NCBI GenBank assembly: GCA_964035545.1
Contig: CAXIUT010000064.1
Coordinates: 6,611 to 70,610, forward strand
From: Bugula neritina
Taxonomy: Eukaryota > Animalia > Bryozoa
Direction: 5' to 3'
DNA length: 64,000 nt
Shown here: piece by piece, positions 1 to 64,000 of the stretch
Numbering within the stretch: position 1 is the first letter of the stretch
Layout: the number at the start of each line of letters is the position of its first letter
Program-made: the position numbers and the translations under genes
The notes under the pieces: generated by a model
What the model was told of the DNA's origin: nothing
Database searches by the model: none
Seen by the model: the letters and a program-made list of their open reading frames with translations, nothing else

Positions 1-201
1 AATAATAATATATATACATATAACTGGATATAGTTATAAATATTAAAATTTTGTATAATCTTTTATTAAATTTATTTAAAGATATACTAAAATTATTGGT
101 AAAAAAATATTAATTAATTAATTAATATTTAATAATTAATTTCTATATAATACACTTAAAATTTTCTTAATAATATAGATATAAGGTACATTAATTATTA
201 A

Positions 202-801
202 TTACATATATTTTGCAATAAATATTATCAATTTATAAGCATACTGTATAGTAAATATTATTAAATGAACTACTAATCAAAGTAAAAATACATAAAGATA
301 AACTATAATCATTAATATCAGTTGATTTAGACCAGGATAACCTGGAATTAGTGTGTTCTCTGCTAATCCTGTAAGAATTTTGTTTATTACGTATAAATAT
401 CCTCTATTCATCTTTAAATCATACTTCAATTCTTTGTGAGTTTTCTTAATCAAACCTTTTATTATAGTGTAATGTTTCTCTATAGCATCTTTACTATATC
501 TTTTATTTAAATTATCTATACTCTCTAGAATCATACTCTTTAGTGTGATTTCAAACGGTATAACTTTAGATTTAATTGCTTTACGTTTATACTTGTATAA
601 AATATATTGTTTATAGCGTCGTCAAAGTCTCTTTAATTTACCTTTACTGCGCTCTTTTTTTAAGTTTTTTTTACGATTTATACGTGCAATTATTACTAAT
701 ATTGGATCTGGTTTAGATCTAGGCTTTCTTCCTTTACGTTTACGTCTAAAGTAAAGTCGTTCTCATTTATCTAGGAGTTTAATAAAATTTTTTTTAGTCA
801 T
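202..801 (-). CDS. Unrecognised 199-aa ORF, GYP family member A (basic N-terminus, PGYP motif, C-terminal hydrophobic segment)
   Basis: Code-4 open frame from ATG 801 (preceded by TAA) to TAA 202, extending track ORF 277..534; contains KHYTII...E...DL...IPGYPGLNQL, aligning without gaps to paralogues at 3462, 4738 and 10213. Confidence 0.7.
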
Positions 802-1139
802 TTATTTAGTTAGTTATCTAATAAATTAATAAGTATACAACAGTTATTTAGGTGTATTCATATGTGTGTATATTTAGATACGTAATTGTAACTTTTAAAG
901 TTTTAAATATTTTTATTAATATAGCTATTACCAGTTATATATATATATTGTCATTATATATATATATAACTATTTACTACTAAACAATTTATAAATAAGT
1001 TATTGCTATTTAATTTAATAATATAATTTGAAAAAGAAATGTTAAGTATTTTTTTTATTATAAAATATAATTTAAATAATTAAAAAAAATAAGTTATATA
1101 TATAAGTATGTATATATGTGTATGTATACTCGTATACTA

Positions 1140-1690
1140 ATTTTTTTTTTATTTTTCTGTTTATTATAACTAATAAAATATTAAGTTATAGCATATTTTT
1201 ACTCGTAAAAAAAAAAAAAATTATTTAATAGAATTTTTTTTTTACTTTTCTGTTATTATATATAATAAAACATTAAGTTATAACATATTTTTACTTGTAA
1301 AAAAAAAAAATTATTTAGTAGAAATTTTTTTTTTCTGTTTATTATATATAATAAAACATTAAGTTACAACATATTTTTACTTGTAAAAAAAAAAAATTAT
1401 TTAATAGAATTTTTTTTTTCTGTTTATTATATATAATAAAACATTAAGTTATATTATATTTTTACTCGTAAAAAAAAAAAAATTATTTAGTAGAAATTTT
1501 TTTTTTTCTGTTTATTATATATAATAAAACATTAAGTTATAACATATTTTTACTTGTAAAAAAAAAAATTATTTAGTAGAATTTTTTTTTTCTGTTTATT
1601 ATATATAATAAAACATTAAGTTATATCATATTTTTACTTGTAAAAAAAAAAATTATTTAGTAGAAATTTTTTTATTTTTTTTATTTCTAA
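1140..1690. repeat. Tandem array of ~85-95-bp AT-rich units (repeat family A, locus 1)
   Basis: About 6 copies of ttttctgtttattata..ataaaacattaagttataacatatttttacttgtaaaaaaaa..ttatttagtagaa. Confidence 0.9.
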
Positions 1691-1796
1691 ATAAATGAAG
1701 TACTTGTATACTGTATATTTACTAATATAAGTATAAATACATCTATATTGATACTTATAAATATACTTATATATATATCTATTTATTAATTATTAA

Positions 1797-1945
1797 ATAG
1801 ATTTGTATAAGAAATTTATAGCTTTAATTTATTATAAAATTGTTTAAAAGCCGATAGATATGGTATTTATATGGGATTTGTGTAAAAAAATTATACCTTT
1901 AATTTATTATAAAATTATTTAAAATTCAATAAACAAATAATTGTC
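1797..1945. repeat. Degenerate interstitial copy (~2 units) of the terminal 76-bp repeat
   Basis: agatttgtataagaaatttatagctttaatttattataaaa... matches the junction and reverse-orientation units of the 53.6-64 kb array. Confidence 0.8.
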
Positions 1946-2030
1946 GGCATTACCTTATCTCATAATATAAAGATATATCTATAACTTGTATATGTAATTT
2001 TAATTATTTTTTTATAATAAATAAATAATC

Positions 2031-2110
2031 TGAGATAAGATAGAATCGAACTACCACCGACAACGTCATTTGATTTACAGTCAAACGCATACCCACTCTG
2101 CTTTTATCTC
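2031..2110 (-). tRNA. trnY: tRNA-Tyr(GUA)
   Basis: Acceptor GAGATAA/TTATCTC, anticodon arm tttga-CTGTAAA-tcaaa, long variable arm, GTTCGA T-loop. Confidence 0.93.
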
Positions 2111-2166
2111 CTAATTTTAGTATATATATATTGATAGATCTATGCATATTTGTCTATACACTATAG

Positions 2167-2652
2167 TTAAAAACTATGCAATATAGAGTTAACTTGTGAA
2201 ATTTTTCCAAATCTTTTTATAAAAGGATCTTTTTTAAACCTTATACCTCTCCTGGTATACTTATTATATGTTCTTATACTGTTAAAAATTTTTTTTATTA
2301 AGAAAAAGTTTTCTCTTTTACTAAAAATTACAGTATAGTTTTGTCTTCTTATTCTAGAAAAATAAAAAATATTACTATTATATAATATTTTATATCAATG
2401 AGAATGGCCAAAATTAAATGTAAATTTTGATTTTTTTTTAAATAACCTAACTCTATAGGCTTTACCTCTCCATACAATCCTTAAATAATACAGTATAAAG
2501 GTATAAATATATATATATTCTATTAAACTTTTATACTTTTTTTTATAAAAAATATGTTTTTCATTACTTGGTAAATAGATTAAAATATTATTTATTTTTT
2601 TTAATTTTATAATATCATTAAAGGGGGTAATAAAGTTAATAGTTTTTAACAT
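2167..2652 (-). CDS. rpl6: Ribosomal protein uL6m (ymf60)
   Basis: RGKAYRV, FNFGHSHW and NKYTRRGIR motifs of L6; continuous in code 4 (161 aa). Confidence 0.88.
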
Positions 2653-2968
2653 TTATAAAAAATCCTCAAAAAAATATAATAAATACTTGAATACTAAAAA
2701 AAAAATTTTTATTAAATGTATATAACATAAGTAAATAAATCATTATTAGCAGATGTACTATAACTATATTAGTTATAGATCATATATAATACAGTAATAA
2801 TAGCGTTTTAAAGATTATAAAAAAAACAATTACATTACAACTATTTAATGCACTATAAATATATGTATATAAATTGAATTTTTTTATATTAAAGTGACTA
2901 TAAGATATAACAGTATACCTTAATATATAAATATAATTTATTAATTTAAAGTTTGTTTTTCCTATCAC
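2636..2968 (-). CDS. Hypothetical 110-aa hydrophobic protein, possibly a diverged relative of the small partner ORF at 8985-9194
   Basis: GTG start, open through TGA to TAA 2636; shares a TVIS stretch and the DNA gatataacagtat with the 9194 ORF. Confidence 0.4.
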
Positions 2969-3461
2969 TTTATATAATTTAAATAATTAAAAATAAGTTA
3001 TAGTTTTAAAAGTATTCAATTTAATTGTATATATATATATATATATATAGATAAATAAAACTATAAATTACTATATTATAGTAAAACATCAACATTATAC
3101 AGATTATATAGTTTATTATAAATACGTATATTAACATTAATAAGCAGTGATAATAAAATTTTGCTGTTTCTTAAATTATATTAATATGTTAAAAATATAA
3201 AATAATTAATTTACTAAATTTTTGAAATATTTATTTTTTTTTATAATTTTTAACCACATGTAAGTATGTATGCGTATATTAAAAAAAAAAAAAAATAAAT
3301 TAATAATATTTAAGTTATTATATCAACAAAAAAATTTTACTAATTTATTAAAGTGTAAATATAACATAGTTTTTATATACGTTTAAATATGGTATAAAAA
3401 AATTAATAAAAAGAGAAAGAAAATTTAATATTAAAAATTAAAAACTTATTAATACTCTTAT

Positions 3462-4043
3462 TTAAAATCACCATCCAAATATTTGTCAAAAAATAGAGCT
3501 CTTTATTTTTTCTTCTAATTTCCTCTTATCTTTCTCAAATTCAGTTGGGAAAAGATAAATACTTAAACATACTGAATATATATATGTTATAAGAAACATA
3601 AACAATATTACTAATAATAGTAAAAACAGATTCATAAGTCAAAATAACATTCGACTTAATAGTGGATAGCCAATAAAGATTTCTCCTGTTTCTATTTTTC
3701 TAACAATTTTTCTTCGTATATCTCTTAAACTTCAATCATTATTTCAATCATCCACTAATTCTAAAATAAAATTTTTCAACATACCACCCAATATATGTTT
3801 ATGTCTCTTTAGTTTATTTATGTCTTTTTTAAGAACATCTTTTAATAAACTAAGATCCCTTTCTGTTTCATTTACATATTTTAAAAGTTTATCTTCTAAC
3901 TTATCATCTCATCTTTTATGTTTTTTTTTTATAATAGATTGACGGGAAAGTCTTTGGGGTTTATTTATAAAGCTATTAAAATGAGTTTTCACTCATCTAT
4001 AAAATCTAAATACTATTTTAATAAATTTTGTTATTAATTTCAT
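3462..4043 (-). CDS. Unrecognised 193-aa ORF, GYP family member B
   Basis: Absent from the track because of TGA codons; MKLITKFIKIVFRFYRWVK...KYVNETERDL...RHKHILGGML...EIFIGYPLLSRMLFW followed by a hydrophobic helix. Confidence 0.8.
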
Positions 4044-4104
4044 TTATATATTATAAACATACACATAAACTATATATACTTATGTATATACATATACATT
4101 AAAA

Positions 4105-4212
4105 TTATAAAACTATAAGCACGGTATTTAAGTTTACTATTTTAGGAGATATAGCAGCATTAACTAATTTATGAACATAAAATTTTAATATATTCAACAT
4201 AATTCTTATCAC
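4105..4212 (-). pseudogene. Truncated small partner ORF upstream of member B
   Basis: MIRIMLNILKFYVHKLVNAAISPKIVNLNT aligns with MIREKFNVLKIYIRKLIDTVISPKVTNLDA (8985-9194); stops after 35 aa. Confidence 0.65.
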
Positions 4213-4737
4213 TTCATATTAAAAAAATTAAAATTAAAAAGTAAATTATATTTGTATGTGTATGTTATATTTACTATATTTATTAAAAATCATAATATAA
4301 TTATTTTTTATATAATATAGTTAAAAATTAATACGCTTATGAACACTGTTATTAAAACTATATAGAATTACGTCTATTTATGTCAATACATATATATATA
4401 TATATATGTATTAATAGTGTAATTAATAAACTAGTTATAGTTTTATATAAAGTTCTTATTAATCTATTTATTACTTTAAAATAATATTTTTTTAATTTTT
4501 ACTAAATTATTTTAGCATATAATGTCTAAGTATAGTTATGAAAACGAAATTTTTTGTGTCAATGTTATTAAACTTATTTAAAAAATATAGTATAATTATT
4601 AATAGTAGTAAAAAATCTAACGTTAAATGATTAAAGGTGTATTAATATTTTTATTTAAAACTAATTTTCAAAAAAAGGATTTTATTTTTTTTTTATATAT
4701 ATTTTCTGTTTTATAGCAGATACTATACAATTTTCTA

Positions 4738-5229
4738 TTAAAAAAACTTATCATAAAAGATTGATAATAGTCACAGAATGTTTCTAGTAATTTTTGCAAA
4801 AACTCATGGTGCATAAAACAATCATCATAATATTAACATTATTATCAATATTCTCGTTAATAACTGTATAAATTTCGCAAATCAATATAATATCTGACTT
4901 AATATAGGATAACCGGGAAATACTTCATAATTCTCTATTTTTTTAAAGATTTTTTCCCACGTATCTATTCAGTTTCATCTACTATATAAATTGCATTTTA
5001 TTTCTCAAATAAACTTCCGCCACATACTCCCCATAATAGACTTATGTTTATCTATTTCAGTTATATACGCTAAGAGTTTTTCCTCTAATATGTCCTCCTC
5101 TGTTTTGTCCTTTTTTTTAAGTACACGGACAGAACTTCCAATAAAATTATTATCAGGTTTATTAAATAAAGATTTTACTCATCTATAAAACCTAAATACT
5201 AGTTTAATTAAATTTTTTATTATAGCCAC
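4738..5229 (-). CDS. GYP family member C, copy 1 (163 aa)
   Basis: GTG start after TAA; MAIIKNLIKLVFRFYRWVK...KHKSIMGSMW...EVFPGYPILSQILYW...; TAA at 4738. Confidence 0.8.
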
Positions 5230-5285
5230 TTAACAAATTATAAATATATATTAAAATTCTATAAACTTTTATATAAATCATATTT

Positions 5286-5450
5286 TTATACATGTATATG
5301 TATATATATTAAAATTTTACATATTATTAATAATATAATTATTGTAAATACACAGGGAAAGTTATTTAAATTTATTATTTTAAGAAATATAAAGCTATTG
5401 ATTAATTTATAACTGTTAATTTTTAATATATTAAATTTTTTTACTATCAG
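5286..5450 (-). CDS. Small partner ORF, array copy 1 (54 aa, CTG start; may be degenerate)
   Basis: Gap-free homologue of 8985-9194, truncated at a TA-rich tract. Confidence 0.45.
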   Translation of the reverse strand: MIVKKFNILKINSYKLINSFIFLKIINLNNFPCVFTIIILLIICKILIYIHIHV

Positions 5451-5633
5451 TTAATATTAAAAAAAAAAACTAAAATTCAAAAGTAAGTTGTAGTTATATA
5501 TATATATATATAACACCTTTATTGTATTTATTAAAAATCATAATATAATTATTTTTTATATAATATAGTTAAAAATTAATACGCTTATGAACACTGTTAT
5601 TAAAACTATATAGAATTACGTCTATTTATGTCA

Positions 5634-5669
<36 letters not shown>

Positions 5670-5995
5670 TAATAGTGTAATTAATAAACTAGTTATAGTT
5701 TTATATAAAGTTCTTATTAATCTATTTATTACTTTAAAATAATATTTTTTTAATTTTTACTAAATTATTTTAGCATATAATGTCTAAATATAGTTATGAA
5801 AACAAAACTTTTTGTGTCAATGTTATTAAACTTATTTAAAAAATATAGTATAATTATTAATAGTAGTAAAAAATCTAACGTTAAATGATTAAAAGTGTAT
5901 TAATATTTTTATTTAAAACTAATTTTCAAAAAAAAAGAATTTTATTTTTTTTATATATATTTTCTGTTTTATAGCAGATACTATACAATTTTCTA

Positions 5996-6487
5996 TTAAA
6001 AAAACTTATCATAAAAGATTGATAATAGTCACAGAATGTTTCTAGTAATTTTTGCAAAAACTCATGGTGCATAAAACAATCATCATAATATTAACATTAT
6101 TATCAATATTCTCGTTAATAACTGTATAAATTTCGCAAATCAATATAATATCTGACTTAATATAGGATAACCGGGAAATACTTCATAATTCTCTATTTTT
6201 TTAAAGATTTTTTCCCACGTATCTATTCAGTTTCATCTACTATATAAATTGCATTTTATTTCTCAAATAAACTTCCGCCACATACTCCCCATAATAGACT
6301 TATGTTTGTCCATTTCAGTTATATACGCTAAGAGTTTTTCCTCTAATATGTCCTCCTCTGTTTTGTCCTTTTTTTTAAGTACACGGACAGAACTTCCAAT
6401 AAAATTATTATCAGGTTTATTAAATAAAGATTTTACTCATCTATAAAACCTAAATACTAGTTTAATTAAATTCTTTATTATAGCCAC
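5996..6487 (-). CDS. GYP family member C, copy 2 (163 aa)
   Basis: Same 492-nt open frame as copy 1. Confidence 0.8.
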
Positions 6488-6543
6488 TTAACAAATTATA
6501 AATATATATTAAAATTCTATAAACTTTTATATAAATCATATTT

Positions 6544-6708
6544 TTATACATGTATATGTATATATATTAAAATTTTGCATATTATTAATAATATAATTAT
6601 TGTAAATACACAGGGAAAGTTGTTTAAATTTATTATTTTAAGAAATATAAAGCTATTGATTAATTTATAATTGTTAATTTTTAATATATTAAATTTTTTT
6701 ACTATCAG
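6544..6708 (-). CDS. Small partner ORF, array copy 2
   Basis: Same 165-nt frame as 5286-5450. Confidence 0.45.
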   Translation of the reverse strand: MIVKKFNILKINNYKLINSFIFLKIINLNNFPCVFTIIILLIICKILIYIHIHV

Positions 6709-7248
6709 TTAATATTAAAAAAAAAAACTAAAATTCAAAAGTAAGTTGTAGTTATATATATATATATAACACCTTTATTGTATTTATTAAAAATCATAAT
6801 ATAATTATTTTTTATATAATATAGTTAAAAATTAATACGCTTATGAACACTGTTATTAAAACTATATAGAATTACGTCTATTTATGTCAATACATATATA
6901 TATATATATGTATATATATATATTAATAGTATAATTAATAAACTAGTTATAGTTTTATATAAAGTTCTTATTAATCTATTTATTACTTTAAAATAATATT
7001 TTTTTAATTTTTACTAAATTATTTTAGCATATAATGTCTAAATATAGTTATGAAAACAAAACTTTTTGTGTCAATGTTATTAAACTTATTTAAAAAATAT
7101 AGTATAATTATTAATAGTAGTAAAAAATCTAACGTTAAATGATTAAAAGTGTATTAATATTTTTATTTAAAACTAATTTTCAAAAAAAAGGATTTTATTT
7201 TTTATATATATATTTTCTGTTTTATAGCAGATACTATACAATTTTATA

Positions 7249-7740
7249 TTAAAAAAACTTATCATAAAAGATTGATAATAGTCACAGAATGTTTCTAGTA
7301 ATTTTTGCAAAAACTCATGGTGCATAAAACAATCATCATAATATTAACATTATTATCAATATTCTCGTTAATAACTGTATAAATTTCGCAAATCAATATA
7401 ATATCTGACTTAATATGGGATAACCGGGAAATACTTCATAATTCTCTATTTTTTTAAAGATTTTTTCCCACGTATCTATTCAGTTTCATCTACTATATAA
7501 ATTGCATTTTATTTCTCAAATAAACTTCCGCCACATACTCCCCATAATAGACTTATGTTTGTCCATTTCAGTTATATACGCTAAGAGTTTTTCCTCTAAT
7601 ATGTCCTCCTCTGTTTTGTCCTTTTTTTTAAGTACACGGACAGAACTTCCAATAAAATTATTATCAGGTTTATTAAATAAAGATTTTACTCATCTATAAA
7701 ACCTAAATACTAGTTTAATTAAATTCTTTATTATAGCCAC
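7249..7740 (-). CDS. GYP family member C, copy 3 (163 aa)
   Basis: Same 492-nt open frame; synonymous CCT>CCC in the PGYP motif. Confidence 0.8.
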
Positions 7741-7796
7741 TTAACAAATTATAAATATATATTAAAATTCTATAAACTTTTATATAAATCATATTT

Positions 7797-7961
7797 TTAT
7801 ACATGTATATGTATATATATTAAAATTTTGCATATTATTAATAATATAATTATTGTAAATACATAGGGAAAGTTGTCTAAATTTATTATTTTAAGAAATA
7901 TAAAGCTATTGATTAATTTATAATTGTTAATTTTTAATATATTAAATTTTTTTACTATCAG
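7797..7961 (-). CDS. Small partner ORF, array copy 3
   Basis: Same 165-nt frame; LDNFPY variant is closer to the 8985-9194 copy. Confidence 0.45.
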   Translation of the reverse strand: MIVKKFNILKINNYKLINSFIFLKIINLDNFPYVFTIIILLIICKILIYIHIHV

Positions 7962-8492
7962 TTAATATTAAAAAAAAAAACTAAAATTCAAAAGTAAGTT
8001 GTAGTTATATATATATATATATAACATCTTTACTGTATTTATTAAAAATCATAATATAATTATTTTTTATATAATATAGTTAAAAATTAATACGCTTATG
8101 AACACTGTTATTAAAACTATATAAAATTACGTCTATTTATGTCAATACATATATATATATATATATATTAATAGTGTAATTAATAAACTAGTTATAGTTT
8201 TTTATAAAGTTCTTATTAGTCTATTTATTACTTTAAAATAATATTTTTTTAATTTTTACTAAATTATTTTAGCATATAATGTCTAAATATAGTTATGAAA
8301 ACAAAATTTTTTGTGTCAATGTTATTAAACTTATTTAAAAAATATAGTATAATTATTAATAGTAGTAAAAAATCTAATGTTAAATGATTAAAAGTGTATT
8401 AATATTTTTATTTAAAACTAATTTTCAAAAAAGGGATTTTATTTTTTTTATATATATTTTCTGTTTTATAACAGATACTATACAATTTTCTA

Positions 8493-8984
8493 TTAAAAAA
8501 ACTTATCATAAAAGATTGATAATAGTCACAGAATGTTTCTAGTAATTTTTGCAAAAACTCATGGTGCATAAAACAATCATCATAATATTAACATTATTAT
8601 CAATATTCTCGTTAATAACTGTATAAATTTCGCAAATCAATATAATATCTGACTTAATATAGGATAACCGGGAAATACTTCATAATTCTCTATTTTTTTA
8701 AAGATTTTTTCCCACGTATCTATTCAGTTTCATCTACTATATAAATTGCATTTTATTTCTCAAATAAACTTCCGCCACATACTCCCCATAATAGACTTAT
8801 GTTTATCCATTTCAGTTATATACGCTAAGAGTTTTTCCTCTAATATGTCCTCCTCTGTTTTGTCCTTTTTTTTAAGTACACGGACAGAACTTCCAATAAA
8901 ATTATTATCAGGTTTATTAAATAAAGATTTTACTCATCTATAAAACCTAAATACTAGTTTAATTAAATTTTTTATTATATTCAA
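8493..8984 (-). CDS. GYP family member C, copy 4 (163 aa, TTG start)
   Basis: Same 492-nt frame; TTG start abuts the TAA stop of the upstream small ORF. Confidence 0.8.
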
Positions 8985-9194
8985 TTAAAAACATACGAAG
9001 AAAAATCAAAATTGTGCATATATTATCATAAAACATATCTTTGCTATATACATTAAAATTTTATATATTATTAATAATATAATTATTGCAAATATATAGG
9101 GAAAGGCGTCTAGGTTTGTTACTTTAGGGGATATAACAGTATCGATTAATTTACGAATGTAAATTTTTAATACATTAAATTTTTCTCTTATCAC
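8985..9194 (-). CDS. Small 69-aa membrane protein, full-length partner ORF
   Basis: GTG after TAA; reads through TGA 9006 to TAA 8985; hydrophobic C-terminal half. Confidence 0.65.
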
Positions 9195-9270
9195 TTAATA
9201 TAAAAAAAAACTAAAATTAAAAAGTAAATTATAGCTGTATACAGTTTAATATGTATATATATATATAGAC

Positions 9271-10096
9271 ACATTAAAATAGCTAATTTTAGTTTTAATA
9301 TATACCCAATCTTACCCATAAAACGTAAACCTAAAAAATTTTTAAATTATTAAATATATATATATATAATTAATAACTTAATTAGCATTAGTTTATTATC
9401 TTTTTATATAAATAGTTTTTAGAAATTTTATAAAAAAAATTTCATTTAAAATCACTTTAAAAATTAAAATTTTATAAACGTTATTATATCTAATAAATAG
9501 AGTAAATATTAAAAAATTTTTTATAATAATTAACAAAAATAAATACAAAAAATTTAATAACATTTACCTAAGACAACAATTAGATAAAGATATTAATTTA
9601 TATTTTATTTATTTGTCTCCATAAAGTAGCATACGTATATTAGTATTACTGTTAATACCGTACTGATATACAGATTAGTTCAAAATTAATTAATACAATT
9701 AAAATACTATTATTAAATGCAGTAAAATTAATATTAAGAATAAATCTTTTGTCTGTATACCTCCCTTAACATAGTTAAATTTACCAATACTTATAACACG
9801 AATATACACATAACTTTCATGTGTACATTTTCTACATTAAAAATTTTTTAAATCTATTAAAAGTATTTAACTTTAAGAATCCTATTTTACTAAACTTACT
9901 CACCATGACGCTATTTTATTTATTTTTTAAATTTTTAATTTAAAAAATAATTTCATTCAACTTGCATGTGTTATACATTTAACTAACGTTCACTCTAAGC
10001 TAAGACCACACTCATAACTTTAATTAAGATATTATACGTTTAACTAGTGTTCACTCTAAGCCAAGACCGCACTCATAATTTTAATTACTAATCTTA
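9271..10096 (-). pseudogene. Duplicated 5' part of the SSU rRNA locus with a tandemly doubled 5' end
   Basis: Colinear with 48686-49556; the ~60-nt 5' terminus occurs twice (~9970-10027 and ~10031-10087) and the conserved GATC is changed to GGTC. Confidence 0.9.
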
Positions 10097-10212
10097 TATA
10101 TGTATATATACGATTAAGTAACGGGGGAAATTTTTAATACTTCAAAACTTATATTTTAAAATCAAATGTTACTAGTTTACTTCCTAATTAGTTAATATAA
10201 AAAAAAAATTTT

Positions 10213-11058
10213 TTACTTACTTGCAAGAAAAACATTAATAATTCAATCAATATCAATATAAACATAATAAGGCTCTACACCATATATATGTGGATATAAC
10301 GCTTCTGGATAAAAAGCTATGGCCTTTATAAATTTAAAAACTAATATATTCTTTATTTCTACAAGTGTAAATTGACATTTATATCAAACATAGAAAAATA
10401 TACCAATATCTTCAAGAATACGCATTATTACCACTGCTATTAATCCCAACAATACTGACACAAATACATAGTATAATTTGTTTAATAATGGATAACCAGG
10501 AAACACTTTATTATCTTCTGTTTTTTTAATAAATATTTTTCACGTCTTCCGCAAACTACGATTACTTCGTAAATCACTTTTTGTTTCTTCTATATTTTTT
10601 TTAAGCATAATGATCAATATGTAATAATGTTCTTTTAATTTATTTATCTTATTATCAATACTATTTTTTATTTTGTTTATGTAGTCTATAAATCGGTTTT
10701 TTAATACGCTACTTTGTTGTTTTAACCTATATATCTCCTGCTTAAGACTAGTCTTTAATATATTTTTCAACTCGTTTAAATCTTTTTTTGTCTCATCTGT
10801 ATATTTTATATAACTATCTTTAAGTATACTACAATGTTTTTTTAACTTATTTATCTTTTTCTTAAAAATATTCTTCAGTTTACTAAAGCCTTCTTTTATC
10901 TTGTTTGTAGACTTTTTAAACTTGTTATTTATATTACTTTTAAAACTATTCTGTAATATACTATACTCTTTTCTAATTAAACTTAAAATTCGTATACAAT
11001 TTTGTTTTAACATATTATAATATGTTTTTAATTTATTTATTATTTTAAAAATATACAC
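10213..11058 (-). CDS. Unrecognised 281-aa ORF, GYP family member D (long repetitive coiled coil plus hydrophobic segment)
   Basis: Track ORF 10540..11058 continues through TGA to TAA 10213; INKLK(K/E/T) internal repeats; KVFPGYPLLNKL. Confidence 0.8.
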
Positions 11059-11085
11059 TTTAACCCTTTTTATGAATGGGATAGG

Positions 11086-11156
11086 TAGGAGAAATAGGAT
11101 TTGAACCTATAATAACAGTCTTAAAACTGTAGTTTTTCCCTTTAAACTATTCTCCC
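11086..11156 (-). tRNA. trnW-related tRNA-like gene with an altered 6-nt anticodon loop (UUUAAG) and discriminator A; identity undetermined
   Basis: Full cloverleaf stems (GGGAGAA/TTCTCCT, ACAGT/ACTGT, ATAGG/CCTAT); highly similar to trnW at 37699. Confidence 0.7.
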
Positions 11157-11873
11157 TTAAACGTACATTTATATGTATATATACATATTAATAATAAAAG
11201 AGTTATAATAATTGTTACAAATAAAAAATTTATTTATTACTAATAACTGTAAATTATAATAGTATTTACTTAAAAATTAAGTTAATAATATAGTTTTTAA
11301 TTTAATAACTATTTTTTCTTCTTTTTATAATGTAATTTAAAAGTGATAAAAACTTAGTATACCTATAGATATAATAATTAAAATTATATAAAAAAAAATA
11401 TATTTATTAAAATTGTTATACGTATACATACATATATATATATAATCGTAACTTTTAAGGTTTTAAATATTTTTGTTAATACAGCTATTACCAGTTATAT
11501 ATTGTTATTATATGTATGTATATATACATGTGTATATTTATAAATTTAAATAAATAAACATAACTAATCGTATTAAACCCATAATAGTTATTATTACCAT
11601 ATGTATTAAAGGTCGTATAGTAATTATATATATATAAAAAATTTGCTGATAGATATCTAAAAATTATTCTAATATTTTTTAATTTATTAATAAAACTATA
11701 TATTTATTTTTTATAAATATATTTATTTAATGCATCTATAAAACATAAGTATAGTTAATTGTAAATATGTCTATAATTATTAAATTATTACTTTTTTATT
11801 AAACTATATTTTATTTTAATTTAAAGTAAACTTTAAACAGTTAAATCGGATTAAAAAAAAATATTGATCTTGA

Positions 11874-12107
11874 TTATATATACAAAGATAGATATAAATA
11901 TAAAAATTCTATATGATAAATAATTTGTAAATATAAAAGTTCTATATGATAAATAATTATCAGTAGTATATAAGCTAAATAGCACATTATAATAAAGTAT
12001 ACAACGCATGTAGCTGCAGAATAAAATGATAAAATTTTACTTTTTTTTAAATTTTCTTGATGCATAAAAAATATAAAGATAGCTATTTTTATAAATTTTT
12101 GAAACAT
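11874..12107 (-). CDS. Hypothetical 77-aa membrane protein with an internal IIYHIExLYL duplication
   Basis: ATG preceded by TAA, open frame, hydrophobic C-terminus; no recognised homologue. Confidence 0.35.
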   Translation of the reverse strand: MFQKFIKIAIFIFFMHQENLKKSKILSFYSAATCVVYFIIMCYLAYILLIIIYHIELLYLQIIYHIEFLYLYLSLYI

Positions 12108-12249
12108 TTATTTTTTTTTATACTTTTTGTATATGTAATTATCTTTAAAAATTAATAATATATTTTATTTAGTAGTAGACAACTAAAAAATATTTTTTTT
12201 TATAGTTTCTATAAGCTACTATTGTTATATTAATTATTTTTTACTTTTG

Positions 12250-12560
12250 TTTTTAATACTTTCTTAAAATTTACTTATTAGTATATAATAGTGTTTTTTT
12301 TTAGTTTATTTATTTTTTGACTAATAACACTCTTTATTATACTTTTTAATTTACTAAATTCTCTTTACTTCGTTTATAATTTATAAACTTATCTCTTAAT
12401 ATACTGTTTTAATTTTTTACAGTATTTATCACTTTTTCAGTGACGCTCTTTAAAATATCTTAGTTTATTAAGATCTCTTTTTATTTTATTTGTATACTAT
12501 ATAGTATAAATTCGTTTGTTAATGTATTAACATAATCCTTTAATTTACCTATATTTTTAT
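12250..12560 (-). pseudogene. Decayed GYP-family coiled-coil ORF (similar to member D)
   Basis: Fragments reading YTNKIKRDLNKLR and INKLKK..HYYIL, with stops and frameshifts. Confidence 0.6.
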
Positions 12561-12599
12561 AAGTTTATTAATTAATATCTAGTTAAATGTATAATACAT

Positions 12600-12655
12600 T
12601 AATTAAAATTATAAGTGTGGTCTCGGTCTAGAGTGAACACTAGTTAAATGTATTA
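12600..12655 (+). pseudogene. Inverted copy of the SSU rRNA 5' terminus
   Basis: aagtgtggtctcggtctagagtgaacactagttaaatgta versus rns 5' gagtgtgatcttggcttagagtgaacgctagttaaatgta. Confidence 0.8.
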
Positions 12656-13466
12656 ATTAATACCTTTTTATTTTTTAAGTAAGTTTATAGTTCTTATATT
12701 ACTTTACATTTAGTATATCATAATAACTTTTTAATTTATTTATTATTTTTAAAAAGTTTTTTAATTTAATCAGTAAGTATAAGTATATAAATATGTATGC
12801 ATATACTTATAATTATAAGTTTTAAATTTTTTATTGTCTATATTTAGATAATTATCCTTGATTACGTTATAATTAATAAAAAAGTTATCTTATGTTAAGC
12901 GATTAAGAAAATAAAATAAATCTATTTAATTTAAGGTAAGGTTTTTATTTTACTGCTGTTAAATTTAACTTAAAATATAATAGAGTTTGGTATAATTATC
13001 TAATAATAACGTTAAAAAATTTAATATTAGATAATTAAAAATATATTAATATTTTTTATTTAAATTTAATCAAAAAATTAAATATATTAGTTTGTCTGTT
13101 TATATATATATTATAGTTTAAAATCTATTCAAATTTTCTCACGGTACTTCATTAAGAGTTGAGTCTTTTGTACTAAGTACATGAAGTTTATCTGTGTGTG
13201 TACGTGTATATGCATATGTATATATATATATTTAAAGAATTAAGATTAAAAAAAAAAATTTAAACTATAATAAATAAACACAATATAAATATATATATTA
13301 AAATTTTTAATACTGAATAAATAGGGAATATATTAGTGTATTTTAACGTATTAAAGTAACTGACGATTTTAAAAAGAAATTTTTTAGCCATTTATTTTTT
13401 TTTTAATTATATTAACAGTTAAATGAATAAATATAAATAAATATATGTGTGTATATGTGTGTATGT

Positions 13467-13745
13467 TTAAATATAATAAATAAGTAATATTTGAATTATT
13501 ATTATAATAAAAAATTTTACTAATTCATTAAAATTTAAAGATGATATAGTTTTTGTATGTGCTGAAATATATTGTAAAAAGTTTTTAAAAAAAAAAAAAC
13601 ATTTTTCCGCTAAATATTTATCTATCAAATATATAAAATTATTACCCAATAGATTTTTATAAAAAAAAAAAAAAAAATTTTTAATAAAATAATCTATAAA
13701 TAATCCATTTTTAAAACTGTTTTGATTTTTTAAAAAAAATTTCAT
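13467..13745 (-). CDS. ymf57: Ymf57 (split C-terminal part of Nad5)
   Basis: 92 aa; GLFIDYFIK motif and C-terminal helix resemble ciliate Ymf57. Confidence 0.65.
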   Translation of the reverse strand: MKFFLKNQNSFKNGLFIDYFIKNFFFFFYKNLLGNNFIYLIDKYLAEKCFFFFKNFLQYISAHTKTISSLNFNELVKFFIIIIIQILLIYYI

Positions 13746-13889
13746 TTAAATATTTATTAATAAAATTAATTTTATTTCTTTATTGTAAATAAAAAATATT
13801 AACTATAAATATATTTATCAGTAAAAACTAAGAATTAAAAAAAAAATTTTTATCTACTGTAAGTAATTTGATATCAATTGAAGATACAT

Positions 13890-14420
13890 TTTACTGTTAG
13901 GGGAAAAAATTTACCAAATTTTTTTTTATAATTTTTTTTTGTATATTATAAGTAATAAAACATTAAGTTATAACATATTTTTACTTGTAAAAAAAAAAAT
14001 TATTTAGTAGAATTTTTATAATTTTTTTTTATCTATTATTTATTATAAGCGATAAAATATTAAGTTATAATGTATTTTTTACTTTTCTGTTTATTATAGG
14101 TAATAAAACATTAAGTTATAACGTATTTTTACTTGTAAAAAAAAATTATTTAATAGAAATTTTTATAATTTTTTCTATCTATTATTTATTATAAGTAATA
14201 AAATATTAAGTTATAATATGTTTTTACTAGTAAAAATAAAAAAAAAAAAGTTCTAACCAAGTTTTTTTTTATAATTTTTTTTTTTATTTATTATAAGTAT
14301 ACTAATATTAAGTAGAAGTGTATTTTACTGTTAAAAAAAAAATTGGTAGAATTTTTTTATAAATTATAAGAGATATAGTATCAAGTAGAGATATAGTTTT
14401 TTTTTTATAAAATTAGTTTT
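13890..14420. repeat. Repeat family A, locus 2
   Basis: Several degenerate units of taataaaacattaagttataacatatttttacttgtaaaaaaa. Confidence 0.85.
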
Positions 14421-14881
14421 ATTAAATTTTTTAATCAAAAAAATCATAATTAATTTTTAATTTTTTAAAGTTATAATTTTTTTTTTTTCCCTTAAAAAAA
14501 AATAAATCGGTTTTAAAAAAAATATTTATCAATAATATATAATTATAAAAATCTATACAATATAAATCTATATAATACATAAATCTAATATAATTTTTAA
14601 AAATGTTATAAAGGTTTTTATATTTTATAGTAATAAAATTATTATTAATTTTATTATATGTTAAATTATTTCGAAAAATTAAATCAATATCTATAAAATA
14701 TAATATTTTAAAAAACTGAATATACGAAAATCATACATTATAAGATAGTCATTTATAATTTTTATTATAAATAAATGAATTTCAAATCATTGAAGAATCA
14801 ATTCTATGTAAAGTAGATAAACTTTTTTGTGCTATAGTACTATATAAAAGAATTGCACTTTTAAAAAATTCTACTTATAGT

Positions 14882-16120
14882 TTATCTGTCTATTTCACCA
14901 AATACAATATCTATAGTTCCTATAAGAGCAGCTAAATCAGCTAAATAATGCCCTTTACTTAGTTTAGGTAAAATTTGTAAATTATAAAAACTGGGTGATC
15001 TTATTTTACATTTTAAAGGTTTATTTGAATTATTACTTAATAAAATAGTTCCAAATTCACCTTTAGGTGTTTCTATATAATTAAATAAGATATTTTTTTT
15101 TATATTTATACCCGTATGTCATTGTAAAAAATGTTCTATAATATCTTCCATATATACATTTTTTTTTAATTTATTTCATTTTTTATTAACTAAATTTTGA
15201 TATATATAATTATCATTTAATTTACTATTCAACAATAATTCGCAAATATTTGTAATAATATTTAAACTTTCTCCCATTTCCAACATTCTTATTAAATACC
15301 TATCATAACAATCCCCGTTTATTCCTAAAAAGCTTTTTATATTTAATCTATTATAGTTTGAATAACTATGTTTATTAGATAGTCTTAAATCTTTTTTTAA
15401 ACCTACACTTCTAGCCATAACACCCGATAAATTTCAGTTTATAATATTATTTTTATTTAAAGTTCCTATATTAATTAGTCTTTGTTTTCAAATTTTATTA
15501 TATGTTAAAACATTATGCATTTCATTTAATGTTTTATAACAATTTTTAATAAAATTTAAAATATCTACTAATAGTGTTTTAGAGATTATAAAGTTAAAAT
15601 TATTACTTATCTTATGAAATGCAGCGTGCATTCTTGCCCCACTAACTCTTTCATAAAATTCCATAATATTTTCTCTTTCTTCAAAAGATCAAAAAATACT
15701 AGACATACTTCCTATATCTAATGCATGACAAGCAACAGCTAACATATGATTTAATATTCTAGTTAACTCATCAAATAAAACTCTAATATAGCTTGTTGTA
15801 TTACTTTTATGTTGAAAATTTAATAGCTTCTCAATAGTTAAACAATAAGCATGTTCTTGACTCATCATAGAAACATAGTCTAATCTATCGAAATATGGTA
15901 TAGATTTTTCATAATGTTTAGTTTCTATTAATTTTTCAGTACTTCTATGTAAAAGACCTATATGAATATCTGTTTTTTCTATAATCTCATTAGATAGTTG
16001 TAATACTAGTCTTAAAACTCCGTGAGCTGCAGGGTGTTGTGGTCCAAAATTTATAATTAATTTTTTATTTTTATTATTATTTTTTAAAGAGTTTCAATTA
16101 AAAAAAAAACTAAAATTCAA
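14882..16120 (-). CDS. nad7: NADH dehydrogenase subunit 7
   Basis: [23 protein letters not shown] and C-terminal DIVFGEIDR; TTG start inferred. Confidence 0.96.
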
Positions 16121-16167
16121 GTGTAATTATTTATTTAAAAAAATAATATTAAAAATAGTAAAGTTAG

Positions 16168-18234
16168 TTAAGATTTATACCTAAAATTATTTAATTTTAT
16201 TAATTTATTATCGTATATGAACGAATTTAATAATTTTTTATTTTTACTAGTTTTTAAAATTGAAAAATAGTTAGTTAAAAAATCGAATTGAATACTATTA
16301 AAAATTCCTTTAAAATATAATGGTTGTTTGAATATAAATTTAGGAATTTTTTTTTTCATTTTCATTCAAAATTTTTTTTTAACTCTTTGCCTTTTACGAA
16401 TTCATTTCCTTATTTTTTTTTTTATATATAGAGATTGTACTTTAACTTTTTTTAAAAAAATTCAAAAATTTAAATTTATAGGAATTTGATATATTTGTTT
16501 TTTTTTTTTTATATAGAAATGTTTATAAAATAGGGAAAAATCTTTTCAAAAATTATAAGATAAATTAAATTTTATAGAAAAATAGGAAAATAAAAAATCA
16601 TTACTTTTTATAGTATTTAATGTTTTAGCTTTTAAAAAAATTGGAAAAAAATTTTTATATCGTCTTTTTTTTATTGTTTTATTTTTATAAACACTTCAAT
16701 GAGTTATTCTAGATTTTTTATAAGTTATTAATTTTTTTTGTCAAAAATTAAAAAAATAAGTTTTTTTTTTTTTTTTTTTTTTTTTTGTAAAATATAGCTT
16801 TATTGCAGAACCAATTGCCATACGATTATTAAAAAATATATAATTAGTTATTAGTTTTTTTTTTTTACTATTACTATATCTATGATTTAAAAAATTTATA
16901 GAAAAAAATAATCTTTTACAATATTTAAATTTAATTTTTTTATATTTAAATAATAATTTTCTTTTTTTTTTTTTAGTCTTAAAATATATACGTTTAAATT
17001 TTTTTTTTCTTTTAAAATATTTTTTACGTTTTATAGTAGAAAGTGTATTTATTTTATTTAATTTCATTAATGATTTATATAATAAATCAAGTGTAGATTT
17101 TTTTTTAAAAAAATTTCATAAAAAGGTAAAAAAAAATTTTTTTTTTCAAAAATTACATATTAACTTTATATTAAAAAGTTTTAAATAACGTGGTCTAAAT
17201 TTTTTTCTTCTCATAAATTTTCAAAAAAATCTTGGTTTACAATTTATCCTTAAAATTTTATAAAAAGAAATATTTTTTAGAAAAAAAAATTTTTTTTTTT
17301 TTTTTTCTTTTCTTATTACTGTATACTTATATTTATTAATATAATTTTTTTTTAAAATTTTTTTATAAAAACGTATATAATTTAATTTATTTTTATTTAA
17401 AGATACTTTTAACTTATCTTCTAGTTTTGTATTAGTTTCATTATAAAAGTTATTATTTCATTTTAATTTACGCGTAAAATACTCTTCTCTAAATATTCTA
17501 AAGAAACGTTTTTCATCCACTACTTCTTCCAAAAAACGTATTTTAAATCTTGATATATATGCTATTTTAAATCGTCTTTTTCAATATATATTTAATTTTT
17601 TTTTTTTTTTATCTAATAATGTTTTAAATGTATTAAAAAATATATTTGATATATTTATTTTTTTTTTTTTTAAATAATAAAGATTATTATGATTATATAA
17701 ATTATTAGTAATTAAGGAGTAATTTTTTTTTTTTATTATAATATTACTAAAAAGTTGTTTTAACAATGCTAAATTTGTACATATCTCATTTTTTGTTATT
17801 TTAATATCATAATAATTTGATACATAATAAATATATACATATTTTCTTACTAAACGATTTCATAATTTTAATTTTTTTTTTTTTTTTTTCTTTACAATTT
17901 TATGTGTTAGCTTATAAGACTTTTTTACTTTAATTTCATTTTTATATTTATTTACTAATAAATGTTTTCACTCTAAACGATTATAATTATTTTTTAGTTT
18001 TTTTTTAAATTTATATAAAATTTTTTTAAAACTAATACTGTAATAAATTCTTATATTAGAATATGATATTTTCCTTAATAAAAAAAAAAATTGTTTATAT
18101 TTTTTAAAAAAAATATAAATATTTTTATAATTAAAATAAGATTCAATAAAAATAGACATTTTTATTTTTTTAAAGCTAGATTTTTTATATTTAGTTAAGG
18201 CTTTAATATACTTTCTTTTTTTTGGAAAAAACAA
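16168..18234 (-). CDS. ymf76: Long Lys-rich ORF (688 aa); C-terminal part probably Ymf76/uS4m
   Basis: Four track ORFs share one frame, with no TAA/TAG between 18234 and 16168 (checked codon by codon); C-terminal IQFDFLT resembles the Ymf76 end; downstream of rps13 as in Tetrahymena. Confidence 0.55.
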
Positions 18235-18765
18235 TTAATTTTTTGTTAATAAGTTTATTTTTTTTTTTATAAAAAAACCTATATAACTACAGTTATTATC
18301 TATAAATTTATATTTACCAATTAATTTCCTTTTATAACTAGTTTTATATTTAATATTTAAATTATTATAATTAATTTTTTTTTTATAATAATTTATAATA
18401 TAAAAAAAATTTTCTAATAAATAACTTTTTACGTGATTAATATCAATATTACCTTTAAATTTGTTTAAAAATAATTTATGTTTTTTTGCCTTTTTTAATT
18501 TGTATTTTTTACGACTAATAGAGTTAAAACCATATGGTCTATATTCATTAAGCTGAGATAAAAACTCTATATTTTCTAAGTATACAATTTTATGAATATT
18601 TTGTACCTTATCAGTATTGATTATTATTTTACTATAAAACGGATATATATCTGCTTTATAGAAAAAAAAATTATTTATATTTTTTTTTTTATTATATTTT
18701 TTTTTTTTTTTTTTAAAATAAAATAAATTATTTACACTATTTAATTTATTATATAAAAATAACAA
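18235..18765 (-). CDS. Hypothetical 176-aa basic protein (probably a divergent ribosomal protein)
   Basis: Open frame packed between rps13 and the ymf76-like ORF; its stop abuts the next start. Confidence 0.55.
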   Translation of the reverse strand: MLFLYNKLNSVNNLFYFKKKKKKYNKKKNINNFFFYKADIYPFYSKIIINTDKVQNIHKIVYLENIEFLSQLNEYRPYGFNSISRKKYKLKKAKKHKLFLNKFKGNIDINHVKSYLLENFFYIINYYKKKINYNNLNIKYKTSYKRKLIGKYKFIDNNCSYIGFFIKKKINLLTKN

Positions 18766-19400
18766 TTTTTTTTTTTTTTTTTTTTTTTTTTACCCATTTT
18801 TCTTCTACTTTCGTTAGGTATAACTAAGGTATATTTTAATTTATATAAATTTTTATAATTATATAAGTATAATGAAAATAATATTGGTAATCCTATTGTA
18901 GCGACTAATAAAATTTTTTTTTTAGCTACATTATGTTTTTTTTTTTTTTTTTTTGTTTTTACTCCAGTTATAATATTTTTTGATAATAATTGTGGATCAA
19001 ATTTTACCTTTTTTCTATTTTGTCTCGCTAATCTAGCTATAAATTTAAATCCTTGACCCCATTCTTGCATTCATAATAAATATCATAATCTATTATTATA
19101 CTCCGCTAAAATTAGTGTAGGAAATATATCTCTTTTTCTTCGACCAAAAAGTTTATAAAACTGATTTACTCTAAACAAGAATACAATTCTATGTTTTTTA
19201 TTACCTTTATTATTACTATGACTACGTTGTCCATTAGAAGAATATCCCCTAACTTGTCTTCATATTTTCATATAAAACAACATATCTTTTATTAACAGCT
19301 TACTTAATATAACATCTTTAAAATTAAATAATTTTTTTTTTTTTTTTCTTATAATAAAACTACTACTTATTTCTTTATTAATATTTACTTTTTTTAACAA
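18741..19400 (-). CDS. rps13: Ribosomal protein uS13m
   Basis: RGYSSNGQRSHSN motif and ciliate-type AEYNNRLW...QEW extension. Confidence 0.88.
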
Positions 19401-19685
19401 TTATTTTTTTTTTTTTTTAGGTCTAAAATTAAAGGGCTTTTTAAATTTTAAAAAGTTTATACCTCTAGAATTAATAGAATATTTATAAAAATTTTTCCTA
19501 ATATAACAGTTTCCTAAATGAAAAAAATATGTATGCATATAATTTATCGAATTAAATCTAATATTATTTTTTATTAAACCTAAATTTTGTAAACCTTTTT
19601 TTTTATTAACTAATTTTAACTCTATAAAATATTTATAAAACTCGTATCTATTTGTTTTAAAAAATTTTCACGCTGATTTTGCCAA
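19401..19685 (-). CDS. rps19: Ribosomal protein uS19m
   Basis: MAKSAWKF start and KPFNFRPKK end; follows rpl2. Confidence 0.8.
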
Positions 19686-19686
19686 T

Positions 19687-20442
19687 TTATTTTTTATGTT
19701 TTGCAACTCAATTTCAAGGGCTCAATTCAGGTTGAGATGTTTTAGTTCTCCCTCCATTGGGGTGATCAACTGGGTTCATTGCTACTCCCCTAACATTTAT
19801 ATTTTTTTTTCTATGTAAACTAAAACCAAATTTGCCTTCTACTAATTCATTTACTTTAAAATTTTTATTTTTTCCAATATATACATTTAAAAACTTGGGT
19901 AAGTACTTATGTTTACCCGATGGTAGAATCGTTAAAACTAATTTTTTTTTTGATTTTTTTGATTTTTTTTTTTTACAATAAGTTCCACTTGATCTAGAAT
20001 ATGTAATTTTATTATTGACAATAACGTTTGAAAATAATATAAAACTAGGTAATTTATTTAAATTTATTATAATGCTTTTAAAATAAAATTTATTTTTTAA
20101 ATATTTAAATAAAGATATATTGAATAAAATTTTTCCTACATTTAAAAATTCAATTCCTGGAATATACGATTTAAAATTAAATATATTTTCACATTTAAAA
20201 AATTGCTTATAAGGTTTTTTTAAATAAGATACATTTTTTACAATTGTATTTATATAAAAAGCTGATAAACTAAAGTATTTTATATTTTTCAATTTATAAA
20301 TTTTTTTTTTTTTATGCATCAAATTATTATTTATTAATTTTTTTTTATTGTATATGTATATATAACTATTATCAAAAATATTTACATCTTTTTTATGTCT
20401 AAAGGATGGTATTTTTTTTTTTAAATTTTTTAAATATAACAT
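19687..20442 (-). CDS. rpl2: Ribosomal protein uL2m
   Basis: LPSGK, VRGVAMNPVDHPNGG and SPW motifs. Confidence 0.96.
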
Positions 20443-20725
20443 TTATTTTAGATTTATAGTAATTAGAATTACTTTTAATATAATTAATTAATTCTGGTTT
20501 TTTAAATAGTTTATAATCTATTATACTTTTTTTACCAGTATATCATAAAAAATTACTCATTAAATATGGTCGAAGTTTTACATAAGCTCCAAAATATATT
20601 AATTTTCTTTTTGATTTTTGTTTTTTTGATATTTTTGATAAATATTTTCATAATTTTTTAAACTTTAAACGTCTATAATTTATATTTTTTAAGCTATAGC
20701 AATTGAATTCAATTTCTCTTATCAC
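20399..20725 (-). CDS. 108-aa basic ORF at the ymf74 position
   Basis: GTG after TAA, open to TAG 20399; lies between nad10 and rpl2; assignment by synteny only. Confidence 0.55.
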
Positions 20726-21174
20726 TTAATATTTTTTAAAATTAATTGTTGTAACTTTAAAGTACCAAAAAATAATGACTCTGCTGTTGGTGGACATCCT
20801 GGTATATATAAATCTATAGGTATAATCTTATTACAACCCTTTACAACATTATTAGAATAATGATAATAACCTCCTCCATTTGCACAACTTCCCATAGAAA
20901 TTACTCATTTAGGATTTGACATTTGTTCGTATATTCTTTTTAATGCTGGTGACATTTTAATTGTTAATGTTCCAGCAACTATAATTAGATCGGCTTGTCT
21001 AGGTGATGCTCTGAATATAATACCAAATCTGTCGTAATCATATCTACTTACTGTTGCATGCATCATCTCAACTGCACAACAAGCTAATCCAAATGTTAGT
21101 GGGTAAAAAGATCCATGTCTTGCTCAATTTATTATAGTTATTAATTTTAATTTTAATAAATTTATTAAATTCAC
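20719..21174 (-). CDS. nad10: NADH dehydrogenase subunit 10 (NuoB/PSST)
   Basis: [28 protein letters not shown] and [10 protein letters not shown]. Confidence 0.96.
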
Positions 21175-21195
21175 TTAGTATAAGTATAGTATAGA

Positions 21196-21603
21196 TTACA
21201 TATTTCTAAATTTTCTTCTTATATGTAATTTTAAAAGAGGGTCCTGTTTTAGACCATAAATAGATCTTCTTCGTATCTTTCCGTGAAGAGGAGAAAAATC
21301 GTATACACCTCTTATACATGTATAATTTACAACAGGTAAATCTCTTGCAGCATTGCCATTTAATAATACTTTTGAAAATTTTCTTAAATTATGACCAAAA
21401 CCAGGTATATGCCCTAATGCTCTTTTTTTTGTTGATAATCTAATTTTTGCAACAGGTCTTCTAGCTGAATTTGGTTTTCTAGGTGTACATATTCTTAATC
21501 TCAATATAACACCTTTTTTTTGAGGTGCTCCTTTAAACTTAGGTTTTTTGTTTCTTTTCGGTCTTTTATAAAAAGTTTTTATTTTTCACATTGGAGAAGA
21601 CAT
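21196..21603 (-). CDS. rps12: Ribosomal protein uS12m
   Basis: PQKKGV, TPRKPNSARR, IPGFGHNL and RDLP. Confidence 0.96.
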
Positions 21604-21668
21604 TTATTTAACTATATCGAGTTTATAGTTACATAATTAACTATATAATTTAAAATTATCAGTATATG

Positions 21669-22145
21669 TTATAAATATATAGATAGTATAAAGTAGATAT
21701 CTATAAAATAAAAAATACTTAATATAAAAAAATTTAATATAAAAAATATCACTAATAATAATTTAAAATTTATATTTTTTTTTTTTAATTTTATGTAATT
21801 AGTGTTAATATTAGTATTTTTTATAAAAAATATCTGTATATAAAAAATCATATTAAAAAAAACTATAAAAACTATTAAGTATAGGTATATAAAACTTATT
21901 TTCGATAAAATATGTATTAAATAATTAAACTTAACAAAAAATAGTATAAATGGTGGTATACCGGTTAATGCTAAGATTAGCGGAAAGATTATTAGTTTAA
22001 ACTGAGATAATTTTGTAATATATTGTAAAATATATGGTAATGATAACGAGTTAATTTTATTAGAAAAAATAAATTTTGTTAGATATTGTATACAGAATAA
22101 ATTTACAATATATAATATCAAGTAAAGATTTAAATATAATGTCAT
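21669..22145 (-). CDS. nad2: NADH dehydrogenase subunit 2, C-terminal part (nad2_b)
   Basis: LTGIPPFILFFVK motif of ND2; upstream of rps12 as in Tetrahymena. Confidence 0.85.
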   Translation of the reverse strand: MTLYLNLYLILYIVNLFCIQYLTKFIFSNKINSLSLPYILQYITKLSQFKLIIFPLILALTGIPPFILFFVKFNYLIHILSKISFIYLYLIVFIVFFNMIFYIQIFFIKNTNINTNYIKLKKKNINFKLLLVIFFILNFFILSIFYFIDIYFILSIYL

Positions 22146-22815
22146 ATTTTATATAAAATAATTGTAAGGTACACCCTACTGAGCCAGTTTTTGTCCATAT
22201 ATCTCATTTATTTCTATTTAAACTTAACATTTTATTGCTTAAAGAATATCTTCCTTTACGGTAAAAAATAACTTTTTTTCTAGAATTACCCCCTCTTCCT
22301 AATTTTCCATTAAACCTTAAAGTAACTCCTTTTATTTGCAATAAATATCTATTTGGCATAATATACTTATTTATAATTCTAATAAAAAATAAAAAATATC
22401 TTCTATGTCTTTTAAAATGAATATTATCTAATTTTCTTTTAATATATAAACATATGTTTTTTGTATTTTTTAATCAAATATTTATTAGAAACATATATAT
22501 AACTTCGTTAAAATATTTAATTCCAAAATTTTTAAAATGTTTATTTCTAGTAGTAAAAAGTATTTTTTTTATTAATTTTTTGGGTAATATTACTATACTA
22601 TTTATACTTTTTTCTTTTGTATTTAAATTATAAATTTTTTTTAAATAATACATATTAAATTCTTGATAATTATTATTATTTAGTTTATTTTTTTTATTTT
22701 GTTTAAAAAAAAAAAAAAAATAATTTAAATTTACTTTATTTTTCACTTTATTATAACTTATATAGTTAGTATTATTATATAAATTAAATATAAATAATTT
22801 ATAAATATAAAACAA
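22060..22815 (-). CDS. ymf64: uS3m C-terminal domain protein (Ymf64-like)
   Basis: IKGVTLRFNGKLGRGGNSRK...TKTGSVG, typical of the S3 C-domain; overlaps nad2_b by ~86 nt as read. Confidence 0.72.
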
Positions 22816-22834
22816 ATTAAATCTATTTAAAATA

Positions 22835-22906
22835 TGTCAACAAAAAGAATTGAACTTTCGACCCTCAGATTTTCAGTCTGATGCTCTACCACTGAGCTAT
22901 GTTAAC
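22835..22906 (-). tRNA. trnF: tRNA-Phe(GAA)
   Basis: Cloverleaf with tcaga-CTGAAAA-tctga anticodon arm. Confidence 0.95.
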
Positions 22907-23079
22907 TTAAACAATAAATTTAGTATAATAATTTGATTAAAAAAAAAAATATTTATAAAAATAAAAGTTTTTCAATTTAATAAAATTAACTGATCTATTC
23001 TATATCTAGGCAATGTTCCTCTGATTAATATACTTAGTATTACCAATAATATACTTTTTATAAACAAGAAATACGATAT
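22897..23079 (-). CDS. nad1_b: NADH dehydrogenase subunit 1, C-terminal fragment (nad1_b)
   Basis: IRGTLPRYRIDQL...WK motif; start uncertain; first in-frame stop lies within trnF. Confidence 0.88.
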
Positions 23080-23083
23080 GGTT

Positions 23084-23317
23084 TTACAAGAAGTAAATAG
23101 TTCCTCCTAATAGCACTGCTAAAAAGACGAACGTTTCAATCAATGCAAATGCCATAAGTGAGGTGTTGAACAGACTTTCACTGTCCTCGGGGTTTCTTGA
23201 TGCAGCTATACTATAGCCTGCAAACAGTATTCCTGTACCCATAGCTGCTCCAGATAGAGTAATTGAGATGAAACCTAGTGCAATGAATTTGGAAGCGTTT
23301 AGTGCTATCAAGTTCAT
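23084..23317 (-). CDS. atp9: ATP synthase subunit c
   Basis: GAAMGTGILF, SRNP and FALIE. Confidence 0.97.
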   Translation of the reverse strand: MNLIALNASKFIALGFISITLSGAAMGTGILFAGYSIAASRNPEDSESLFNTSLMAFALIETFVFLAVLLGGTIYFL

Positions 23318-23327
23318 CGCACTTAAT

Positions 23328-23879
23328 TTACTCCTGTAACTGCACTAATTTTTGTTTATAAAGTTTATATTTTACTTTTATAACCAAGTTATTTTTATCA
23401 TTAACTATATAGTTATAAAGGGGTAAAAATAAATATTTTGTCATGTTTTTTTTTTTTCTTTTAACATTAAGTAAGATAATATTTTTTAAAATATTTATAC
23501 ACAGTATAGTACGACTTTTTTCATTTAAAAATAATAGTTTACTTAAAACTTTTTTTTTTTTTCTAAAAACTTTATTTTTATTAATAAACATACAGTCTAA
23601 TTGTCTAAACTTTCAATATAAAACTCTATCTAAATCTCTAAACGAATAATACTTATTATAAAAAAATAAAAAAGTACTAGATAAAGGTATACTATTAAAT
23701 TTTTCGCGTAATAAATAATTATTATAAAAATATTTTATAATTTTATAAGTTTTTAAAAAATTACCTCTTTTTTTAATTCTATTAACTAAACTATATGTCG
23801 GTGTATTTTTTAAGTATAGAAAATTATATTTTTTTTTATAACATATTTTGTGAGTGAAGTTTTTCCTTAAATTTTCCAT
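23328..23879 (-). CDS. ymf63: Ymf63 / uS7m
   Basis: Two track ORFs joined at TGA; LVNRIKKRG resembles S7; lies between nad2_a and atp9 as in Tetrahymena. Confidence 0.7.
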
Positions 23880-23957
23880 ACTTACATTACAGAAGTAGTA
23901 ATTTACACTATTATAAGATTTTATTAATATTTATAATTATAGTATAGACGTATATAA

Positions 23958-24890
23958 TTAAACAATAAAATTTAATAGCATTAAAGTATTAGTCGCAAAA
24001 CCACTATAAGCAATAAATTCTTGAAAATTATAAACTTTTAATTTTTGTATAAAAAAAAAAAAAATAAAAATAGATAAAAGATTAAATAACTTATAATAGC
24101 TTAAAGTAAAATAAATAAAGTTATGGTTAAAAAAAAAAATAAAAAATATATAATTTATAAAAATAGTTATAATAGAATATGTAATCACAATATCTATAGA
24201 TATATATTTATACAACTCTAATTTTAAATAATGAAATCCTGGAAGGCTTAATTTTAAAATAAAGCTAATTATAAGGAAGTATATTTGTCAATAAGATTTA
24301 TTTGATATAATATAATTTAACTCTACTAAATTTACAGTACCAAATAATTGTATAATAAATAAAATTCCTACTAAAAAAATAATAGTTACAAAAAAATTAT
24401 TAAGTAAATATAATAATAATAAATTTTTTTGTTTTAGTAAACTATTTGTATTAGTTATTTGAATACTATTTAAAAAGAAAAAATAAAAGATAATACTATA
24501 AACTTCTATAATTAAGAAAAATGTAATTAAATTATTAACAAAAAATAAAAAAAATAGAAAAAAAATAATATTATAATTAATAAATAAAATATTTGATTTT
24601 ATATAAAAATTTAAAAAAATACTTAATACTATATATACTAACATAAATGATACGATAATATTAGAATTTACTTCTAACTTTAAAGTTATTAGGTATAAAA
24701 ATAATAGCTTATTAAATAATATAAATATATTATTTTTAAATAAATAGTAATTTAGTTTTTTTATAATATTTAAAGTAAAAAACTTTAAATTTTTAAAAAT
24801 AGAAATTACCAGTAAACTATAAAACATTTCTGCATATATATACATATACAAAAAAATGAAATTTCAAAAAAAAAAATTTAGATTTATCAC
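23958..24890 (-). CDS. ymf65: NADH dehydrogenase subunit 2, N-terminal part (ymf65 / nad2_a)
   Basis: LIIEVYS and KLSLPGFHYLKLELY motifs; very hydrophobic. Confidence 0.82.
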
Positions 24891-25048
24891 ATTATATTAA
24901 TTTTTTTGTTAAATATTTTTTTAAATTACGTTTTTTTTTTTTTATATTTTTAGAATAATTGATTACTAAAATATGTGATCTTAATAAATTTAAATAATTT
25001 ATTTTTAAATTCTTATAATAATTTAATAATATTATTAAAGTCTATAAA

Positions 25049-25411
25049 CTATACTTGTCATTCTAATGAATTAAATATTAAATCATAAACAAGAGTTAAT
25101 ATCAATAAAGCAATAAATAAAACTAATAAAAAAATAGAAATAAAATTTATAGATGATATATTTAGGGATAAGGGTATTAAAATTAAAAATTCTCCGTCGT
25201 AAATAACCAAAAATAGGAGTATTAGTATAAAATTTATGTTATATTGTATTTTTATATTATTTAGTGACTTAAAACCACATTCATAAAAATTTAATTTATA
25301 ATTAAAATTTTTATTACTATAAAAAAATTTTAATATATAAGTAATTATTCAAAATATAAGCGAGAGAAAAAAGGCATTTAAAATAACATAACTTATAGTA
25401 ATACTTATCAC
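25049..25411 (-). CDS. nad3: NADH dehydrogenase subunit 3
   Basis: FYECGF, YDGEFLILIPY and C-terminal LEW. Confidence 0.93.
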
Positions 25412-25423
25412 TTAATTAAACTT

Positions 25424-25747
25424 TTATCATTTAATAAAAATTTTAGTTTTAAATCTAATTGAATTTATACGATATAATAAGTTAAGCTTAAAAAAGGAAA
25501 TAATAAAAAAATACATTAATAATTTATTTTTAAAAAACCGTATTAAATTTATAGTATAATTTATAGATATATTATAATTATAATTATTATTAAAAGACAA
25601 TACTTTTCGTTTTCCTATATTAAAGTGTTTTGGTGATCTTAAAAAAATTAAAGTTTGTTTATTTTTTTTTTTTAAAAATTTTTTTGAAAAAAAAATTCCT
25701 CTAATATAAAAGTTAAAAATTATAGCTTTATAGTTTAATTTATACAA
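25424..25747 (-). CDS. rps10: Ribosomal protein uS10m (ymf59)
   Basis: LRSPKHFNIGK motif; follows rpl16. Confidence 0.75.
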
Positions 25748-26186
25748 TTTTTACTAATTTTTTTTTTTTATAAGTATTCAAGTAAAAATTAACATTTAAT
25801 TTCATTTTAATATATTTTATAATATTTCTTATTAACTGAAAATAATAATTTTTTAATAGAACTATAGGCTTATTACATTTTACTATAGATGCAACTCTTA
25901 CATAAGAGCCAACACCTGATCCCATTCTAGAATTTTTTGATTTCATAGTTAATAAAAAATTAGGTCTAACCATTAATCAATATTTTTTAGTTAAATATGT
26001 AATATCTTTTTTAAAATACTTTTTTCTAAATAATTTTTTTAGTACTCTAAAATATACTAATTCAAATCTTATTTGATTAATCGTATATACTCCATAATTA
26101 AATTTTCATTTTTTATATATTTTAGTTTTATAGAATTTACGTCTTTTAAATATATGATTTTTTTTTATTAAGTAGTTTAAATTCAA
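25740..26186 (-). CDS. rpl16: Ribosomal protein uL16m
   Basis: PNFLLTMKSKNSRMGSGVG; TTG start inferred. Confidence 0.92.
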
Positions 26187-26189
26187 CTT

Positions 26190-26830
26190 TTACAACTTTA
26201 AACTGATTTTTGCATTTATACCGATATCAATTTTATTACTCATTTTATGCATATTAATACATAAATACATATGTATATACGTATATAAATTGTATACATA
26301 AATATAAACTTATTAAATTTTTACTAAAAAAAATACTTTATTAAAATTAAATATTATAAATTAAATAAAATTTTTATTAAAATAATTTTTTTATATTATT
26401 AAGTATAGATATATTATTAATACAATTATATTTTAAAAAATTTGAAATTTACAAATAACATAAGAATAATAACTATAAATACTGTTATATATATATATAT
26501 GGGTGTGGGTTTATTGAATTTCAATTTAATCCTATAAATAAAGAAAAAATATAATAATAATAATAATAAATAAAAATTTTATGAATGCATATAAATAGAT
26601 ATTATTAATAAAATTAAACATAATAGTGAATAATATACATATAAATATATGTTAATATTACTAAATTTAATATAAAATTTTTGTTTATATTATAACTTAA
26701 AATAAATAACATAATTAACAATATTAAAAATAATTTAACTACATTTATATCTAAAAGCTATAATTTAAGAAAATTATATTTATATATATATACGTGTAAC
26801 TATATTTTATTAGTAATATTAGCGGTAGTA
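26190..26830 (-). pseudogene. Decayed duplicate of the yejR 3' half
   Basis: Colinear with ~27120-27780, with stops and TA insertions. Confidence 0.8.
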
Positions 26831-26879
26831 GAAAAAACAGTAGTAAGTATTTCGTCAAATATATAAACACAAAAAACTA

Positions 26880-27118
26880 TATTTCTAATTATTAAAATAT
26901 TTTATTTATATATTCAGTATCTTTTTTTTTAATATTTTTTTTTAATAACCTTTTTAATGATCTAAAATATCCCAATTCAAATATCATTTGATTAACTATA
27001 CATATAAATGTATATATTAATAATAATTAAATTTTTATTTTGTATAAATTTTAGTTTTATAAAATTTACGATTTCTAGATATATAATTCTATTTTACTAA
27101 ATAATTTAAATTTAACTT
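26880..27118 (-). pseudogene. Decayed duplicate of the rpl16 5' half
   Basis: Colinear with ~25980-26190; start codon lost and TA-rich insertion present. Confidence 0.8.
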
Positions 27119-27203
27119 TTATAAATTTAAATTTATTTTTACACTCATAATCATATCAACTTCATTACTCATCTCACCATTATTAGTATATATACATGTG
27201 TAT

Positions 27204-28316
27204 TTAAACATACATATTTATTAAATTTTTACTAAAGAATATTTTATTAAAATTAAGCATTATAAAATGATTAAATTTTTTATTAAAATAATTTTTTACA
27301 TTATTAAGTATAAATATATTATTAGCATAATTATATTTTAAGAAATTATAATTAAATTTTAAAAAGTTATAATTATAACTTAAAAAATAATAATTAAATT
27401 TTATAAAAAATTGAAGTTTACAGATAATATAAAAAATAATAACTACAAATATTATTATATGTGTAAAGAGAAAATTTATTAAATTTCAATTCAACATTAT
27501 AAACAAAAAAAAAAATATAATAATAAATAAAGATTTTATAAATACATATAAATAAACATTATTAATAAAATTAAATATAATAGCGAATACATATATATAC
27601 AAATATATATTAATATTACTGAATTTAATATTAAAATTTTTGTTTATACTATAACTTAAAATAAATAACATAGTTAATAATATTAAAAATAATTTAACTA
27701 CATTTATATCTAAAAGTTGTGAATTGAAAAAGTTATGTTTCGTATAAATATAACTATATCTTATTAATAGTAGTAAGTAGATTAGTAGACTAATATTTCA
27801 TAATTTATATAAATATAAATAATTATTTTTATGAATATTACATATATATACGTATGATAAAAATATAATAACATATTCTATAGAATCATTAGATCAATAC
27901 ACACCTCAATTAAAAACATATAAAGCTCATAAACTACCTAGTATAAATGAAATAACTGTAATACTTAAAAGAAAATTAAAACTTAATTTATTTATACTAT
28001 TATAATACTTAAGTATTAAGGTATTTATATAAAAAATTATAGATAAGTAAAATAAATAAGGATGTAATTTGAAAAAACCACAAAAAAATGAATTAATAAA
28101 AAAAAAAAAAACTAATTTATATTTAAATAAAAAAATAAAAATAAATAAATTATTATAAAAGTAGTATATAATATAAAAAAAAAAAATTACGATACTATAA
28201 TTAATGAAAATATCATTTAAACTTATTAAAAATTGTAAAAAAAATGTTAATTTTTTAAATAGTAATATATAATTAAATTTTATAAAATTAATAATATTAA
28301 AAATCAAATTATACAA
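27204..28316 (-). CDS. yejR: Heme lyase CcmF-like protein
   Basis: LHPYLFY and LGSLWALYVFNWGVYWSNDSIE (CcmF Trp-rich motif). Confidence 0.9.
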
Positions 28317-28788
28317 TTTTATTGGTTTTAAACAAATTTCTAAGTACTCTTCTTTTTATATTTTTTTTTTTTTTTTTAATATAATTTCAGCTATTAGTAC
28401 TTATAAAATAATGAAACTCAGGTTTTAATAGATAGAAAAATTTTTTTATTAATAAGTAATTTTTAAAATTAAAATTTTTACAATAAAATATGAAAACAGA
28501 ATTTATTTTTTTTTTTAACTTTTTGTTTAGTATGTTTATTATAGAACTAAAATTTTTTATAGATTTTTTAAAATATTTTAATTTTTTAATTTTTTTTCCT
28601 AATAACTGTCCTGAACTTAAAATATAAAATCTATTTTTATAAAAAAATTTAAAATATAATAGTTTTTTATGCATAAAAACAGATAAATAAAACAGTTTAT
28701 ATTTACTATAATTTATTGATGAAAAATTTGTATTATAATAAATATTTATTATTTTTTTAAAATTTATTTGCTCTTTTTTTATATTCAT
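28309..28788 (-). CDS. ymf61: Ymf61 / uS11m
   Basis: Basic; ILSSGQL resembles the S11 motif; directly upstream of yejR as in Tetrahymena. Confidence 0.6.
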
Positions 28789-29031
28789 TTATAAATTTAA
28801 TAGTAAAAAACTTAAAGCTACTTCTAAACCTCCCAATATTATAACTATAAAACTAAAACCAAAAATTCAATTTAAATTAAAAATTAGAGATGTGAAAATA
28901 TAAGAATAAAATAACAATATTAAAATAAATTCAGAATTTAAAATTAAAGTTAAAAAGTTTTTTAAAAATAAGTTAAAAGTTATTAGTAAAATAAATATTA
29001 TTGTGAAATAGAGCTTTAATCAAAATGTCAT
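28789..29031 (-). CDS. nad4L: NADH dehydrogenase subunit 4L (ymf58)
   Basis: 80-aa hydrophobic ORF with LILNSEF and GGLEVALS. Confidence 0.85.
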
Positions 29032-29038
29032 AGTTACT

Positions 29039-29176
29039 TTAATTACTTAATAAAAAAAAATTTTTTTTCTTTAAATAATTAACTCAATAGCTATTATATC
29101 AAATTTTCTTTTTACTTATTTTTTTCTTTTTATTCAGTATTTTACTTTTAAACTTAAACCTTTTTGGAACTGCCAC
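29039..29176 (-). CDS. rpl32: Putative ribosomal protein bL32 (45 aa)
   Basis: MAVPKRFKFKSKILNKKKKISKKKIWYNSYWVNYLKKKNFFLLSN; GTG start abuts the nad9 stop; MAVPK(R/K) is the bL32 N-terminal signature. Confidence 0.6.
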
Positions 29177-29648
29177 TTATACTTTTATATCGTTAATAAT
29201 AGTATTATATTGATTATATACTAATTGATTATTATAATTATAATTTAATAATAGTTTTCTACTATCATTTAAATTTATAAAATTTATTTTATTAAATTCT
29301 TTTAATTCCCTTTCTAATCAAGAATTTCCTTGATAAATACTTGATAAAGAATTTAAATATTTAAATATATCTATATCTACTAATATTTTAAAATCTAAAA
29401 AGAAACTTTGTAACGCTAAATAATATTTTTTTATGTTACAGTTATTTATAATAACTGCATCTATACTAGAAATTAATAAATTATTAATATTTTTTTTATT
29501 TAATAAAAAAAAAAAAAAAAAAAACTTTATTAGTTAAAGTTATTTTATAAATATTAGTAATTTTAGAATATTTAAAATTAATATTATTATTAATAATGTA
29601 ACAATCTAATCATCAGAGTTTATTATTTAAAAATTTTTTTTTATTCAA
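29177..29648 (-). CDS. nad9: NADH dehydrogenase subunit 9 (one frameshift in a 20-nt homopolymer as read)
   Basis: SLSSIYQGNSWLERELKEF and DSRKLLLNY; the N-terminal part (TTG 29648) is in a different frame across the A20 run at 29505-29524. Confidence 0.88.
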
Positions 29649-31216
29649 TTAACAAAATAAAAAACTAAAGTTAACAATAATATTAAAAAACTTAAAAAAT
29701 CTAATATATATTTTTCTTTTTTCTGTATATCTGTAAAATCAAAATTATCATCTAATTTTTCAGGTACACCATATAATATAGTAAATAAGAATTTACAAAA
29801 AAATATAACACTTAAAAAATTAATAAAAAATATAATAACAATACACAAAAAGGAGTGTAATTCTAAAGCTAATGTAATAAGATTTCATTCTATAAAAAAT
29901 TTTATAGTAATAGGGAAACCTGAAAATAATAATAATAAAAATCAAATATATTTTTGTAAATCTGGAAAAAATATACTTACCCCTCTTACCATATTAACTG
30001 CTCTAGTATTAAATCTACGCTGTAATATATCGATAATATAAAACATTAGGGAAGACATTATTCCGTGTAATATCACAAAAAGTATACATACATTTGTTAG
30101 AAATAGTTGTTTAAATACTAAAAATAAAAGCATAAAACTCATTTCCTGTATAGTTGCTCAAGCTATTAATTTTTTTATATCAGTTTGCATTGCTAACCCC
30201 AGTGTACTAATTACTAAACTAAAAATAATTCAAATTATTACATAAATAAATAAATCATTATATTTAAATAAGCCTAAAATTATATATAAACAATAAAATG
30301 CAGATTTTACTAAAAAACCGCTTAAAAACATAGAAAATGCAGTTGGAGCTTCAACATGAACTTTTAAAAGTCAGTAATGAAATGGTGCTAGTGGTATTTT
30401 AGTGCCAAAACCAACTATAATATTAATAAATAATATTATATTTTCATATTTAGAAAACTTCACTTCATTTAAATATATATAATTTAAAGTGTTATATTTA
30501 AAGTATATATATCCTAAACTAGATAAAACTAATAATGAACCGAATAAAGTTCAGTAAAATAAAATTGATACAGATTTATCATTTTTTTTTGAGTATCCTA
30601 ATGTATATGCATAATAAACAGTTGGTAAAAAAATAAAATCAAAACTAATAAACATTATTAGTAAATTATTGGTGCTTACCATTACTGTAACAAAAGTTAT
30701 AAAAAAAAAAAATATACTTATATTACTAATACGTTCAAAAAGATTTTTAGTACTTATAACATCTAAACAAATTAAACCAGTAAATAACATTAGCATTAAA
30801 ATTGCGTCACTAAATGAAGTAGAAAAAATTGCAAAATGCTCCATGTATCCTAGATTACTATTAGACAAATAAAATGAAATTCTAACGTAATGAAAGTAAT
30901 GACCTAATGCTTGTTCAACTTTTAATGCTAAATAAAATTTTATTATTATTAAAAAGGTTATAATAAATATAAAAATCATGTTAAAATATCATAAAACTTT
31001 TAAAATTTGTTTGTTATTATTAAAAAAAATATTAATAATATAATTCAGAACGCCTAAAGTTAAAAATGTGATTAATAGTACATTATATGTAGCTATTGAA
31101 TATTTTATATAAACAGTATATTCTGGAACCTTTTCGTAAGATAAGTTTTTTCCAAATATGTTAACAAAAGATTTAATAAAAATAAAAAAGTCATCATATA
31201 TTTTTTTTAAATTCAC
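29627..31216 (-). CDS. nad4: NADH dehydrogenase subunit 4
   Basis: Four track ORFs in one frame; KIPLAPFHYWLLKVHVEAPT and DIKKLIAWATIQEM. Confidence 0.95.
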
Positions 31217-31224
31217 TTAACAAT

Positions 31225-31476
31225 TTATTTACTTAGTAACCTTATAGAATTGGGGAAAAAAAAACAAAAACAAAAAATTAAATAAAATCATCAATTATAG
31301 GTTAATAGTAATACAATATTATAAAATACACTATAAACTAAATATATTACAATTATATTAATATAAATTGAAAAATAAAAAGTTACTCTAACATTTTGTC
31401 TATTTCTTGAATATCTACTTTTATTAAAAATTCTAACTTTTCGTACAAAATTCATTAAAATATTTATTACATCCAT
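31225..31476 (-). CDS. ymf70: Ymf70
   Basis: RIFNKSRYSRNRQ motif; upstream of nad4. Confidence 0.85.
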
Positions 31477-31718
31477 TTAACTTTAAAATAAAATCACTTT
31501 TTATAGAAAATATCTTTTAAATTAATAGCTCTAGAAGCTTTAGAAAAATAAAATTGTAAGAAGTCTTTATTGCTCAGTAAAAAAAAAATACTTTTTTTCT
31601 TTTTTACATAAAACGCTTTAATTATTTTATATATAATATAACTATTTAAGTTATAATTTTTTTTTTTTTTATATATAAATACATTGGAAAATAAAATATA
31701 TTTGCTTATTAATAACAA
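31467..31718 (-). CDS. Hypothetical 83-aa basic protein (possibly a uS2m/Ymf73-like fragment)
   Basis: Open frame through TGA 31494 to TAA 31467; SIFFLLSNK...KKW spacing loosely resembles S2. Confidence 0.4.
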
Positions 31719-31957
31719 CTACATTAGATATATATATATATATATATTTTAATTATAATATAGAGTGCTGTATAGGTTATAAACTTAGCATATAAATCGT
31801 ATAAATTTGTATAATAATCAATATCTTTAGTATTTATAGTTACACTAGCAATAATTTATAATTATTAATAAAATTATGTGTGTGTGATAAAAATTTTTTA
31901 TTAATTATATTTTGTATTATTGTAAAACTTTATAAAACTATAATTTTTTTCTAACAA

Positions 31958-32212
31958 CTATATTAATGTTAAAATAAATAATTGGTTTATAATATTTAAA
32001 ATAATAAAAATTAAAATAAAATTATTATAAAAACTATAATTAAATTTAAATAATTTTATTTTCATTTTTTTTATTAAATGTAAATAAATATGTATACAAT
32101 TAATTTGCTTAATTGAAAAGTATTGATTATTTTTTAAAAAAAATAAATTTAAAAAAAATTTATATGTTGGTCTATTTAATAAATTATCGTAAAAATTTAA
32201 AAAAAATTTCAT
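31958..32212 (-). CDS. Hypothetical 84-aa protein
   Basis: ATG preceded by TAA, 5 nt after the rpl14 stop; hydrophobic C-terminus. Confidence 0.5.
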   Translation of the reverse strand: MKFFLNFYDNLLNRPTYKFFLNLFFLKNNQYFSIKQINCIHIYLHLIKKMKIKLFKFNYSFYNNFILIFIILNIINQLFILTLI

Positions 32213-32217
32213 TTATA

Positions 32218-32577
32218 TTAAAAAATACATCTATAAGCAATTTTAAACTTTTTTATTTTTAATTGTTTACTAGTAGGACCGTATAACTCTTTACCTCTAG
32301 AATTCATTCTTTTTTTCAATAAAACTAATGCATTGTCAAAAAAATTATAATATTTTCCTTTCTTTATATAAATTATATGTTTAGATCTTACTACTATAGC
32401 TCTACTTTTTTTTTTTTTTATTCTATTTAATGATACTTTTGTATTTCTTACAACTACTCTTAAAAATCTACCAATTTTAGCATGTTTAAGTGTGCTACAC
32501 TTTCTAGTTTGAATTGTTTTTACCAATAATATACCACTTGAATCACTTGGAACAGAAAAAGTATTTTTTTGAAACAT
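32218..32577 (-). CDS. rpl14: Ribosomal protein uL14m
   Basis: DSSG, RAIVVRS, FFDNALVLL and YGP. Confidence 0.93.
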   Translation of the reverse strand: MFQKNTFSVPSDSSGILLVKTIQTRKCSTLKHAKIGRFLRVVVRNTKVSLNRIKKKKSRAIVVRSKHIIYIKKGKYYNFFDNALVLLKKRMNSRGKELYGPTSKQLKIKKFKIAYRCIF

Positions 32578-32587
32578 TTATTTTTTT

Positions 32588-33193
32588 TTACTTAAATATT
32601 CTTATCTTCACGTTATAATTACTTTGATGTACTGAATTTTGTTTTCTTAATAAGTAAAGATTGTTTTTTTTTTTTATATTATTTTTTTGAACTAATTTTA
32701 ATGAAAAAAATAATAAAATAAAAAAAATACTAAATAATGTAATTATAAATAATGTAAAAATGGTTATTAATACTGATTTTTCAAAATAAAAGTTATAAAT
32801 ATACATAAAATCATTTAACATAATATTATTACTATAAAAGTTTTTATAGCTTATTATATTGAAATCAAAATAAGATAAATTAGTTATTAGTATAATATAT
32901 AATATAAAGTAGTAATTAGTATTTTTTTTAAAATTATAGTAATTATACAATTGTGTATACATAACTATAAATATAAGTAGTACACTTAGCTCACATAAAA
33001 TAAATAATAAGGTAACACCATCCAACTTATATCATATACTAATAGATGAAATAATACCAAAGTTTATAAATAATAAAATAAATTTCTGTCTTAAATTTAT
33101 AGTAACTATAAAACTATTTAAGATGTATAAATATAAAATAAATAGTAATAAATATAGTATACTAACTGAATTTATAAATGTTTTTAATATCAA
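32588..33193 (-). CDS. nad6: NADH dehydrogenase subunit 6 (ymf62)
   Basis: LDGVTLLFILCELSV and NDFMYIY; between nad1_a and rpl14. Confidence 0.8.
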
Positions 33194-33258
33194 CTAATGA
33201 ACAAATAACATATAAATATTGTAGATATACATATATATATATATATATATTTATTTAG

Positions 33259-34011
33259 TTAATTTCAACCATTAAAAAAAATTAAAATATAAACAACAGA
33301 AAAACAGTATAAATGAAAATATTCTCCTAAGTAAAATAGTGCAAAAAAAAAACCTCCCATTTCAGTAGTATGTCCAGCTATTAACTCTGATTCTGCTTCT
33401 GCTAAATCGAAAGGTATTCTACCAGTTTCTAATAAAAATGTTATGATAATTATAGGAAGTATTGGAAGGCACAGAAAGAAGCCATTTAAAAAAAAGGATT
33501 GTAAGTTTACAGATTGATAAAATGAAAATGACTCAAAAAACATTATTAAAAATATAAATATAAAATTTAAAAATATTTCTAAATTAAAACTAATAATTAT
33601 TATTCTATTAGAAGCTAAAATAGAATATTTATTTTTACTACTTCACCCTACCAAAAATAATAGTAATGTAAAAAGAATTGATAAAATACCCATAAATATA
33701 ATATTATATTCAATTTCAAATAAACTTAAATTAGGACCTCAAATTAAATTAATTCAAAATAAATAACACATTATTAAAACTAAAGAGGGAAATAGTAAGA
33801 ATAAAAATTTATTTAATTTTGTTAAAATATAAATATGTTTTAATAACAATTTTAATGCATCTGCAATAAACTGTAGACGGCCTTTATAGCCAATATAATT
33901 AGGTCCTACTCTTCTTTGTACTAATGAAAGAATTTTTCTTTCTATTAAGGTTATAACTGCTACTATAACAGTCAATATTAAAAATAAAATTATATTGAAT
34001 ATAAAAATCAT
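33259..34011 (-). CDS. nad1_a: NADH dehydrogenase subunit 1, N-terminal part (nad1_a)
   Basis: [20 protein letters not shown] and [13 protein letters not shown]. Confidence 0.96.
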
Positions 34012-34051
34012 ATCTTATATAATTTAATATATTTTTTATTAAAAATAATTA

Positions 34052-36184
34052 TTAAATAAATACTATATTTTTAAATATTATAGTTCTAGATTTTATAAAA
34101 GGAAGTATTGTAAGTCGATTAAAATTAACAATACTACGTGAAAATTTTAACCTAAAAAGAGTATAATCAATATATAGTCTAGGGATTAAATTGTACAAAT
34201 AAGGTATTAATTTTTTTTCTAAAGTAGATTCAAATAAAGCAGTATAAAAACAAAAAACTCCGATCATAGTAGTTAAATGTCCTACAGTAGCTAAAGATTG
34301 TCACCCTAAATACATAAGAGGAAAATCATGTAATCTTCTAGGTAACCCTGAAAATGCTAATCAGAATAAAGGTAAAAACGTCATTCATTGACCTACAGTA
34401 TAATATACTATGTGTGAAAAACTAAATAATTTTGAATACTTTAACTGTAGTAAAGAATAATAATAGTAGTAAAAACCTACAAATATACCCATAACAACAG
34501 CTCCTGATAACATTAAATGAAAATGGGCTACTACATATAAACTATCATGCATAGAGATATTTAAACTTACATGTGATAATCACATACCTGTAAAACCTGC
34601 AACTAAAAAAAAAAATATAAAAGAAGTTATTCCATATAATATAATATTGTTCCTTATTAAACCGTTTAAAAGAGTATAAGTTCAATTAACAACTTTTATA
34701 GTAGCGGGTAGAGAGATCATAATAGTTATAGTACTATATAGAGATCTACTTCTATGATCTAGTCCAACTAGATACATATGATGTCCCCACACTAAAAAAC
34801 CCATGTAATTCATAACGTATATAGCTCAAATTAAATGATGTTTTGACGCAACTCTTCTTGACGATGTAGTAGGTAATACTGAGTTAATAATTCCAAATGC
34901 TGGAATAATAAGTACATATACTTCAGGGTGTCCAAAAAATCAAAATAGATGCTGAAAAAATATAGGATCTCCACCATATGCGAAATCAAAAAATGAAGTT
35001 TTTCAATGCCTATCTGTTAATAACATTAACATAGCTGAACCTAATATTGGTGTAATTATTGATAACGTTCTTAACATTAGTAATATAGTTATACTTATAA
35101 ATGGCAATAAAACTCTTCTATTTCTTAACCCAGACATAGACAAAGCTCTTCTGGTGATTAATAAGTTTACTAAACTGATTGTTGTACTTATTCCTGCATA
35201 ATAAATTCCTAAAATTAACATATCTTGTATACCAAAACCTGTATATTCAGGATTTGACGAAAAGGGTGTTATAAAGGTTCAACCAGCAACTGTTTGTGAT
35301 GCATTAGCACATTTAATTAAAAATCTTTTTTGTCTTTTTTGAGAAATAGCATTTTTAGTTAATGATCATAAACTGTCTGATGAATTATACAAATCTTTTC
35401 AAAATATTAGCTTATAACTATAACTATCGCTATCTTTATCAAAAATTGTTAAATCATATCTAGTTTTTTTATGTAATTGTAATTTTAAAATTATTTTTGT
35501 TTTTTTTTCATAATATGTTTTCTGATCTATTTCATTATTATCTAAAGCTCTTTTTATTTTTTCTAGTGCTTTTTGTATTATTAAATATGGTCCCATAAAA
35601 TCATAATCATTTAATAATCTTTTTATATTCATAATAATCTCATCATATTTAAATTGTTGCATATAATGATCTACTTTAGTTAAACTAGAGAAATAAGATG
35701 TACTTATTTCATTTGTTCAAAACTCTAATCTCATAGAACCCATTTTAGCTATTAATAAAAATCCACATGGTTGTATTCAAAAACCCATATTATTTAATCT
35801 TGGATATGCAACATCTTTACTACCCACATGGTAAGGTAAAAAATAGTTAGCAAACCCTCCAAAAAAAATAGGCACTACTACGAAAAATATCATAATTAAG
35901 GCATGGGCTGTTATTACTTGTAAATATTTTAAAGAATCTCCATTAAAGAAAGGGCTTCCAGGGTAAGCCATTTCTAATCTAATACAAGTAGCTAAATACG
36001 AACCCATTATAGCTGATATTAATGTGTAGAAGAAATATAGTAAACCTAATTTTTTATGATTTATAGTATAAAATCATTTTTTTAAACTAAACTTTTTAAG
36101 TATTGATAACTCTTCAATAATATATATATTTAAATCTATTAATTGTTTGTTTATTTTTATTTTTAAATTTTTTATTAAATCCAG
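34052..36184 (-). CDS. cox1: Cytochrome c oxidase subunit 1 with ciliate-type insertion (~35340-35700); CTG start inferred
   Basis: [40 protein letters not shown] and VVAHFH. Confidence 0.97.
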
Positions 36185-36191
36185 TTAAATA

Positions 36192-37697
36192 TTAAATAAA
36201 TTTTCATAATACCATATCATTTGAGTTAAAAAGTTTAGTAGAGTAGTTAATTATTTGGAAATAACTATAATCATTTATATTTAAAAAAAAATAATTTTTA
36301 AAAGTTACTCAAATTTCTATTATAAATGTAATAAAAAATTTTTCATCATATTGTATATGAAATCAATAATAAGTAATTTCAAAAAATTTTTTAAATATAT
36401 ACTTTAATCATTGTGTTATACACAATAAGTTTAGTATATATAATATCAATAGATTTTGAACATTATAGCCTAATAATGTTATACTAATTTTTTCCAATTC
36501 AATACTTTTTATTAAAAAAAAAAATCAACTTATAAAAATAAAAATAAAATGTCAATATTTTGCAACTAAACATAAAATAAAATATTGTTGTTTAATTCTT
36601 AAATTATTTTGTTCAATCTCTAAATTTCATAATTGAGTAGATTCTTCAAAACTTCATTCGTTATCAGCAAATAAATTTAATATATATACAAATTGATACG
36701 ACTCTAAGTATAGCATATAAAATATTATAAATGATATTAAAAATAGTATAATAATATTTTGATAAAAAACTAAAAAATTTAAATTAATTAACAATATAAA
36801 ACTAAAATAAATACATAAAGATAATAATATCATATTTTTATAAGAACTTTTTAACTGTATTAATAATTCTTGATTTAAATTACTATAATCAAACATATAA
36901 ATAGGTTCTTGACTGCTGTTTAAGAAGTAATAGAAAAATAAAAGAAATAAAAATCCTTCTATTAATCAAAATACCATACCAGTTCGCTTTCAAAAACGCT
37001 GTATAGCTGAAGTAAACTTTCCATATCTATACTTATTTAAAAAGGAGTTAAAAGTGCTCATTAATAGATAATATACTATTAATAATATGTATCAAAGTAC
37101 AGTTTGTTTTGCTAAATCTACTTGAATATAAAATAATGAAAGAAAAAAATATATAAATGATATAATCATTGCTAATAAAATTCATTTTACATTAAATATT
37201 ATTATATTAAAAATTTTTAATATAATTTGCTTATTTTTATATAAATAGTTGTTAAAAATTTTTAAATTAGTTTTAATACTGTGACTTCAAAGTTTCATTA
37301 TTAAAAAAAAGTTTTTTGCATAACCTAAATTTTTATAATTTTCTCAATATATCTCAGTGTAAAAAATAATTATTAATAATGGTCAGTCTATATTTGTTGA
37401 TATTATTCAGTAAAAAAGAGGTTTTGGAGCTATTTTTATATTATCAAAATAATAATTATTATGAAAATTAAAAATTTTTGAATAAGAAAATTTTTTATTC
37501 ATTTCTTTTTTTAAATATAACTTATATTTTATTAATTTAATTAATTTAGTTAAAAATATCAATTCAATAAATTTTTTATATAAATTTTTATTACTATTAA
37601 CTTTTAAAAAAAAAATATTATTAGGTTTTATTACATAATTTTTAAAATTTAAATTAATTATGTATACATAGATAAGAGTGATAAATAGTTTTAACAA
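36192..37697 (-). CDS. ymf68: Ymf68 (Cox3-related complex IV subunit)
   Basis: Single 501-aa code-4 frame; YGKFTSAIQRFWKR and AKYWHF motifs; follows trnW as in Tetrahymena. Confidence 0.88.
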
Positions 37698-37698
37698 A

Positions 37699-37769
37699 CG
37701 AGAAAAACAGGATTCGAACCTATAATGACAGTTTTGAAGACTGTAGTTTTTCCATTAAACTATTCTCTC
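37699..37769 (-). tRNA. trnW: tRNA-Trp(UCA)
   Basis: acagt-CTTCAAA-actgt anticodon arm; discriminator G. Confidence 0.95.
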
Positions 37770-37777
37770 TTAATTTT

Positions 37778-37987
37778 TTAATTATAACATGTATATACAT
37801 GATTAAATAATATTTTATTTTTATATAAATTATAAACTATAATATCATAAAAAAAAAAATTATTACTAAATTGATTTGTATTTTTATAATTAAATAGTGA
37901 TATATTTTTTATCATAATTTCATTATAACAGATTAATAATAGGTTTAAATTATATAAAATTACCAATATATATAAATAATTTTTCAT
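37778..37987 (-). CDS. Hypothetical 69-aa protein
   Basis: ATG 2 nt after the nad5 stop; fills the gap to trnW. Confidence 0.4.
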   Translation of the reverse strand: MKNYLYILVILYNLNLLLICYNEIMIKNISLFNYKNTNQFSNNFFFYDIIVYNLYKNKILFNHVYTCYN

Positions 37988-37989
37988 AA

Positions 37990-39738
37990 TTAAAATAAAT
38001 AAATAAATAAATATTTAAAAATAAAATTTACAATAGTAAATCCGTATAAAAATATTATAACTTGTCTTAAAAGGGTAAACTTATAAATAAAAAAGGAGTT
38101 TTCTCTTCAATTATTTAAAATTAATATTAAAATAACCATTTTAAATAAAATATAATATATAGATATTAAATATTTTTTTAACTTTATAAAAGAAGTTAAG
38201 TATTTAATATCGTTTACTAATATTTCTGATGAATGATATCAGTAGATATAAATATCAAATACGTAATATTTTACTATAAAATAAAAAAGTAAAGAATATA
38301 TATATACAGTTAAAAACGCAAAAATTTTTATAAAACTAAAATTGTATATTGATTTTTTTAACAATATATTATAGTTTTGTATAATTAATAAAATAGTATT
38401 TAACGATCCTTTTCTAAAATCAAAACAACTATAATATATTAATTTATAAACATAAACAACACTACTTAACATACCTAAAATACAAAAACCATAGCCAATA
38501 AAATTGAAGCTAGTGGTAACTAAATATAATAAAAATACCTGTTTATATAAATAACCAAAAGTAAAAGGTAATCCACCTAAATTTATAGAAGATAATATTA
38601 ATGTTGCGGTATTTAGAACATGTAATTTATTCATACCCATTAGTCTCATATCTTGAGTATTATTATACTTTATTAAAGATCCTACACAAAAAAATGTAAC
38701 AGCTTTAAATAGTCCATGTAAGTATAAATAAATTATAGTTACTAAAAAATTATTTAATGCAATTGTGGTAAACATAAATCCACAATGACTAACAGTTGAG
38801 TAAGCTAATAGCTTTTTAACATCAGTTTGAGATGCTGCTACTACACCACCATAACAAGCGGTTATACTACCTCAAATGAATATTAATCATATTAAGTTAG
38901 TTGTTATAAATAATATTTGAAATTTTAATATCAAATAAATACCCGCTGAAACTAATGTAGCAGAATGTATTAAAGAGGATGCTGGGACTGGGGCTTCCAT
39001 AGAATCTGGTAATCATAAATGACCAAATAACTGAACTGATTTAATACTACTACATACTAGTAAAAACATAGAACTAAGTAATAATAAATTGTTATTATTT
39101 TGCTTACTAAAAGAAATTAAAGTTAGTAATGTATCAACTGTATTAACCTTATATATATTACTAAGTATACAAAAAGATAACATTAAAAATAAATCACTAA
39201 ATTTATTAAAAACAAAAGCTTTATAACTGCAACTTAATGTTGTTATTTTAAATTTTCAAAAATTTATTAATAAAAAAGATGTTATCCCTATTAACTCTCA
39301 ACCTAGAATTAATGTAAAAAAATTATTACCACTAACTAAAATAATCATAGAAAATGTAAATCAATTTATTAATAGCATAAATTCTTCAGATCTTTCTTCA
39401 TATTTAAAATAGTTTAATATGTATATATTTGTAGCAAAACTAATAATATTTACTAAAAATATAAATAAAAAACTTAAAGAATTTACTTTAAAGTTAATTT
39501 CATAGTTTATATCAATTCAACTATTTGAATTAAGCTTTAGAGTCATTACTTCTATACCATAATCTATAATATAGAAAGTTCAATAATAAGAACAATATAT
39601 TAAGAGCATAAAATTATTTAAAATTAATAACAATTGTATACCTTTATATGTTAAAACTTTTCTACTATTTGTAACTATTAATAAAACAACAGAGTAAATT
39701 AAAATTATAGTGAGTAAATTAAATTTTATTATATTCAA
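37990..39738 (-). CDS. nad5: NADH dehydrogenase subunit 5
   Basis: [42 protein letters not shown] and HGLFKA. Confidence 0.96.
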
Positions 39739-40808
39739 TTAACAATTTTTTTTATAGTAAAGTACTTATCCCATTTAGTTAAAAACTTAGTGGAATAAAG
39801 AAAAAAAAATAATCATACAGAAATTCCTACATATACTACTATTTGCACTATTAATAAAAATAATAGGTGTAACAAATAATAAAAATATAGTATTATAAAC
39901 AATAATGAATTAATAAACAAGTAGTTAAAATTTGAAATATTTAAAAAATTACTTAATGTAATATTGTTTACAAATAAATTATTATTTAAAAAAATACTAG
40001 AGCAAAAAATACTATTATCTATAGACAAACATCACTCTAATAACTCAAAAACTCCAGAAAAAATAAATAAAAATCTTATATTCTGTACAATAAACCTTAT
40101 AAAAACAGTAGTAAAAGATAATATATCAAATATAAGTTCTTTTAAAAAATTATTGCTTGACGCAGAACCTCTTATAACTGATGAAAAAATTATACCAAAA
40201 TCAATAAATAAATTAATAGGTATAGATAAAATTAAAAACGTCATAAGAAATAAACATCCAATTGTTACTATAAAAATTTTTACTTGTGTTAATATTAAAA
40301 TTATAGATGTAAAAATAAACATACTTATAGTTAAAATAAATAATATAGTAAAAAAAAAATAGTCATCAACAGGTCCAACTTCTTTTTCAGTTGAATTTAA
40401 AATAAATAATTTTACTAAATAATTTATAGTTTTTAATTGTTTTATATAACTTTCAAAATTTGTTAAAAAAAAAATTGTATATAATATAAAAAAAAAAATA
40501 CTTAATTTTAAAAATATTTTTAATATGTATATGTGTGCATAATTATAATTATTAAAATTATGAACATTATTAGTATAAAAAAAATATCCCATATTATTAT
40601 CAATCAAGTTTAGATAAACAGATTCTATAAAAATGGGTGAAATATTTTTTAGTATAGTTAAATTATTATAGACGTATATATTTTTAAAAAGCTGTATATT
40701 TAATATTAAATCAAAATTATAAAAACCATAAAAAGTCTTTAAAATTAATTTATTAAAATATACACTATTAGAAACTAAGTAAAAATAATTATCAATGCTT
40801 GAAATCAT
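39729..40808 (-). CDS. ymf66: Ymf66 (ATP synthase subunit a)
   Basis: EKEVGPVDD and FIRFIVQNIRF motifs; two track ORFs joined at TGA. Confidence 0.85.
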
Positions 40809-40860
40809 ACTTTATATTTAAATAACTAAGTCATACTTTATATCTAAATAACTAAATTAT

Positions 40861-41169
40861 TTAAGTATAGGTATTACTAATATTTAATGAATTAAGTCTT
40901 TTATTTAAAAAAAATCTTGAAAACATAAAGTGTCTTGATGGAACTTTTTTACTTAAACTAAAGGGGCACAGTAGTTTCTGGGTACTTTTAAAGTAATTTA
41001 AACTATTTGTTTTACTATTATTATCTACTATAAATGTTAATCTAAATAAATATTTATTATAATGGTTTTTAAATAAACTTTTTTTTATTTTTATATCTAA
41101 TTCATTTTTTAAAAAAATATATTTTAGTAGTAATTGTTTTTTTTTAAATAATTTCCTTTTAAATAACAT
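40861..41169 (-). CDS. rps14: Ribosomal protein uS14m
   Basis: 102-aa basic ORF with C..S.....F.FSRF pattern. Confidence 0.78.
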   Translation of the reverse strand: MLFKRKLFKKKQLLLKYIFLKNELDIKIKKSLFKNHYNKYLFRLTFIVDNNSKTNSLNYFKSTQKLLCPFSLSKKVPSRHFMFSRFFLNKRLNSLNISNTYT

Positions 41170-41184
41170 TTAACTTGTCATTTC

Positions 41185-41216
41185 TATTATATCTTAATTA
41201 GGAATCGAGCCTAAAA
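41185..41216 (-). repeat. Degenerate tandem duplicate of the trnE 3' end
   Basis: tattatatcttaattaggaatcgagcctaaaa versus tattatatcctaactaggaatcgaacctagaa (41221-41252). Confidence 0.8.
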
Positions 41217-41225
41217 TATTTATTA

Positions 41226-41296
41226 TATCCTAACTAGGAATCGAACCTAGAACGACTGATTGAAAGTCAGTAATTTTGCCACTAAACTATTAGGAC
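41226..41296 (-). tRNA. trnE: tRNA-Glu(UUC)
   Basis: actga-CTTTCAA-tcagt anticodon arm; full cloverleaf. Confidence 0.93.
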
Positions 41297-41352
41297 CTAC
41301 CAAAATAATTATTAAAACTAGTAATAAATATGGGTAATATGGATTAATAAAT

Positions 41353-42711
41353 TTATCAATTTATTAAATTATATTTACTATTATTTAATATTCATGAATT
41401 TCTCACAAAAATAAATAATAAAAACCCAAATATATAAAAATAAGAGATTAATAGGGCAAAGTTACCACCTATTTTATTATAAAATCTTCCATATGGTAAA
41501 AATGATAATGTATATAATATAGCAATAAAAAATAATGAATAACTTATTCATCACTGTAAAGATAGCTCGTAATTTACAGTATTTCAACTGCTATAAACTT
41601 TTACATGTACTTTTTTTATCCTATTACTTATAAGCGTTACAGGTATAAAATATTTTAAAAATTTACTTTTTAAAATAATATTTATTAATTGATAATAAAA
41701 TAAATATATAGTATTAAAATATTTTAAATTTTCTAATTCAGAACTACCAAATAATGATACTTGAAAATATATTATTAAAAAAAAAAATACTAAACCAAAA
41801 ATTCCTACATAGTGATATGGACAAGCTATTAATCAAGCCATATAAGGTCTAAAATATCAATGAGGTGCTACTCCATAAAATCTAACATCAGTTACTAAAC
41901 CAATATCTCCTCACATAAAAATTTCATAACTCAATGCTTCAGGTTCAGAATACAATAATTCTCCTGCACAACCTAAAACAATTAAAAAGTTTAATAGTAG
42001 TCTTAATTCGTTATTTAAAGTTTCATCTCATCAGTTTAGTTGTTGTTTTATACCACTATATAAACCTTTACTTTTTCAGTCATAATGCATATCTACTCCA
42101 TGCATCAAACCTAAATAAAGTAAAAAAAATGCTATACAGTAATGTAAATACATTAATCTAATTATAGTATCTGTATTTAATAATTTATCGGTAAAAGGTC
42201 ATCAATATGGTTTACCGAAAAATAGGAAAAAAGTGTGTAACGCATTAGCTGCAATTACTAAAGTAATTTCACTTAAATGAGTTGTACATAAAACTAAACC
42301 TGCAAATACTGTAAGTTGGATAATTAAAAAGGCAAAAACACCGGTTTTTCAAGAATACTCCTGTTCTAAATCAGAAATACCTAAATATATTTTTCTAAAT
42401 AAATGAAAAAAGCTACTTATAATAATTAAATCAACTCCTCTTTCATGTAATCAGAAAAAATCATCTATATAATTATTTTCACTATCTTCTTCTTCTCTAC
42501 TATAAGCTATTAGCATACAGTCATTAGTTAAACTAAATGATAACATTATACCACTAATACACTGATTAGCTATTATTACAAAAGTAATAAAACCTCAAAG
42601 TGCTCATACATTATGATATGCAGTTTTTAAATTTAAAAAATATTTTAAAATATATTCCATTTTACTGTTAATAGAAACAGATTCAAACTTTTTTAAAACA
42701 GTTTCGTACAA
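41353..42711 (-). CDS. cob: Apocytochrome b
   Basis: WLHERGVD, VAPHWYFRPY and LPYGRF; start TTG 42711 or ATG 42660. Confidence 0.96.
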
Positions 42712-42712
42712 T

Positions 42713-42779
42713 TAGTATGGTAAGGAATCGAACCTTACGAGGTATGGGCTATGAACCCTACGGTAAACCATTACATACT
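42713..42779 (-). tRNA. trnM: tRNA-Met(CAU) with truncated D arm
   Basis: ggg-TTCATAG-ccc anticodon arm, GTAAGG-TTCGATT-CCTTAC T arm, AGTATG/CATACT acceptor. Confidence 0.8.
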
Positions 42780-42807
42780 TTAAAGATATGATATATAATT
42801 ATCTATA

Positions 42808-44742
42808 TTATTTAAATAATATCTTTTTATATTTAAACTTATTTAGTAGTATACTTTTATTATTTATAAAATTTTTATGTCTATACATTCTAGGTAAACC
42901 TTTAGTTTGTCATCATAACATAAAATGCTCAAAAGGTAATGCGCAAACTCTTATAGGCATATGGTGATGAAATCTTCCGCAAATTTCAGCACATTGTCCA
43001 TAATAAAAACCTATATTATCAATATAGAGAGAATGGTGTGTAGATCTGCCAGGTACACAGTCTATTTTTAATCCTAATCCTGGTACAAATCATGAATGAA
43101 CTACATCATAAGAATTCGTTATTAGCGTAATATTTATATGTGCAGGTAAAACTAATGTTCTTTTTGTTCTTAAAAGTCTTCGAGCTAGTGTAACAGGGAT
43201 TAACTCATTTTTATATTTATTATTTTTCATTATAGTATATATATTAAAATTATTTTGATAATTATTATCTAAAAAATTATAAATATTTTTGTACGTTATA
43301 TTACTATATTTAGGATTCTGTGGGAAACAAAAAGACTTCAATTTTCTATATTTTTTTTGTCTAAATCCTCAAAATTGTTCTACTTGTAAAACTTTTTCCG
43401 TAATATTAGTATTTTTTATACTATAATTTAAAAATATATTCTTATTTAAATTTTTATTATTTTTTAAAATATATAAATTATTTTTATTTAAAATACCCTT
43501 AATAATTCTTATAGGATATTTTACATTTTTTAATCTTAAATTTTCAGCACTTTCGTGTACTGTATCTAATCTATCTAGTTCAAAAAAATTATTTTTATTA
43601 TTTTTAATTGATTTACTTAACAAATTAAAATTGTTATTATAACCTTTTATTTTAGAATTATTTAATAAAATAATATTAGGTTTTTTTGCTAATTTTGATT
43701 GTTTATCAAGATTTTTTAATATAAATTGATAAACTTTAGAAAAATATTGATCTTTTAATGTATATTTTTTAAAATTATTACTAATATTAAATTGTAATTT
43801 TTTTTTTAAATTTATTATAAAATTATTATTAATAAATTTATTTTTTTTAATAGAAGGATTATTTTTAAATCTATAGGTTAAGTAATTTTTAGATGCTTTT
43901 GTTTTTTTTGACGAAAGCTTAAATTTTCGTAATTGTTCAGTTTTTTCTTTATAAGAATTATAATATTTTTCTAAAAAAGTTAGATTTAAATCTTTTTTAT
44001 TAAAAATATAAGACTTACAGAATTGAGATTTTTTTGAGTTATTTCATTTCTTTATATTATTTAAATATAAAGACGAATGTTTTTTAAAAAAATTTACATT
44101 ATTATCAACTTTAAAGTCTTTATAAATATTAACATTTGATATTAAACTAAATTTTTTAAAATTACTATTATTAAGAGAGAATCGTTGTAAATTTACTTTA
44201 TGAAGTTGTTTAAATTCATATTCATAAATAATTGACATTAAGCTATTTGTAAAAAAATAATTAGTTGTACTTTGAAGATTACTTTTCATTCAATTATTAT
44301 TTCCTACATTAATATAAATGTTATTAAGTTTATAGTTAATATCGGAACTATACTTATAGGTTCAGTATCACTGTTTACCTTGTATTCTGACAGTAAACAA
44401 AGAAGCTTCATTTTGTCATTCAATCATACGTAGTATGAAATTTGAATTTATCAGAATATTACCGCATCAACTTAGCGGTATTAAAGCTACCAAAAAATCA
44501 CCCCATTTCCCATGACTGCGCAATGACGTATTCAAAACTACGTTCAGCTTTTCAGCTCTATTATTATAACATCTTAATATTACAAAAAAATATAAAGATC
44601 ATAAAACTGCAAATCAAAATCATCATCAATATTGTCACTGAGATAACTGTACATGTACGTCATTCTTATGTGAAGCAAAACCGATGTTGAAATTTCTATG
44701 CATAGAATAGTCTACGTATAAAGTAGATCACAAGTACTTCAT
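42808..44742 (-). CDS. cox2: Cytochrome c oxidase subunit 2 (644 aa, large Asn/Lys-rich insertion)
   Basis: QWQYWWWFWF, GKQWYW, DVVHSW and GQCAEICGRFHHHMP; single frame checked across the insertion. Confidence 0.96.
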
Positions 44743-44779
44743 TAAGATTTGACTCTTTGTACTAAATACATGAAGTTTA

Positions 44780-47440
44780 TAAAAATTAATCAGCTAAATT
44801 AAGTAAAATTTATTATACTTCTATACAATTATTACTAATCTTATAAAGTATTTATTTTTATTAAAAATATTCTGTTTTTTACTTATTAAAAAAAAAAATT
44901 ACTTAAATTCCCCATATTGGTTATATAATTAGGCGTAACTGATCAACATGCAATTTTTATACAATTGATTATAATTGGCCTATCGTCTCCGGTCCTCTCG
45001 TACTGAGATAATTATAATTTTTTTTTTTATTACGTACAGTAGATAGGGACCAAACTGTCTCACAACGTTTTGAACCCAGCTCACGTACCATTTTATTTGA
45101 CGAACAGTCAAACCCTTGGCAGCGTATGCTCCGCCAGGATATGATGAGCCGACATCGAGGTGCCAAACGATTTCTTCAATAGGAGCTCTCAAAAATCATT
45201 AGCCTGTTATCCCTAGCGTACCTTTTATTCGTTGATCGATTTTTTTAGCAATATAAAAAATCGGTTCAATATGACAGAGTTACCTCCTTATATTACTAGT
45301 TAGTAATATAATCAGACTTATTTTGATCATTCATCTTTTTCTATATAATATATAGACTAAATCTTGTATTCACCTCCGTTACTTTTTAGGAGGTTGCCGC
45401 CCCAGCTAAACTGTCTTTCTAACAAAAAATAATACCATACAATTATTTTTAACTAACATATATAAAAAGTAGTTTTCCATTATTAAAAAATTTACTACAT
45501 ATCTATATTTTATATACATTTAATTAATTATTAGATAACAGTAAAGGTGCATAGGGTCTCTCCGTCTAGCTGTACATTAACGCATCTTCACGTTTAATTC
45601 AATTTCATAAAGTTAGTATTAGAGACAGTAGGGCAGTCGTTACACCATTCGTGCAGGACGGAACTTACCCGTCAAGGGATTTTGCTACCTTAGGACCGTT
45701 AGGATTACGGCCGCCGTTTATTGGGGCTTATACATAAACAGGATGTTTATGTTTTTTACCTTGCAACACTGGGCAGGTGTCAGACTTTATACTTCATAAC
45801 TATACTTAGCAAAGTCTTATGTTTTTGTTAAACAGTCGCTACCCTCATTTATTATAACTATTTAGTTCTTTTTCTCCCGAAGTTACAAAGATAATTTGCA
45901 GAGTTCCTTTAATACTATTATCTTTTATACCTTAGCTTACTCAGCTTATTAACTTGTGTTAGTATTAGTACAGTTTTTATTTTACAATTTTTTCTATATA
46001 TTAAATTTATATGAATATATATATATATATATATACTTTAATATTTAATATAGTTTTTATAAAATTCATCACTTTTTTTTTTTTAAAAAAGTTTAGATAC
46101 TGTATTACATGTAATAAATTTATTTTAATTACATAACCCTATAATATTAGGTATATATGTTTATACATATAATTATTACTCATATTAGCATAATTAATCT
46201 TTATATTTCCAATTTTTTTTACAAAAAATCTTCTACAATATAAAAGACACTCCACTACCTAATGTGTAATTTCAATAAATAGTTTTTTAACATTAATTTT
46301 AGAAAATTAAATATATGTTTATTAATTATATACAAAAAAAATATTTGATCTTTTACGATTTCTTAAAAGAATGGCTGATTCTAAGCCTATCTCTATATTT
46401 AATATTTAGTAATTTTCTTAATATTAACTATTTTTTATTATTTTAATTTACACTCTGGGCTGTTTCCCTCTCGACATTTAATCTTTGCACTAAATGTCTG
46501 TTTAAATATAAATATAGATACTAATTTATAAATTAATTTTCATTATCTCATTACCAAATATCTATATAATATTCACTTTACTTAAATAAATTTCGTGGAG
46601 AACCAGCTATAACTAAGCTTGATAAGCCTTTCACCCCTAATAACAAATCATCTCAAAATTTTGCAACATTTACGAGTTCAGCCTAATGCTTGTTCATTAT
46701 TAGATCGCTTAGTTTCGGGTCAAATACTATAAACTAAATTATTTTCACTATGCTTACGCTTGCTTATAGTATTTACTTGCTAATCCATTATACAAAAGGT
46801 ACAATAAAACATTCGCTTTATTTGATTTAATACATTAAAATTCAGTATTACTCATATTAATATGTTATTTCATCTATTTTTCGCAAAATATAATCTATAA
46901 AACTTAAGTTTTTTAGCAGTTAATTTACTAAATTTTTATAGTTATATAGATTAATAAGTAAACTTAATAGGTATTAAAAATTTTAAAAAATTTAAAATAC
47001 ACTAAAATATTAATATTACTTACTTAAATTTAATAGATTTAATTTTACTTAAATATATATATACAAAATTTAAATAAGTATATGATATTGTTTAATATAT
47101 TAATACTATATACTTTTAAATCAATCTTAAAGATCTACTTTTTTACAAGACTTTCACTTTCTATGGTTTATTTTTTTCAAAATAATTATTAAAATTTTTT
47201 ATTTTCTGCTAACTATTTTCGATCATCTCTACAATAGTTCTCAATTGAATTTTATAATTATATACTAAAATATTTTTCTTCTACAATATAATCCTATTAT
47301 TATTCATTAAAGACCAGGTCGTAATAATGATATATTCTTTATAAGAAAAATCTTTTACTCCATAGTTTTTAAATTATTCCTAATAATATAACTTAAGTTT
47401 TAGACATCCTTCTAATGTAATTTTTTTAGCTAATTAATTC
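44780..47440 (-). rRNA. rnl: Large-subunit rRNA (ends approximate)
   Basis: Sarcin-ricin loop AGTACGAGAGGAC, peptidyl-transferase GGCACCTCGATGTCGGCT, GAGCTGGGTTCAAAACG and GTACCTTTTGTATAATGG. Confidence 0.95.
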
Positions 47441-47466
47441 AATAAAAATATAAACTATATAAAAAA

Positions 47467-49542
47467 TTTAATTTACCTACAGATTCATCTACCAGTACCT
47501 TGTGTCAACTTAATTCAAATAACCTTTAAACTAATCAAACTTTTTTTTTTTTTTTATCATAGTGACACTTAAAAATCTATTTATTTCATTGCAAGAAAAA
47601 AAAAAAGGTAAGCGTCTTTATTAATCTAAAAACGCTCCGAATGTGATGGGCGGTGTGTGCAAAACTATTGTATTAATTCGCCATAACATCGTTATTTATG
47701 GTTACTAACGATTTCAACTTCTTCACTTCTGTTTCAGAAATGATTCTGCACTTTGATAATTTTTTAAACTGTCTCTAAATTACTTTTTTGAATTTTTTTG
47801 TTTTTATCATTGTAATACGTGTGTAGCCCAATATACTTAGATCGTGAGGACTTGACTTCAATTTACTTTAAAAATACACTTTCATAGAGTTTGTATATCA
47901 ATAACTAGTAAGATTACGTTCGTTATATAAACTTAATTATACACGTCAAAGCACGAACTGACGACAGCCATGCAGTACTATTTAAATATTAATTTAATTT
48001 TAATTTATTTAATTTATTATTATTACATATTGGTAAGATTTTACGTGGATTATCGCATTAAACCACATATTCCACCGTTCGATATAATTCCCGCCAATTC
48101 TGTTAGCTTTGAGATTTGCAACTGTACTCACCAGGTAGATTATTTTAACGTAAATTTTAATAATAATCAACATTCAGGGTAGAGATTACTAGGGTCTCTA
48201 ATCCTATTCATTTCCTCTACTTTCGTGTTTTAGCGTCAGATAAAACCGGTAAAATTCATTAGAATAATGGCAAAATTATTTAAATAATAGCGTATTTTAT
48301 CACTCTTTAAATAAGTTTTTTTACTTTTGTTTAATCTCAAAAATATTTTATATTACACATAATTTCAATTTATAAATCTAGTAGTATGTATAATTTTATT
48401 TAGCCCACACACCTTTTACACCCAATCATGCTGAATAACGCTTGTTGCTCAGGTCTTACCGCGGCTGCTGGCACCTGTATTTGCCACAACTTCTTTTTAT
48501 GTTTAATATCATAATTTTTACATTTGGATAAACTTTACAACTTCTATAGTTTTCGTCGTTTCCGTTAAATTGATAGGTCATACTTTCGTACATTGCCTAA
48601 TATTCTTCACTGCTGCCGTATGGTGGGGTTGTTTTCATACCCCATGTGGATGATTCTTCTCTCAAATCAACTAAAGATTATAGGCATATTAAAACAGCTA
48701 ATTTTAGTTTTAATATATACCTAATCTTACCCCATAAAACGTAAACCTAAAAATTTTTTAAATTATTAAGTATTTAAATATATATATACAATTATATATA
48801 TATATATATATACAATTAATAACTTAATTAGCATTAGTTTATTATTTTTTTATATAAATAGTTTTTAGAAATTTTATAAAAAAAAATTTTATTTAAAATC
48901 ACTTTAAAAATTAAAATTTTATAAAAATAATTTTACCTAAAATTACTTTAAAAAATTAAAATTTTATAAACTTTATTATATCTAATAAATAAAGTAAAAT
49001 AATAAAAAAATTTTTTATAATAATTAACAAAAATAAATACAAAAAATTTAATAACATTTTCCTAAGACAACAATTAAATAAAAATATTGGTTTATATTTT
49101 ATTTATTTGCCTCCATAAAGTGGCATACGTATATTGGTATCGTTGTTAATACCGTACCAATATACAGATTAATTCAAAATTAATTAATAATTTATTTTTC
49201 AAAAAAATTAATTAATACAATTAAAATACTATTGTTAATGTAGTAAATTTAATATTAAGAATAAATCTTTTGTCTGTATACCCCCTTAACATAGTTAAAT
49301 TTACTAATACTTATAACACGAATATACACACAACTTTCATGTGTACATTTTCTACGTTAAAAATTTTTTAAATCTATTAAAAGTATTTAACTTTCAGAAT
49401 CCTATTTTACTAAGCTTACTCACCACGACGCTATTTTATTTATTTTTTAAATTTTTAATTTAAAAAATAATCCCATTCAACTTGCATGTGTTATACATTT
49501 AACTAGCGTTCACTCTAAGCCAAGATCACACTCATAAATTTA
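47467..49542 (-). rRNA. rns: Small-subunit rRNA, probably split, with an AT-rich spacer or expansion at ~48750-49390
   Basis: 5' GAGTGTGATCTTGGCTTAG, GTGCCAGCAGCCGCGGTAA, GCACACACCGCCC and 3' ACAAGGTA...GATGAATCTG. Confidence 0.95.
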
Positions 49543-49619
49543 ATTACTAACCTTGATTCACAATATGTATATATATATATATATATATAAATTTTAATTA
49601 TTAAAACTTAACTAAAGAA

Positions 49620-50700
49620 AAAAAATAAAGATAGATTTTTAATTTTTTTTTTTTGTTTATTATAAATAAAGTAATATCAAATAGAGATATGTTTTATTAA
49701 ATAAAAAAATTACTTAGTAGAAATTTTTTTATAAACTTTTTTTATCTATTATAAATATAGCAACATTAAACAAAAATATGTTTTTTTTTTACTGGTAAAA
49801 AAAAAATTTTTATTTATTATAAGTAAGGCAATATTTAGTGGATATATTTTAGTGATTAAAAAATACTTGGTAGAATTTTTTTTATCTATTATAAGTAATA
49901 AAATATTAAGTTACAATATATTTTTACTTATAAAAAAAAAAATATTTAATAGAAATTTTTTTTATTTTCTGTTTATTATAAGTAATAATACATTAAGTTA
50001 TAACATATTTTTACTTGTAAAAAAAAAAATATTTAATAGAAATTGTTATAATTTTTTTTTATTTATTATTTATTATAGGTAATAAAACATTAAATTATAA
50101 CATATTTTTATTTGTAAAAAAAAAAACTATTTAATAGAAATTTTTTTTATTTTCTGTTTATTATAAGTAATAAAACATTAAGTTATAACATATTTTTACT
50201 TGTAAAAAAAAAATATTTAATAGAAATTTTTATAATTTTTTTTTTTATTTATTATTTATTATAAATAATAAAACATTAAATTATAACATATTTTTATTTG
50301 TAAAAAAAAAAAAACTATTTAATAGAAATTTTTTTTACTTTTCTGTTTATTATAAGTAATAATCCGTTAAGTTATAACATATTTTTACTTGTAAAAAAAA
50401 AAATATTTAATAGAAATTTTTATAATTTTTTTTTATTTATTATTTATTATAGGTAATAAAACATTAAATTATAACATATTTTTATTTGTAAAAAAAAAAA
50501 CTATTTAATAGAAATTTTTTTTACTTTTCTGTTTATTATAAGTAATAAACCGTTAAGTTATAACATATTTTTACTTGTAAAAAAAAAATTATTTAGTAAA
50601 AATTTTTATAATTTTTTTTATCTATTATTAATAAAGTAACGCTGAATAAATATATTTTTTAGTGATCAAGAATAGTTTAAATAGAATTTTTTGAAAACTT
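49620..50700. repeat. Repeat family A, locus 3 (~95-105-bp units, about 7 good plus degenerate flanking copies)
   Basis: Same unit as 1140-1690 and 13890-14420, in the same orientation. Confidence 0.9.
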
Positions 50701-52279
50701 TTTATAACTATCTTATCCTGTATATACGAAAAAAATAATAAGATAGAATATATATATGTATATATTACTTATATTATATTAGTATAAAATTTTTAAGTTA
50801 CTTATCTTATATTATATTAGTATAAAATTTTTAAGTTATTTATTTTTTTTAAAAATATTATAAAATACAATGATAAAACATATAAATATTATATAATTTC
50901 TAATTCTATAAAATTTTACATAACTTTTTTTTTTGATATAAATAGTATAAAAATAATAATAATAAAAATTCTACAGGTAAATTATTTTAAATTTTTTTTA
51001 TATTCTCCCTTTTTTTTTTCGTATAAGTTGCAAGATTAAAAAAAAAAAAATATTTATGAAAAAATAATTTTTTAAATTTTTCATATAAACTATTTGCTGC
51101 AGAAATTGTAAAGTAATAAAAACGTAGAAAGATTTTTATAAAGAAAAAAAAAAAGCATTCATTAGAAATAAAATACTTCTTTTATTATAAATATTGGGTA
51201 AGAAGAATAACAAATTAAAAAGTAAATATGAATTATCTTCAAAAATTGATTTTTTTCTCTTTTTTTTTTTATTAACTATGTAAAAAGAATCATATAAAGA
51301 TTATATTTCTAATACAAAGTATTAATTAATTAAAATTTTTTGTATAATAAATTATTAAAAATTTTATTAACTTATCATATTAAAGTAAGTATATATATAT
51401 ATATACTAGTACAAGTACTAACTGCACATTTAAAAAAAAAAAATAACAATTTATTATTAATAGTCAAAAAATAATATGTAATTTCATAAATTAATAATAA
51501 TTATCATAATACTCAGTTAAATAATAATTATTATTATTAATAACATAATTAATTAACACACTAATAAATAAAATAATATAGAAAATTTTAAACAATATAC
51601 CATATTTTATTTACCAACAACTAAAAAACTATAAAGTTTTTAATGCAAATTATTTAAAAAATATGATAAAAAAAGTATAATTTTCTTTAATAAACAATTA
51701 ATTTTAATTTTGTATGCACATATATATATCTTATAATTAATTTTACTCTTCAACAATAACATAAAACACCCTTCCAATCATCACTGATCATTGATATTAA
51801 TAAAACATATTACAAATTGATGATCAATTGATGATAATTATAATTAAATAATTAATCATATCAATATGTATGTATTCATACAACTATAATTTAAAAAAAA
51901 AAAATGTGATTAGTAATTTTTTCCTTCTAACCAATAAATTAGAATACATTATATTTCAAATACCATTATATTACAAATTACATTTAAACTTTAAAATGTT
52001 TTTAATAAAATAAAATAAAAAATATTTTTGTTATAAATTACTAATAACTATACAATTAAATAATCTAATATAATTAATTGTTATTTATACTTAATATAAA
52101 TAAATAAATACAAATTAATTTTTTTTTTTATAAGTATAAATATACTATAAATTTTTAATATACAATGAAGAATTGTAATTTATTACTATTCATTTATAGA
52201 TATATTATGATTATATTAACTTTATCAAATTTTACTATATTACAACATACATATATATTGCGAATATGTCAATTCCTTT

Positions 52280-52930
52280 TATTATATATTAAATTATATA
52301 TATATTGTAATATACAAATATAAATATTATAATTACATATATATATATTTTATAATTATATATTTATATAATGTAATATAATATATAAATATATATATAT
52401 AAAAAAATTTATTATTTACATAATATAATATATAAATATTTATTTATATAATATATAAATTTATTATTTATATATATATGTATATATATATATATATATT
52501 AAAAATATAAAATTATATATTTATATAATATATATAATATAATAAATAAATATATATTTATATAATACATAAATTTATTATTTATGTATATATATATATA
52601 TATTTATATTTATATAATATATATAATATAATAAATAAATATATATTTATATAATATATAAATTTATTATTTATATAATATATATAATATATATAATATA
52701 ATATATATATAGATATATATGTATAATTAAATATAAATTTATATATTTATAATATGTATATATATATATATATATAAATTTATATATTTATATGATATAT
52801 ATATATATTTATTATATAGTTATATGATATATATAATGTAATATATATATATATATAAATATAAATGATATATACATATATAATTATAAAATATATAAAC
52901 ATATACGTATATGTATAATGTATATAAATA
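52280..52930. repeat. Nearly pure TA-rich low-complexity tract; candidate control region
   Basis: (TA)n runs and short direct repeats such as atatatataatataataaataaatatata; almost no G or C. Confidence 0.8.
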
Positions 52931-53639
52931 AAAAATTGAAGTATAAATTCGTATAAAATAATATTAATTTGGTCTTATTTTTAATAATTAAATATTAAAT
53001 TTTATATTAATATATATGGGTATATGTATAAGTTTTACAATTGTATAAGTGTATAAAGTATATATTAAATTTTTTTTAAGTATATTATTAAGATATGTTG
53101 ATTGTAAGAGTATTAGATATATTAAATATAGAAAAATTAAAAATTTGATAATTGTCGTAATTTATTAATTTATATGGGTTATATGTTTTTACGTAGGTAT
53201 AAGTCTGTTAGTATGTATATACATATTTATATTAGGCATTATAATGGTATATGTGTTTAGTATATATATAAAAGTGTATTTTTATAAGATTGGTTATGTA
53301 ATTATATCGATGCATATTTGATAAACTAATTGTATTTAGAAAAGGATAAAAAGCGTAATATATGTATATATATATATATAATTGGTTAATTGATGTGGTT
53401 ATAAGTAATTTATTTAGTAGTAAAGTGATTGATTGATAATTATAGATATAAGTATGGGTATATATTTACGTACACAGATAAATTTTTTTATGAATAAATA
53501 TATTTGAAATAATGGTGATATGGCTATTCTTAATTGTAATTTTTTCATATTTTATAATTAAAGTTGAAGTTATGGTATTAATATAAATATATTTATTTGA
53601 GCGTTAACTATACTAATTTTAAATATTTTTTTTTAATTA

Positions 53640-56600
53640 TTATTATAAATTTTTTTATATAAAATTTATTTAAATACTTTATTTATCAAATTTTAAAGAT
53701 TTTTTATAATAAAATAAAGCTGTAAATTTCTTACACAAAACTTACTTAATTACCTTATTTATCAAATTTTAAATATTTTTTATAATAAATTAAAGTTATA
53801 AATTTCTTACATAAAATCTACTTGAATAACTTATCTATCAAATTTTAAATATTTTTATAATAAATTAAAGTTATAAATTTCTTACATAAAACCTACTTGA
53901 ATAACTTATCTATCAAATTTTAAATACCTTTTTATAATAAATTAAAGTTATAAATTTCTTACATAAAACCTATTTGAATAACTTATCTATCAAATTTTAA
54001 ATATTTTTTATAATAAATTAAAGCTGTAAATTTCTTACATAAAACCTACTTGAATAACTTATCTATCAAATTTTAAATATTTTTATAATAAATTAAAGTT
54101 ATAAATTTCTTACATAAAACCTACTTAAATAACTTATCTATCAAATTTTAAATATTTTTTATAATAAATTAAAGCTGTAAATTTCTTACATAAAACCTAC
54201 TTGAATAACTTATCTATCAAATTTTAAATATTTTTATAATAAATTAAAGTTATAAATTTCTTATATAAAACCTACTTAATTACCTTATCTATCAAATTTT
54301 AAATACCTTTTTATAATAAATTAAAGTTATAAATTTCTTATATAAAACCTACTTAATTACCTTATCTATCAAATTTTAAATACCTTTTTATAATAAATTA
54401 AAGTTATAAATTTCTTACATAAAACCTACTTAAATAACTTATCTATCAAATTTTAAATACCTTTTTATAATAAATTAAAGCTGTAAATTTCTTACATAAA
54501 ACCTACTTGAATAATTTATTTATATAAGATTTGTATAAGAAATTTATAACTTTAATTTATTATATAAAACCTACTTAATTACCTTATCTATCAAATTTTA
54601 AATACCTTTTTATAATAAATTAAAGCTGTAAATTTCTTACATAAAACCTACTTGAATAATTTATTTATATAAGATTTGTATAAGAAATTTATAACTTTAA
54701 TTTATTATAAAAAGGTATTTAAAATTTGATAGATAAGTTATTTAAGTAGGTTTTATGTAAGAAATTTATAACTTTAATTTATTATAAAAAATATTTAAAA
54801 TTTGATAGATAAGGTAATTAAGTAGGTTTTATATAAGAAATTTATAACTTTAATTTATTATAAAAAGGTATTTAAAATTTGATAGATAAGTTATTTAAGT
54901 AAGTTTTATGTAAGAAATTTATAACTTTAATTTATTATAAAAAGGTATTTAAAATTTGATAGATAAGGTAATTAAGTAGGTTTTATGTAAGAAATTTATA
55001 ACTTTAATTTATTATAAAAATATTTAAAATTTGATAGATAAGTTATTTAAGTAAATTTCTTATATAAAACCTACTTAATTACCTTATCTATCAAATTTTA
55101 AATATTTTTATAATAAATTAAAGTTATAAATTTCTTATATAAAACCTACTTGAATAACTTATCTATCAAATTTTAAATACCTTTTTATAATAAATTAAAG
55201 TTATAAATTTCTTATATAAAACCTACTTAATTACCTTATCTATCAAATTTTAAATACCTTTTTATAATAAATTAAAGTTATAAATTTCTTACATAAAACC
55301 TATTTGAATAACTTATCTATCAAATTTTAAATACCTTTTTATAATAAATTAAAGCTGTAAATTTCTTACATAAAACCTACTTAATTACCTTATCTATCAA
55401 ATTTTAAATACCTTTTTATAATAAATTAAAGTTATAAATTTCTTATATAAAACCTACTTAATTACCTTATCTATCAAATTTTAAATATTTTTTATAATAA
55501 ATTAAAGTTATAAATTTCTTACATAAAACCTATTTGAATAACTTATCTATCAAATTTTAATACCTTTTTATAATAAATTAAAGCTGTAAATTTCTTACAT
55601 AAAACCTACTTAATTACCTTATCTATCAAATTTTAAATACCTTTTTATAATAAATTAAAGTTATAAATTTCTTACATAAAACCTACTTAAATAACTTATC
55701 TATCAAATTTTAAATACCTTTTTATAATAAATTAAAGTTATAAATTTCTTATACAAATCTTATATAAATAAATTATTCAAGTAGGTTTTATGTAAGAAAT
55801 TTATAACTTTAATTTATTATAAAAAATATTTAAAATTTGATAGATAAGGTAATTAAGTAGGTTTTATATAAGAAATTTATAACTTTAATTTATTATAAAA
55901 AGGTATTTAAAATTTGATAGATAAGTTATTTAAGTAAGTTTTATGTAAGAAATTTATAACTTTAATTTATTATAAAAAGTTATTATTGTTATTTAAAATT
56001 TGATAGATAAGGTAATTAAGTAGGTTTTATGTAAGAAATTTATAACTTTAATTTATTATAAAAATATTTAAAATTTGATAGATAAGTTATTTAAGTAAAT
56101 TTCTTATATAAAACCTACTTAATTACCTTATCTATCAAATTTTAAATATTTTTATAATAAATTAAAGTTATAAATTTCTTATATAAAACCTACTTAAATA
56201 ACTTATCTATCAAATTTTAAATATTTTTTATAATAAATTAAAGCTGTAAATTTCTTACATAAAACCTACTTAATTACCTTATCTATCAAATTTTAAATAC
56301 CTTTTTATAATAAATTAAAGTTATAAATTTCTTATATAAAACCTACTTAATTACCTTATCTATCAAATTTTAAATATTTTTTATAATAAATTAAAGCTGT
56401 AAATTTCTTACATAAAACCTACTTGAATAATTTATTTATATAAGATTTGTATAAGAAATTTATAACTTTAATTTATTATAAAAAGGTATTTAAAATTTGA
56501 TAGATAAGTTATTTAAGTAGGTTTTATGTAAGAAATTTATAACTTTAATTTATTATAAAAAATATTTAAAATTTGATAGATAAGGTAATTAAGTAGGTTT

Positions 56601-59600
56601 TATATAAGAAATTTATAACTTTAATTTATTATAAAAAGGTATTTAAAATTTGATAGATAAGGTAATTAAGTAGGTTTTATGTAAGAAATTTACAGCTTTA
56701 ATTTATTATAAAAAATATTTAAAATTTGATAGATAAGGTAATTAAGTAGGTTTTATATAAGAAATTTATAACTTTAATTTATTATAAAAAGGTATTTAAA
56801 ATTTGATAGATAAGTTATTTAAGTAAGTTTTATGTAAGAAATTTATAACTTTAATTTATTATAAAAAGGTATTTAAAATTTGATAGATAAGGTAATTAAG
56901 TAGGTTTTATGTAAGAAATTTATAACTTTAATTTATTATAAAAATATTTAAAATTTGATAGATAAGTTATTTAAGTAAATTTCTTATATAAAACCTACTT
57001 AATTACCTTATCTATCAAATTTTAAATATTTTTATAATAAATTAAAGTTATAAATTTCTTATATAAAACCTACTTAAATAACTTATCTATCAAATTTTAA
57101 ATATTTTTTATAATAAATTAAAGCTGTAAATTTCTTACATAAAACCTACTTAATTACCTTATCTATCAAATTTTAAATACCTTTTTATAATAAATTAAAG
57201 TTATAAATTTCTTATATAAAACCTACTTAATTACCTTATCTATCAAATTTTAAATATTTTTTATAATAAATTAAAGCTGTAAATTTCTTACATAAAACCT
57301 ACTTAATTACCTTATCTATCAAATTTTAAATACCTTTTTATAATAAATTAAAGTTATAAATTTCTTATATAAAACCTACTTAATTACCTTATCTATCAAA
57401 TTTTAAATACCTTTTTATAATAAATTAAAGTTATAAATTTCTTATATAAAACCTACTTAATTACCTTATCTATCAAATTTTAAATATTTTTTATAATAAA
57501 TTAAAGTTATAAATTTCTTACATAAAACCTACTTAAATAACTTATCTATCAAATTTTAAATACCTTTTTATAATAAATTAAAGTTATAAATTTCTTATAC
57601 AAATCTTATATAAATAAATTATTCAAGTAGGTTTTATGTAAGAAATTTACAGCTTTAATTTATTATAAAAAATATTTAAAATTTGATAGATAAGGTAATT
57701 AAGTAGGTTTTATATAAGAAATTTATAACTTTAATTTATTATAAAAAGGTATTTAAAATTTGATAGATAAGGTAATTAAGTAGGTTTTATGTAAGAAATT
57801 TACAGCTTTAATTTATTATAAAAAATATTTAAAATTTGATAGATAAGTTATTTAAGTAGGTTTTATATAAGAAATTTATAACTTTAATTTATTATAAAAA
57901 TATTTAAAATTTGATAGATAAGGTAATTAAGTAGGTTTTATATAAGAAATTTACTTAAATAACTTATCTATCAAATTTTAAATATTTTTATAATAAATTA
58001 AAGTTATAAATTTCTTACATAAAACCTACTTAATTACCTTATCTATCAAATTTTAAATACCTTTTTATAATAAATTAAAGTTATAAATTTCTTACATAAA
58101 ACTTACTTAAATAACTTATCTATCAAATTTTAAATACCTTTTTATAATAAATTAAAGTTATAAATTTCTTATATAAAACCTACTTAATTACCTTATCTAT
58201 CAAATTTTAAATATTTTTTATAATAAATTAAAGTTATAAATTTCTTATACAAATCTTATATAAATAAATTATTCAAGTAGGTTTTATGTAAGAAATTTAC
58301 AACTTTAATTTATTATAAAAAATATTTAAAATTTGATAGATAAGGTAATTAAGTAGGTTTTATATAAGAAATTTATAACTTTAATTTATTATAAAAAGGT
58401 ATTTAAAATTTGATAGATAAGTTATTTAAGTAAGTTTTATGTAAGAAATTTATAACTTTAATTTATTATAAAAAGGTATTTAAAATTTGATAGATAAGGT
58501 AATTAAGTAGGTTTTATGTAAGAAATTTATAACTTTAATTTATTATAAAAATATTTAAAATTTGATAGATAAGTTATTTAAGTAAATTTCTTATATAAAA
58601 CCTACTTAATTACCTTATCTATCAAATTTTAAATATTTTTATAATAAATTAAAGTTATAAATTTCTTATATAAAACCTACTTAAATAACTTATCTATCAA
58701 ATTTTAAATATTTTTTATAATAAATTAAAGCTGTAAATTTCTTACATAAAACCTACTTAATTACCTTATCTATCAAATTTTAAATACCTTTTTATAATAA
58801 ATTAAAGTTATAAATTTCTTATATAAAACCTACTTAATTACCTTATCTATCAAATTTTAAATATTTTTTATAATAAATTAAAGCTGTAAATTTCTTACAT
58901 AAAACCTACTTGAATAATTTATTTATATAAGATTTGTATAAGAAATTTATAACTTTAATTTATTATAAAAAGGTATTTAAAATTTGATAGATAAGTTATT
59001 TAAGTAGGTTTTATGTAAGAAATTTATAACTTTAATTTATTATAAAAAATATTTAAAATTTGATAGATAAGGTAATTAAGTAGGTTTTATATAAGAAATT
59101 TATAACTTTAATTTATTATAAAAAGGTATTTAAAATTTGATAGATAAGGTAATTAAGTAGGTTTTATGTAAGAAATTTACAGCTTTAATTTATTATAAAA
59201 AATATTTAAAATTTGATAGATAAGGTAATTAAGTAGGTTTTATATAAGAAATTTATAACTTTAATTTATTATAAAAAGGTATTTAAAATTTGATAGATAA
59301 GTTATTTAAGTAGGTTTTATGTAAGAAATTTACAGCTTTAATTTATTATAAAAAATATTTAAAATTTGATAGATAAGGTAATTAAGTAGGTTTTATATAA
59401 GAAATTTATAACTTTAATTTATTATAAAAAGGTATTTAAAATTTGATAGATAAGGTAATTAAGTAGGTTTTATGTAAGAAATTTACAGCTTTAATTTATT
59501 ATAAAAAATATTTAAAATTTGATAGATAAGTTATTTAAGTAGGTTTTATATAAGAAATTTATAACTTTAATTTATTATAAAAATATTTAAAATTTGATAG

Positions 59601-62600
59601 ATAAGGTAATTAAGTAGGTTTTATATAAGAAATTTACTTAAATAACTTATCTATCAAATTTTAAATATTTTTATAATAAATTAAAGTTATAAATTTCTTA
59701 CATAAAACCTACTTAATTACCTTATCTATCAAATTTTAAATACCTTTTTATAATAAATTAAAGTTATAAATTTCTTACATAAAACTTACTTAAATAACTT
59801 ATCTATCAAATTTTAAATACCTTTTTATAATAAATTAAAGTTATAAATTTCTTATATAAAACCTACTTAATTACCTTATCTATCAAATTTTAAATATTTT
59901 TTATAATAAATTAAAGCTGTAAATTTCTTACATAAAACCTACTTAATTACCTTATCTATCAAATTTTAAATACCTTTTTATAATAAATTAAAGTTATAAA
60001 TTTCTTATATAAAACCTACTTAATTACCTTATCTATCAAATTTTAAATATTTTTTTATAATAAATTAAAGTTATAAATTTCTTACATAAAACCTACTTAA
60101 ATAACTTATCTATCAAATTTTAAATACCTTTTTATAATAAATTAAAGTTATAAATTTCTTATACAAATCTTATATAAATAAATTATTCAAGTAGGTTTTA
60201 TGTAAGAAATTTATAACTTTAATTTATTATAAAAAGGTATTTAAAATTTGATAGATAAGGTAATTAAGTAGGTTTTATGTAAGAAATTTATAACTTTAAT
60301 TTATTATAAAAATATTTAAAATTTGATAGATAAGTTATTTAAGTAAATTTCTTATATAAAACCTACTTAATTACCTTATCTATCAAATTTTAAATATTTT
60401 TATAATAAATTAAAGTTATAAATTTCTTATATAAAACCTACTTAAATAACTTATCTATCAAATTTAAATATTTTTTATAATAAATTAAAGCTGTAAATTT
60501 CTTACATAAAACCTACTTAATTACCTTATCTATCAAATTTTAAATACCTTTTTATAATAAATTAAAGTTATAAATTTCTTATATAAAACCTACTTAATTA
60601 CCTTATCTATCAAATTTTAAATATTTTTTATAATAAATTAAAGTTATAAATTTCTTACATAAAACCTACTTAAATAACTTATCTATCAAATTTTAAATAC
60701 CTTTTTATAATAAATTAAAGTTATAAATTTCTTATACAAATCTTATATAAATAAATTATTCAAGTAGGTTTTATGTAAGAAATTTACAGCTTTAATTTAT
60801 TATAAAAAATATTTAAAATTTGATAGATAAGGTAATTAAGTAGGTTTTATATAAGAAATTTATAACTTTAATTTATTATAAAAAGGTATTTAAAATTTGA
60901 TAGATAAGGTAATTAAGTAGGTTTTATGTAAGAAATTTACAGCTTTAATTTATTATAAAAAATATTTAAAATTTGATAGATAAGTTATTTAAGTAGGTTT
61001 TATATAAGAAATTTATAACTTTAATTTATTATAAAAATATTTAAAATTTGATAGATAAGGTAATTAAGTAGGTTTTATATAAGAAATTTACTTAAATAAC
61101 TTATCTATCAAATTTTAAATATTTTTATAATAAATTAAAGTTATAAATTTCTTACATAAAACCTACTTAATTACCTTATCTATCAAATTTTAAATACCTT
61201 TTTATAATAAATTAAAGCTGTAAATTTCTTACATAAAACCTACTTAATTACCTTATCTATCAAATTTTAAATACCTTTTTATAATAAATTAAAGTTATAA
61301 ATTTCTTATATAAAACCTACTTAATTACCTTATCTATCAAATTTTAAATATTTTTTATAATAAATTAAAGCTGTAAATTTCTTACATAAAACCTACTTGA
61401 ATAATTTATTTATATAAGATTTGTATAAGAAATTTATAACTTTAATTTATTATAAAAAGGTATTTAAAATTTGATAGATAAGTTATTTAAGTAGGTTTTA
61501 TGTAAGAAATTTATAACTTTAATTTATTATAAAAAATATTTAAAATTTGATAGATAAGGTAATTAAGTAGGTTTTATATAAGAAATTTATAACTTTAATT
61601 TATTATAAAAAGGTATTTAAAATTTGATAGATAAGGTAATTAAGTAGGTTTTATGTAAGAAATTTACAGCTTTAATTTATTATAAAAAATATTTAAAATT
61701 TGATAGATAAGTTATTTAAGTAGGTTTTATATAAGAAATTTATAACTTTAATTTATTATAAAAATATTTAAAATTTGATAGATAAGGTAATTAAGTAGGT
61801 TTTATATAAGAAATTTACTTAAATAACTTATCTATCAAATTTTAAATATTTTTATAATAAATTAAAGTTATAAATTTCTTACATAAAACCTACTTAATTA
61901 CCTTATCTATCAAATTTTAAATACCTTTTTATAATAAATTAAAGTTATAAATTTCTTACATAAAACCTACTTGAATAATTTATTTATATAAGATTTGTAT
62001 AAGAAATTTATAACTTTAATTTATTATAAAAAGGTATTTAAAATTTGATAGATAAGTTATTTAAGTAGGTTTTATGTAAGAAATTTATAACTTTAATTTA
62101 TTATAAAAAATATTTAAAATTTGATAGATAAGGTAATTAAGTAGGTTTTATATAAGAAATTTATAACTTTAATTTATTATAAAAAGGTATTTAAAATTTG
62201 ATAGATAAGGTAATTAAGTAGGTTTTATGTAAGAAATTTACAGCTTTAATTTATTATAAAAAATATTTAAAATTTGATAGATAAGGTAATTAAGTAGGTT
62301 TTATATAAGAAATTTATAACTTTAATTTATTATAAAAAGGTATTTAAAATTTGATAGATAAGTTATTTAAGTAAGTTTTATGTAAGAAATTTATAACTTT
62401 AATTTATTATAAAAAGGTATTTAAAATTTGATAGATAAGGTAATTAAGTAGGTTTTATGTAAGAAATTTATAACTTTAATTTATTATAAAAATATTTAAA
62501 ATTTGATAGATAAGTTATTTAAGTAAATTTCTTATATAAAACCTACTTAATTACCTTATCTATCAAATTTTAAATATTTTTATAATAAATTAAAGTTATA

Positions 62601-64000
62601 AATTTCTTATATAAAACCTACTTAAATAACTTATCTATCAAATTTTAAATATTTTTTATAATAAATTAAAGCTGTAAATTTCTTACATAAAACCTACTTA
62701 ATTACCTTATCTATCAAATTTTAAATACCTTTTTATAATAAATTAAAGTTATAAATTTCTTATATAAAACCTACTTAATTACCTTATCTATCAAATTTTA
62801 AATATTTTTTATAATAAATTAAAGCTGTAAATTTCTTACATAAAACCTACTTAAATAACTTATCTATCAAATTTTAAATACCTTTTTATAATAAATTAAA
62901 GTTATAAATTTCTTATATAAAACCTACTTAATTACCTTATCTATCAAATTTTAAATATTTTTTATAATAAATTAAAGCTGTAAATTTCTTACATAAAACC
63001 TACTTAATTACCTTATCTATCAAATTTTAAATACCTTTTTATAATAAATTAAAGTTATAAATTTCTTATATAAAACCTACTTAATTACCTTATCTATCAA
63101 ATTTTAAATATTTTTTATAATAAATTAAAGTTATAAATTTCTTACATAAAACCTACTTAAATAACTTATCTATCAAATTTTAAATACCTTTTTATAATAA
63201 ATTAAAGTTATAAATTTCTTATACAAATCTTATATAAATAAATTATTCAAGTAGGTTTTATGTAAGAAATTTACAGCTTTAATTTATTATAAAAAATATT
63301 TAAAATTTGATAGATAAGGTAATTAAGTAGGTTTTATATAAGAAATTTATAACTTTAATTTATTATAAAAAGGTATTTAAAATTTGATAGATAAGGTAAT
63401 TAAGTAGGTTTTATGTAAGAAATTTACAGCTTTAATTTATTATAAAAAATATTTAAAATTTGATAGATAAGTTATTTAAGTAGGTTTTATATAAGAAATT
63501 TATAACTTTAATTTATTATAAAAATATTTAAAATTTGATAGATAAGGTAATTAAGTAGGTTTTATATAAGAAATTTACTTAAATAACTTATCTATCAAAT
63601 TTTAAATATTTTTATAATAAATTAAAGTTATAAATTTCTTACATAAAACCTACTTAATTACCTTATCTATCAAATTTTAAATACCTTTTTATAATAAATT
63701 AAAGTTATAAATTTCTTACATAAAACTTACTTAAATAACTTATCTATCAAATTTTAAATACCTTTTTATAATAAATTAAAGTTATAAATTTCTTATATAA
63801 AACCTACTTAATTACCTTATCTATCAAATTTTAAATATTTTTTATAATAAATTAAAGTTGTAAATTTCTTACATAAAACCTACTTGAATAATTTATTTAT
63901 ATAAGATTTGTATAAGAAATTTATAACTTTAATTTATTATAAAAAATATTTAAAATTTGATAGATAAGGTAATTAAGTAGGTTTTATATAAGAAATTTAT
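53640..64000. repeat. Telomere-like array of 75-77-bp units in alternating inverted blocks
   Basis: Unit ttatctatcaaattttaaata(cc)tttttataataaattaaag(t/c)t(a/g)taaatttctta(c/t)ataaaacctactt(aattacc/aaataac/gaataac); degenerate at the left edge and runs off the window end. Confidence 0.95.

What the first reader, a model, noticed from the sequence alone, without database searches (positions are those of the whole stretch)
202..11058. Unrecognised mitochondrion-encoded membrane protein family with a conserved H..E..GYP domain (7 intact copies)
Seen in code 4: four diverged proteins share a gap-free ~50-aa block. A (202-801): HYTIIKGLIKKTHKELKYDLKMNRGYLYVINKILTGLAENTLIPGYPGLNQL. D (10213-11058): HYYILIIMLKKNIEETKSDLRSNRSLRKTWKIFIKKTEDNKVFPGYPLLNKL. 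B (3462-4043): HKHILGGMLKNFILELVDDWNNDWSLRDIRRKIVRKIETGEIFIGYPLLSRM. C (four copies): HKSIMGSMWRKFIWEIKCNLYSRWNWIDTWEKIFKKIENYEVFPGYPILSQI. H, I(+3), E(+14) and GYPxL are invariant with identical spacing, preceded by a variable charged/coiled-coil region and followed by a hydrophobic helix. A decayed copy lies at ~12250-12560. It matches no ciliate mt gene I recognise. Inference: a birth-and-death family of membrane-anchored proteins under purifying selection; function unknown (membrane shaping, mtDNA anchoring, or selfish CMS-like effector are all open).
Basis: partly seen in the sequence, partly recalled or inferred. Interest (0 to 1): 0.85.

Follow-up and report, generated by a model that had tools for sequence, protein, structure and literature searches.

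The report
Orphan membrane-protein family in mitochondrial subtelomere
A ciliate's linear mitochondrial genome carries, next to one telomere, seven intact and two decayed copies of a fast-evolving gene for a small membrane-anchored protein that has no detectable relative anywhere else; it is a large example of the gene duplication already known at ciliate mitochondrial chromosome ends.

Summary
Seven minus-strand ORFs (A, B, C1-C4, D; 163-297 codons, readable only in code 4) share a gap-free block, H-x2-I-x10-E-x29-GYPxL, followed by about 40 hydrophobic residues. B, C and D are clearly homologous. A is a distant member that still scores well above shuffled controls.

Two decayed D-like copies exist: window 12137-12770, and a 91% duplicate beside the 61-bp telomere array, outside the window.

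No relative was found in Pfam, PDB, 5.8 billion clustered proteins, 1.84 billion representatives, the ESM Atlas or metagenome contigs.

In three related metagenomic ciliate mitogenomes, nad7-orf147-orf92-orf161 are contiguous. Here 10.8 kb holding B, C x4, D and a pseudogene sits between orf92 and orf161. A lies beyond orf161 next to the telomere. The family is therefore a lineage-specific subtelomeric expansion.

Evidence for constraint is moderate:
- ORFs far longer than chance allows, and copies that decay fast once broken.
- dN below dS, though dS is saturated.
- C ORFs more conserved than their spacers.

No RNA data exist and the function is unknown. The closest precedent is the block of subterminal unknown ORFs, paralogs and pseudogenes in Oxytricha mtDNA. 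Other first-stage readers of this scan also noted the family on this same DNA (s1-438040, s1-438114).

The parts
202..801 (-). Copy A, 199 aa. Most divergent member and nearest the telomere. TAA-ATG start; N-domain net charge about +35.
3462..4043 (-). Copy B, 193 aa, ATG start. Its first ~60 codons are 79% identical in DNA to those of the C copies, so it is unit 0 of the array.
   Evidence: (D11)
4738..5229 (-). Copy C1, 163 aa, GTG start directly after TAA.
5996..6487 (-). Copy C2, 163 aa.
7249..7740 (-). Copy C3, 163 aa.
8493..8984 (-). Copy C4, 163 aa, TTG start.
3862..9241 (.). Tandem array of about 1.25-kb units (about 4.3 units, 91-93% identical overall). ORFs are more conserved than spacers.
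10213..11106 (-). Copy D, 281-297 aa (likely GTG start at 11058). Its long N-domain holds internal repeats of the INKLK-x-H-xx-IL...ETKxDL helix.
9971..10087 (.). Two units of the 61-bp telomere repeat, about 130 nt downstream of D. The same arrangement is seen for D' next to the true telomere array.
12137..12770 (-). Decayed D-like pseudogene: many stops, GYP lost. An inverted 61-bp telomere unit sits at 12600-12653.
   Evidence: (I2)
2653..13469 (.). 10.8-kb lineage-specific segment between orf161 and orf92, which are adjacent genes in three related mitogenomes.

Best explanation
This is a lineage-restricted, fast-evolving family of mitochondrion-translated proteins. It arose and keeps turning over by segmental and tandem duplication in the recombination-prone subtelomere of a linear ciliate mtDNA.

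Each protein has three parts:
- a strongly basic, all-helical N-terminal arm made of a variable number of copies of one helix motif (INKLK-x-H-xx-IL...E);
- a short GYP turn;
- about 40 hydrophobic residues.

I infer that the hydrophobic stretch inserts into the inner membrane, either as one long helix or as a hairpin. By the positive-inside rule the arm would then stay in the matrix. The most likely role is an accessory membrane tether or scaffold whose basic arm contacts nucleic acid (mitoribosome or mtDNA) or a membrane complex.

Shown: the ORFs, their homology, their mitochondrial codon usage, the duplication history, the pseudogenes, and the absence from relatives and from databases.

Inferred: translation, membrane insertion, topology and any binding partner.
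For: Homology and the conserved block.

ORF lengths of 163-297 codons against 131 or fewer in 200 shuffles at 17% GC.

Start codons ATG, GTG or TTG immediately after an in-frame TAA in A, B and C.

Trp is TGA in 22 of 25 codons, as in canonical genes (87 of 89), so the ORFs are readable only by the mitochondrial code and are not recent imports. Frame-specific codon usage resembles that of canonical genes.

Constraint:
- Both broken copies are riddled with stops. D' has 3 frameshifts and 3 stops at only 6.5% divergence within the ORF, and the copy at 12.1-12.8 kb is also decayed, while four deeply diverged types stay open.
- B against C gives dN/dS about 0.43 overall and 0.33 in the block; C against D gives 0.18 in the block.
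- C ORFs show 4/492 substitutions and no indels, against 18/750 substitutions plus 16 indel columns in the spacers.

N-domain net charges are +35, +16, +7 and +35, and a hydrophobic stretch of about 40 aa follows GYP. AlphaFold gives helix-helix-loop(GYP)-helix. There is an internal helix repeat in D.

Lineage-specific insertion. Precedent in Oxytricha: PMC3318907.
Against: There is no expression evidence. No RNA run holds the region, and the laid contigs show only that the DNA is identical in four runs.

dS is saturated, so omega is unreliable, and comparisons involving A and the post-block regions give omega near 1. The codon-position bias between B and C is weak, 59/53/74.

G at third positions is twice that of canonical genes.

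Structure models are low-confidence (pLDDT 58-68), and no fold or sequence relative gives a functional hint.

The family's absence from related species means it is dispensable for core mitochondrial function. K-richness is partly a by-product of AT bias.
Confidence: 0.55

Rival explanations
1. These are non-functional or nearly neutral by-products of subtelomeric duplication. On this view the ORFs are young, are kept open mainly by recency and gene conversion, and encode nothing the cell needs. They may be transcribed only as part of the long polycistronic minus-strand transcript.
For: The family is absent from three related mitogenomes. Pseudogenes are common. Omega is near 1 in many comparisons and the codon-position bias is weak. 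G3 is elevated relative to canonical genes. The small ORF in the same repeat unit shows pN about equal to pS. The Oxytricha paper likewise infers pseudogene formation in its subterminal blocks.
Against: A, B, C and D are only 24-42% identical at the protein level with saturated dS, so they are not young, yet all four types keep 163-297 open codons. A 17% GC sequence gives at most 131 by chance. The same few residues stay invariant with fixed spacing. D' lost its frame at 6.5% divergence.
Confidence: 0.25
2. These are selfish or plasmid-derived cargo. A telomere-bearing linear mitochondrial element carrying a GYP gene integrated and spread. The proteins would then serve the element, for example in membrane attachment or replication advantage, or they would act like the plant CMS chimeric membrane ORFs.
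For: Telomere-type 61-bp units lie internally right behind D and, inverted, inside the decayed copy. The segment is an insertion between conserved neighbours. Oxytricha has a linear plasmid that bears mitochondrial telomeres and shares sequence with its duplicated subterminal region.
Against: No polymerase or other plasmid hallmark gene lies in the 10.8-kb segment. No separate contig in the 216-Mb assembly carries the family or the 61-bp repeat. Trp codon usage is native. PADLOC and PHROGs were not searched.
Confidence: 0.12
3. This is an extremely diverged, duplicated copy of a canonical mitochondrial gene, such as a ymf, ATP-synthase stalk, respiratory accessory or ribosomal subunit.
For: Ciliate mitochondrial genes are notoriously diverged (PMC3318907, PMC7961746). 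There is one weak, non-significant profile hit to chloroplast ATP synthase subunit b (E=0.35) and one to ApoO/Mic26 for D's coiled coil (E=0.014, below the cut-off).
Against: There is no significant hit to Pfam, or to PDB sequences, which as far as I know include Tetrahymena mitochondrial complexes with their Ymf subunits. The family HMM hits no other ORF of this mitogenome. Relatives with the same gene order have no counterpart at the site.
Confidence: 0.08

Closest known systems
Subterminal unknown-ORF blocks of the Oxytricha trifallax mitochondrial genome (Swart et al. 2012, PMC3318907)
   Same: Both are linear ciliate mtDNAs with blocks of ORFs next to the telomeres that have no homologues elsewhere. 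Both show segmental duplications whose identity falls with distance, paralogs plus pseudogenes, some duplicated ORFs under moderate constraint (dn/ds about 0.29-0.30 there), and telomere-associated sequence footprints.
   Different: No sequence similarity was detected in whole-database searches. I made no direct alignment to the Oxytricha ORFs. This case has a larger family with one conserved domain (four diverged types, a 4x tandem array and two pseudogenes). Most of it sits as an insertion between two conserved genes, not purely at the end. Trp codon usage here is native, whereas Oxytricha's block is UGG-enriched.
Lineage-specific ORFs (ymf or 'orfN') of ciliate mitogenomes
   Same: Mitochondrion-encoded, AT-biased, fast-evolving and without recognisable homologues.
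   Different: The ymf genes are single-copy and shared across genera or classes, and many are now assigned to complexes. This family is multi-copy and absent from the nearest available mitogenomes.
Plant CMS-type chimeric mitochondrial ORFs
   Same: Small predicted membrane proteins born from recombination or duplication in mtDNA, and lineage-specific.
   Different: CMS ORFs are chimeras of known gene pieces with a male-sterility phenotype. No chimeric origin was detectable here, and there is no comparable biology in a ciliate.
Terminal inverted-repeat duplications in Tetrahymena mtDNA (rnl, tRNAs) and nad9 tandem copies
   Same: Duplication of genes near the ends of a ciliate linear mtDNA, homogenised by concerted evolution.
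   Different: Those involve canonical genes. Here the duplicated gene is an orphan, and the repeats are direct, not inverted.

Membership tests
Known ciliate mitochondrial gene (ymf, respiratory, ATP synthase or ribosomal subunit) | Significant sequence or profile similarity to a described family or to a solved ciliate mitochondrial complex subunit | tested here: not met
   Pfam gave 0 families above cut-off. PDB phmmer and profile searches had best E values of 0.33 and 0.097. The 1.84 billion representatives gave 0 hits. Foldseek against PDB and the Atlas gave nothing.
Known ciliate mitochondrial gene (ymf, respiratory, ATP synthase or ribosomal subunit) | An ortholog at the syntenic position in related mitogenomes | tested here: not met
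   In L005, L009 and L012, orf92 and orf161 are 4-200 nt apart with no family member between them. The family HMM finds nothing in the fetched 18-20 kb per relative.
Subterminal duplicated orphan ORFs of ciliate linear mtDNA (Oxytricha type) | Location in the telomere-proximal part of a linear mtDNA | tested here: met
   The contig starts with a 5.1-kb 61-bp array. The family spans contig positions 5.2-17.7 kb.
Subterminal duplicated orphan ORFs of ciliate linear mtDNA (Oxytricha type) | Segmental or tandem duplications that produce paralogs and pseudogenes | tested here: met
   A 1.25-kb tandem array of 4 units; a 1.47-kb duplicate at 91% identity (D/D'); and two pseudogenes.
Subterminal duplicated orphan ORFs of ciliate linear mtDNA (Oxytricha type) | No homologues outside the lineage | tested here: met
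Subterminal duplicated orphan ORFs of ciliate linear mtDNA (Oxytricha type) | Some copies under purifying selection | tested here: inconclusive
   Omega is 0.18-0.43 for B/C/D, but dS is saturated. The ORF-versus-spacer test gives p=0.047.
Linear mitochondrial plasmid or integrated plasmid | A DNA or RNA polymerase gene, terminal repeats, and a free molecule | tested here: not met
   No polymerase-like ORF. No other contig carries the family or the telomere unit. Only internal telomere-unit relics are present.
Inner-membrane anchored protein | A hydrophobic segment long enough to span the bilayer, with flanking charge asymmetry | tested here: met
   The Kyte-Doolittle 19-aa window exceeds 1.6 over 35-42 residues after GYP in all four types, and the N-domains carry net +7 to +35. 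This is prediction only. Actual insertion is not testable with these tools.

The most novel reading that the evidence does not exclude
The GYP proteins could be a newly born, mitochondrion-encoded family of membrane tethers whose basic repeat arm binds mtDNA, its telomere or the mitoribosome. Under this reading, copy number and repeat number would be under ongoing selection, or would drive competition between mitochondrial genomes. That would make it a rare case of de novo gene-family birth and amplification inside an organelle genome.
Probability: 0.15. Interest if true: 0.75.

Novelty: new member of a known kind. Interest (0 to 1): 0.45.

Why it matters
Organelle genomes almost never hold multi-copy families of new protein genes. 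This one preserves every stage in a single molecule: an intact ancient paralog (A), a tandemly amplified type (C x4), a repeat-expanded type (D) and two decaying copies. It also has a clear insertion point relative to sister mitogenomes.

If the proteins are made, the family is a tractable model for how new membrane proteins are born in mitochondria, and for what linear-mtDNA subtelomeres contribute to that.

If they are not made, it is still a well-dated example of subtelomeric turnover, extending the Oxytricha observation to another ciliate group.

Tried and rejected
Searches that found nothing:
- Pfam scan of TGA-free pieces: no family. Only sub-threshold coiled-coil noise for D's N-domain.
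- PDB sequence search with a single piece and with a profile: nothing.
- The search for homologous proteins with A residues 61-174: none.
- Exhaustive HMMER of profile A5 against 1.84 billion representatives: 0 hits. Locally the same profile scores B, C and D at 52-76 bits, so family-level relatives would have been seen.
- ESM Atlas feature search: best 0.76, below noise.
- AlphaFold alone and with the small alignment: pLDDT 58 and 68, all helices. Foldseek against PDB and the Atlas shape search gave only generic helical rows.
- Motif scan of JGI metagenome contigs: 34 hits, all chance (GC 30-68%, no HMM score).

Alignment trouble: fragment alignments A1-A4 were misaligned by MAFFT and were discarded in favour of A5.

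Reads: four runs hold the DNA with no differences in A, orf161 or B, so no between-strain dN/dS was possible. Their kind is unknown, so they say nothing about expression.

Rejected ideas:
- The terminal ORF of relative L005, which sits at the position of A, looked similar at its first 12 residues but is not significant (450-478 of 500 shuffles score as high against A, B and C).
- The small ORF upstream of each C ('two-gene cassette') shows pN 0.25 against pS 0.22, so it was not counted as part of the family.
- The 3' flanks of A and C share 66-70% identity, but this is largely TA-microsatellite sequence.

Not resolved: the species could not be identified. The closest assembly, GCA_041156805.1 (rps12 93% identical), is too fragmented to show its subtelomere.

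Full-length C, which has many TGA codons, was never searched remotely.
Full report
**Setting.** The window is positions 6611-70610 of a 70,610-nt contig (C73) of a 216-Mb ciliate assembly. It is a ciliate-type linear mitochondrial genome:
- 17% GC.
- All recognisable genes lie on the minus strand: rps12, nad10, rpl2, nad7, cox1, cob, cox2, LSU and SSU rRNA, and five tRNAs including Trp(UCA).
- There is a 5.1-kb array of 61-bp repeats at the contig start.
- There are 77-bp arrays of alternating orientation at the other end.

The species could not be named with the tools. Earlier notes of this scan describe the host as a ciliate with about 20-nt introns.

In code 4 the seven ORFs are open exactly where stated, and each has 3-10 internal TGA codons. 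The alignment shows the gap-free block with invariant H, I(+3), E(+14) and GYPxL, preceded by a variable charged region and followed by a hydrophobic stretch.
- B, C and D are unambiguous homologues (phmmer E 1e-8 to 1e-25 at Z=1000).
- A is distant (14-22 bits; 9.8 with B as the query). The best of 500 composition-preserving shuffles for any pair reaches only 4.6-6.9 bits.
- A DNA pattern encoding the spacing hits A, B and D, against none in 100 shuffles.
- ORFs of 163-297 codons are far beyond chance at this composition: the longest ORF in 200 shuffles averages 83 codons and never exceeds 131.

**Family census.** A family HMM run on all six frames in code 4 finds the seven intact copies plus fragments of two broken ones, and no other ORF of the mitogenome.
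- D' lies just outside the window at contig positions 5247-6144. It is part of a 1.47-kb segment that is 91% identical to window 9971-11444. It has 58 substitutions, three frameshifting indels and three stop-creating changes relative to D.
- The second broken copy, at window 12137-12770, is collinear with D residues 20-219 but full of stops. 'FPGYPLLNKLYY' has decayed to 'FFSCLLLNKIYY'.
- The four C copies are a 1.25-kb tandem array. B is its diverged first unit, sharing about 79% DNA identity with C over the first 60 codons.
- No copy of the family or of the 61-bp unit exists on any other contig of the assembly.

**Anatomy of the proteins.**
- A and B start with ATG, C1-3 with GTG and C4 with TTG, each directly after an in-frame TAA.
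- Trp is encoded by TGA in 22 of 25 cases, as in canonical genes (87 of 89). The ORFs can therefore only be read by the mitochondrial ribosome and do not look like recent imports.
- The N-terminal domains are strongly basic (net +35, +16, +7 and +35). The 35-42 residues after GYP are hydrophobic, enough for one long transmembrane helix or a hairpin.
- In D the first half of the conserved block (KINKLK-x-H-xx-IL...ETKxDL) occurs at least twice. No shuffle out of 1000 reaches the observed score. B retains one and a half units. The 'variable coiled-coil region' is thus a variable number of copies of the same helix.
- AlphaFold models of A residues 61-174 are helix-helix-loop(GYP)-helix, but with low confidence (pLDDT 58 alone, 68 with the small alignment).

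**No relatives anywhere.** Because the tools translate with code 11, only TGA-free pieces could be sent to remote searches. All of the following were negative:
- Pfam.
- PDB sequences, by single piece and by profile.
- The 5.8-billion-cluster word search.
- An exhaustive HMMER search of 1.84 billion representatives with profile A5.
- The ESM Atlas.
- Foldseek against PDB and the Atlas shape search.
- A motif scan of JGI metagenome contigs, which gave 34 chance hits.

Locally, profile A5 scores B, C and D at 52-76 bits, which corresponds to E of 1e-9 or better in that library. Relatives as close as the paralogs are to each other would therefore have been found.

**Comparison with related mitogenomes.** The rps12 protein has hundreds of 74-93% identical relatives on AT-rich contigs from lake and other metagenomes. 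Six look-ups returned contigs with the same gene order as the window.

In three independent relatives (L005, L009, L012) nad7, orf147, orf92 and orf161 are contiguous. orf92 and orf161 are only 4-200 nt apart, and orf161 is followed within 0-2 kb by telomere-like repeats or the contig end.

In the window the same orf92 (13470-13745) and orf161 (2170-2652) are 10.8 kb apart. The interval holds the decayed copy, a tRNA-like gene, D, C1-4, B and orf116. A lies beyond orf161 and tRNA-Tyr, next to D' and the telomere.

The family HMM finds nothing in the relatives, and nothing with the basic-GYP-hydrophobic build is present there. The terminal ORF of L005, at the position of A, is not significantly similar. 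The closest assembly, GCA_041156805.1 (about 82% DNA identity), breaks right after orf92. The family is therefore a lineage-specific expansion whose age cannot be bracketed more tightly.

Relative L012 has its own subtelomeric paralogs (orf121/orf145 and two nad2-like orf158 copies). Turnover of small membrane ORFs at this end seems general in the group.

**Selection.** Between the four types, synonymous sites are saturated (pS 0.41-0.72).
- dN/dS is 0.43 for B-C overall, 0.33 for B-C in the block and 0.18 for C-D in the block.
- It is about 1 for comparisons involving A and for the post-block region.
- B and C differ at codon positions 1/2/3 by 59/53/74.
- Among C units 1-3 the ORF has 4 substitutions in 492 sites and no indels. 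The spacer has 18 in 750 plus 16 indel columns (Fisher p=0.047).

The strongest argument is qualitative. Four lineages that have diverged to 24-42% protein identity all keep long open frames and the same invariant residues. The two copies that lost constraint were broken after only a few per cent divergence. I read this as real but weak-to-moderate purifying selection.

**Expression.** This is unknown. No run on record as RNA holds the stretch. Contigs of four runs cover A, orf161 and B without a single difference, which shows only that the DNA is stable across those samples.

**History.** Two 61-bp telomere units sit about 130 nt behind D, just as the true array sits behind D'. An inverted unit lies inside the decayed copy. 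Two relic units of the far-end 77-bp repeat lie at 1800-1931. An 86-bp repeat family occurs at three places. The region is therefore a mosaic of former ends and recombination joints.

This matches the model proposed for Oxytricha, where successive duplications towards the telomere produced paralogs and pseudogenes in 5-kb and 14.5-kb blocks of orphan ORFs, some with dn/ds of about 0.3 (PMC3318907). A plasmid origin is possible but unsupported: there is no polymerase gene and no free element in the assembly.

**Verdict.** It is best filed as a new and unusually rich member of a known kind: subterminal orphan ORF duplication in ciliate linear mtDNA.

My preferred mechanism is a matrix-facing basic helical arm anchored in the inner membrane, acting as an accessory tether or scaffold. 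This is inferred from sequence alone (confidence 0.55 that the proteins are functional; much lower for any specific partner). The main rival is that they are near-neutral by-products of subtelomeric turnover (0.25).

Noticed in passing
window 11086-11156 (-) and contig C73:6122-6194 (L004): A tRNA-like gene (Rfam tRNA 57 bits) with an abnormal 6-nt anticodon loop, which ARAGORN cannot assign. It sits directly upstream of D and is duplicated together with D'.
   Followed up: partly
window 1800-1931; 1147-1685, 13935-14225, 49878-50629: Two relic units of the far-end 77-bp array lie between tRNA-Tyr and A. An 86-bp repeat family occurs at three separate sites. The subtelomere is therefore a mosaic of telomere-type repeats.
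   Followed up: partly
window 5289-5450, 6547-6708, 7800-7961, 8988-9194 (-): A small 54-69 aa hydrophobic ORF lies upstream of each C copy. Between copies 2 and 4, pN is 0.25 and pS is 0.22, so there is no sign of constraint. The 'two-gene cassette' idea is not supported.
   Followed up: yes
window 2170-2652 (-), 13470-13745 (-), 14434-14874 (-): orf161 (uL6-like motif 'RGKAYRVRL...GHSHW', not confirmed by Pfam), orf92 and orf147 are conserved across the related metagenomic mitogenomes, at 38-86% identity, and are real genes of unknown or unconfirmed identity.
   Followed up: partly
L007/L008 13197-20411+: Two lake-metagenome relatives carry a called ORF of 2893 aa downstream of the rpl2 block, where the window has orf688 and nad7. 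I did not examine it.
   Followed up: no
L012 17657-19786: This relative's subtelomere holds two copies of a nad2-like orf158 and a pair of paralogous small membrane ORFs (orf121/orf145). That is an independent case of subtelomeric duplication.
   Followed up: partly
window 2639-2986 (-): orf116 is a very hydrophobic ORF between orf161 and B. It has no counterpart in the relatives.
   Followed up: partly

What the first reader, a model, noticed from the sequence alone, without database searches (positions are those of the whole stretch)
29039..29176. Hidden rpl32 (bL32)-like gene between nad9 and nad4L
Seen: a 45-aa frame below the track cutoff that fills the nad9-nad4L gap: MAVPKRFKFKSKILNKKKKISKKKIWYNSYW... 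Established: bL32 proteins begin MAVPK(R/K), and zinc-less plastid/cyanobacterial forms continue with a basic run then IW...YW-like residues. Mitochondrion-encoded rpl32 is known to me mainly from gene-rich mtDNAs such as jakobids and is not in the standard ciliate gene set. Inference: an overlooked ancestral mt gene retained in this ciliate lineage.
Basis: partly seen in the sequence, partly recalled or inferred. Interest (0 to 1): 0.72.

Follow-up and report, generated by a model that had tools for sequence, protein, structure and literature searches.

The report
Overlooked bL32-like ciliate mitochondrial gene
A tiny gene conserved between two respiratory genes in one group of ciliate mitochondrial genomes encodes a basic peptide that begins like ribosomal protein bL32 and is likely a much-eroded copy of it, a gene seldom kept in mitochondria.

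Summary
The 45-codon frame is real (29039-29176, minus strand, GTG start, code 4). It abuts the nad9 stop and ends 7 nt before a nad4L-like gene. It is a conserved gene: 25 of 25 related ciliate mitochondrial loci with nad9 matches like the window's carry it in the same slot. The start codon alternates among ATG, GTG and TTG, the block MA[VAI]PKRF is kept through synonymous changes, and dN/dS is 0.05-0.33. The bL32 assignment is likely but not proven. The family profile matches a bacterial bL32 profile (hhalign probability 79, against 0.6 for the rival uL16), and none of 5,602 other possible starts comes close at residues 2-6. But the whole signal lies in the first six residues. No member hits Pfam L32p, the Ser/Arg helix motif and zinc knuckle are absent, and the best structure-database match (chloroplast bL32c) has E 2.9. 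I found no report of rpl32 in ciliate mtDNA. Verdict: real overlooked gene (about 0.97), divergent zinc-less bL32 (about 0.7).

The parts
29039..29176 (-). Conserved small ORF, 45 aa, GTG start, likely divergent rpl32 (bL32-like)
   Evidence: frame; synteny, codon pattern, dN/dS; bL32 comparison
29156..29176 (-). Codons 1-7, the near-invariant N-terminal block MA[VAI]PKRF; it carries all of the bL32 signal
29039..29155 (-). Lys-rich, fast-evolving remainder; no CxxC pair; family consensus K-x-K...I-N-N-N-x-x-Y is only partly kept in the window
29177..29648 (-). nad9, upstream neighbour; its stop abuts the ORF start; reading frame shifts at a 20-nt A run (29505-29524), likely a sequence error
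28789..29031 (-). nad4L-like gene, downstream neighbour, 80 aa from the conserved ATG
   Evidence: no library hit
28309..28788 (-). Basic 159-aa ORF following nad4L in the same conserved gene block; unidentified here
   Evidence: no significant Pfam hit, no PDB hit
29627..31216 (-). nad4-type gene upstream of nad9, part of the conserved block

Best explanation
This is a conserved protein-coding gene of a ciliate mitochondrial genome that likely encodes a shortened, zinc-less, strongly diverged form of large-subunit ribosomal protein bL32 (rpl32). Shown: the frame, its fixed place between nad9 and a nad4L-like gene, selection on the protein, and an N-terminus matching bL32 at residues 2-6. Inferred: it would be translated from the same polycistronic message, likely coupled to the nad9 stop (gap 0-41 nt). 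After loss of the initiator Met, its Ala-Val-Pro-Lys-Arg end would thread into the large-subunit rRNA core as the bL32 N-terminus does (established ribosome knowledge, recalled). The Lys-rich remainder would lie on rRNA at the surface near the exit tunnel, much as chloroplast bL32c uses a basic helix where bacteria have the C-terminal domain. The buried end would explain why only it stays invariant.
For: Synteny: 25 of 25 close loci (L001-L025) carry it. Coding: start codon GTG/ATG/TTG in 4/6/9 of 19 sequences, Arg6 in four different codons, third positions vary in 5 of 6 codons, dN/dS 0.05-0.33 in six pairs. bL32 link: hhalign probability 78.8, P 1.7e-5, score 29.2, against mean 7.5 and maximum 12.8 for 60 column-shuffled bL32 profiles and score 13.7 for uL16. 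At residues 2-6 the family scores 17.7-21.2 against bL32; the best of 5,602 other possible starts scores 12.1. Chance of the signature at that position is 2.4e-6 from local residue frequencies. Of 177,635 PDB sequences, chloroplast bL32c is the only listed hit that aligns from residue 1 to residue 1, and with the larger profile it has the best single-stretch score among the alignments shown. Size 34-55 aa in 31 of 35 members, 27% Lys+Arg. Calibration: the nad4L-like neighbour scores only probability 1.1 against NuoK and misses Pfam, so library misses are expected in this lineage.
Against: No Pfam L32p or NCBIfam L32 hit in any member. Removing columns 1-6 abolishes the match (probability 0.06); removing only Met drops it to 14.9. 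The motif that suggested the idea is also what scores, so the test is partly circular. Positions 7-9 score negatively against bL32 and positions 8-9 fit uL16 better; the conserved Ser11, Arg16 and Arg17 of bL32 are not kept; over residues 7-20, 415 of 5,602 unrelated starts do as well. The PDB match is not significant (E 6.1 and 2.9). The family profile did not hit any rpl32 locus in 41 bacterial genomes at E<=10 (against places). No bL32 appeared among 22 hits in 1.84 billion proteins. The reverse bL32 profile gives family members only E 4-9, below some unrelated frames.
Confidence: 0.7

Rival explanations
1. A lineage-specific basic peptide, probably a ribosomal or other RNA-binding filler, unrelated to bL32; the five-residue match is convergence.
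For: No similarity beyond residue 6; invariant Phe7 has no counterpart in the bL32 sample. Ciliate mtDNAs hold many lineage-specific ORFs. A ciliate mitochondrial contig with the same gene order lacks it altogether.
Confidence: 0.16
2. A detached N-terminal arm of uL16, supplied in trans because ciliate rpl16 has lost the usual P-K-R-x-K-F/Y start.
For: P4, K5, R6, K8, F/Y9 and K10 fit the uL16 sample in register. The rpl16 genes in these loci lack that motif. Ciliates do split ribosomal proteins (uS3m).
Against: hhalign probability 0.6, P 0.1. Invariant Ala2 and Val/Ala/Ile3 do not fit uL16. rpl16 is full length at its N-terminus and begins alike in loci with the ORF and in L045 without it, so there is no complementary pattern.
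Confidence: 0.06
3. A non-ribosomal role: a small complex I assembly peptide, or a translated spacer that passes ribosomes from nad9 to nad4L.
For: It lies between two complex I genes with tight spacing. One database protein has it fused in frame to nad4L (P0098). Tail length and sequence are loose (34-100 aa).
Against: A mere spacer would not keep an invariant N-terminal peptide or show dN/dS 0.05-0.33 over the whole frame. The peptide is very basic, like ribosomal proteins. The single fusion may be a sequence error.
Confidence: 0.06
4. Not a gene: a chance frame or a conserved DNA/RNA signal.
For: Short frames are common in this AT-rich DNA (43 frames of 35 aa or more in 6 kb). No RNA evidence was obtained.
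Against: Synonymous variation, start-codon interchange, an open frame in every locus with stops in the other two frames, and dN/dS well under 1.
Confidence: 0.02

Closest known systems
Bacterial bL32 (rpmF, Pfam PF01783), alphaproteobacterial sample
   Same: N-terminal M-A-V-P-K-K/R, basic first 20 residues, small size.
   Different: No T-S-x-S-R-R-x-M-R-R helix motif, no CxxC zinc knuckle or other C-terminal domain, invariant Phe7, mostly 40-55 aa instead of about 60.
Chloroplast bL32c (PDB 4v61 chain B2 and three further entries)
   Same: Organelle protein whose aligned stretch holds no Cys pair; aligns from residue 1 over 34-43 residues with the same I-x5-Y spacing; reported to use an elongated basic helix on rRNA (PMC5694952, passage).
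   Different: Match not significant (E 2.9-6.1). The Trp residues of bL32c are not conserved in the family. The likeness is probably parallel erosion, not plastid origin (inference).
Mitochondrion-encoded rpl32 of Reclinomonas, heterolobosean BB2, telonemids and 'prometheids'
   Same: Same gene in the same compartment, if the assignment holds.
   Different: Those were annotated as rpl32; this one escapes the libraries. I could not fetch their sequences for a direct comparison.
Ymf-encoded mitoribosomal proteins of Tetrahymena (PMC7326499)
   Same: Ciliate mtDNA ORFs of unknown function that proved to be diverged ribosomal proteins (nine cases).
   Different: Those were shown by cryo-EM. No chain of that structure was listed in the family-profile searches.
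uL16 N-terminal arm
   Same: P-K-R-x-K-F/Y-K/R in register.
   Different: Profile match not significant; an intact rpl16 gene lies 3 kb away.

Membership tests
bL32 / rpl32 | N-terminal A-V/A-P-K-K/R directly after the initiator Met | tested here: met
   A2, P4, K5 in 35 of 35, R6 in 34 of 35, V3 in 26 of 35
bL32 / rpl32 | Score above the Pfam PF01783 or NCBIfam cut-off | tested here: not met
   No hit at E<=10; the nad4L-like neighbour also misses its family
bL32 / rpl32 | Ser/Arg helix motif at residues 9-19 (S11, R16, R17 in the bacterial sample) | tested here: not met
   Basic but not motif-like; mean score over residues 7-20 is -3.3, matched by 415 of 5,602 unrelated starts
bL32 / rpl32 | C-terminal CxxC...CxxC zinc knuckle (optional in the family; absent in several bacterial sequences) | tested here: not met
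   CxxC in 0 of 35
bL32 / rpl32 | Profile-profile similarity above null | tested here: inconclusive
   Probability 78.8 over 11 columns, above 60 of 60 shuffles, lost without columns 1-6
bL32 / rpl32 | Fold: extended N-terminus, helix, then strand or second helix | tested here: inconclusive
   Two AlphaFold2 models disagree, pTM 0.28 and 0.35; fold searches uninformative
bL32 / rpl32 | Occupies the bL32 site of the large subunit | not testable with these tools
   Needs mass spectrometry or cryo-EM
bL32 / rpl32 | No second, complete bL32m in the nuclear genome | not testable with these tools
   No genome is held for this window
uL16 N-terminal fragment | Profile match to the uL16 N-terminus | tested here: not met
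   Probability 0.6, P 0.1
uL16 N-terminal fragment | Complementary truncation of rpl16 where the ORF is present | tested here: not met
   rpl16 is full length and begins alike with and without the ORF

The most novel reading that the evidence does not exclude
This is the first mitochondrion-encoded rpl32 in an alveolate, so the gene stayed in the organelle until after ciliates diverged and moved to the nucleus several times independently. Boldest form, not excluded (about 0.1 on its own): bL32 is split between two genomes, with the rRNA-buried N-terminal half made in the mitochondrion and the C-terminal domain imported or lost, as reported for Tetrahymena uS3m.
Probability: 0.65. Interest if true: 0.62.

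Novelty: new variant of a known kind. Interest (0 to 1): 0.5.

Why it matters
rpl32 is described as rarely retained in mtDNA (PMC12432456 passage) and is missing from the ciliate gene lists I read. Toxoplasma has a bL32m with a ToxoDB gene id, and apicomplexan mtDNA encodes only three proteins (abstract), so that copy is nuclear. A mitochondrial copy in ciliates would add a gene to the ancestral alveolate mitochondrial set and require separate transfers to the nucleus. It would also mark the minimal indispensable part of bL32, about six residues. It shows too that 40-50-codon genes with GTG or TTG starts can drop out of protist mitogenome annotation. The effect is on annotation and organelle gene-loss maps, not a new mechanism.

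Tried and rejected
Single-sequence searches with the window ORF gave nothing useful: Pfam, NCBIfam, PDB (six chance rows, E>=0.7) and the 5.8-billion-protein set. Viral-contig scans with nad4 and nad9 found no relatives. No RNA holder was listed among public runs, so expression is untested, and only one set of four runs was laid. AlphaFold2 gave an extended-plus-helix model and an all-helix model. Foldseek found nothing and the wide structural search gave only Z<=2.7 helix matches; bL32 not being listed there is no evidence. I tried to see a Tetrahymena bL32m chain in four PDB searches. None was listed, but two lists were cut at 60 of 79 and 60 of 104 rows, so its presence and coding genome stay open. 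The protein table of PMC7326499 is an image, the supplement of PMC7947838 was too large, and bioRxiv supplements are closed. The split-uL16 idea was tested and rejected. The 'IW...YW' motif was rejected as family evidence. An rpl16 tree places L045, which lacks the ORF, among ORF-bearing loci, but on a long branch, so its place is unsure. Look-ups in earlier findings returned nothing. No language-model look-alike search or complex prediction was obtained.

Full report
Observation. The window is a ciliate-type mitochondrial sequence: 11-28% G+C per 2-kb bin, with long frames under table 4 all on the minus strand, including nad, cox, cob, atp9 and ribosomal genes (most names are from my reading of the translations, while nad9, nad4 and rpl16 have library support). 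I did not determine the ciliate class. The frame at 29039-29176 is open for 45 codons from a GTG. It starts at the base after the nad9 stop and ends 7 nt before the conserved ATG of an 80-residue membrane protein. That protein is nad4L by inference only. One public contig repeats 28845-29304 without a difference.

It is a conserved gene. A nad9 alignment (73 sequences: the window and 72 of 81 hits) retrieved 43 metagenome loci and 6 genome loci. L001-L025 all carry a frame starting with a start codon plus A[VAI]PKRF, 0-41 nt after the nad9 stop; 24 are complete (34-68 aa) and L009 runs off its contig. The other 18 metagenome loci have different genes after nad9 where the contig continues, and show no such motif in the stretch held. 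L044 and L045 share the window's gene order but lack the ORF; for L045 the whole 44,174-base contig was scanned. L046-L049, weak nad9 matches in prokaryote genome records, also lack the motif. For codon analysis I used the window and 18 of the 25 loci, dropping 7 whose protein was identical to a kept one. The start codon is GTG, ATG or TTG (4, 6, 9). Ala2, Pro4, Lys5, Arg6 and Phe7 are invariant, Arg6 uses four codons, and third positions vary in 5 of 6 codons against 2 and 1 for first and second positions. dN/dS is 0.05-0.33 in the six pairs of one alignable subgroup, against 0.05-0.17 for nad4L. A profile search of 1.84 billion representatives returned 22 proteins, all of this family. A second search returned 18 among 7,988 candidates scored, none with a Pfam domain or informative name (cluster look-ups for 16 family proteins gave only 'hypothetical' or no name).

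What it is. No library names it: no L32 hit for the window ORF, 17 aligned members, 22 relatives or 35 members. I therefore built a bL32 profile from 29 genome sequences, mostly from one alphaproteobacterial class sample, and a uL16 profile from 16, because the block also recalls the uL16 start. The family scores probability 78.8 against bL32 over 11 columns and 0.6 against uL16; 60 column-shuffled bL32 profiles reach at most 12.8 against the observed 29.2. At residues 2-6 all 25 complete family starts score 17.7-21.2 against bL32, and the best of 5,602 other possible starts scores 12.1. In the PDB, chloroplast bL32c is the one listed hit aligned from residue 1 to residue 1, at E 6.1 and then 2.9 over 43 residues. 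Against this: the match vanishes without columns 1-6 and falls to 14.9 without Met; residues 7-20 are no better than 415 of the 5,602 controls; positions 8-9 fit uL16 better; no member has CxxC; and the family profile found no rpl32 locus among 11 weak matches in 41 bacterial genomes (one of the 41, G045, is unpublished and enters only this tally and that). The reverse search with the bL32 profile ranked family members at E 4-9. As calibration, the nad4L-like neighbour misses Pfam in 10 of 10 sequences and scores probability 1.1 against NuoK, so erosion to this degree is normal here. Structure prediction did not help.

How it likely works. Shown: a selected, very basic peptide with a fixed N-terminus in a tightly packed gene block. 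Inferred: translation coupled to nad9, removal of Met, insertion of the Ala-Val-Pro-Lys-Arg end into large-subunit rRNA as in bL32 (recalled structural knowledge), and a loose basic tail on the rRNA surface. Chloroplast bL32c is a precedent for a basic helix in place of the bacterial C-terminal domain. It works like bL32 with probability about 0.7. Formal membership is not established, since the library score and helix motif were tested and not met. Rivals: unrelated lineage-specific peptide 0.16, detached uL16 arm 0.06 (no complementary truncation), complex I or spacer role 0.06, no gene 0.02.

Literature seen. PMC2779199: passages and tables (rpl32 value only in the Reclinomonas column as I read the table; ciliate list lacks it). 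PMC7326499: passages and supplement list; its protein table is an image. PMC7900873: passages. PMC10878089, PMC7961746: passages, no 'L32' in the text. PMC7947838: passages, supplement unreadable. PMC10809612, PMC12432456, PMC8998825, PMC11452305, PMC5694952: passages. PMC11742926: one supplementary row. PMC8660880: supplement search, no bL32. bioRxiv 10.64898/2026.10.06.756942: passages and section 16. bioRxiv 10.1101/2025.07.17.664916: passages; it reports no new known genes and six lineage-specific unknown ORFs in three litostome mitogenomes, and I cannot say whether this ORF is one of them. PMC10948144: start of abstract in a listing only. No report of rpl32 in ciliate mtDNA turned up in searches 9 (20 of 21 papers listed), 13, 85, 101, 102 and 115; the library lacks most subscription journals, and unseen supplements may bear on this. 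My recollection that Tetrahymena has a nucleus-encoded bL32m comes from no call.

Verdict. A real, overlooked gene, probably a zinc-less remnant of bL32: a new variant of a known kind. Interest 0.5.

Noticed in passing
window 29505-29524: nad9 is split into two frames at a run of 20 A; relatives are 155-158 aa in one frame, so this is likely a homopolymer error in the window.
   Followed up: partly
L045:9600-10450 (G002:C23): In this ciliate mitochondrial contig nad9 and the nad4L-like gene lie in one uninterrupted reading frame, and the small ORF is not found on the 44-kb contig; a true fusion or an overlap with internal start.
   Followed up: partly
L044 and L045: Ciliate-type mitochondrial contigs are binned inside two bacterial genome assemblies.
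   Followed up: no
P0098: One database protein has the small ORF fused in frame to nad4L (130 aa); real fusion or sequence error unknown.
   Followed up: no
window 4249-9210: Four tandem repeats of about 1.25 kb, each with a near-identical 163-codon ORF; related ORFs at 202-801, 3462-4043 and 10213-11100 appear to share a short motif.
   Followed up: no
window 53500-64000: A long array of roughly 77-bp units with higher-order periodicity, over 10 kb.
   Followed up: no
window 25740-26186 and related loci: All rpl16 genes seen in these ciliate loci lack the P-K-R-x-K-F/Y start typical of the bacterial sample, while keeping full length.
   Followed up: partly
window 28309-28788, 31467-31718, 31958-32212: Further unidentified ORFs in the same block; those at 28309 and 31958 are conserved in related loci and could be other eroded genes.
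   Followed up: no
window 11084-11156: A tRNA-like gene with an unresolved anticodon.
   Followed up: no

What the first reader, a model, noticed from the sequence alone, without database searches (positions are those of the whole stretch)
54480..64000. Terminal array inverts through two fixed hairpin-like junctions, each in flip and flop isomers
Seen: the 76-bp units switch orientation about 24 times using two junction sequences, apart from one unique return near 54560. J1 (forward to reverse) is an imperfect palindrome with 7 mismatches in the 24 bp next to the tip. It occurs as ...acctacttgaataatttatttatataagatttgtataag... 7 times (~54510, 54655, 56425, 58912, 61400, 61973, 63886) and as the exact reverse complement 6 times (~55750, 57598, 58248, 60162, 60735, 63222). 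J2 (reverse to forward) occurs as ...gttatttaagtaaatttcttatataaaacctac... 6 times (~55052, 56096, 56976, 58583, 60344, 62524) and as its reverse complement 5 times (~57952, 59634, 61089, 61816, 63576). Established: flip/flop isomers arise from copying through incompletely paired hairpin ends (poxvirus and ASFV telomeres, parvovirus rolling-hairpin replication, the cross-linked initiation end of Paramecium mtDNA), whereas Tetrahymena mt telomeres are plain direct repeats. Inference: a telomerase-independent, fold-back mitochondrial end-maintenance system with two defined turnaround sites.
Basis: partly seen in the sequence, partly recalled or inferred. Interest (0 to 1): 0.92.

Follow-up and report, generated by a model that had tools for sequence, protein, structure and literature searches.

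The report
Self-mirroring repeat end of ciliate mitochondrion
At one end of a ciliate's mitochondrial genome, a 76-letter repeat reverses direction 25 times, almost always at the same two old joins, and its outer part consists of nested mirror copies, likely made by DNA folding back on itself either in the cell (an unusual way to extend a chromosome end) or during laboratory amplification.

Summary
The census is exact: J1 7+6, J2 6+5, plus one unique return. The array lies upstream of all genes of a one-strand ciliate mtDNA.

Most junction copies are not turning points. In 20 of 24 the arms are not mirror copies, and each J2 tip travels with fixed, unlike arms. The outer ~7 kb derives from a ~1.3-kb seed by three nested, in-register fold-backs centred on J2 56986, J1 58267 and J2 61079. 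The turns lie ~171, 33 and 119-138 bp from the tip, and three insertions and one 2-base patch were added. Mirroring alone gives the near 1:1 flip/flop counts.

J1 looks old: its private letters match relic units at 1797-1925. J2 and the unique return are microhomology joins. In public short-read contigs the unit is in all five runs laid, J1 in 1 of 4 and J2 in 0 of 4.

Best reading (about 0.5): natural end elongation by hairpin fold-back plus template switching. A phi29 amplification product is the main rival (0.3). A poxvirus-type system with fixed nicks is not supported.

The parts
53615..64000 (.). Terminal array of 75-77-bp units (126 anchors) with 25 orientation switches; runs off the window end
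53615..54500 (+). Proximal direct-repeat block of about 12 units; first units degenerate; holds older w/v unit variants
   Evidence: all 4 w and 3 v variants lie below 56000
54500..55990 (.). Older mosaic zone with J1 x3, J2 x1 and J3; copy phrases at most 175 bp; 9-bp slippage insertion at ~55980 that is absent from its mirror copy
54638..54680 (.). J1 (forward-to-reverse junction), type copy, tip 54659-54660; tail-to-tail join of an array-type unit and a relic-type unit; 13 identical cores
   Evidence: exact 79-nt contig in run X10
55041..55083 (.). J2 (reverse-to-forward junction), type copy, axis 55062/55063; join over GTAA microhomology; 11 identical cores, always between the same two unlike arm haplotypes
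   Evidence: 82-nt strand folds at -19.8/-22.7 kcal/mol
54541..54580 (.). J3, single reverse-to-forward return over TTATA microhomology, 46 bp after the first J1
55793..58247 (.). Mirror 1, centred on J2 56986; asymmetric core of +/-171 bp; one 77-bp insertion; ends at J1 58267, whose tip is inverted relative to its source J1 55771
55990..61197 (.). Mirror 2, centred on J1 58267; core +/-32 bp with a hybrid allele at 58300; insertions of 76 and 574 bp and one 2-base patch
58160..64000 (.). Mirror 3, centred on J2 61079; core +/-119 bp; 2803-bp arm with 0 substitutions and 2 single-base homopolymer indels; cut by the window end
1797..1925 (-). Two diverged relic copies of the 76-bp unit next to trnY, carrying the five private letters of J1's second arm
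   Evidence: also on unique contigs of runs X8, X9, X10
202..48677 (-). Ciliate mitochondrial gene set (code 4) read away from the array: rns, rnl, cox2, cob, trnE, nad5, trnW, cox1, nad1, rpl14, nad4, nad9, rpl16, nad3, atp9, trnF, rps12, nad10, rpl2, nad7, trnY and others

Best explanation
This is the terminal 76-bp repeat array of a ciliate mtDNA whose outer part consists of nested mirror copies centred on two old inversion joins, likely built in the cell by repeated hairpin fold-back at those joins plus homologous template switching between units. Steps: (1) shown: J1 and J2 each have a single core sequence; J1 joins two diverged repeat lineages and J2 is a microhomology join. (2) Inferred: any such join leaves hundreds of bases of ~95%-matched inverted arms, so a single-stranded 3' end that has passed it, or a cruciform cut at its base, forms an in-register hairpin cap at a variable distance from the tip. 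(3) Inferred: copying from the cap duplicates the array in mirror image and reverses every enclosed junction. The three mirrors themselves are shown. (4) Shown as hybrid units and 76-, 77- and 574-bp insertions, inferred as template switching or unequal recombination: the array is reshuffled between turns. A role in end protection or elongation is inferred only.
For: Three nested in-register mirrors explain 56986-64000, with only 3 insertions, one 2-base patch, an inverted J1 tip and small indels outside the cores. Over 1200-nt arms the 3 centres give 1107-1188 matches against 672-993 for 9 other junctions (centres were picked after seeing the data). Crossover points are visible as hybrid alleles. 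There is a proximal-to-distal gradient: w/v variants lie only below 56 kb (7 of 7), 517 distinct 25-mers in 2.3 kb against 375 in 8 kb, and copy phrases are short proximally and long distally. J1's five private letters occur only in J1 and the relic units at 1797-1925, and J1 is identical to neither relic, so it is not a fresh chimera of them. A 79-nt contig in run X10 matches exactly the extent predicted for the J1-specific path. Fold-back inversions through ssDNA hairpins followed by homologous rearrangement are known in yeast (PMC7467729, abstract).
Against: J2 was bridged in 0 of 4 runs and J1 in 1 of 4. At the window's ratio J1 and J2 would be expected at about 980x and 830x in X8, where w and v unit variants at 915x and 707x were kept. 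So the many-junction state is probably not general in near-identical populations, or is an amplification product. The mirrors carry no new substitutions, which fits synthesis in a tube as well as very recent synthesis in the cell. Library type of the window and of the runs is not on record. X10 may be the window's source. The chance estimate for 3 in-register turns ranges from 0.003 to 0.18 depending on the assumed number of donors. No hairpin end was shown physically.
Confidence: 0.5

Rival explanations
1. The mtDNA naturally carries the unit array and J1 at low copy (perhaps as a hairpin end or dimer centre), and the many-inversion concatemer was produced in vitro by phi29 strand-displacement amplification, in which displaced 3' ends snap back on the inverted arms. 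J2 and J3 would then be chimeric joins of that reaction.
For: J2 and J3 are short-microhomology joins. J2 was not bridged in any of 4 runs, including X10 and X11, where J1 (X10) or unit variants at 8-13x were kept. There are no new substitutions in the mirrors. MDA gave palindromic, often multi-inversion structures in 26-38% of mitochondrial long reads in tardigrades (PMC13265396, passages), and inverted chimeras dominate MDA products (bioRxiv 10.64898/2026.06.11.730069, passages).
Against: J2 already sits in the old mosaic zone (55062) beside a run of w/v variants that is no straight copy of earlier sequence in the window (phrases of 41-128 bp). Only three junction types occur in 25 switches. 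The contig sets of the holder runs are 290-620 Mb, and the unique locus is at only 3-111x in X8-X10, which looks more like a minor member of larger samples than an amplified single cell (inference).
Confidence: 0.3
2. A dedicated hairpin-end system: J1 and J2 are both defined, incompletely paired termini that are nicked or resolved at fixed sites, as in poxviruses or the Paramecium initiation end, and the array is an unresolved concatemer of such ends.
For: All three mirror axes fall on tips. The J1 tip at 58267 is inverted between unchanged arms. The array lies upstream of genes that all read one way, as in Paramecium (PMC3318907, passages). The outermost mirror, with only unmirrored homopolymer indels, could be one molecule read through a real hairpin cap at J2.
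Against: Turn distances differ (~171, 33, 119-138 bp). 20 of 24 junction copies have 10-59 arm differences within 300 bp. Tip orientation is tied to arm haplotype for at least 89-117 bp in 11 of 11 J2 copies, unlike flip/flop loops between identical terminal repeats (PMC7909422, PMC8956199, passages). A third junction exists. The 81-nt J1 strand folds weakly (-7.1/-8.7 kcal/mol).
Confidence: 0.1
3. A satellite with two founder inversions that was spread only by ordinary recombination between inverted and direct units (flip-flop isomerisation, unequal exchange), with no hairpin step.
For: Whole cassettes invert as duplex units. The toy model gives both isomers of both junctions in 1652 of 2000 arrays. 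Flip-flop isomers from inverted repeats are known in Candida mtDNA (PMC3105423, passages).
Against: It does not predict three successive mirror duplications centred in register on tips. The toy model gave a median of 12 junctions (5-95%: 3-22) against 24 seen, though its parameters are arbitrary.
Confidence: 0.06
4. An assembly artefact: a path walked through a tangled repeat graph, or mis-joined reads.
For: The distal array probably rests on one or few reads (unmirrored homopolymer indels at ~60050 and ~60460). No reads of the assembly could be examined.
Against: Hybrid alleles and insertions are faithfully mirrored. The cores are asymmetric over 64-340 bp. J1 exists in a separate short-read contig set.
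Confidence: 0.04

Closest known systems
Paramecium mtDNA cross-linked initiation end and dimer intermediate (Pritchard and Cummings 1981; paper not held; known here from passages of PMC3318907 and PMC3105423 and from recall)
   Same: Ciliate linear mtDNA, one main transcription direction, A+T-rich repeats at the end, strand-linking turn with an asymmetric centre
   Different: Paramecium has one junction per dimer (recalled). Here there are 25 junctions of three kinds in 10 kb of 76-bp units, with variable turn distance and no physical end shown.
Tetrahymena and spirotrich mitochondrial telomeric arrays (31-53 bp; 13-36 bp; PMC7961746, PMC3318907, passages)
   Same: Tandem non-telomerase repeat at a ciliate mtDNA end; same family in inverted orientation near the other end (as two relics)
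   Different: Those arrays are described as tandem repeats with no internal inversion mentioned in the passages read. The unit here is longer and the array alternates in orientation.
Poxvirus / ASFV / Kaumoebavirus flip-flop hairpin telomeres (PMC8956199, PMC7909422, passages)
   Same: Imperfect A+T-rich palindromes present in both complementary forms, next to ~70-bp repeats
   Different: There one ~100-nt loop sits between identical terminal repeats and a resolvase acts near a conserved resolution site. Here the arms differ over hundreds of bases and the isomers are mostly whole-cassette mirror images.
Yeast mitochondrial t-hairpins, t-arrays and palindrome resolution (PMC3105423, passages)
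   Same: Palindromic junctions proposed to resolve into hairpin ends that can then be elongated by recombination; flip-flop isomers
   Different: Single large palindromes or direct arrays with t-circles; no alternating array in the passages read.
Fold-back inversions / breakage-fusion-bridge palindromes in yeast nuclear chromosomes (PMC7467729, abstract) and flip-flop 'amphimers' of yeast petite mtDNA (recalled; search found no paper)
   Same: ssDNA hairpin priming at pre-existing inverted repeats, then homologous secondary rearrangement; two asymmetric junctions in both orientations
   Different: Those are damage products or defective genomes. Here it is confined to the non-coding end of a complete-looking mtDNA.
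phi29 MDA palindromic chimeras (PMC13265396; bioRxiv 10.64898/2026.06.11.730069; passages)
   Same: Multi-inversion molecules with no new substitutions
   Different: Recurrent use of the same two joins would need homology-guided snap-back, and J1 carries old diverged letters.

Membership tests
Poxvirus-type flip/flop hairpin telomere | Imperfect palindrome present in two complementary forms | tested here: met
   J1 7+6, J2 6+5
Poxvirus-type flip/flop hairpin telomere | Arms beyond the short loop are identical inverted repeats, so the isomers differ only at the loop | tested here: not met
   20 of 24 copies have 10-59 differences at positions 22-300 and mirror blocks of at most 151 nt; J2 tip linked to arm haplotype in 11 of 11. 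One copy, 58267 (and its mirror 63891), does fit.
Poxvirus-type flip/flop hairpin telomere | Fixed resolution or nick position near the tip | tested here: not met
   Turns at ~171, 33 and 119-138 bp
Poxvirus-type flip/flop hairpin telomere | Covalently closed end in native DNA, and a resolvase | not testable with these tools
   No raw reads and no nuclear genome
Paramecium-type cross-linked initiation end | Located upstream of genes that read in one direction on a ciliate mtDNA | tested here: met
   All identified genes and rRNAs are on the minus strand, reading away from the array
Paramecium-type cross-linked initiation end | One junction, with mirror arms running into the genome (dimer) | tested here: inconclusive
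   Mirrors 1 and 2 stop inside the array at ~55790-55990; mirror 3 is cut by the window end
Tetrahymena-type mitochondrial telomeric array | Tandem direct repeats only | tested here: not met
   25 orientation switches in the window. Contigs of X7, X8 and X9 showed units but no junction in the stretches laid, so these samples may fit.
Tetrahymena-type mitochondrial telomeric array | Same repeat in inverted orientation at the other end | tested here: inconclusive
   Only two diverged relic units at 1797-1925, with 1.8 kb of other sequence beyond them
phi29 MDA chimera | Junctions private to one amplification | tested here: inconclusive
   J1 found in X10, which may or may not be the source; J2 found in 0 of 4 runs
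phi29 MDA chimera | Library made with whole-genome amplification | not testable with these tools
   Library not on record for any run

The most novel reading that the evidence does not exclude
A ciliate lineage caps and lengthens one end of its mtDNA by iterated hairpin fold-back at two inherited inversion joins inside a 76-bp satellite. This is a hybrid of t-hairpin and t-array that roughly doubles the array at each turn, needs no telomerase or t-circle, and leaves a readable record of successive end-capping events in a single molecule.
Probability: 0.4. Interest if true: 0.8.

Novelty: new variant of a known kind. Interest (0 to 1): 0.6.

Why it matters
How ciliate mitochondria finish their linear DNA has rested on old work in Paramecium (cross-linked end) and Tetrahymena (direct repeats). 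If natural, this array joins the two modes and records three successive capping events with base-level crossover points. Two junction-specific probes would make hairpin-primed end elongation directly testable. If it is an amplification product, it is a clear warning that recurring 'flip/flop' junctions in long-read assemblies of repeat ends need not be biological.

Tried and rejected
- No whole genome is held for this window.
- An exact scan of metagenome contigs for a 38-nt unit pattern found 0 matches.
- A scan with a cob alignment gave 80 loci, nearly all 41-57% identical (two short ones at 62-66%). None of the 39 loci of 6 kb or more showed the window's rns-rnl-cox2-cob order or a match to the unit, so they say nothing about this lineage's ends.
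- Homologous cob proteins at 70-87% identity exist, but the 10 clusters looked up gave no organism. The genus is unidentified, and my peritrich guess could not be tested.
- Missing cover of J1 and J2 in contigs is not proof of absence, since contigs drop low-depth side paths.
- Rejected: J1's second arm as a high-copy telomere of the other end, because only the unique relic locus covers it in X8 and X9. Also rejected: J1 as a fresh chimera with a relic unit, because it is identical to neither.
- The J1 mirror column had an off-by-one error and was replaced.
- Three look-ups of earlier scan notes found nothing.
- A paper search for flip-flop amphimers found nothing relevant.
Full report
CONTEXT. 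The window is almost a whole ciliate mitochondrial genome. Under code 4, Pfam finds nad1, 3, 4, 5, 7, 9 and 10, cox1, cox2, cob, atp9, rpl2, rpl14, rpl16 and rps12 (42 ORFs scanned). Rfam finds rnl, rns and five tRNAs. All are on the minus strand and read away from the array. The best PDB matches of cob and cox1 are 7tgh and 7w5z (that these are Tetrahymena is recalled). Environmental cob relatives reach 87% identity but the clusters looked up gave no organism, so the genus is unknown. No whole genome is held.

OBSERVATION. The census is exact: J1 occurs 7 times forward and 6 times reversed, J2 6 and 5 times, and one unique return (J3) lies at 54560. J1 has 7 arm mismatches within 20 bp of its tip and J2 has 6. 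The array begins at about 53615 with some 12 forward units whose first copies are degenerate.

THE ISOMERS ARE MOSTLY WHOLE CASSETTES. Units differ at four sites, so arms can be told apart. Every J2 has one arm haplotype on one side and another on the other side. These arms are identical to the modal arm for at least 117 and 89 bp in 11 of 11 copies. In 20 of 24 J1/J2 copies the arms differ at 10-59 places within 300 bp, and the longest in-register mirror block is at most 151 nt. This is unlike poxvirus or Kaumoebavirus ends, where a ~100-nt loop flips between identical terminal repeats (PMC8956199, PMC7909422; passages). A toy model that grows an array from one J1 and one J2 by homologous template switching alone gave both isomers of both junctions in 1652 of 2000 runs. 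So the flip/flop counts by themselves do not show hairpin ends. The model's junction density (median 12, 5-95% 3-22) was lower than the 24 seen; its parameters are arbitrary.

BUT FOLD-BACK IS RECORDED. The distal array is three nested mirrors. Mirror 1 is centred on J2 56986. Beyond an asymmetric core of 171 bp, 57158-58247 copies 55793-56815 with one 77-bp insertion; a 9-bp slip at ~55980 is not mirrored. It ends at J1 58267, whose tip is inverted against its source J1 55771. Mirror 2 is centred on that J1. Its core is 32 bp with a hybrid allele at 58300, and 2268 matches follow up to 61197, interrupted only by insertions of 76 and 574 bp and a 2-base patch. Mirror 3 is centred on J2 61079, with a core of 119 bp and then 2803 bp with no substitution and two single-base homopolymer indels, up to the window end. 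Over 1200-nt arms these centres give 1107-1188 matches, against 672-993 for nine other junctions (chosen after the fact). Each axis is in register with a tip, but the turn lies at a different distance each time. A rough chance figure for three in-register turns is 0.003-0.18, depending on the assumed number of donor units. Mirroring reverses each enclosed junction, which explains the near-equal counts. Part of mirror 2 can equally be read as a direct copy of 55990-56845, as if synthesis ran through a cap at J1 55771; either reading involves a turn at a junction.

ORIGIN OF THE JUNCTIONS. A loose end led to two diverged copies of the unit at 1797-1925, in reverse orientation beside trnY. The five letters private to J1's second arm are all found in these relics (three in the first, four in the second) and in no ordinary array unit. 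J1 is therefore most likely an old tail-to-tail join of two repeat lineages, and its 'mismatches' are their divergence (inference). J2 and J3 are joins over 4- and 5-base microhomologies. An 82-nt J2 strand folds at -19.8/-22.7 kcal/mol and an 81-nt J1 strand at -7.1/-8.7. Older unit variants (w, v) lie only below 56 kb (7 of 7), and copy phrases lengthen from at most 175 bp to 1.9 kb outward, as expected of an end that turns over from its tip.

OTHER SAMPLES. Five runs from two studies hold 62-88% of the words of 44500-54400; their libraries are not on record. The unit is present in all five laid. In X8 the summed unit depth is about 77 times that of the unique relic locus, and in X10 about 20 times (contig depths are a poor copy-number measure). 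J1 was bridged in 1 of 4 runs: X10 has a 79-nt contig whose 75 letters on the stretch match with no difference, at exactly the start and length predicted. It has 30 letters left of the first J1-specific base, one short of the tool's 31-letter rule, and X10 may be the source sample. J2 was bridged in 0 of 4 runs. At the window's ratio both would be near 830-980x in X8, where variants at 707-915x were kept; a single copy per genome could have been dropped. So the repeat and probably J1 are natural parts of this mtDNA, while the many-junction state is either molecule- or strain-specific or made by amplification.

MECHANISM. Most likely (0.5): a 3' end that has passed an inherited join, or a cruciform cut at its base, folds in register on the ~95%-matched arms. 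Synthesis copies the array backwards, and template switches between units trim and reshuffle it before the next turn. The mirrors and hybrids are shown; the hairpin intermediate and any role in end maintenance are inferred. The same chemistry can run in a phi29 reaction (0.3). MDA made 26-38% of tardigrade mitochondrial long reads palindromic, many with several inversions (PMC13265396, passages), and inverted chimeras dominate MDA products (bioRxiv 10.64898/2026.06.11.730069, passages). A dedicated fixed-nick system (0.1), pure recombination (0.06) and misassembly (0.04) follow. The outermost mirror could also be one molecule read through a true cap at J2, since its only differences look like read errors; raw reads would tell.

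KNOWN SYSTEMS. It works like yeast fold-back inversion (PMC7467729, abstract) acting on a mitochondrial t-array. It sits between the Paramecium cross-linked end (PMC3318907, PMC3105423; passages; the 1981 paper was not held) and Tetrahymena or spirotrich direct arrays (PMC7961746, PMC6505448, PMC11871222; passages). It fails two defining tests of poxvirus-type telomeres. Searches returned no description of an alternately inverted mitochondrial end array in a ciliate. The library lacks most subscription journals, I read passages only, and no supplements were read. The flip-flop amphimers of yeast petites are recalled, not found.

VERDICT. The feature is real in the sequence and more structured than first described. 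It is a new variant of known end structures if natural. Interest 0.6.

Noticed in passing
window:1797-1925: Two diverged relic copies of the 76-bp unit, inverted relative to the proximal array, next to trnY; possibly a former left telomere now buried 1.8 kb or more from the end.
   Followed up: yes
window:3462-11106 and 202-801: A family of unknown ORFs (about 160-300 aa from stop to stop, sharing a FPGYP-like motif before a hydrophobic stretch, no Pfam match), four of them in a ~1.25-kb tandem duplication of 87-93% identity; resembles the subterminal expansions of Oxytricha mtDNA.
   Followed up: partly
window:1147-1685, 13699-14365, 49618-50630: Three arrays of a second ~86-90-bp A+T-rich repeat family, each upstream (minus strand) of a gene block; candidate promoter or origin elements.
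   Followed up: no
window:9264-10026 vs 48679-49546: 83%-identical duplicate of the region directly upstream of the Rfam rns match, perhaps a copy of the 5' rns piece.
   Followed up: partly
window:25965-27840: Tandem ~0.9-kb duplication at 72% identity overlapping the heme-maturation-like ORF at 27204-28355; may simply be two similar A+T-rich gene halves.
   Followed up: no
window:52283-52930: About 650 bp of nearly pure A/T (6% GC in 52-53 kb), quasi-palindromic TA tract between the genes and the array; candidate replication or transcription start region.
   Followed up: no
window:41353-48677: Gene order rns-rnl-cox2-cob differs from the cob-nad5-cox2-rns order in most long related loci; may mark an unsampled ciliate lineage that is common in environmental data.
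   Followed up: partly
window:11084-11156: tRNA that ARAGORN could not assign an anticodon to, overlapping the start of an unknown ORF; possibly trnH.
   Followed up: no

What the first reader, a model, noticed from the sequence alone, without database searches (positions are those of the whole stretch)
56400..64000. Nested multi-kilobase palindromes record successive doubling of the array
Seen: junction positions mirror about two axes. About 58268 (a J1 tip): J2 57953/58583 and J1 57618/58918 are exactly equidistant and of opposite isomer, and the symmetry continues to ~56430/60180 with about one unit of slip. About 61080 (a J2 loop): J1 tips 60755/61405, 60182/61979, 58918/63242 and 58268/63892 each sum to 122160-122161 and J2 60344/61816 also mirrors. 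A rare variant (tttacaac near 58300) reappears as gttgtaaa near 63860. So at least 5.8 kb is one palindrome, and its left arm reaches the axis of the other. Inference: repeated fold-back of a 3' end with strand-displacement copying of progressively longer tracts, rather than unequal crossover or circle rolling, which would give direct repeats.
Basis: partly seen in the sequence, partly recalled or inferred. Interest (0 to 1): 0.85.

Follow-up and report, generated by a model that had tools for sequence, protein, structure and literature searches.

The report
Nested palindromes in mitochondrial repeat array
At one end of a ciliate mitochondrial genome, a 10-kb run of 77-bp repeats keeps reversing direction and contains three nested, almost perfect multi-kilobase palindromes. 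They look like the footprint of a DNA end that repeatedly folds back on itself and copies itself, but the youngest ones could also be sequencing artefacts.

Summary
The window is a ciliate mitochondrial genome (TGA=Trp, all genes on the minus strand). Upstream of the first gene (rns) lies a non-coding leader, then an array of 75-77-bp units at least 10.4 kb long (53615-64000) in 24 blocks of alternating orientation. Only two turnaround junction types occur (J1 x13, J2 x11), each identical in all copies and present as both mirror isomers.

Three nested inverted duplications exist:
- E1: arms of about 0.7-0.9 kb around 56986.
- E2: arms of 1.84 kb around 58268, with 1809 of 1813 bases matching.
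- E3: arms of at least 2.8 kb around 61080, differing by two single-T indels and cut by the window end.

Each centre is an older, imperfect junction module. The unique new joints lie on the gene-distal side, and copy age falls from proximal to distal. This fits serial fold-back or template-switch copying that extends the array outward.

Whether the youngest palindromes arose in the cell (hairpin end or head-to-head dimer) or in an amplified long-read library cannot be decided from sequence alone. Relatives place this region at a contig end.

The parts
44792..46845 (-). Large-subunit rRNA gene
   Evidence: Rfam RF02541, 863 bits. Relatives have the same order, rns-rnl-cox2-cob.
47463..48677 (-). 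Small-subunit rRNA gene. It is the first gene downstream of the non-coding region.
   Evidence: Rfam SSU hit, 239 bits. All ORFs and RNAs from 200 to 48700 are on the minus strand.
48678..53614 (.). Non-coding leader between rns and the array. It contains 93/186-bp tandem repeats (about 49600-50640) and a TA-rich tract (52283-52930).
   Evidence: TRF and the sequence itself. No Rfam match. Relatives have a TA tract and tandem repeats in the same position.
53615..64000 (.). Array of 75-77-bp units (about 135 units, about 86% A+T) in 24 blocks of alternating orientation. It runs off the window end.
   Evidence: TRF, block map and junction census.

J1 loops are centred at 54521, 54666, 55766, 56437, 57612, 58262, 58924, 60176, 60749, 61411, 61985, 63236 and 63898.

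J2 loops are centred at 55059, 56103, 56983, 57946, 58590, 59629, 60351, 61083, 61810, 62531 and 63570.
53615..56100 (.). Gene-proximal, oldest part of the array. It has diverged unit variants and already carries 5 orientation switches of the same J1 and J2 types.
   Evidence: The longest exact copy covering a base is only 81-394 bp here, against 836-1896 bp further out. The 'g' unit variants are confined to this zone.
54534..54565 (.). A 31-nt stretch in reverse orientation between a J1 loop and a unique third junction type. It is a small, aborted turnaround.
   Evidence: Read directly from the sequence.
55990..56680 (.). E1 left arm
   Evidence: Exact 691-bp inverted match to 57369-58059. 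The match extends towards 55766/58262 with one ~10-bp indel.
56681..57368 (.). E1 centre: an older, imperfect palindrome around the J2 loop at 56971-56995 (7 units on one side, 8 on the other).
57369..58059 (.). E1 right arm (the copy)
   Evidence: It ends at the J1 at 58262, whose last unit is a hybrid.
56400..58235 (.). E2 left arm. It contains the E1 axis.
   Evidence: The 91-mer across its outer boundary occurs 6 times, so it is not a new joint.
58236..58300 (.). E2 centre: J1 turnaround (loop 58250-58274)
   Evidence: As single-stranded DNA it folds into a hairpin of -42.3 kcal/mol, z = -12.9.
58301..60212 (.). E2 right arm (the copy). It carries one extra 76-bp unit and a 145-bp patch (59168-59312) copied from another block.
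60167..60257 (.). Unique joint at the outer end of the E2 right arm, just past a J1 loop
   Evidence: The 91-mer occurs only here and in its E3 mirror at 61904.
60213..60465 (.). Patchwork of two short direct copies between E2 and the next large inverted copy
   Evidence: In the left-to-right copy parse these are phrases of 180 and 230 bp.
58160..60961 (.). E3 left arm. It contains the E2 axis, and its left limit is set by the window end on the other side.
   Evidence: 1896-bp exact inverted match.
60962..61198 (.). E3 centre: a pre-existing imperfect J2 module (loop 61071-61095). It holds all the substitutions between the two arms.
   Evidence: The stretch 60506-61217 is an exact direct copy of 57369-58080. 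It folds into a hairpin of -49.2 kcal/mol, z = -16.9.
61163..61253 (.). Unique joint where the old J2 module passes into the mirrored copy (overlap 61199-61217)
   Evidence: The 91-mer is unique in the window, while the left-hand counterpart 60917-61007 occurs 9 times. The unit is chimeric, type 'aCwc'.
61199..64000 (.). E3 right arm (the copy), cut by the window end

Best explanation
**What it is.** The array is a genuine part of the main non-coding region of a linear ciliate mitochondrial chromosome. It lies beyond the first gene (rns) and is most likely the chromosome end.

**How it grows.** It is a 77-bp satellite that is extended at its gene-distal side by repeated fold-back. A single-stranded 3' end that stops shortly past one of two hairpin-prone turnaround modules (J1 or J2) snaps back on the opposite arm of that module. 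It is then extended, copying the array inward. Once the copy is made double-stranded, the array has gained an inverted copy of its own distal part. Occasional template switches at other J1 or J2 hairpins and one-unit slips add patches.

**What iteration produces.** Repeating this gives alternating blocks, both mirror isomers of each junction, and nested palindromes that are younger and longer toward the end. The youngest palindrome (axis 61080) may be the present hairpin terminus read through, or a head-to-head replication dimer as in Paramecium.

**Shown:** the anatomy, the nesting, the direction of copying and the age gradient.

**Inferred:** that this happens in the cell, that the array is terminal, and that it serves end maintenance or replication initiation.
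For: **Organelle and host**
- One tRNA has the anticodon UCA (reads TGA as Trp), and 5 tRNAs are present in all.
- cox1 pieces frame a Pfam-unmatched middle, the insertion typical of ciliate cox1.
- The best solved-structure match of rpl2 is the Tetrahymena mitoribosome protein 6z1p_Ac.

**Position**
- All genes point away from the array.
- The window holds the whole conserved gene set seen in 31-35 kb contigs of relatives. It runs from rns to the last conserved ORF at 2170-2652.
- One relative's contig starts 1 kb upstream of rns, inside a tandem repeat.

**Junctions**
- There are only two recurrent junction types. All 13 J1 and all 11 J2 copies are identical over 53 nt, with both isomers about equally frequent.
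- Both junctions fold as strong DNA hairpins.

**Nested events**
- Three nested, near-perfect inverted duplications exist.
- Their centres are older imperfect modules.
- Unique joints occur only on the distal side.

**Age and growth**
- The copy parse changes from pieces of at most 338 bp to inverted phrases of 399-1890 bp beyond 57445.
- Copy age shows a proximal-to-distal gradient.
- The proximal 4 kb already has the same architecture but is diverged and scrambled, so the process predates any library preparation.

**Control and precedent**
- Shuffle control.
- Paramecium mtDNA has a hairpin end with tandem repeats and a dimer replication intermediate (PMC7961746).
Against: - No reads are available, so none of the distal joints is verified on native molecules.
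- Near-100% arms that run to the end of the data are also what amplified long-read libraries and hairpin read-through produce.
- The window ends inside the youngest palindrome, so neither a terminus nor a dimer is seen.
- In one relative (L085) the equivalent non-coding region lies between divergent gene blocks, not at an end.
- The relatives examined show only direct repeats there, although they are short-read assemblies that would collapse such arrays.
- No replication or resolution enzyme is encoded in the window.
- The stretch 60213-61217 needs template switches to distant sites, not just fold-back.
Confidence: 0.55

Rival explanations
1. The distal 6.5 kb (E1/E2/E3, or at least E2 and E3) is an artefact of the laboratory or the assembler. 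Strand-displacement whole-genome amplification, or chimeric long reads, snapped back at the natural J1/J2 inverted modules. This produced palindromic, multi-inversion molecules that the assembler used to extend the contig end. Only the proximal alternating blocks would then be natural.
For: - The arms of E2 and E3 are practically identical. The remaining E3 differences are homopolymer length calls.
- The youngest palindrome runs to the end of the available sequence.
- Ciliates are often sequenced from single cells after amplification.
Against: - All turnarounds use the same two pre-existing modules rather than scattered microhomologies.
- The proximal part shows the same architecture with real divergence, so the process exists in nature.
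- The E2 arms differ by a unit indel and a variant-swapping patch, which simple in-vitro snap-back copying does not predict.
- The coding 49 kb shows no palindromic disturbance.
Confidence: 0.3
2. The pattern comes from ordinary homologous recombination alone. Unequal exchange duplicates a higher-order unit (F block - J1 - R block - J2), and flip-flop inversions between oppositely oriented blocks do the rest. No fold-back replication is involved.
For: - Long exact direct repeats exist, up to 907 bp, with shifts of 2487, 3137, 5548 and 5624.
- One-unit slips and a 145-bp patch look like exchange or conversion.
- The stretch 60506-61217 is an exact direct copy of 57369-58080.
Against: - Inversions do not duplicate. 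Unequal exchange would copy junctions with the same isomer, yet mirrored pairs are always opposite isomers and equidistant to the base over 2.9 kb.
- The direct shifts equal twice the distance between palindrome axes.
- New joints sit next to hairpin centres and only on the distal side.
- The parse needs six long inverted phrases for 5.3 of the last 6.5 kb.
Confidence: 0.1
3. The array is an internal control region (origin and bidirectional promoter, as in spirotrich central repeats or relative L085), not a chromosome end. The palindromes would be by-products of cruciform-prone DNA at an origin.
For: - All genes to the left are transcribed away from it.
- In L085 the corresponding region, with a TA tract and tandem repeats, lies between divergent gene blocks.
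- Spirotrich central repeats are A+T-rich and are proposed origins and promoters (PMC7961746).
Against: - The whole conserved gene set lies on one side.
- Relatives with the same gene order have contigs that end in this region.
- The size (at least 10.4 kb) and the proximal-to-distal age gradient fit a growing end better than a fixed internal element.
- Spirotrich central repeats are 140-170 bp long in the examples read in PMC7961746, and all lie between trnF and trnY.
Confidence: 0.15

Closest known systems
Paramecium mitochondrial replication-initiation end (cross-linked hairpin with A+T-rich tandem repeats; head-to-head dimer intermediate)
   Same: Both are ciliate linear mtDNA with genes essentially in one direction and an A+T-rich tandem repeat region at one end. 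The loop is non-palindromic and can occur in both orientations. Replication through a hairpin predicts a long perfect palindrome around an imperfect centre, which is exactly the E3 anatomy (PMC7961746).
   Different: As summarised in PMC7961746, Paramecium repeats are direct tandem repeats next to a single hairpin. Here the array reverses 24 times and keeps internalised former turnarounds. The unit sequence is unrelated. Covalent closure and dimers are not observed here.
Large palindromes primed by a short inverted repeat next to a break (Tetrahymena rDNA palindrome, palindromic gene amplification in yeast and mammalian cells)
   Same: A short imperfect inverted repeat with an asymmetric spacer sits at the centre of a long, nearly perfect palindrome. 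The new joint is on one side only. The comparison rests on my own knowledge of that literature.
   Different: Those are single nuclear events. Here the process is iterated at least three times within a tandem array in an organelle, and it reuses two fixed modules.
Rolling-hairpin and hairpin-telomere replicons (hairpin-ended linear mtDNAs of some yeasts and Polytomella, linear plasmids; parvovirus and poxvirus ends as textbook models)
   Same: They share flip and flop isomers of an imperfectly paired terminal hairpin, tandem repeats next to the hairpin, and an imperfect palindrome embedded in perfect inverted repeats at the junction. This is from my own knowledge, with PMC3105423 surfaced as background on yeast linear mtDNAs but not read; no sequences were fetched.
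   Different: Those ends keep a constant length and a single axis. This array accumulates old axes. No resolvase or nickase is encoded in the window.
Macro-dyad symmetries of Tribolium satellite DNA
   Same: Both have kilobase sub-arrays of alternating orientation. Both have very few inversion-site types, each highly conserved and containing a diverged sub-unit, with predicted long hairpins (PMC13081366).
   Different: The Tribolium arrays are nuclear, pericentromeric and megabase-scale, and were reported as known only in Tribolium. This one is mitochondrial, 10 kb long, with an age gradient pointing to growth at one end.
Tetrahymena and spirotrich mitochondrial telomeres and spirotrich central repeats
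   Same: They are species-specific tandem repeats in non-coding parts of ciliate linear mtDNA (PMC7961746).
   Different: Those units are 13-53 bp and uniformly oriented within an array. The central repeats read in that paper are 142-170 bp long, and all lie between trnF and trnY. Here the units are 75-77 bp, the array is at least 10.4 kb, orientation alternates, and the array lies next to rns.
Palindromic chimeric reads from multiple displacement amplification
   Same: They are nested, near-perfect inverted duplications made by fold-back and strand displacement (PMC13265396, PMC6218980).
   Different: Artefact junctions are expected at many positions. Here every turnaround is one of two pre-existing modules, and the proximal copies are diverged.

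Membership tests
Paramecium-type hairpin (cross-linked) mitochondrial terminus | Ciliate mitochondrial chromosome | tested here: met
   A tRNA with anticodon UCA (reads TGA as Trp), few tRNAs, cox1 pieces framing an unmatched insertion, and a Tetrahymena uL2m best structural match. Synteny with ciliate-like metagenome contigs.
Paramecium-type hairpin (cross-linked) mitochondrial terminus | Covalently closed single-stranded loop joining the two strands at one end | not testable with these tools
   This needs native DNA or reads. The window ends inside the palindrome.
Paramecium-type hairpin (cross-linked) mitochondrial terminus | A+T-rich direct tandem repeats next to the loop | tested here: inconclusive
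   The A+T-rich 75-77-bp tandem units are present, but their orientation alternates in 24 blocks.
Paramecium-type hairpin (cross-linked) mitochondrial terminus | Head-to-head dimer: a palindrome through the loop that continues into the genes | tested here: inconclusive
   The palindrome about 61080 has arms of at least 2.9 kb and is limited only by the window end. Whether it continues is unknown.
Short-inverted-repeat-primed large palindrome | Long, nearly perfect arms around a pre-existing short imperfect inverted repeat with an asymmetric spacer | tested here: met
   The E3 centre, 60962-61198, holds all substitutions and is a copy of the module at 57946. E2 and E1 behave likewise.
Short-inverted-repeat-primed large palindrome | Novel joint on the copied side only | tested here: met
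   61163-61253 and 60167-60257 are unique, while their left-hand counterparts are multi-copy.
Short-inverted-repeat-primed large palindrome | A free end or break next to the inverted repeat at the time of formation | not testable with these tools
   Inferred only from the joint lying 135 bp past the loop.
Tetrahymena/spirotrich-type mitochondrial telomere | Uniformly oriented short tandem repeats (13-53 bp) capping the ends | tested here: not met
   The units are 75-77 bp and there are 24 orientation blocks. Comparator values are from PMC7961746.
Spirotrich central repeat region | Short A+T-rich repeat between trnF and trnY, separating divergent transcription units | tested here: not met
   The neighbour is rns, and trnF and trnY lie 30-50 kb away. 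The size is at least 10.4 kb. The right flank is unknown.
Macro-dyad symmetric satellite arrays (Tribolium) | Sub-arrays of alternating orientation joined by a few highly conserved inversion sites with a diverged sub-unit | tested here: met
   All J1 and J2 copies are identical over 53 nt. The J1 loop is a diverged 25-nt unit piece.
Macro-dyad symmetric satellite arrays (Tribolium) | Nuclear (peri)centromeric location | tested here: not met
   The array is contiguous with mitochondrial rRNA and protein genes.
Amplification (MDA) palindromic chimera | Library made by strand-displacement amplification; junctions present in only some reads | not testable with these tools
   No reads or library metadata are available.
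Amplification (MDA) palindromic chimera | Inversion points scattered at arbitrary microhomologies | tested here: not met
   Every switch but one uses the same J1 or J2 module. Snap-back at natural inverted repeats would, however, also be favoured in vitro.

The most novel reading that the evidence does not exclude
The array is a self-renewing 'accordion' telomere. This ciliate would maintain the end of its linear mitochondrial chromosome without telomerase, t-circles or terminal proteins. Instead, a hairpin would fold back repeatedly at two dedicated turnaround modules, each round adding an inverted copy of the distal array. The palindrome at 61080 would be the live hairpin end or replication dimer junction. 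The sequence would then be a readable, ordered record of successive end-replication events, and a generalisation of the 1981 Paramecium hairpin model.
Probability: 0.3. Interest if true: 0.8.

Novelty: new variant of a known kind. Interest (0 to 1): 0.6.

Why it matters
How linear mitochondrial chromosomes replicate and protect their ends is still settled for only a few organisms. In ciliates two very different solutions are on record: uniform tandem-repeat telomeres, and the Paramecium hairpin with a dimer intermediate.

If real, this array would be a third pattern that links the two. It is a tandem-repeat end whose internal structure preserves the order, direction and turnaround points of successive hairpin-primed copying events. 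The mechanism then becomes testable from single-molecule reads alone.

It would also extend 'macro-dyad' satellite architecture, reported so far only from beetle centromeres, to an organelle.

If the distal part proves to be an amplification artefact, the case is still useful. It would show how natural inverted junctions seed multi-inversion chimeras at contig ends.

Tried and rejected
**Method problems**
- A gapless axis scan found only the 58268 palindrome, because the other centres are asymmetric. It was replaced by gapped and exact-match analyses.
- Two script attempts failed: one got no answer and one used unsupported BLAST scoring.

**Searches for the source and close relatives**
- An exact look-up of a window ORF found nothing on record, and rpl2 had no 100% hit.
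- A 38-nt unit pattern gave 0 hits in metagenome, viral and GTDB contigs.
- An rns 5' motif gave 0 hits in viral contigs.
- The nearest DNA found is a 1.8-kb contig of GCA_041156805.1, roughly 80% identical.
- The search for related loci with an rpl2 alignment returned mostly low-identity (25-51%) matches, apparently bacterial L2, because one pattern used was the near-universal VRGVAMNP.
- The cox2 piece 43372-44043 had a single weak hit.
- The 1981 Paramecium paper is not held.

**Gene annotation**
- Pfam on stop-free pieces missed cob. Local blastp under code 4 against relatives showed that 41356-42711 is cob. Every search-tool query used stop-free pieces by reference.

**Readings considered and rejected**
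- CRISPR-like array: the units abut without spacers.
- Transposon or plasmid insertion: there is no ORF of 40 aa or more in 53.6-64 kb, and no polymerase or transposase family was found.
- A structured RNA gene in the leader: no Rfam match.
- Chance similarity among repeat units: rejected by the shuffle control.


Full report
**What the window is**

The window is very A+T-rich (G+C 11-28%). It carries LSU and SSU rRNA genes and five tRNAs, all on the minus strand. One tRNA has the anticodon UCA and so reads TGA as Trp. Under genetic code 4 every long ORF between 200 and 48700 is also on the minus strand.

Stop-free pieces, submitted by reference, hit these families: nad1, nad2/4/5-type, nad3, nad7, nad10, cox1, cox2, atp9, rps12, rpl2, rpl14 and rpl16. 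The cox1 matches leave a Pfam-unmatched stretch between them, the insertion typical of ciliate cox1. The best solved-structure relative of rpl2 is the Tetrahymena mitoribosome protein 6z1p_Ac, and the alignment runs end to end. This is a ciliate mitochondrial genome.

The species is not in the protein collection. The closest DNA found is a 1.8-kb contig of assembly GCA_041156805.1, roughly 80% identical. I could not name that organism.

**Where the array sits**

Relatives were found with the conserved ORF at 39732-40811, whose homologues are 56-67% identical. Their 31-35 kb contigs have the one-direction order: repeats, rns, rnl, tRNA, cox2, cob, orf103, orf359, nad5 ... rpl2 ... nad7, orf139, orf161, end.

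Local blastp under code 4 gave these matches between the window and those relatives:

| Window ORF | Gene | Identity |
|---|---|---|
| 41356-42711 | cob | 75% |
| 42811-44793 | cox2 | 71% |
| 14885-16126 | nad7 | 83% |
| 2170-2652 | last conserved ORF of the relatives | 57% |

The window therefore holds the complete conserved gene set between about 2.1 and 49.6 kb. The array lies beyond the first gene.

One relative's contig begins 1 kb upstream of rns, inside a 334-bp direct repeat. Another begins in a TA tract. In a third (L085) the rns-rnl-cox2-cob block is inverted, so the equivalent non-coding region lies between divergent gene blocks. That region contains 99-bp repeats, a TA tract and 163-bp direct repeats.

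I conclude that the array belongs to the conserved repeat-bearing control region upstream of rns. In this gene order that region is most likely the chromosome end, but this is not shown. None of these short-read relatives shows block-inverted arrays. Such assemblies would collapse them, so this says little.

**The observation**

From 53615 to the window end there are about 135 units of 75-77 bp. They form 24 blocks of alternating orientation, with sizes 12, 5, 8-9, 4, 4, 7, 8, 4, 4, 4, 4, 9, 7, 2, 5, 4 | 4, 5, 2, 7, 9, 4, 4, 1+.

Blocks are joined by only two junction types:
- **J1 (forward to reverse).** The loop is a diverged 25-nt piece of a unit plus about 12 nt. There are 13 copies, 6 of one isomer and 7 of the other.
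- **J2 (reverse to forward).** The turn sits on the unit's own TTATATAA mini-palindrome and is always flanked by 75-bp units. There are 11 copies, 5 and 6 of the two isomers.

All copies of each type are identical over the 53 nt examined. One further small turnaround exists at 54534-54565. Both junctions fold as strong DNA hairpins, at -42.3 and -49.2 kcal/mol with z-scores of -12.9 and -16.9.

The region 58160-64000 is a palindrome about 61080 at 99.56% identity. The longest exact inverted match is 1896 bp, against at most 554 bp in 60 shuffles of unit order.

**Anatomy of the three palindromes**

- **E3 (axis 61080).** The arms 58160-60961 and 61199-64000 differ only by two single-T indels. 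Every substitution lies in the 237-bp centre, 60962-61198. That centre is not new: 60506-61217 is an exact direct copy of the older J2 module at 57369-58080.
- **E2 (axis 58268).** In the arms 56400-58235 and 58301-60212, 1809 of 1813 bases match, plus one 76-bp unit indel and one 1-nt indel. The unit indel goes with a 145-bp patch (59168-59312) copied from another block.
- **E1 (axis about 56986, one-unit slip).** 55990-56680 matches 57369-58059 exactly. The match continues to the flanking J1 loops with one ~10-bp indel, around a ~690-bp imperfect centre.

Each later left arm contains the earlier axis, and the arm length rises from about 0.7-0.9 kb to 1.84 kb to at least 2.8 kb.

**Direction and age**

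The 91-mer across the right inner boundary of E3 (61163-61253) is unique, and that unit is a chimera. Its left-hand counterpart occurs 9 times. The right outer boundary of E2 (60167-60257) occurs only there and in its E3 mirror, whereas the left outer boundary occurs 6 times. So the right-hand, gene-distal arms are the copies.

A left-to-right parse that allows reverse-complement sources uses pieces of at most 338 bp up to 57444. After that, six inverted phrases of 399-1890 bp cover about 5.3 of the last 6.5 kb. The longest exact copy covering a base rises from 81-394 bp (53615-56100), to 836-907 bp, to 1896 bp.

The gene-proximal part is therefore old and scrambled, yet it already has the same architecture. 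The distal part is young. This is the signature of an array that turns over at its outer end.

**Mechanism**

The simplest account is as follows. A 3' end stops a short distance past a J1 or J2 loop: 135 bp in E3, and within one unit in E2. It anneals to the opposite arm of that imperfect module and is extended along the array toward the genes. Once copied into duplex, the array has gained an inverted copy.

The E1 right arm ends exactly at the J1 where E2 turns. E2 ends just past another J1. The hairpin-prone junctions thus also act as template-switch points. The stretch 60213-61217 is a mosaic of copies of distant array segments, which shows that switches are not always local.

The large direct repeats have shifts equal to twice the distance between axes: 5624, 5548 = 5624-76, and 2487. 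They follow from successive reflections and need no separate process. Unequal exchange plus inversion alone cannot give opposite isomers at base-exact mirror positions with one-sided new joints.

The steps that are shown are the anatomy, the nesting, the copy direction and the age gradient. The steps that are inferred are the single-stranded 3' end, its origin (chromosome end, break or displaced strand), and the cellular setting.

**What cannot be decided**

A long perfect palindrome around an imperfect centre that runs off the data has four possible readings:
1. A recent bounded inverted duplication.
2. The chromosome's hairpin end read through by a long read.
3. A head-to-head replication dimer, as described for Paramecium (PMC7961746).
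4. A palindromic chimera from strand-displacement amplification. Such chimeras are documented to give multi-inversion mitochondrial reads that derail long-read assembly (PMC13265396; PMC6218980).

Several points argue against a pure artefact:
- Only two pre-existing modules are ever used.
- The proximal copies are genuinely diverged.
- E2 carries a unit indel and a patch.

But snap-back at natural inverted modules would be favoured in vitro too.

My estimates are:

| Reading | Probability |
|---|---|
| Natural fold-back growth, with readings 1-3 as variants | about 0.55 |
| Artefact for the distal part | about 0.3 |
| Recombination alone | about 0.1 |

Separately, I put the chance that the region is internal rather than terminal at about 0.15.

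**Comparison with what is known**

- It works like short-inverted-repeat-primed palindrome formation and like rolling-hairpin or hairpin-telomere replication (own knowledge).
- Its closest organellar relative in concept is the Paramecium hairpin end.
- It does not meet the definition of Tetrahymena or spirotrich telomeres, or of spirotrich central repeats, in unit size, uniform orientation or position (PMC7961746).
- Its architecture, a few perfectly conserved inversion sites each containing a diverged sub-unit, matches the macro-dyad satellites reported so far only from Tribolium nuclei (PMC13081366).

I found no description of such an array in a mitochondrial genome in the papers searched. 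That is a limited search. I rate it a new variant of a known kind.

Noticed in passing
window 4350-9400: Four tandem copies of a ~1.25-kb segment (spacing 1244-1258 bp, 90-99% identical). Each carries a 163-aa ORF under code 4 (4741-5229, 5999-6487, 7252-7740, 8496-8984). No Pfam family was found for the piece tested.
   Followed up: partly
window 2652-14434: About 11.8 kb lies between the homologues of the relatives' orf139 (14434-14874) and their last ORF (2170-2652). In the relatives that gap is only a few hundred bases. The extra DNA holds the 1.25-kb tandem copies, a 297-aa ORF, a tRNA and repeat fragments.
   Followed up: partly
window 1147-1685, 13935-14225, 49600-50640: One family of 86-93-bp (also 146- and 186-bp) tandem repeats occurs at three separate non-coding sites, including the leader upstream of rns.
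   Followed up: no
window 49503-49522 (-), 9983-10002 (-), 10044-10063 (-): A motif resembling the conserved 5' end of SSU rRNA lies about 800 bp upstream of the Rfam SSU hit. It may be a separate 5' rRNA piece, as in other ciliates. Two degenerate copies lie about 39 kb away in a 61-bp tandem duplication. Rfam gave no separate hit.
   Followed up: partly
window 52283-52930; L085 8230-8586; L086 1-120: A TA-rich, microsatellite-like tract sits between rns and the tandem repeats both in the window and in two relatives. It appears to be a conserved part of the control region.
   Followed up: partly
L087 1574-8195: One relative (contig k141_16523503) carries four consecutive cox2-like ORFs (474-550 aa) between rnl and cob.
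   Followed up: no
L085 1-7000: In one relative the rns-rnl-cox2-cob block is inverted relative to the rest of the genes. This gives two divergent transcription units around the non-coding region.
   Followed up: partly
window 11084-11156 (-): ARAGORN reports a tRNA with an abnormal two-base anticodon call, while Rfam scores it as a tRNA at 57 bits. It overlaps the start of the ORF at 10216-11106.
   Followed up: no
window 41356-42711 (-): Pfam did not detect cytochrome b, because many TGA codons cut it into short stop-free pieces. It is nevertheless 75% identical over its full length to the Pfam-annotated cob of a relative.
   Followed up: yes
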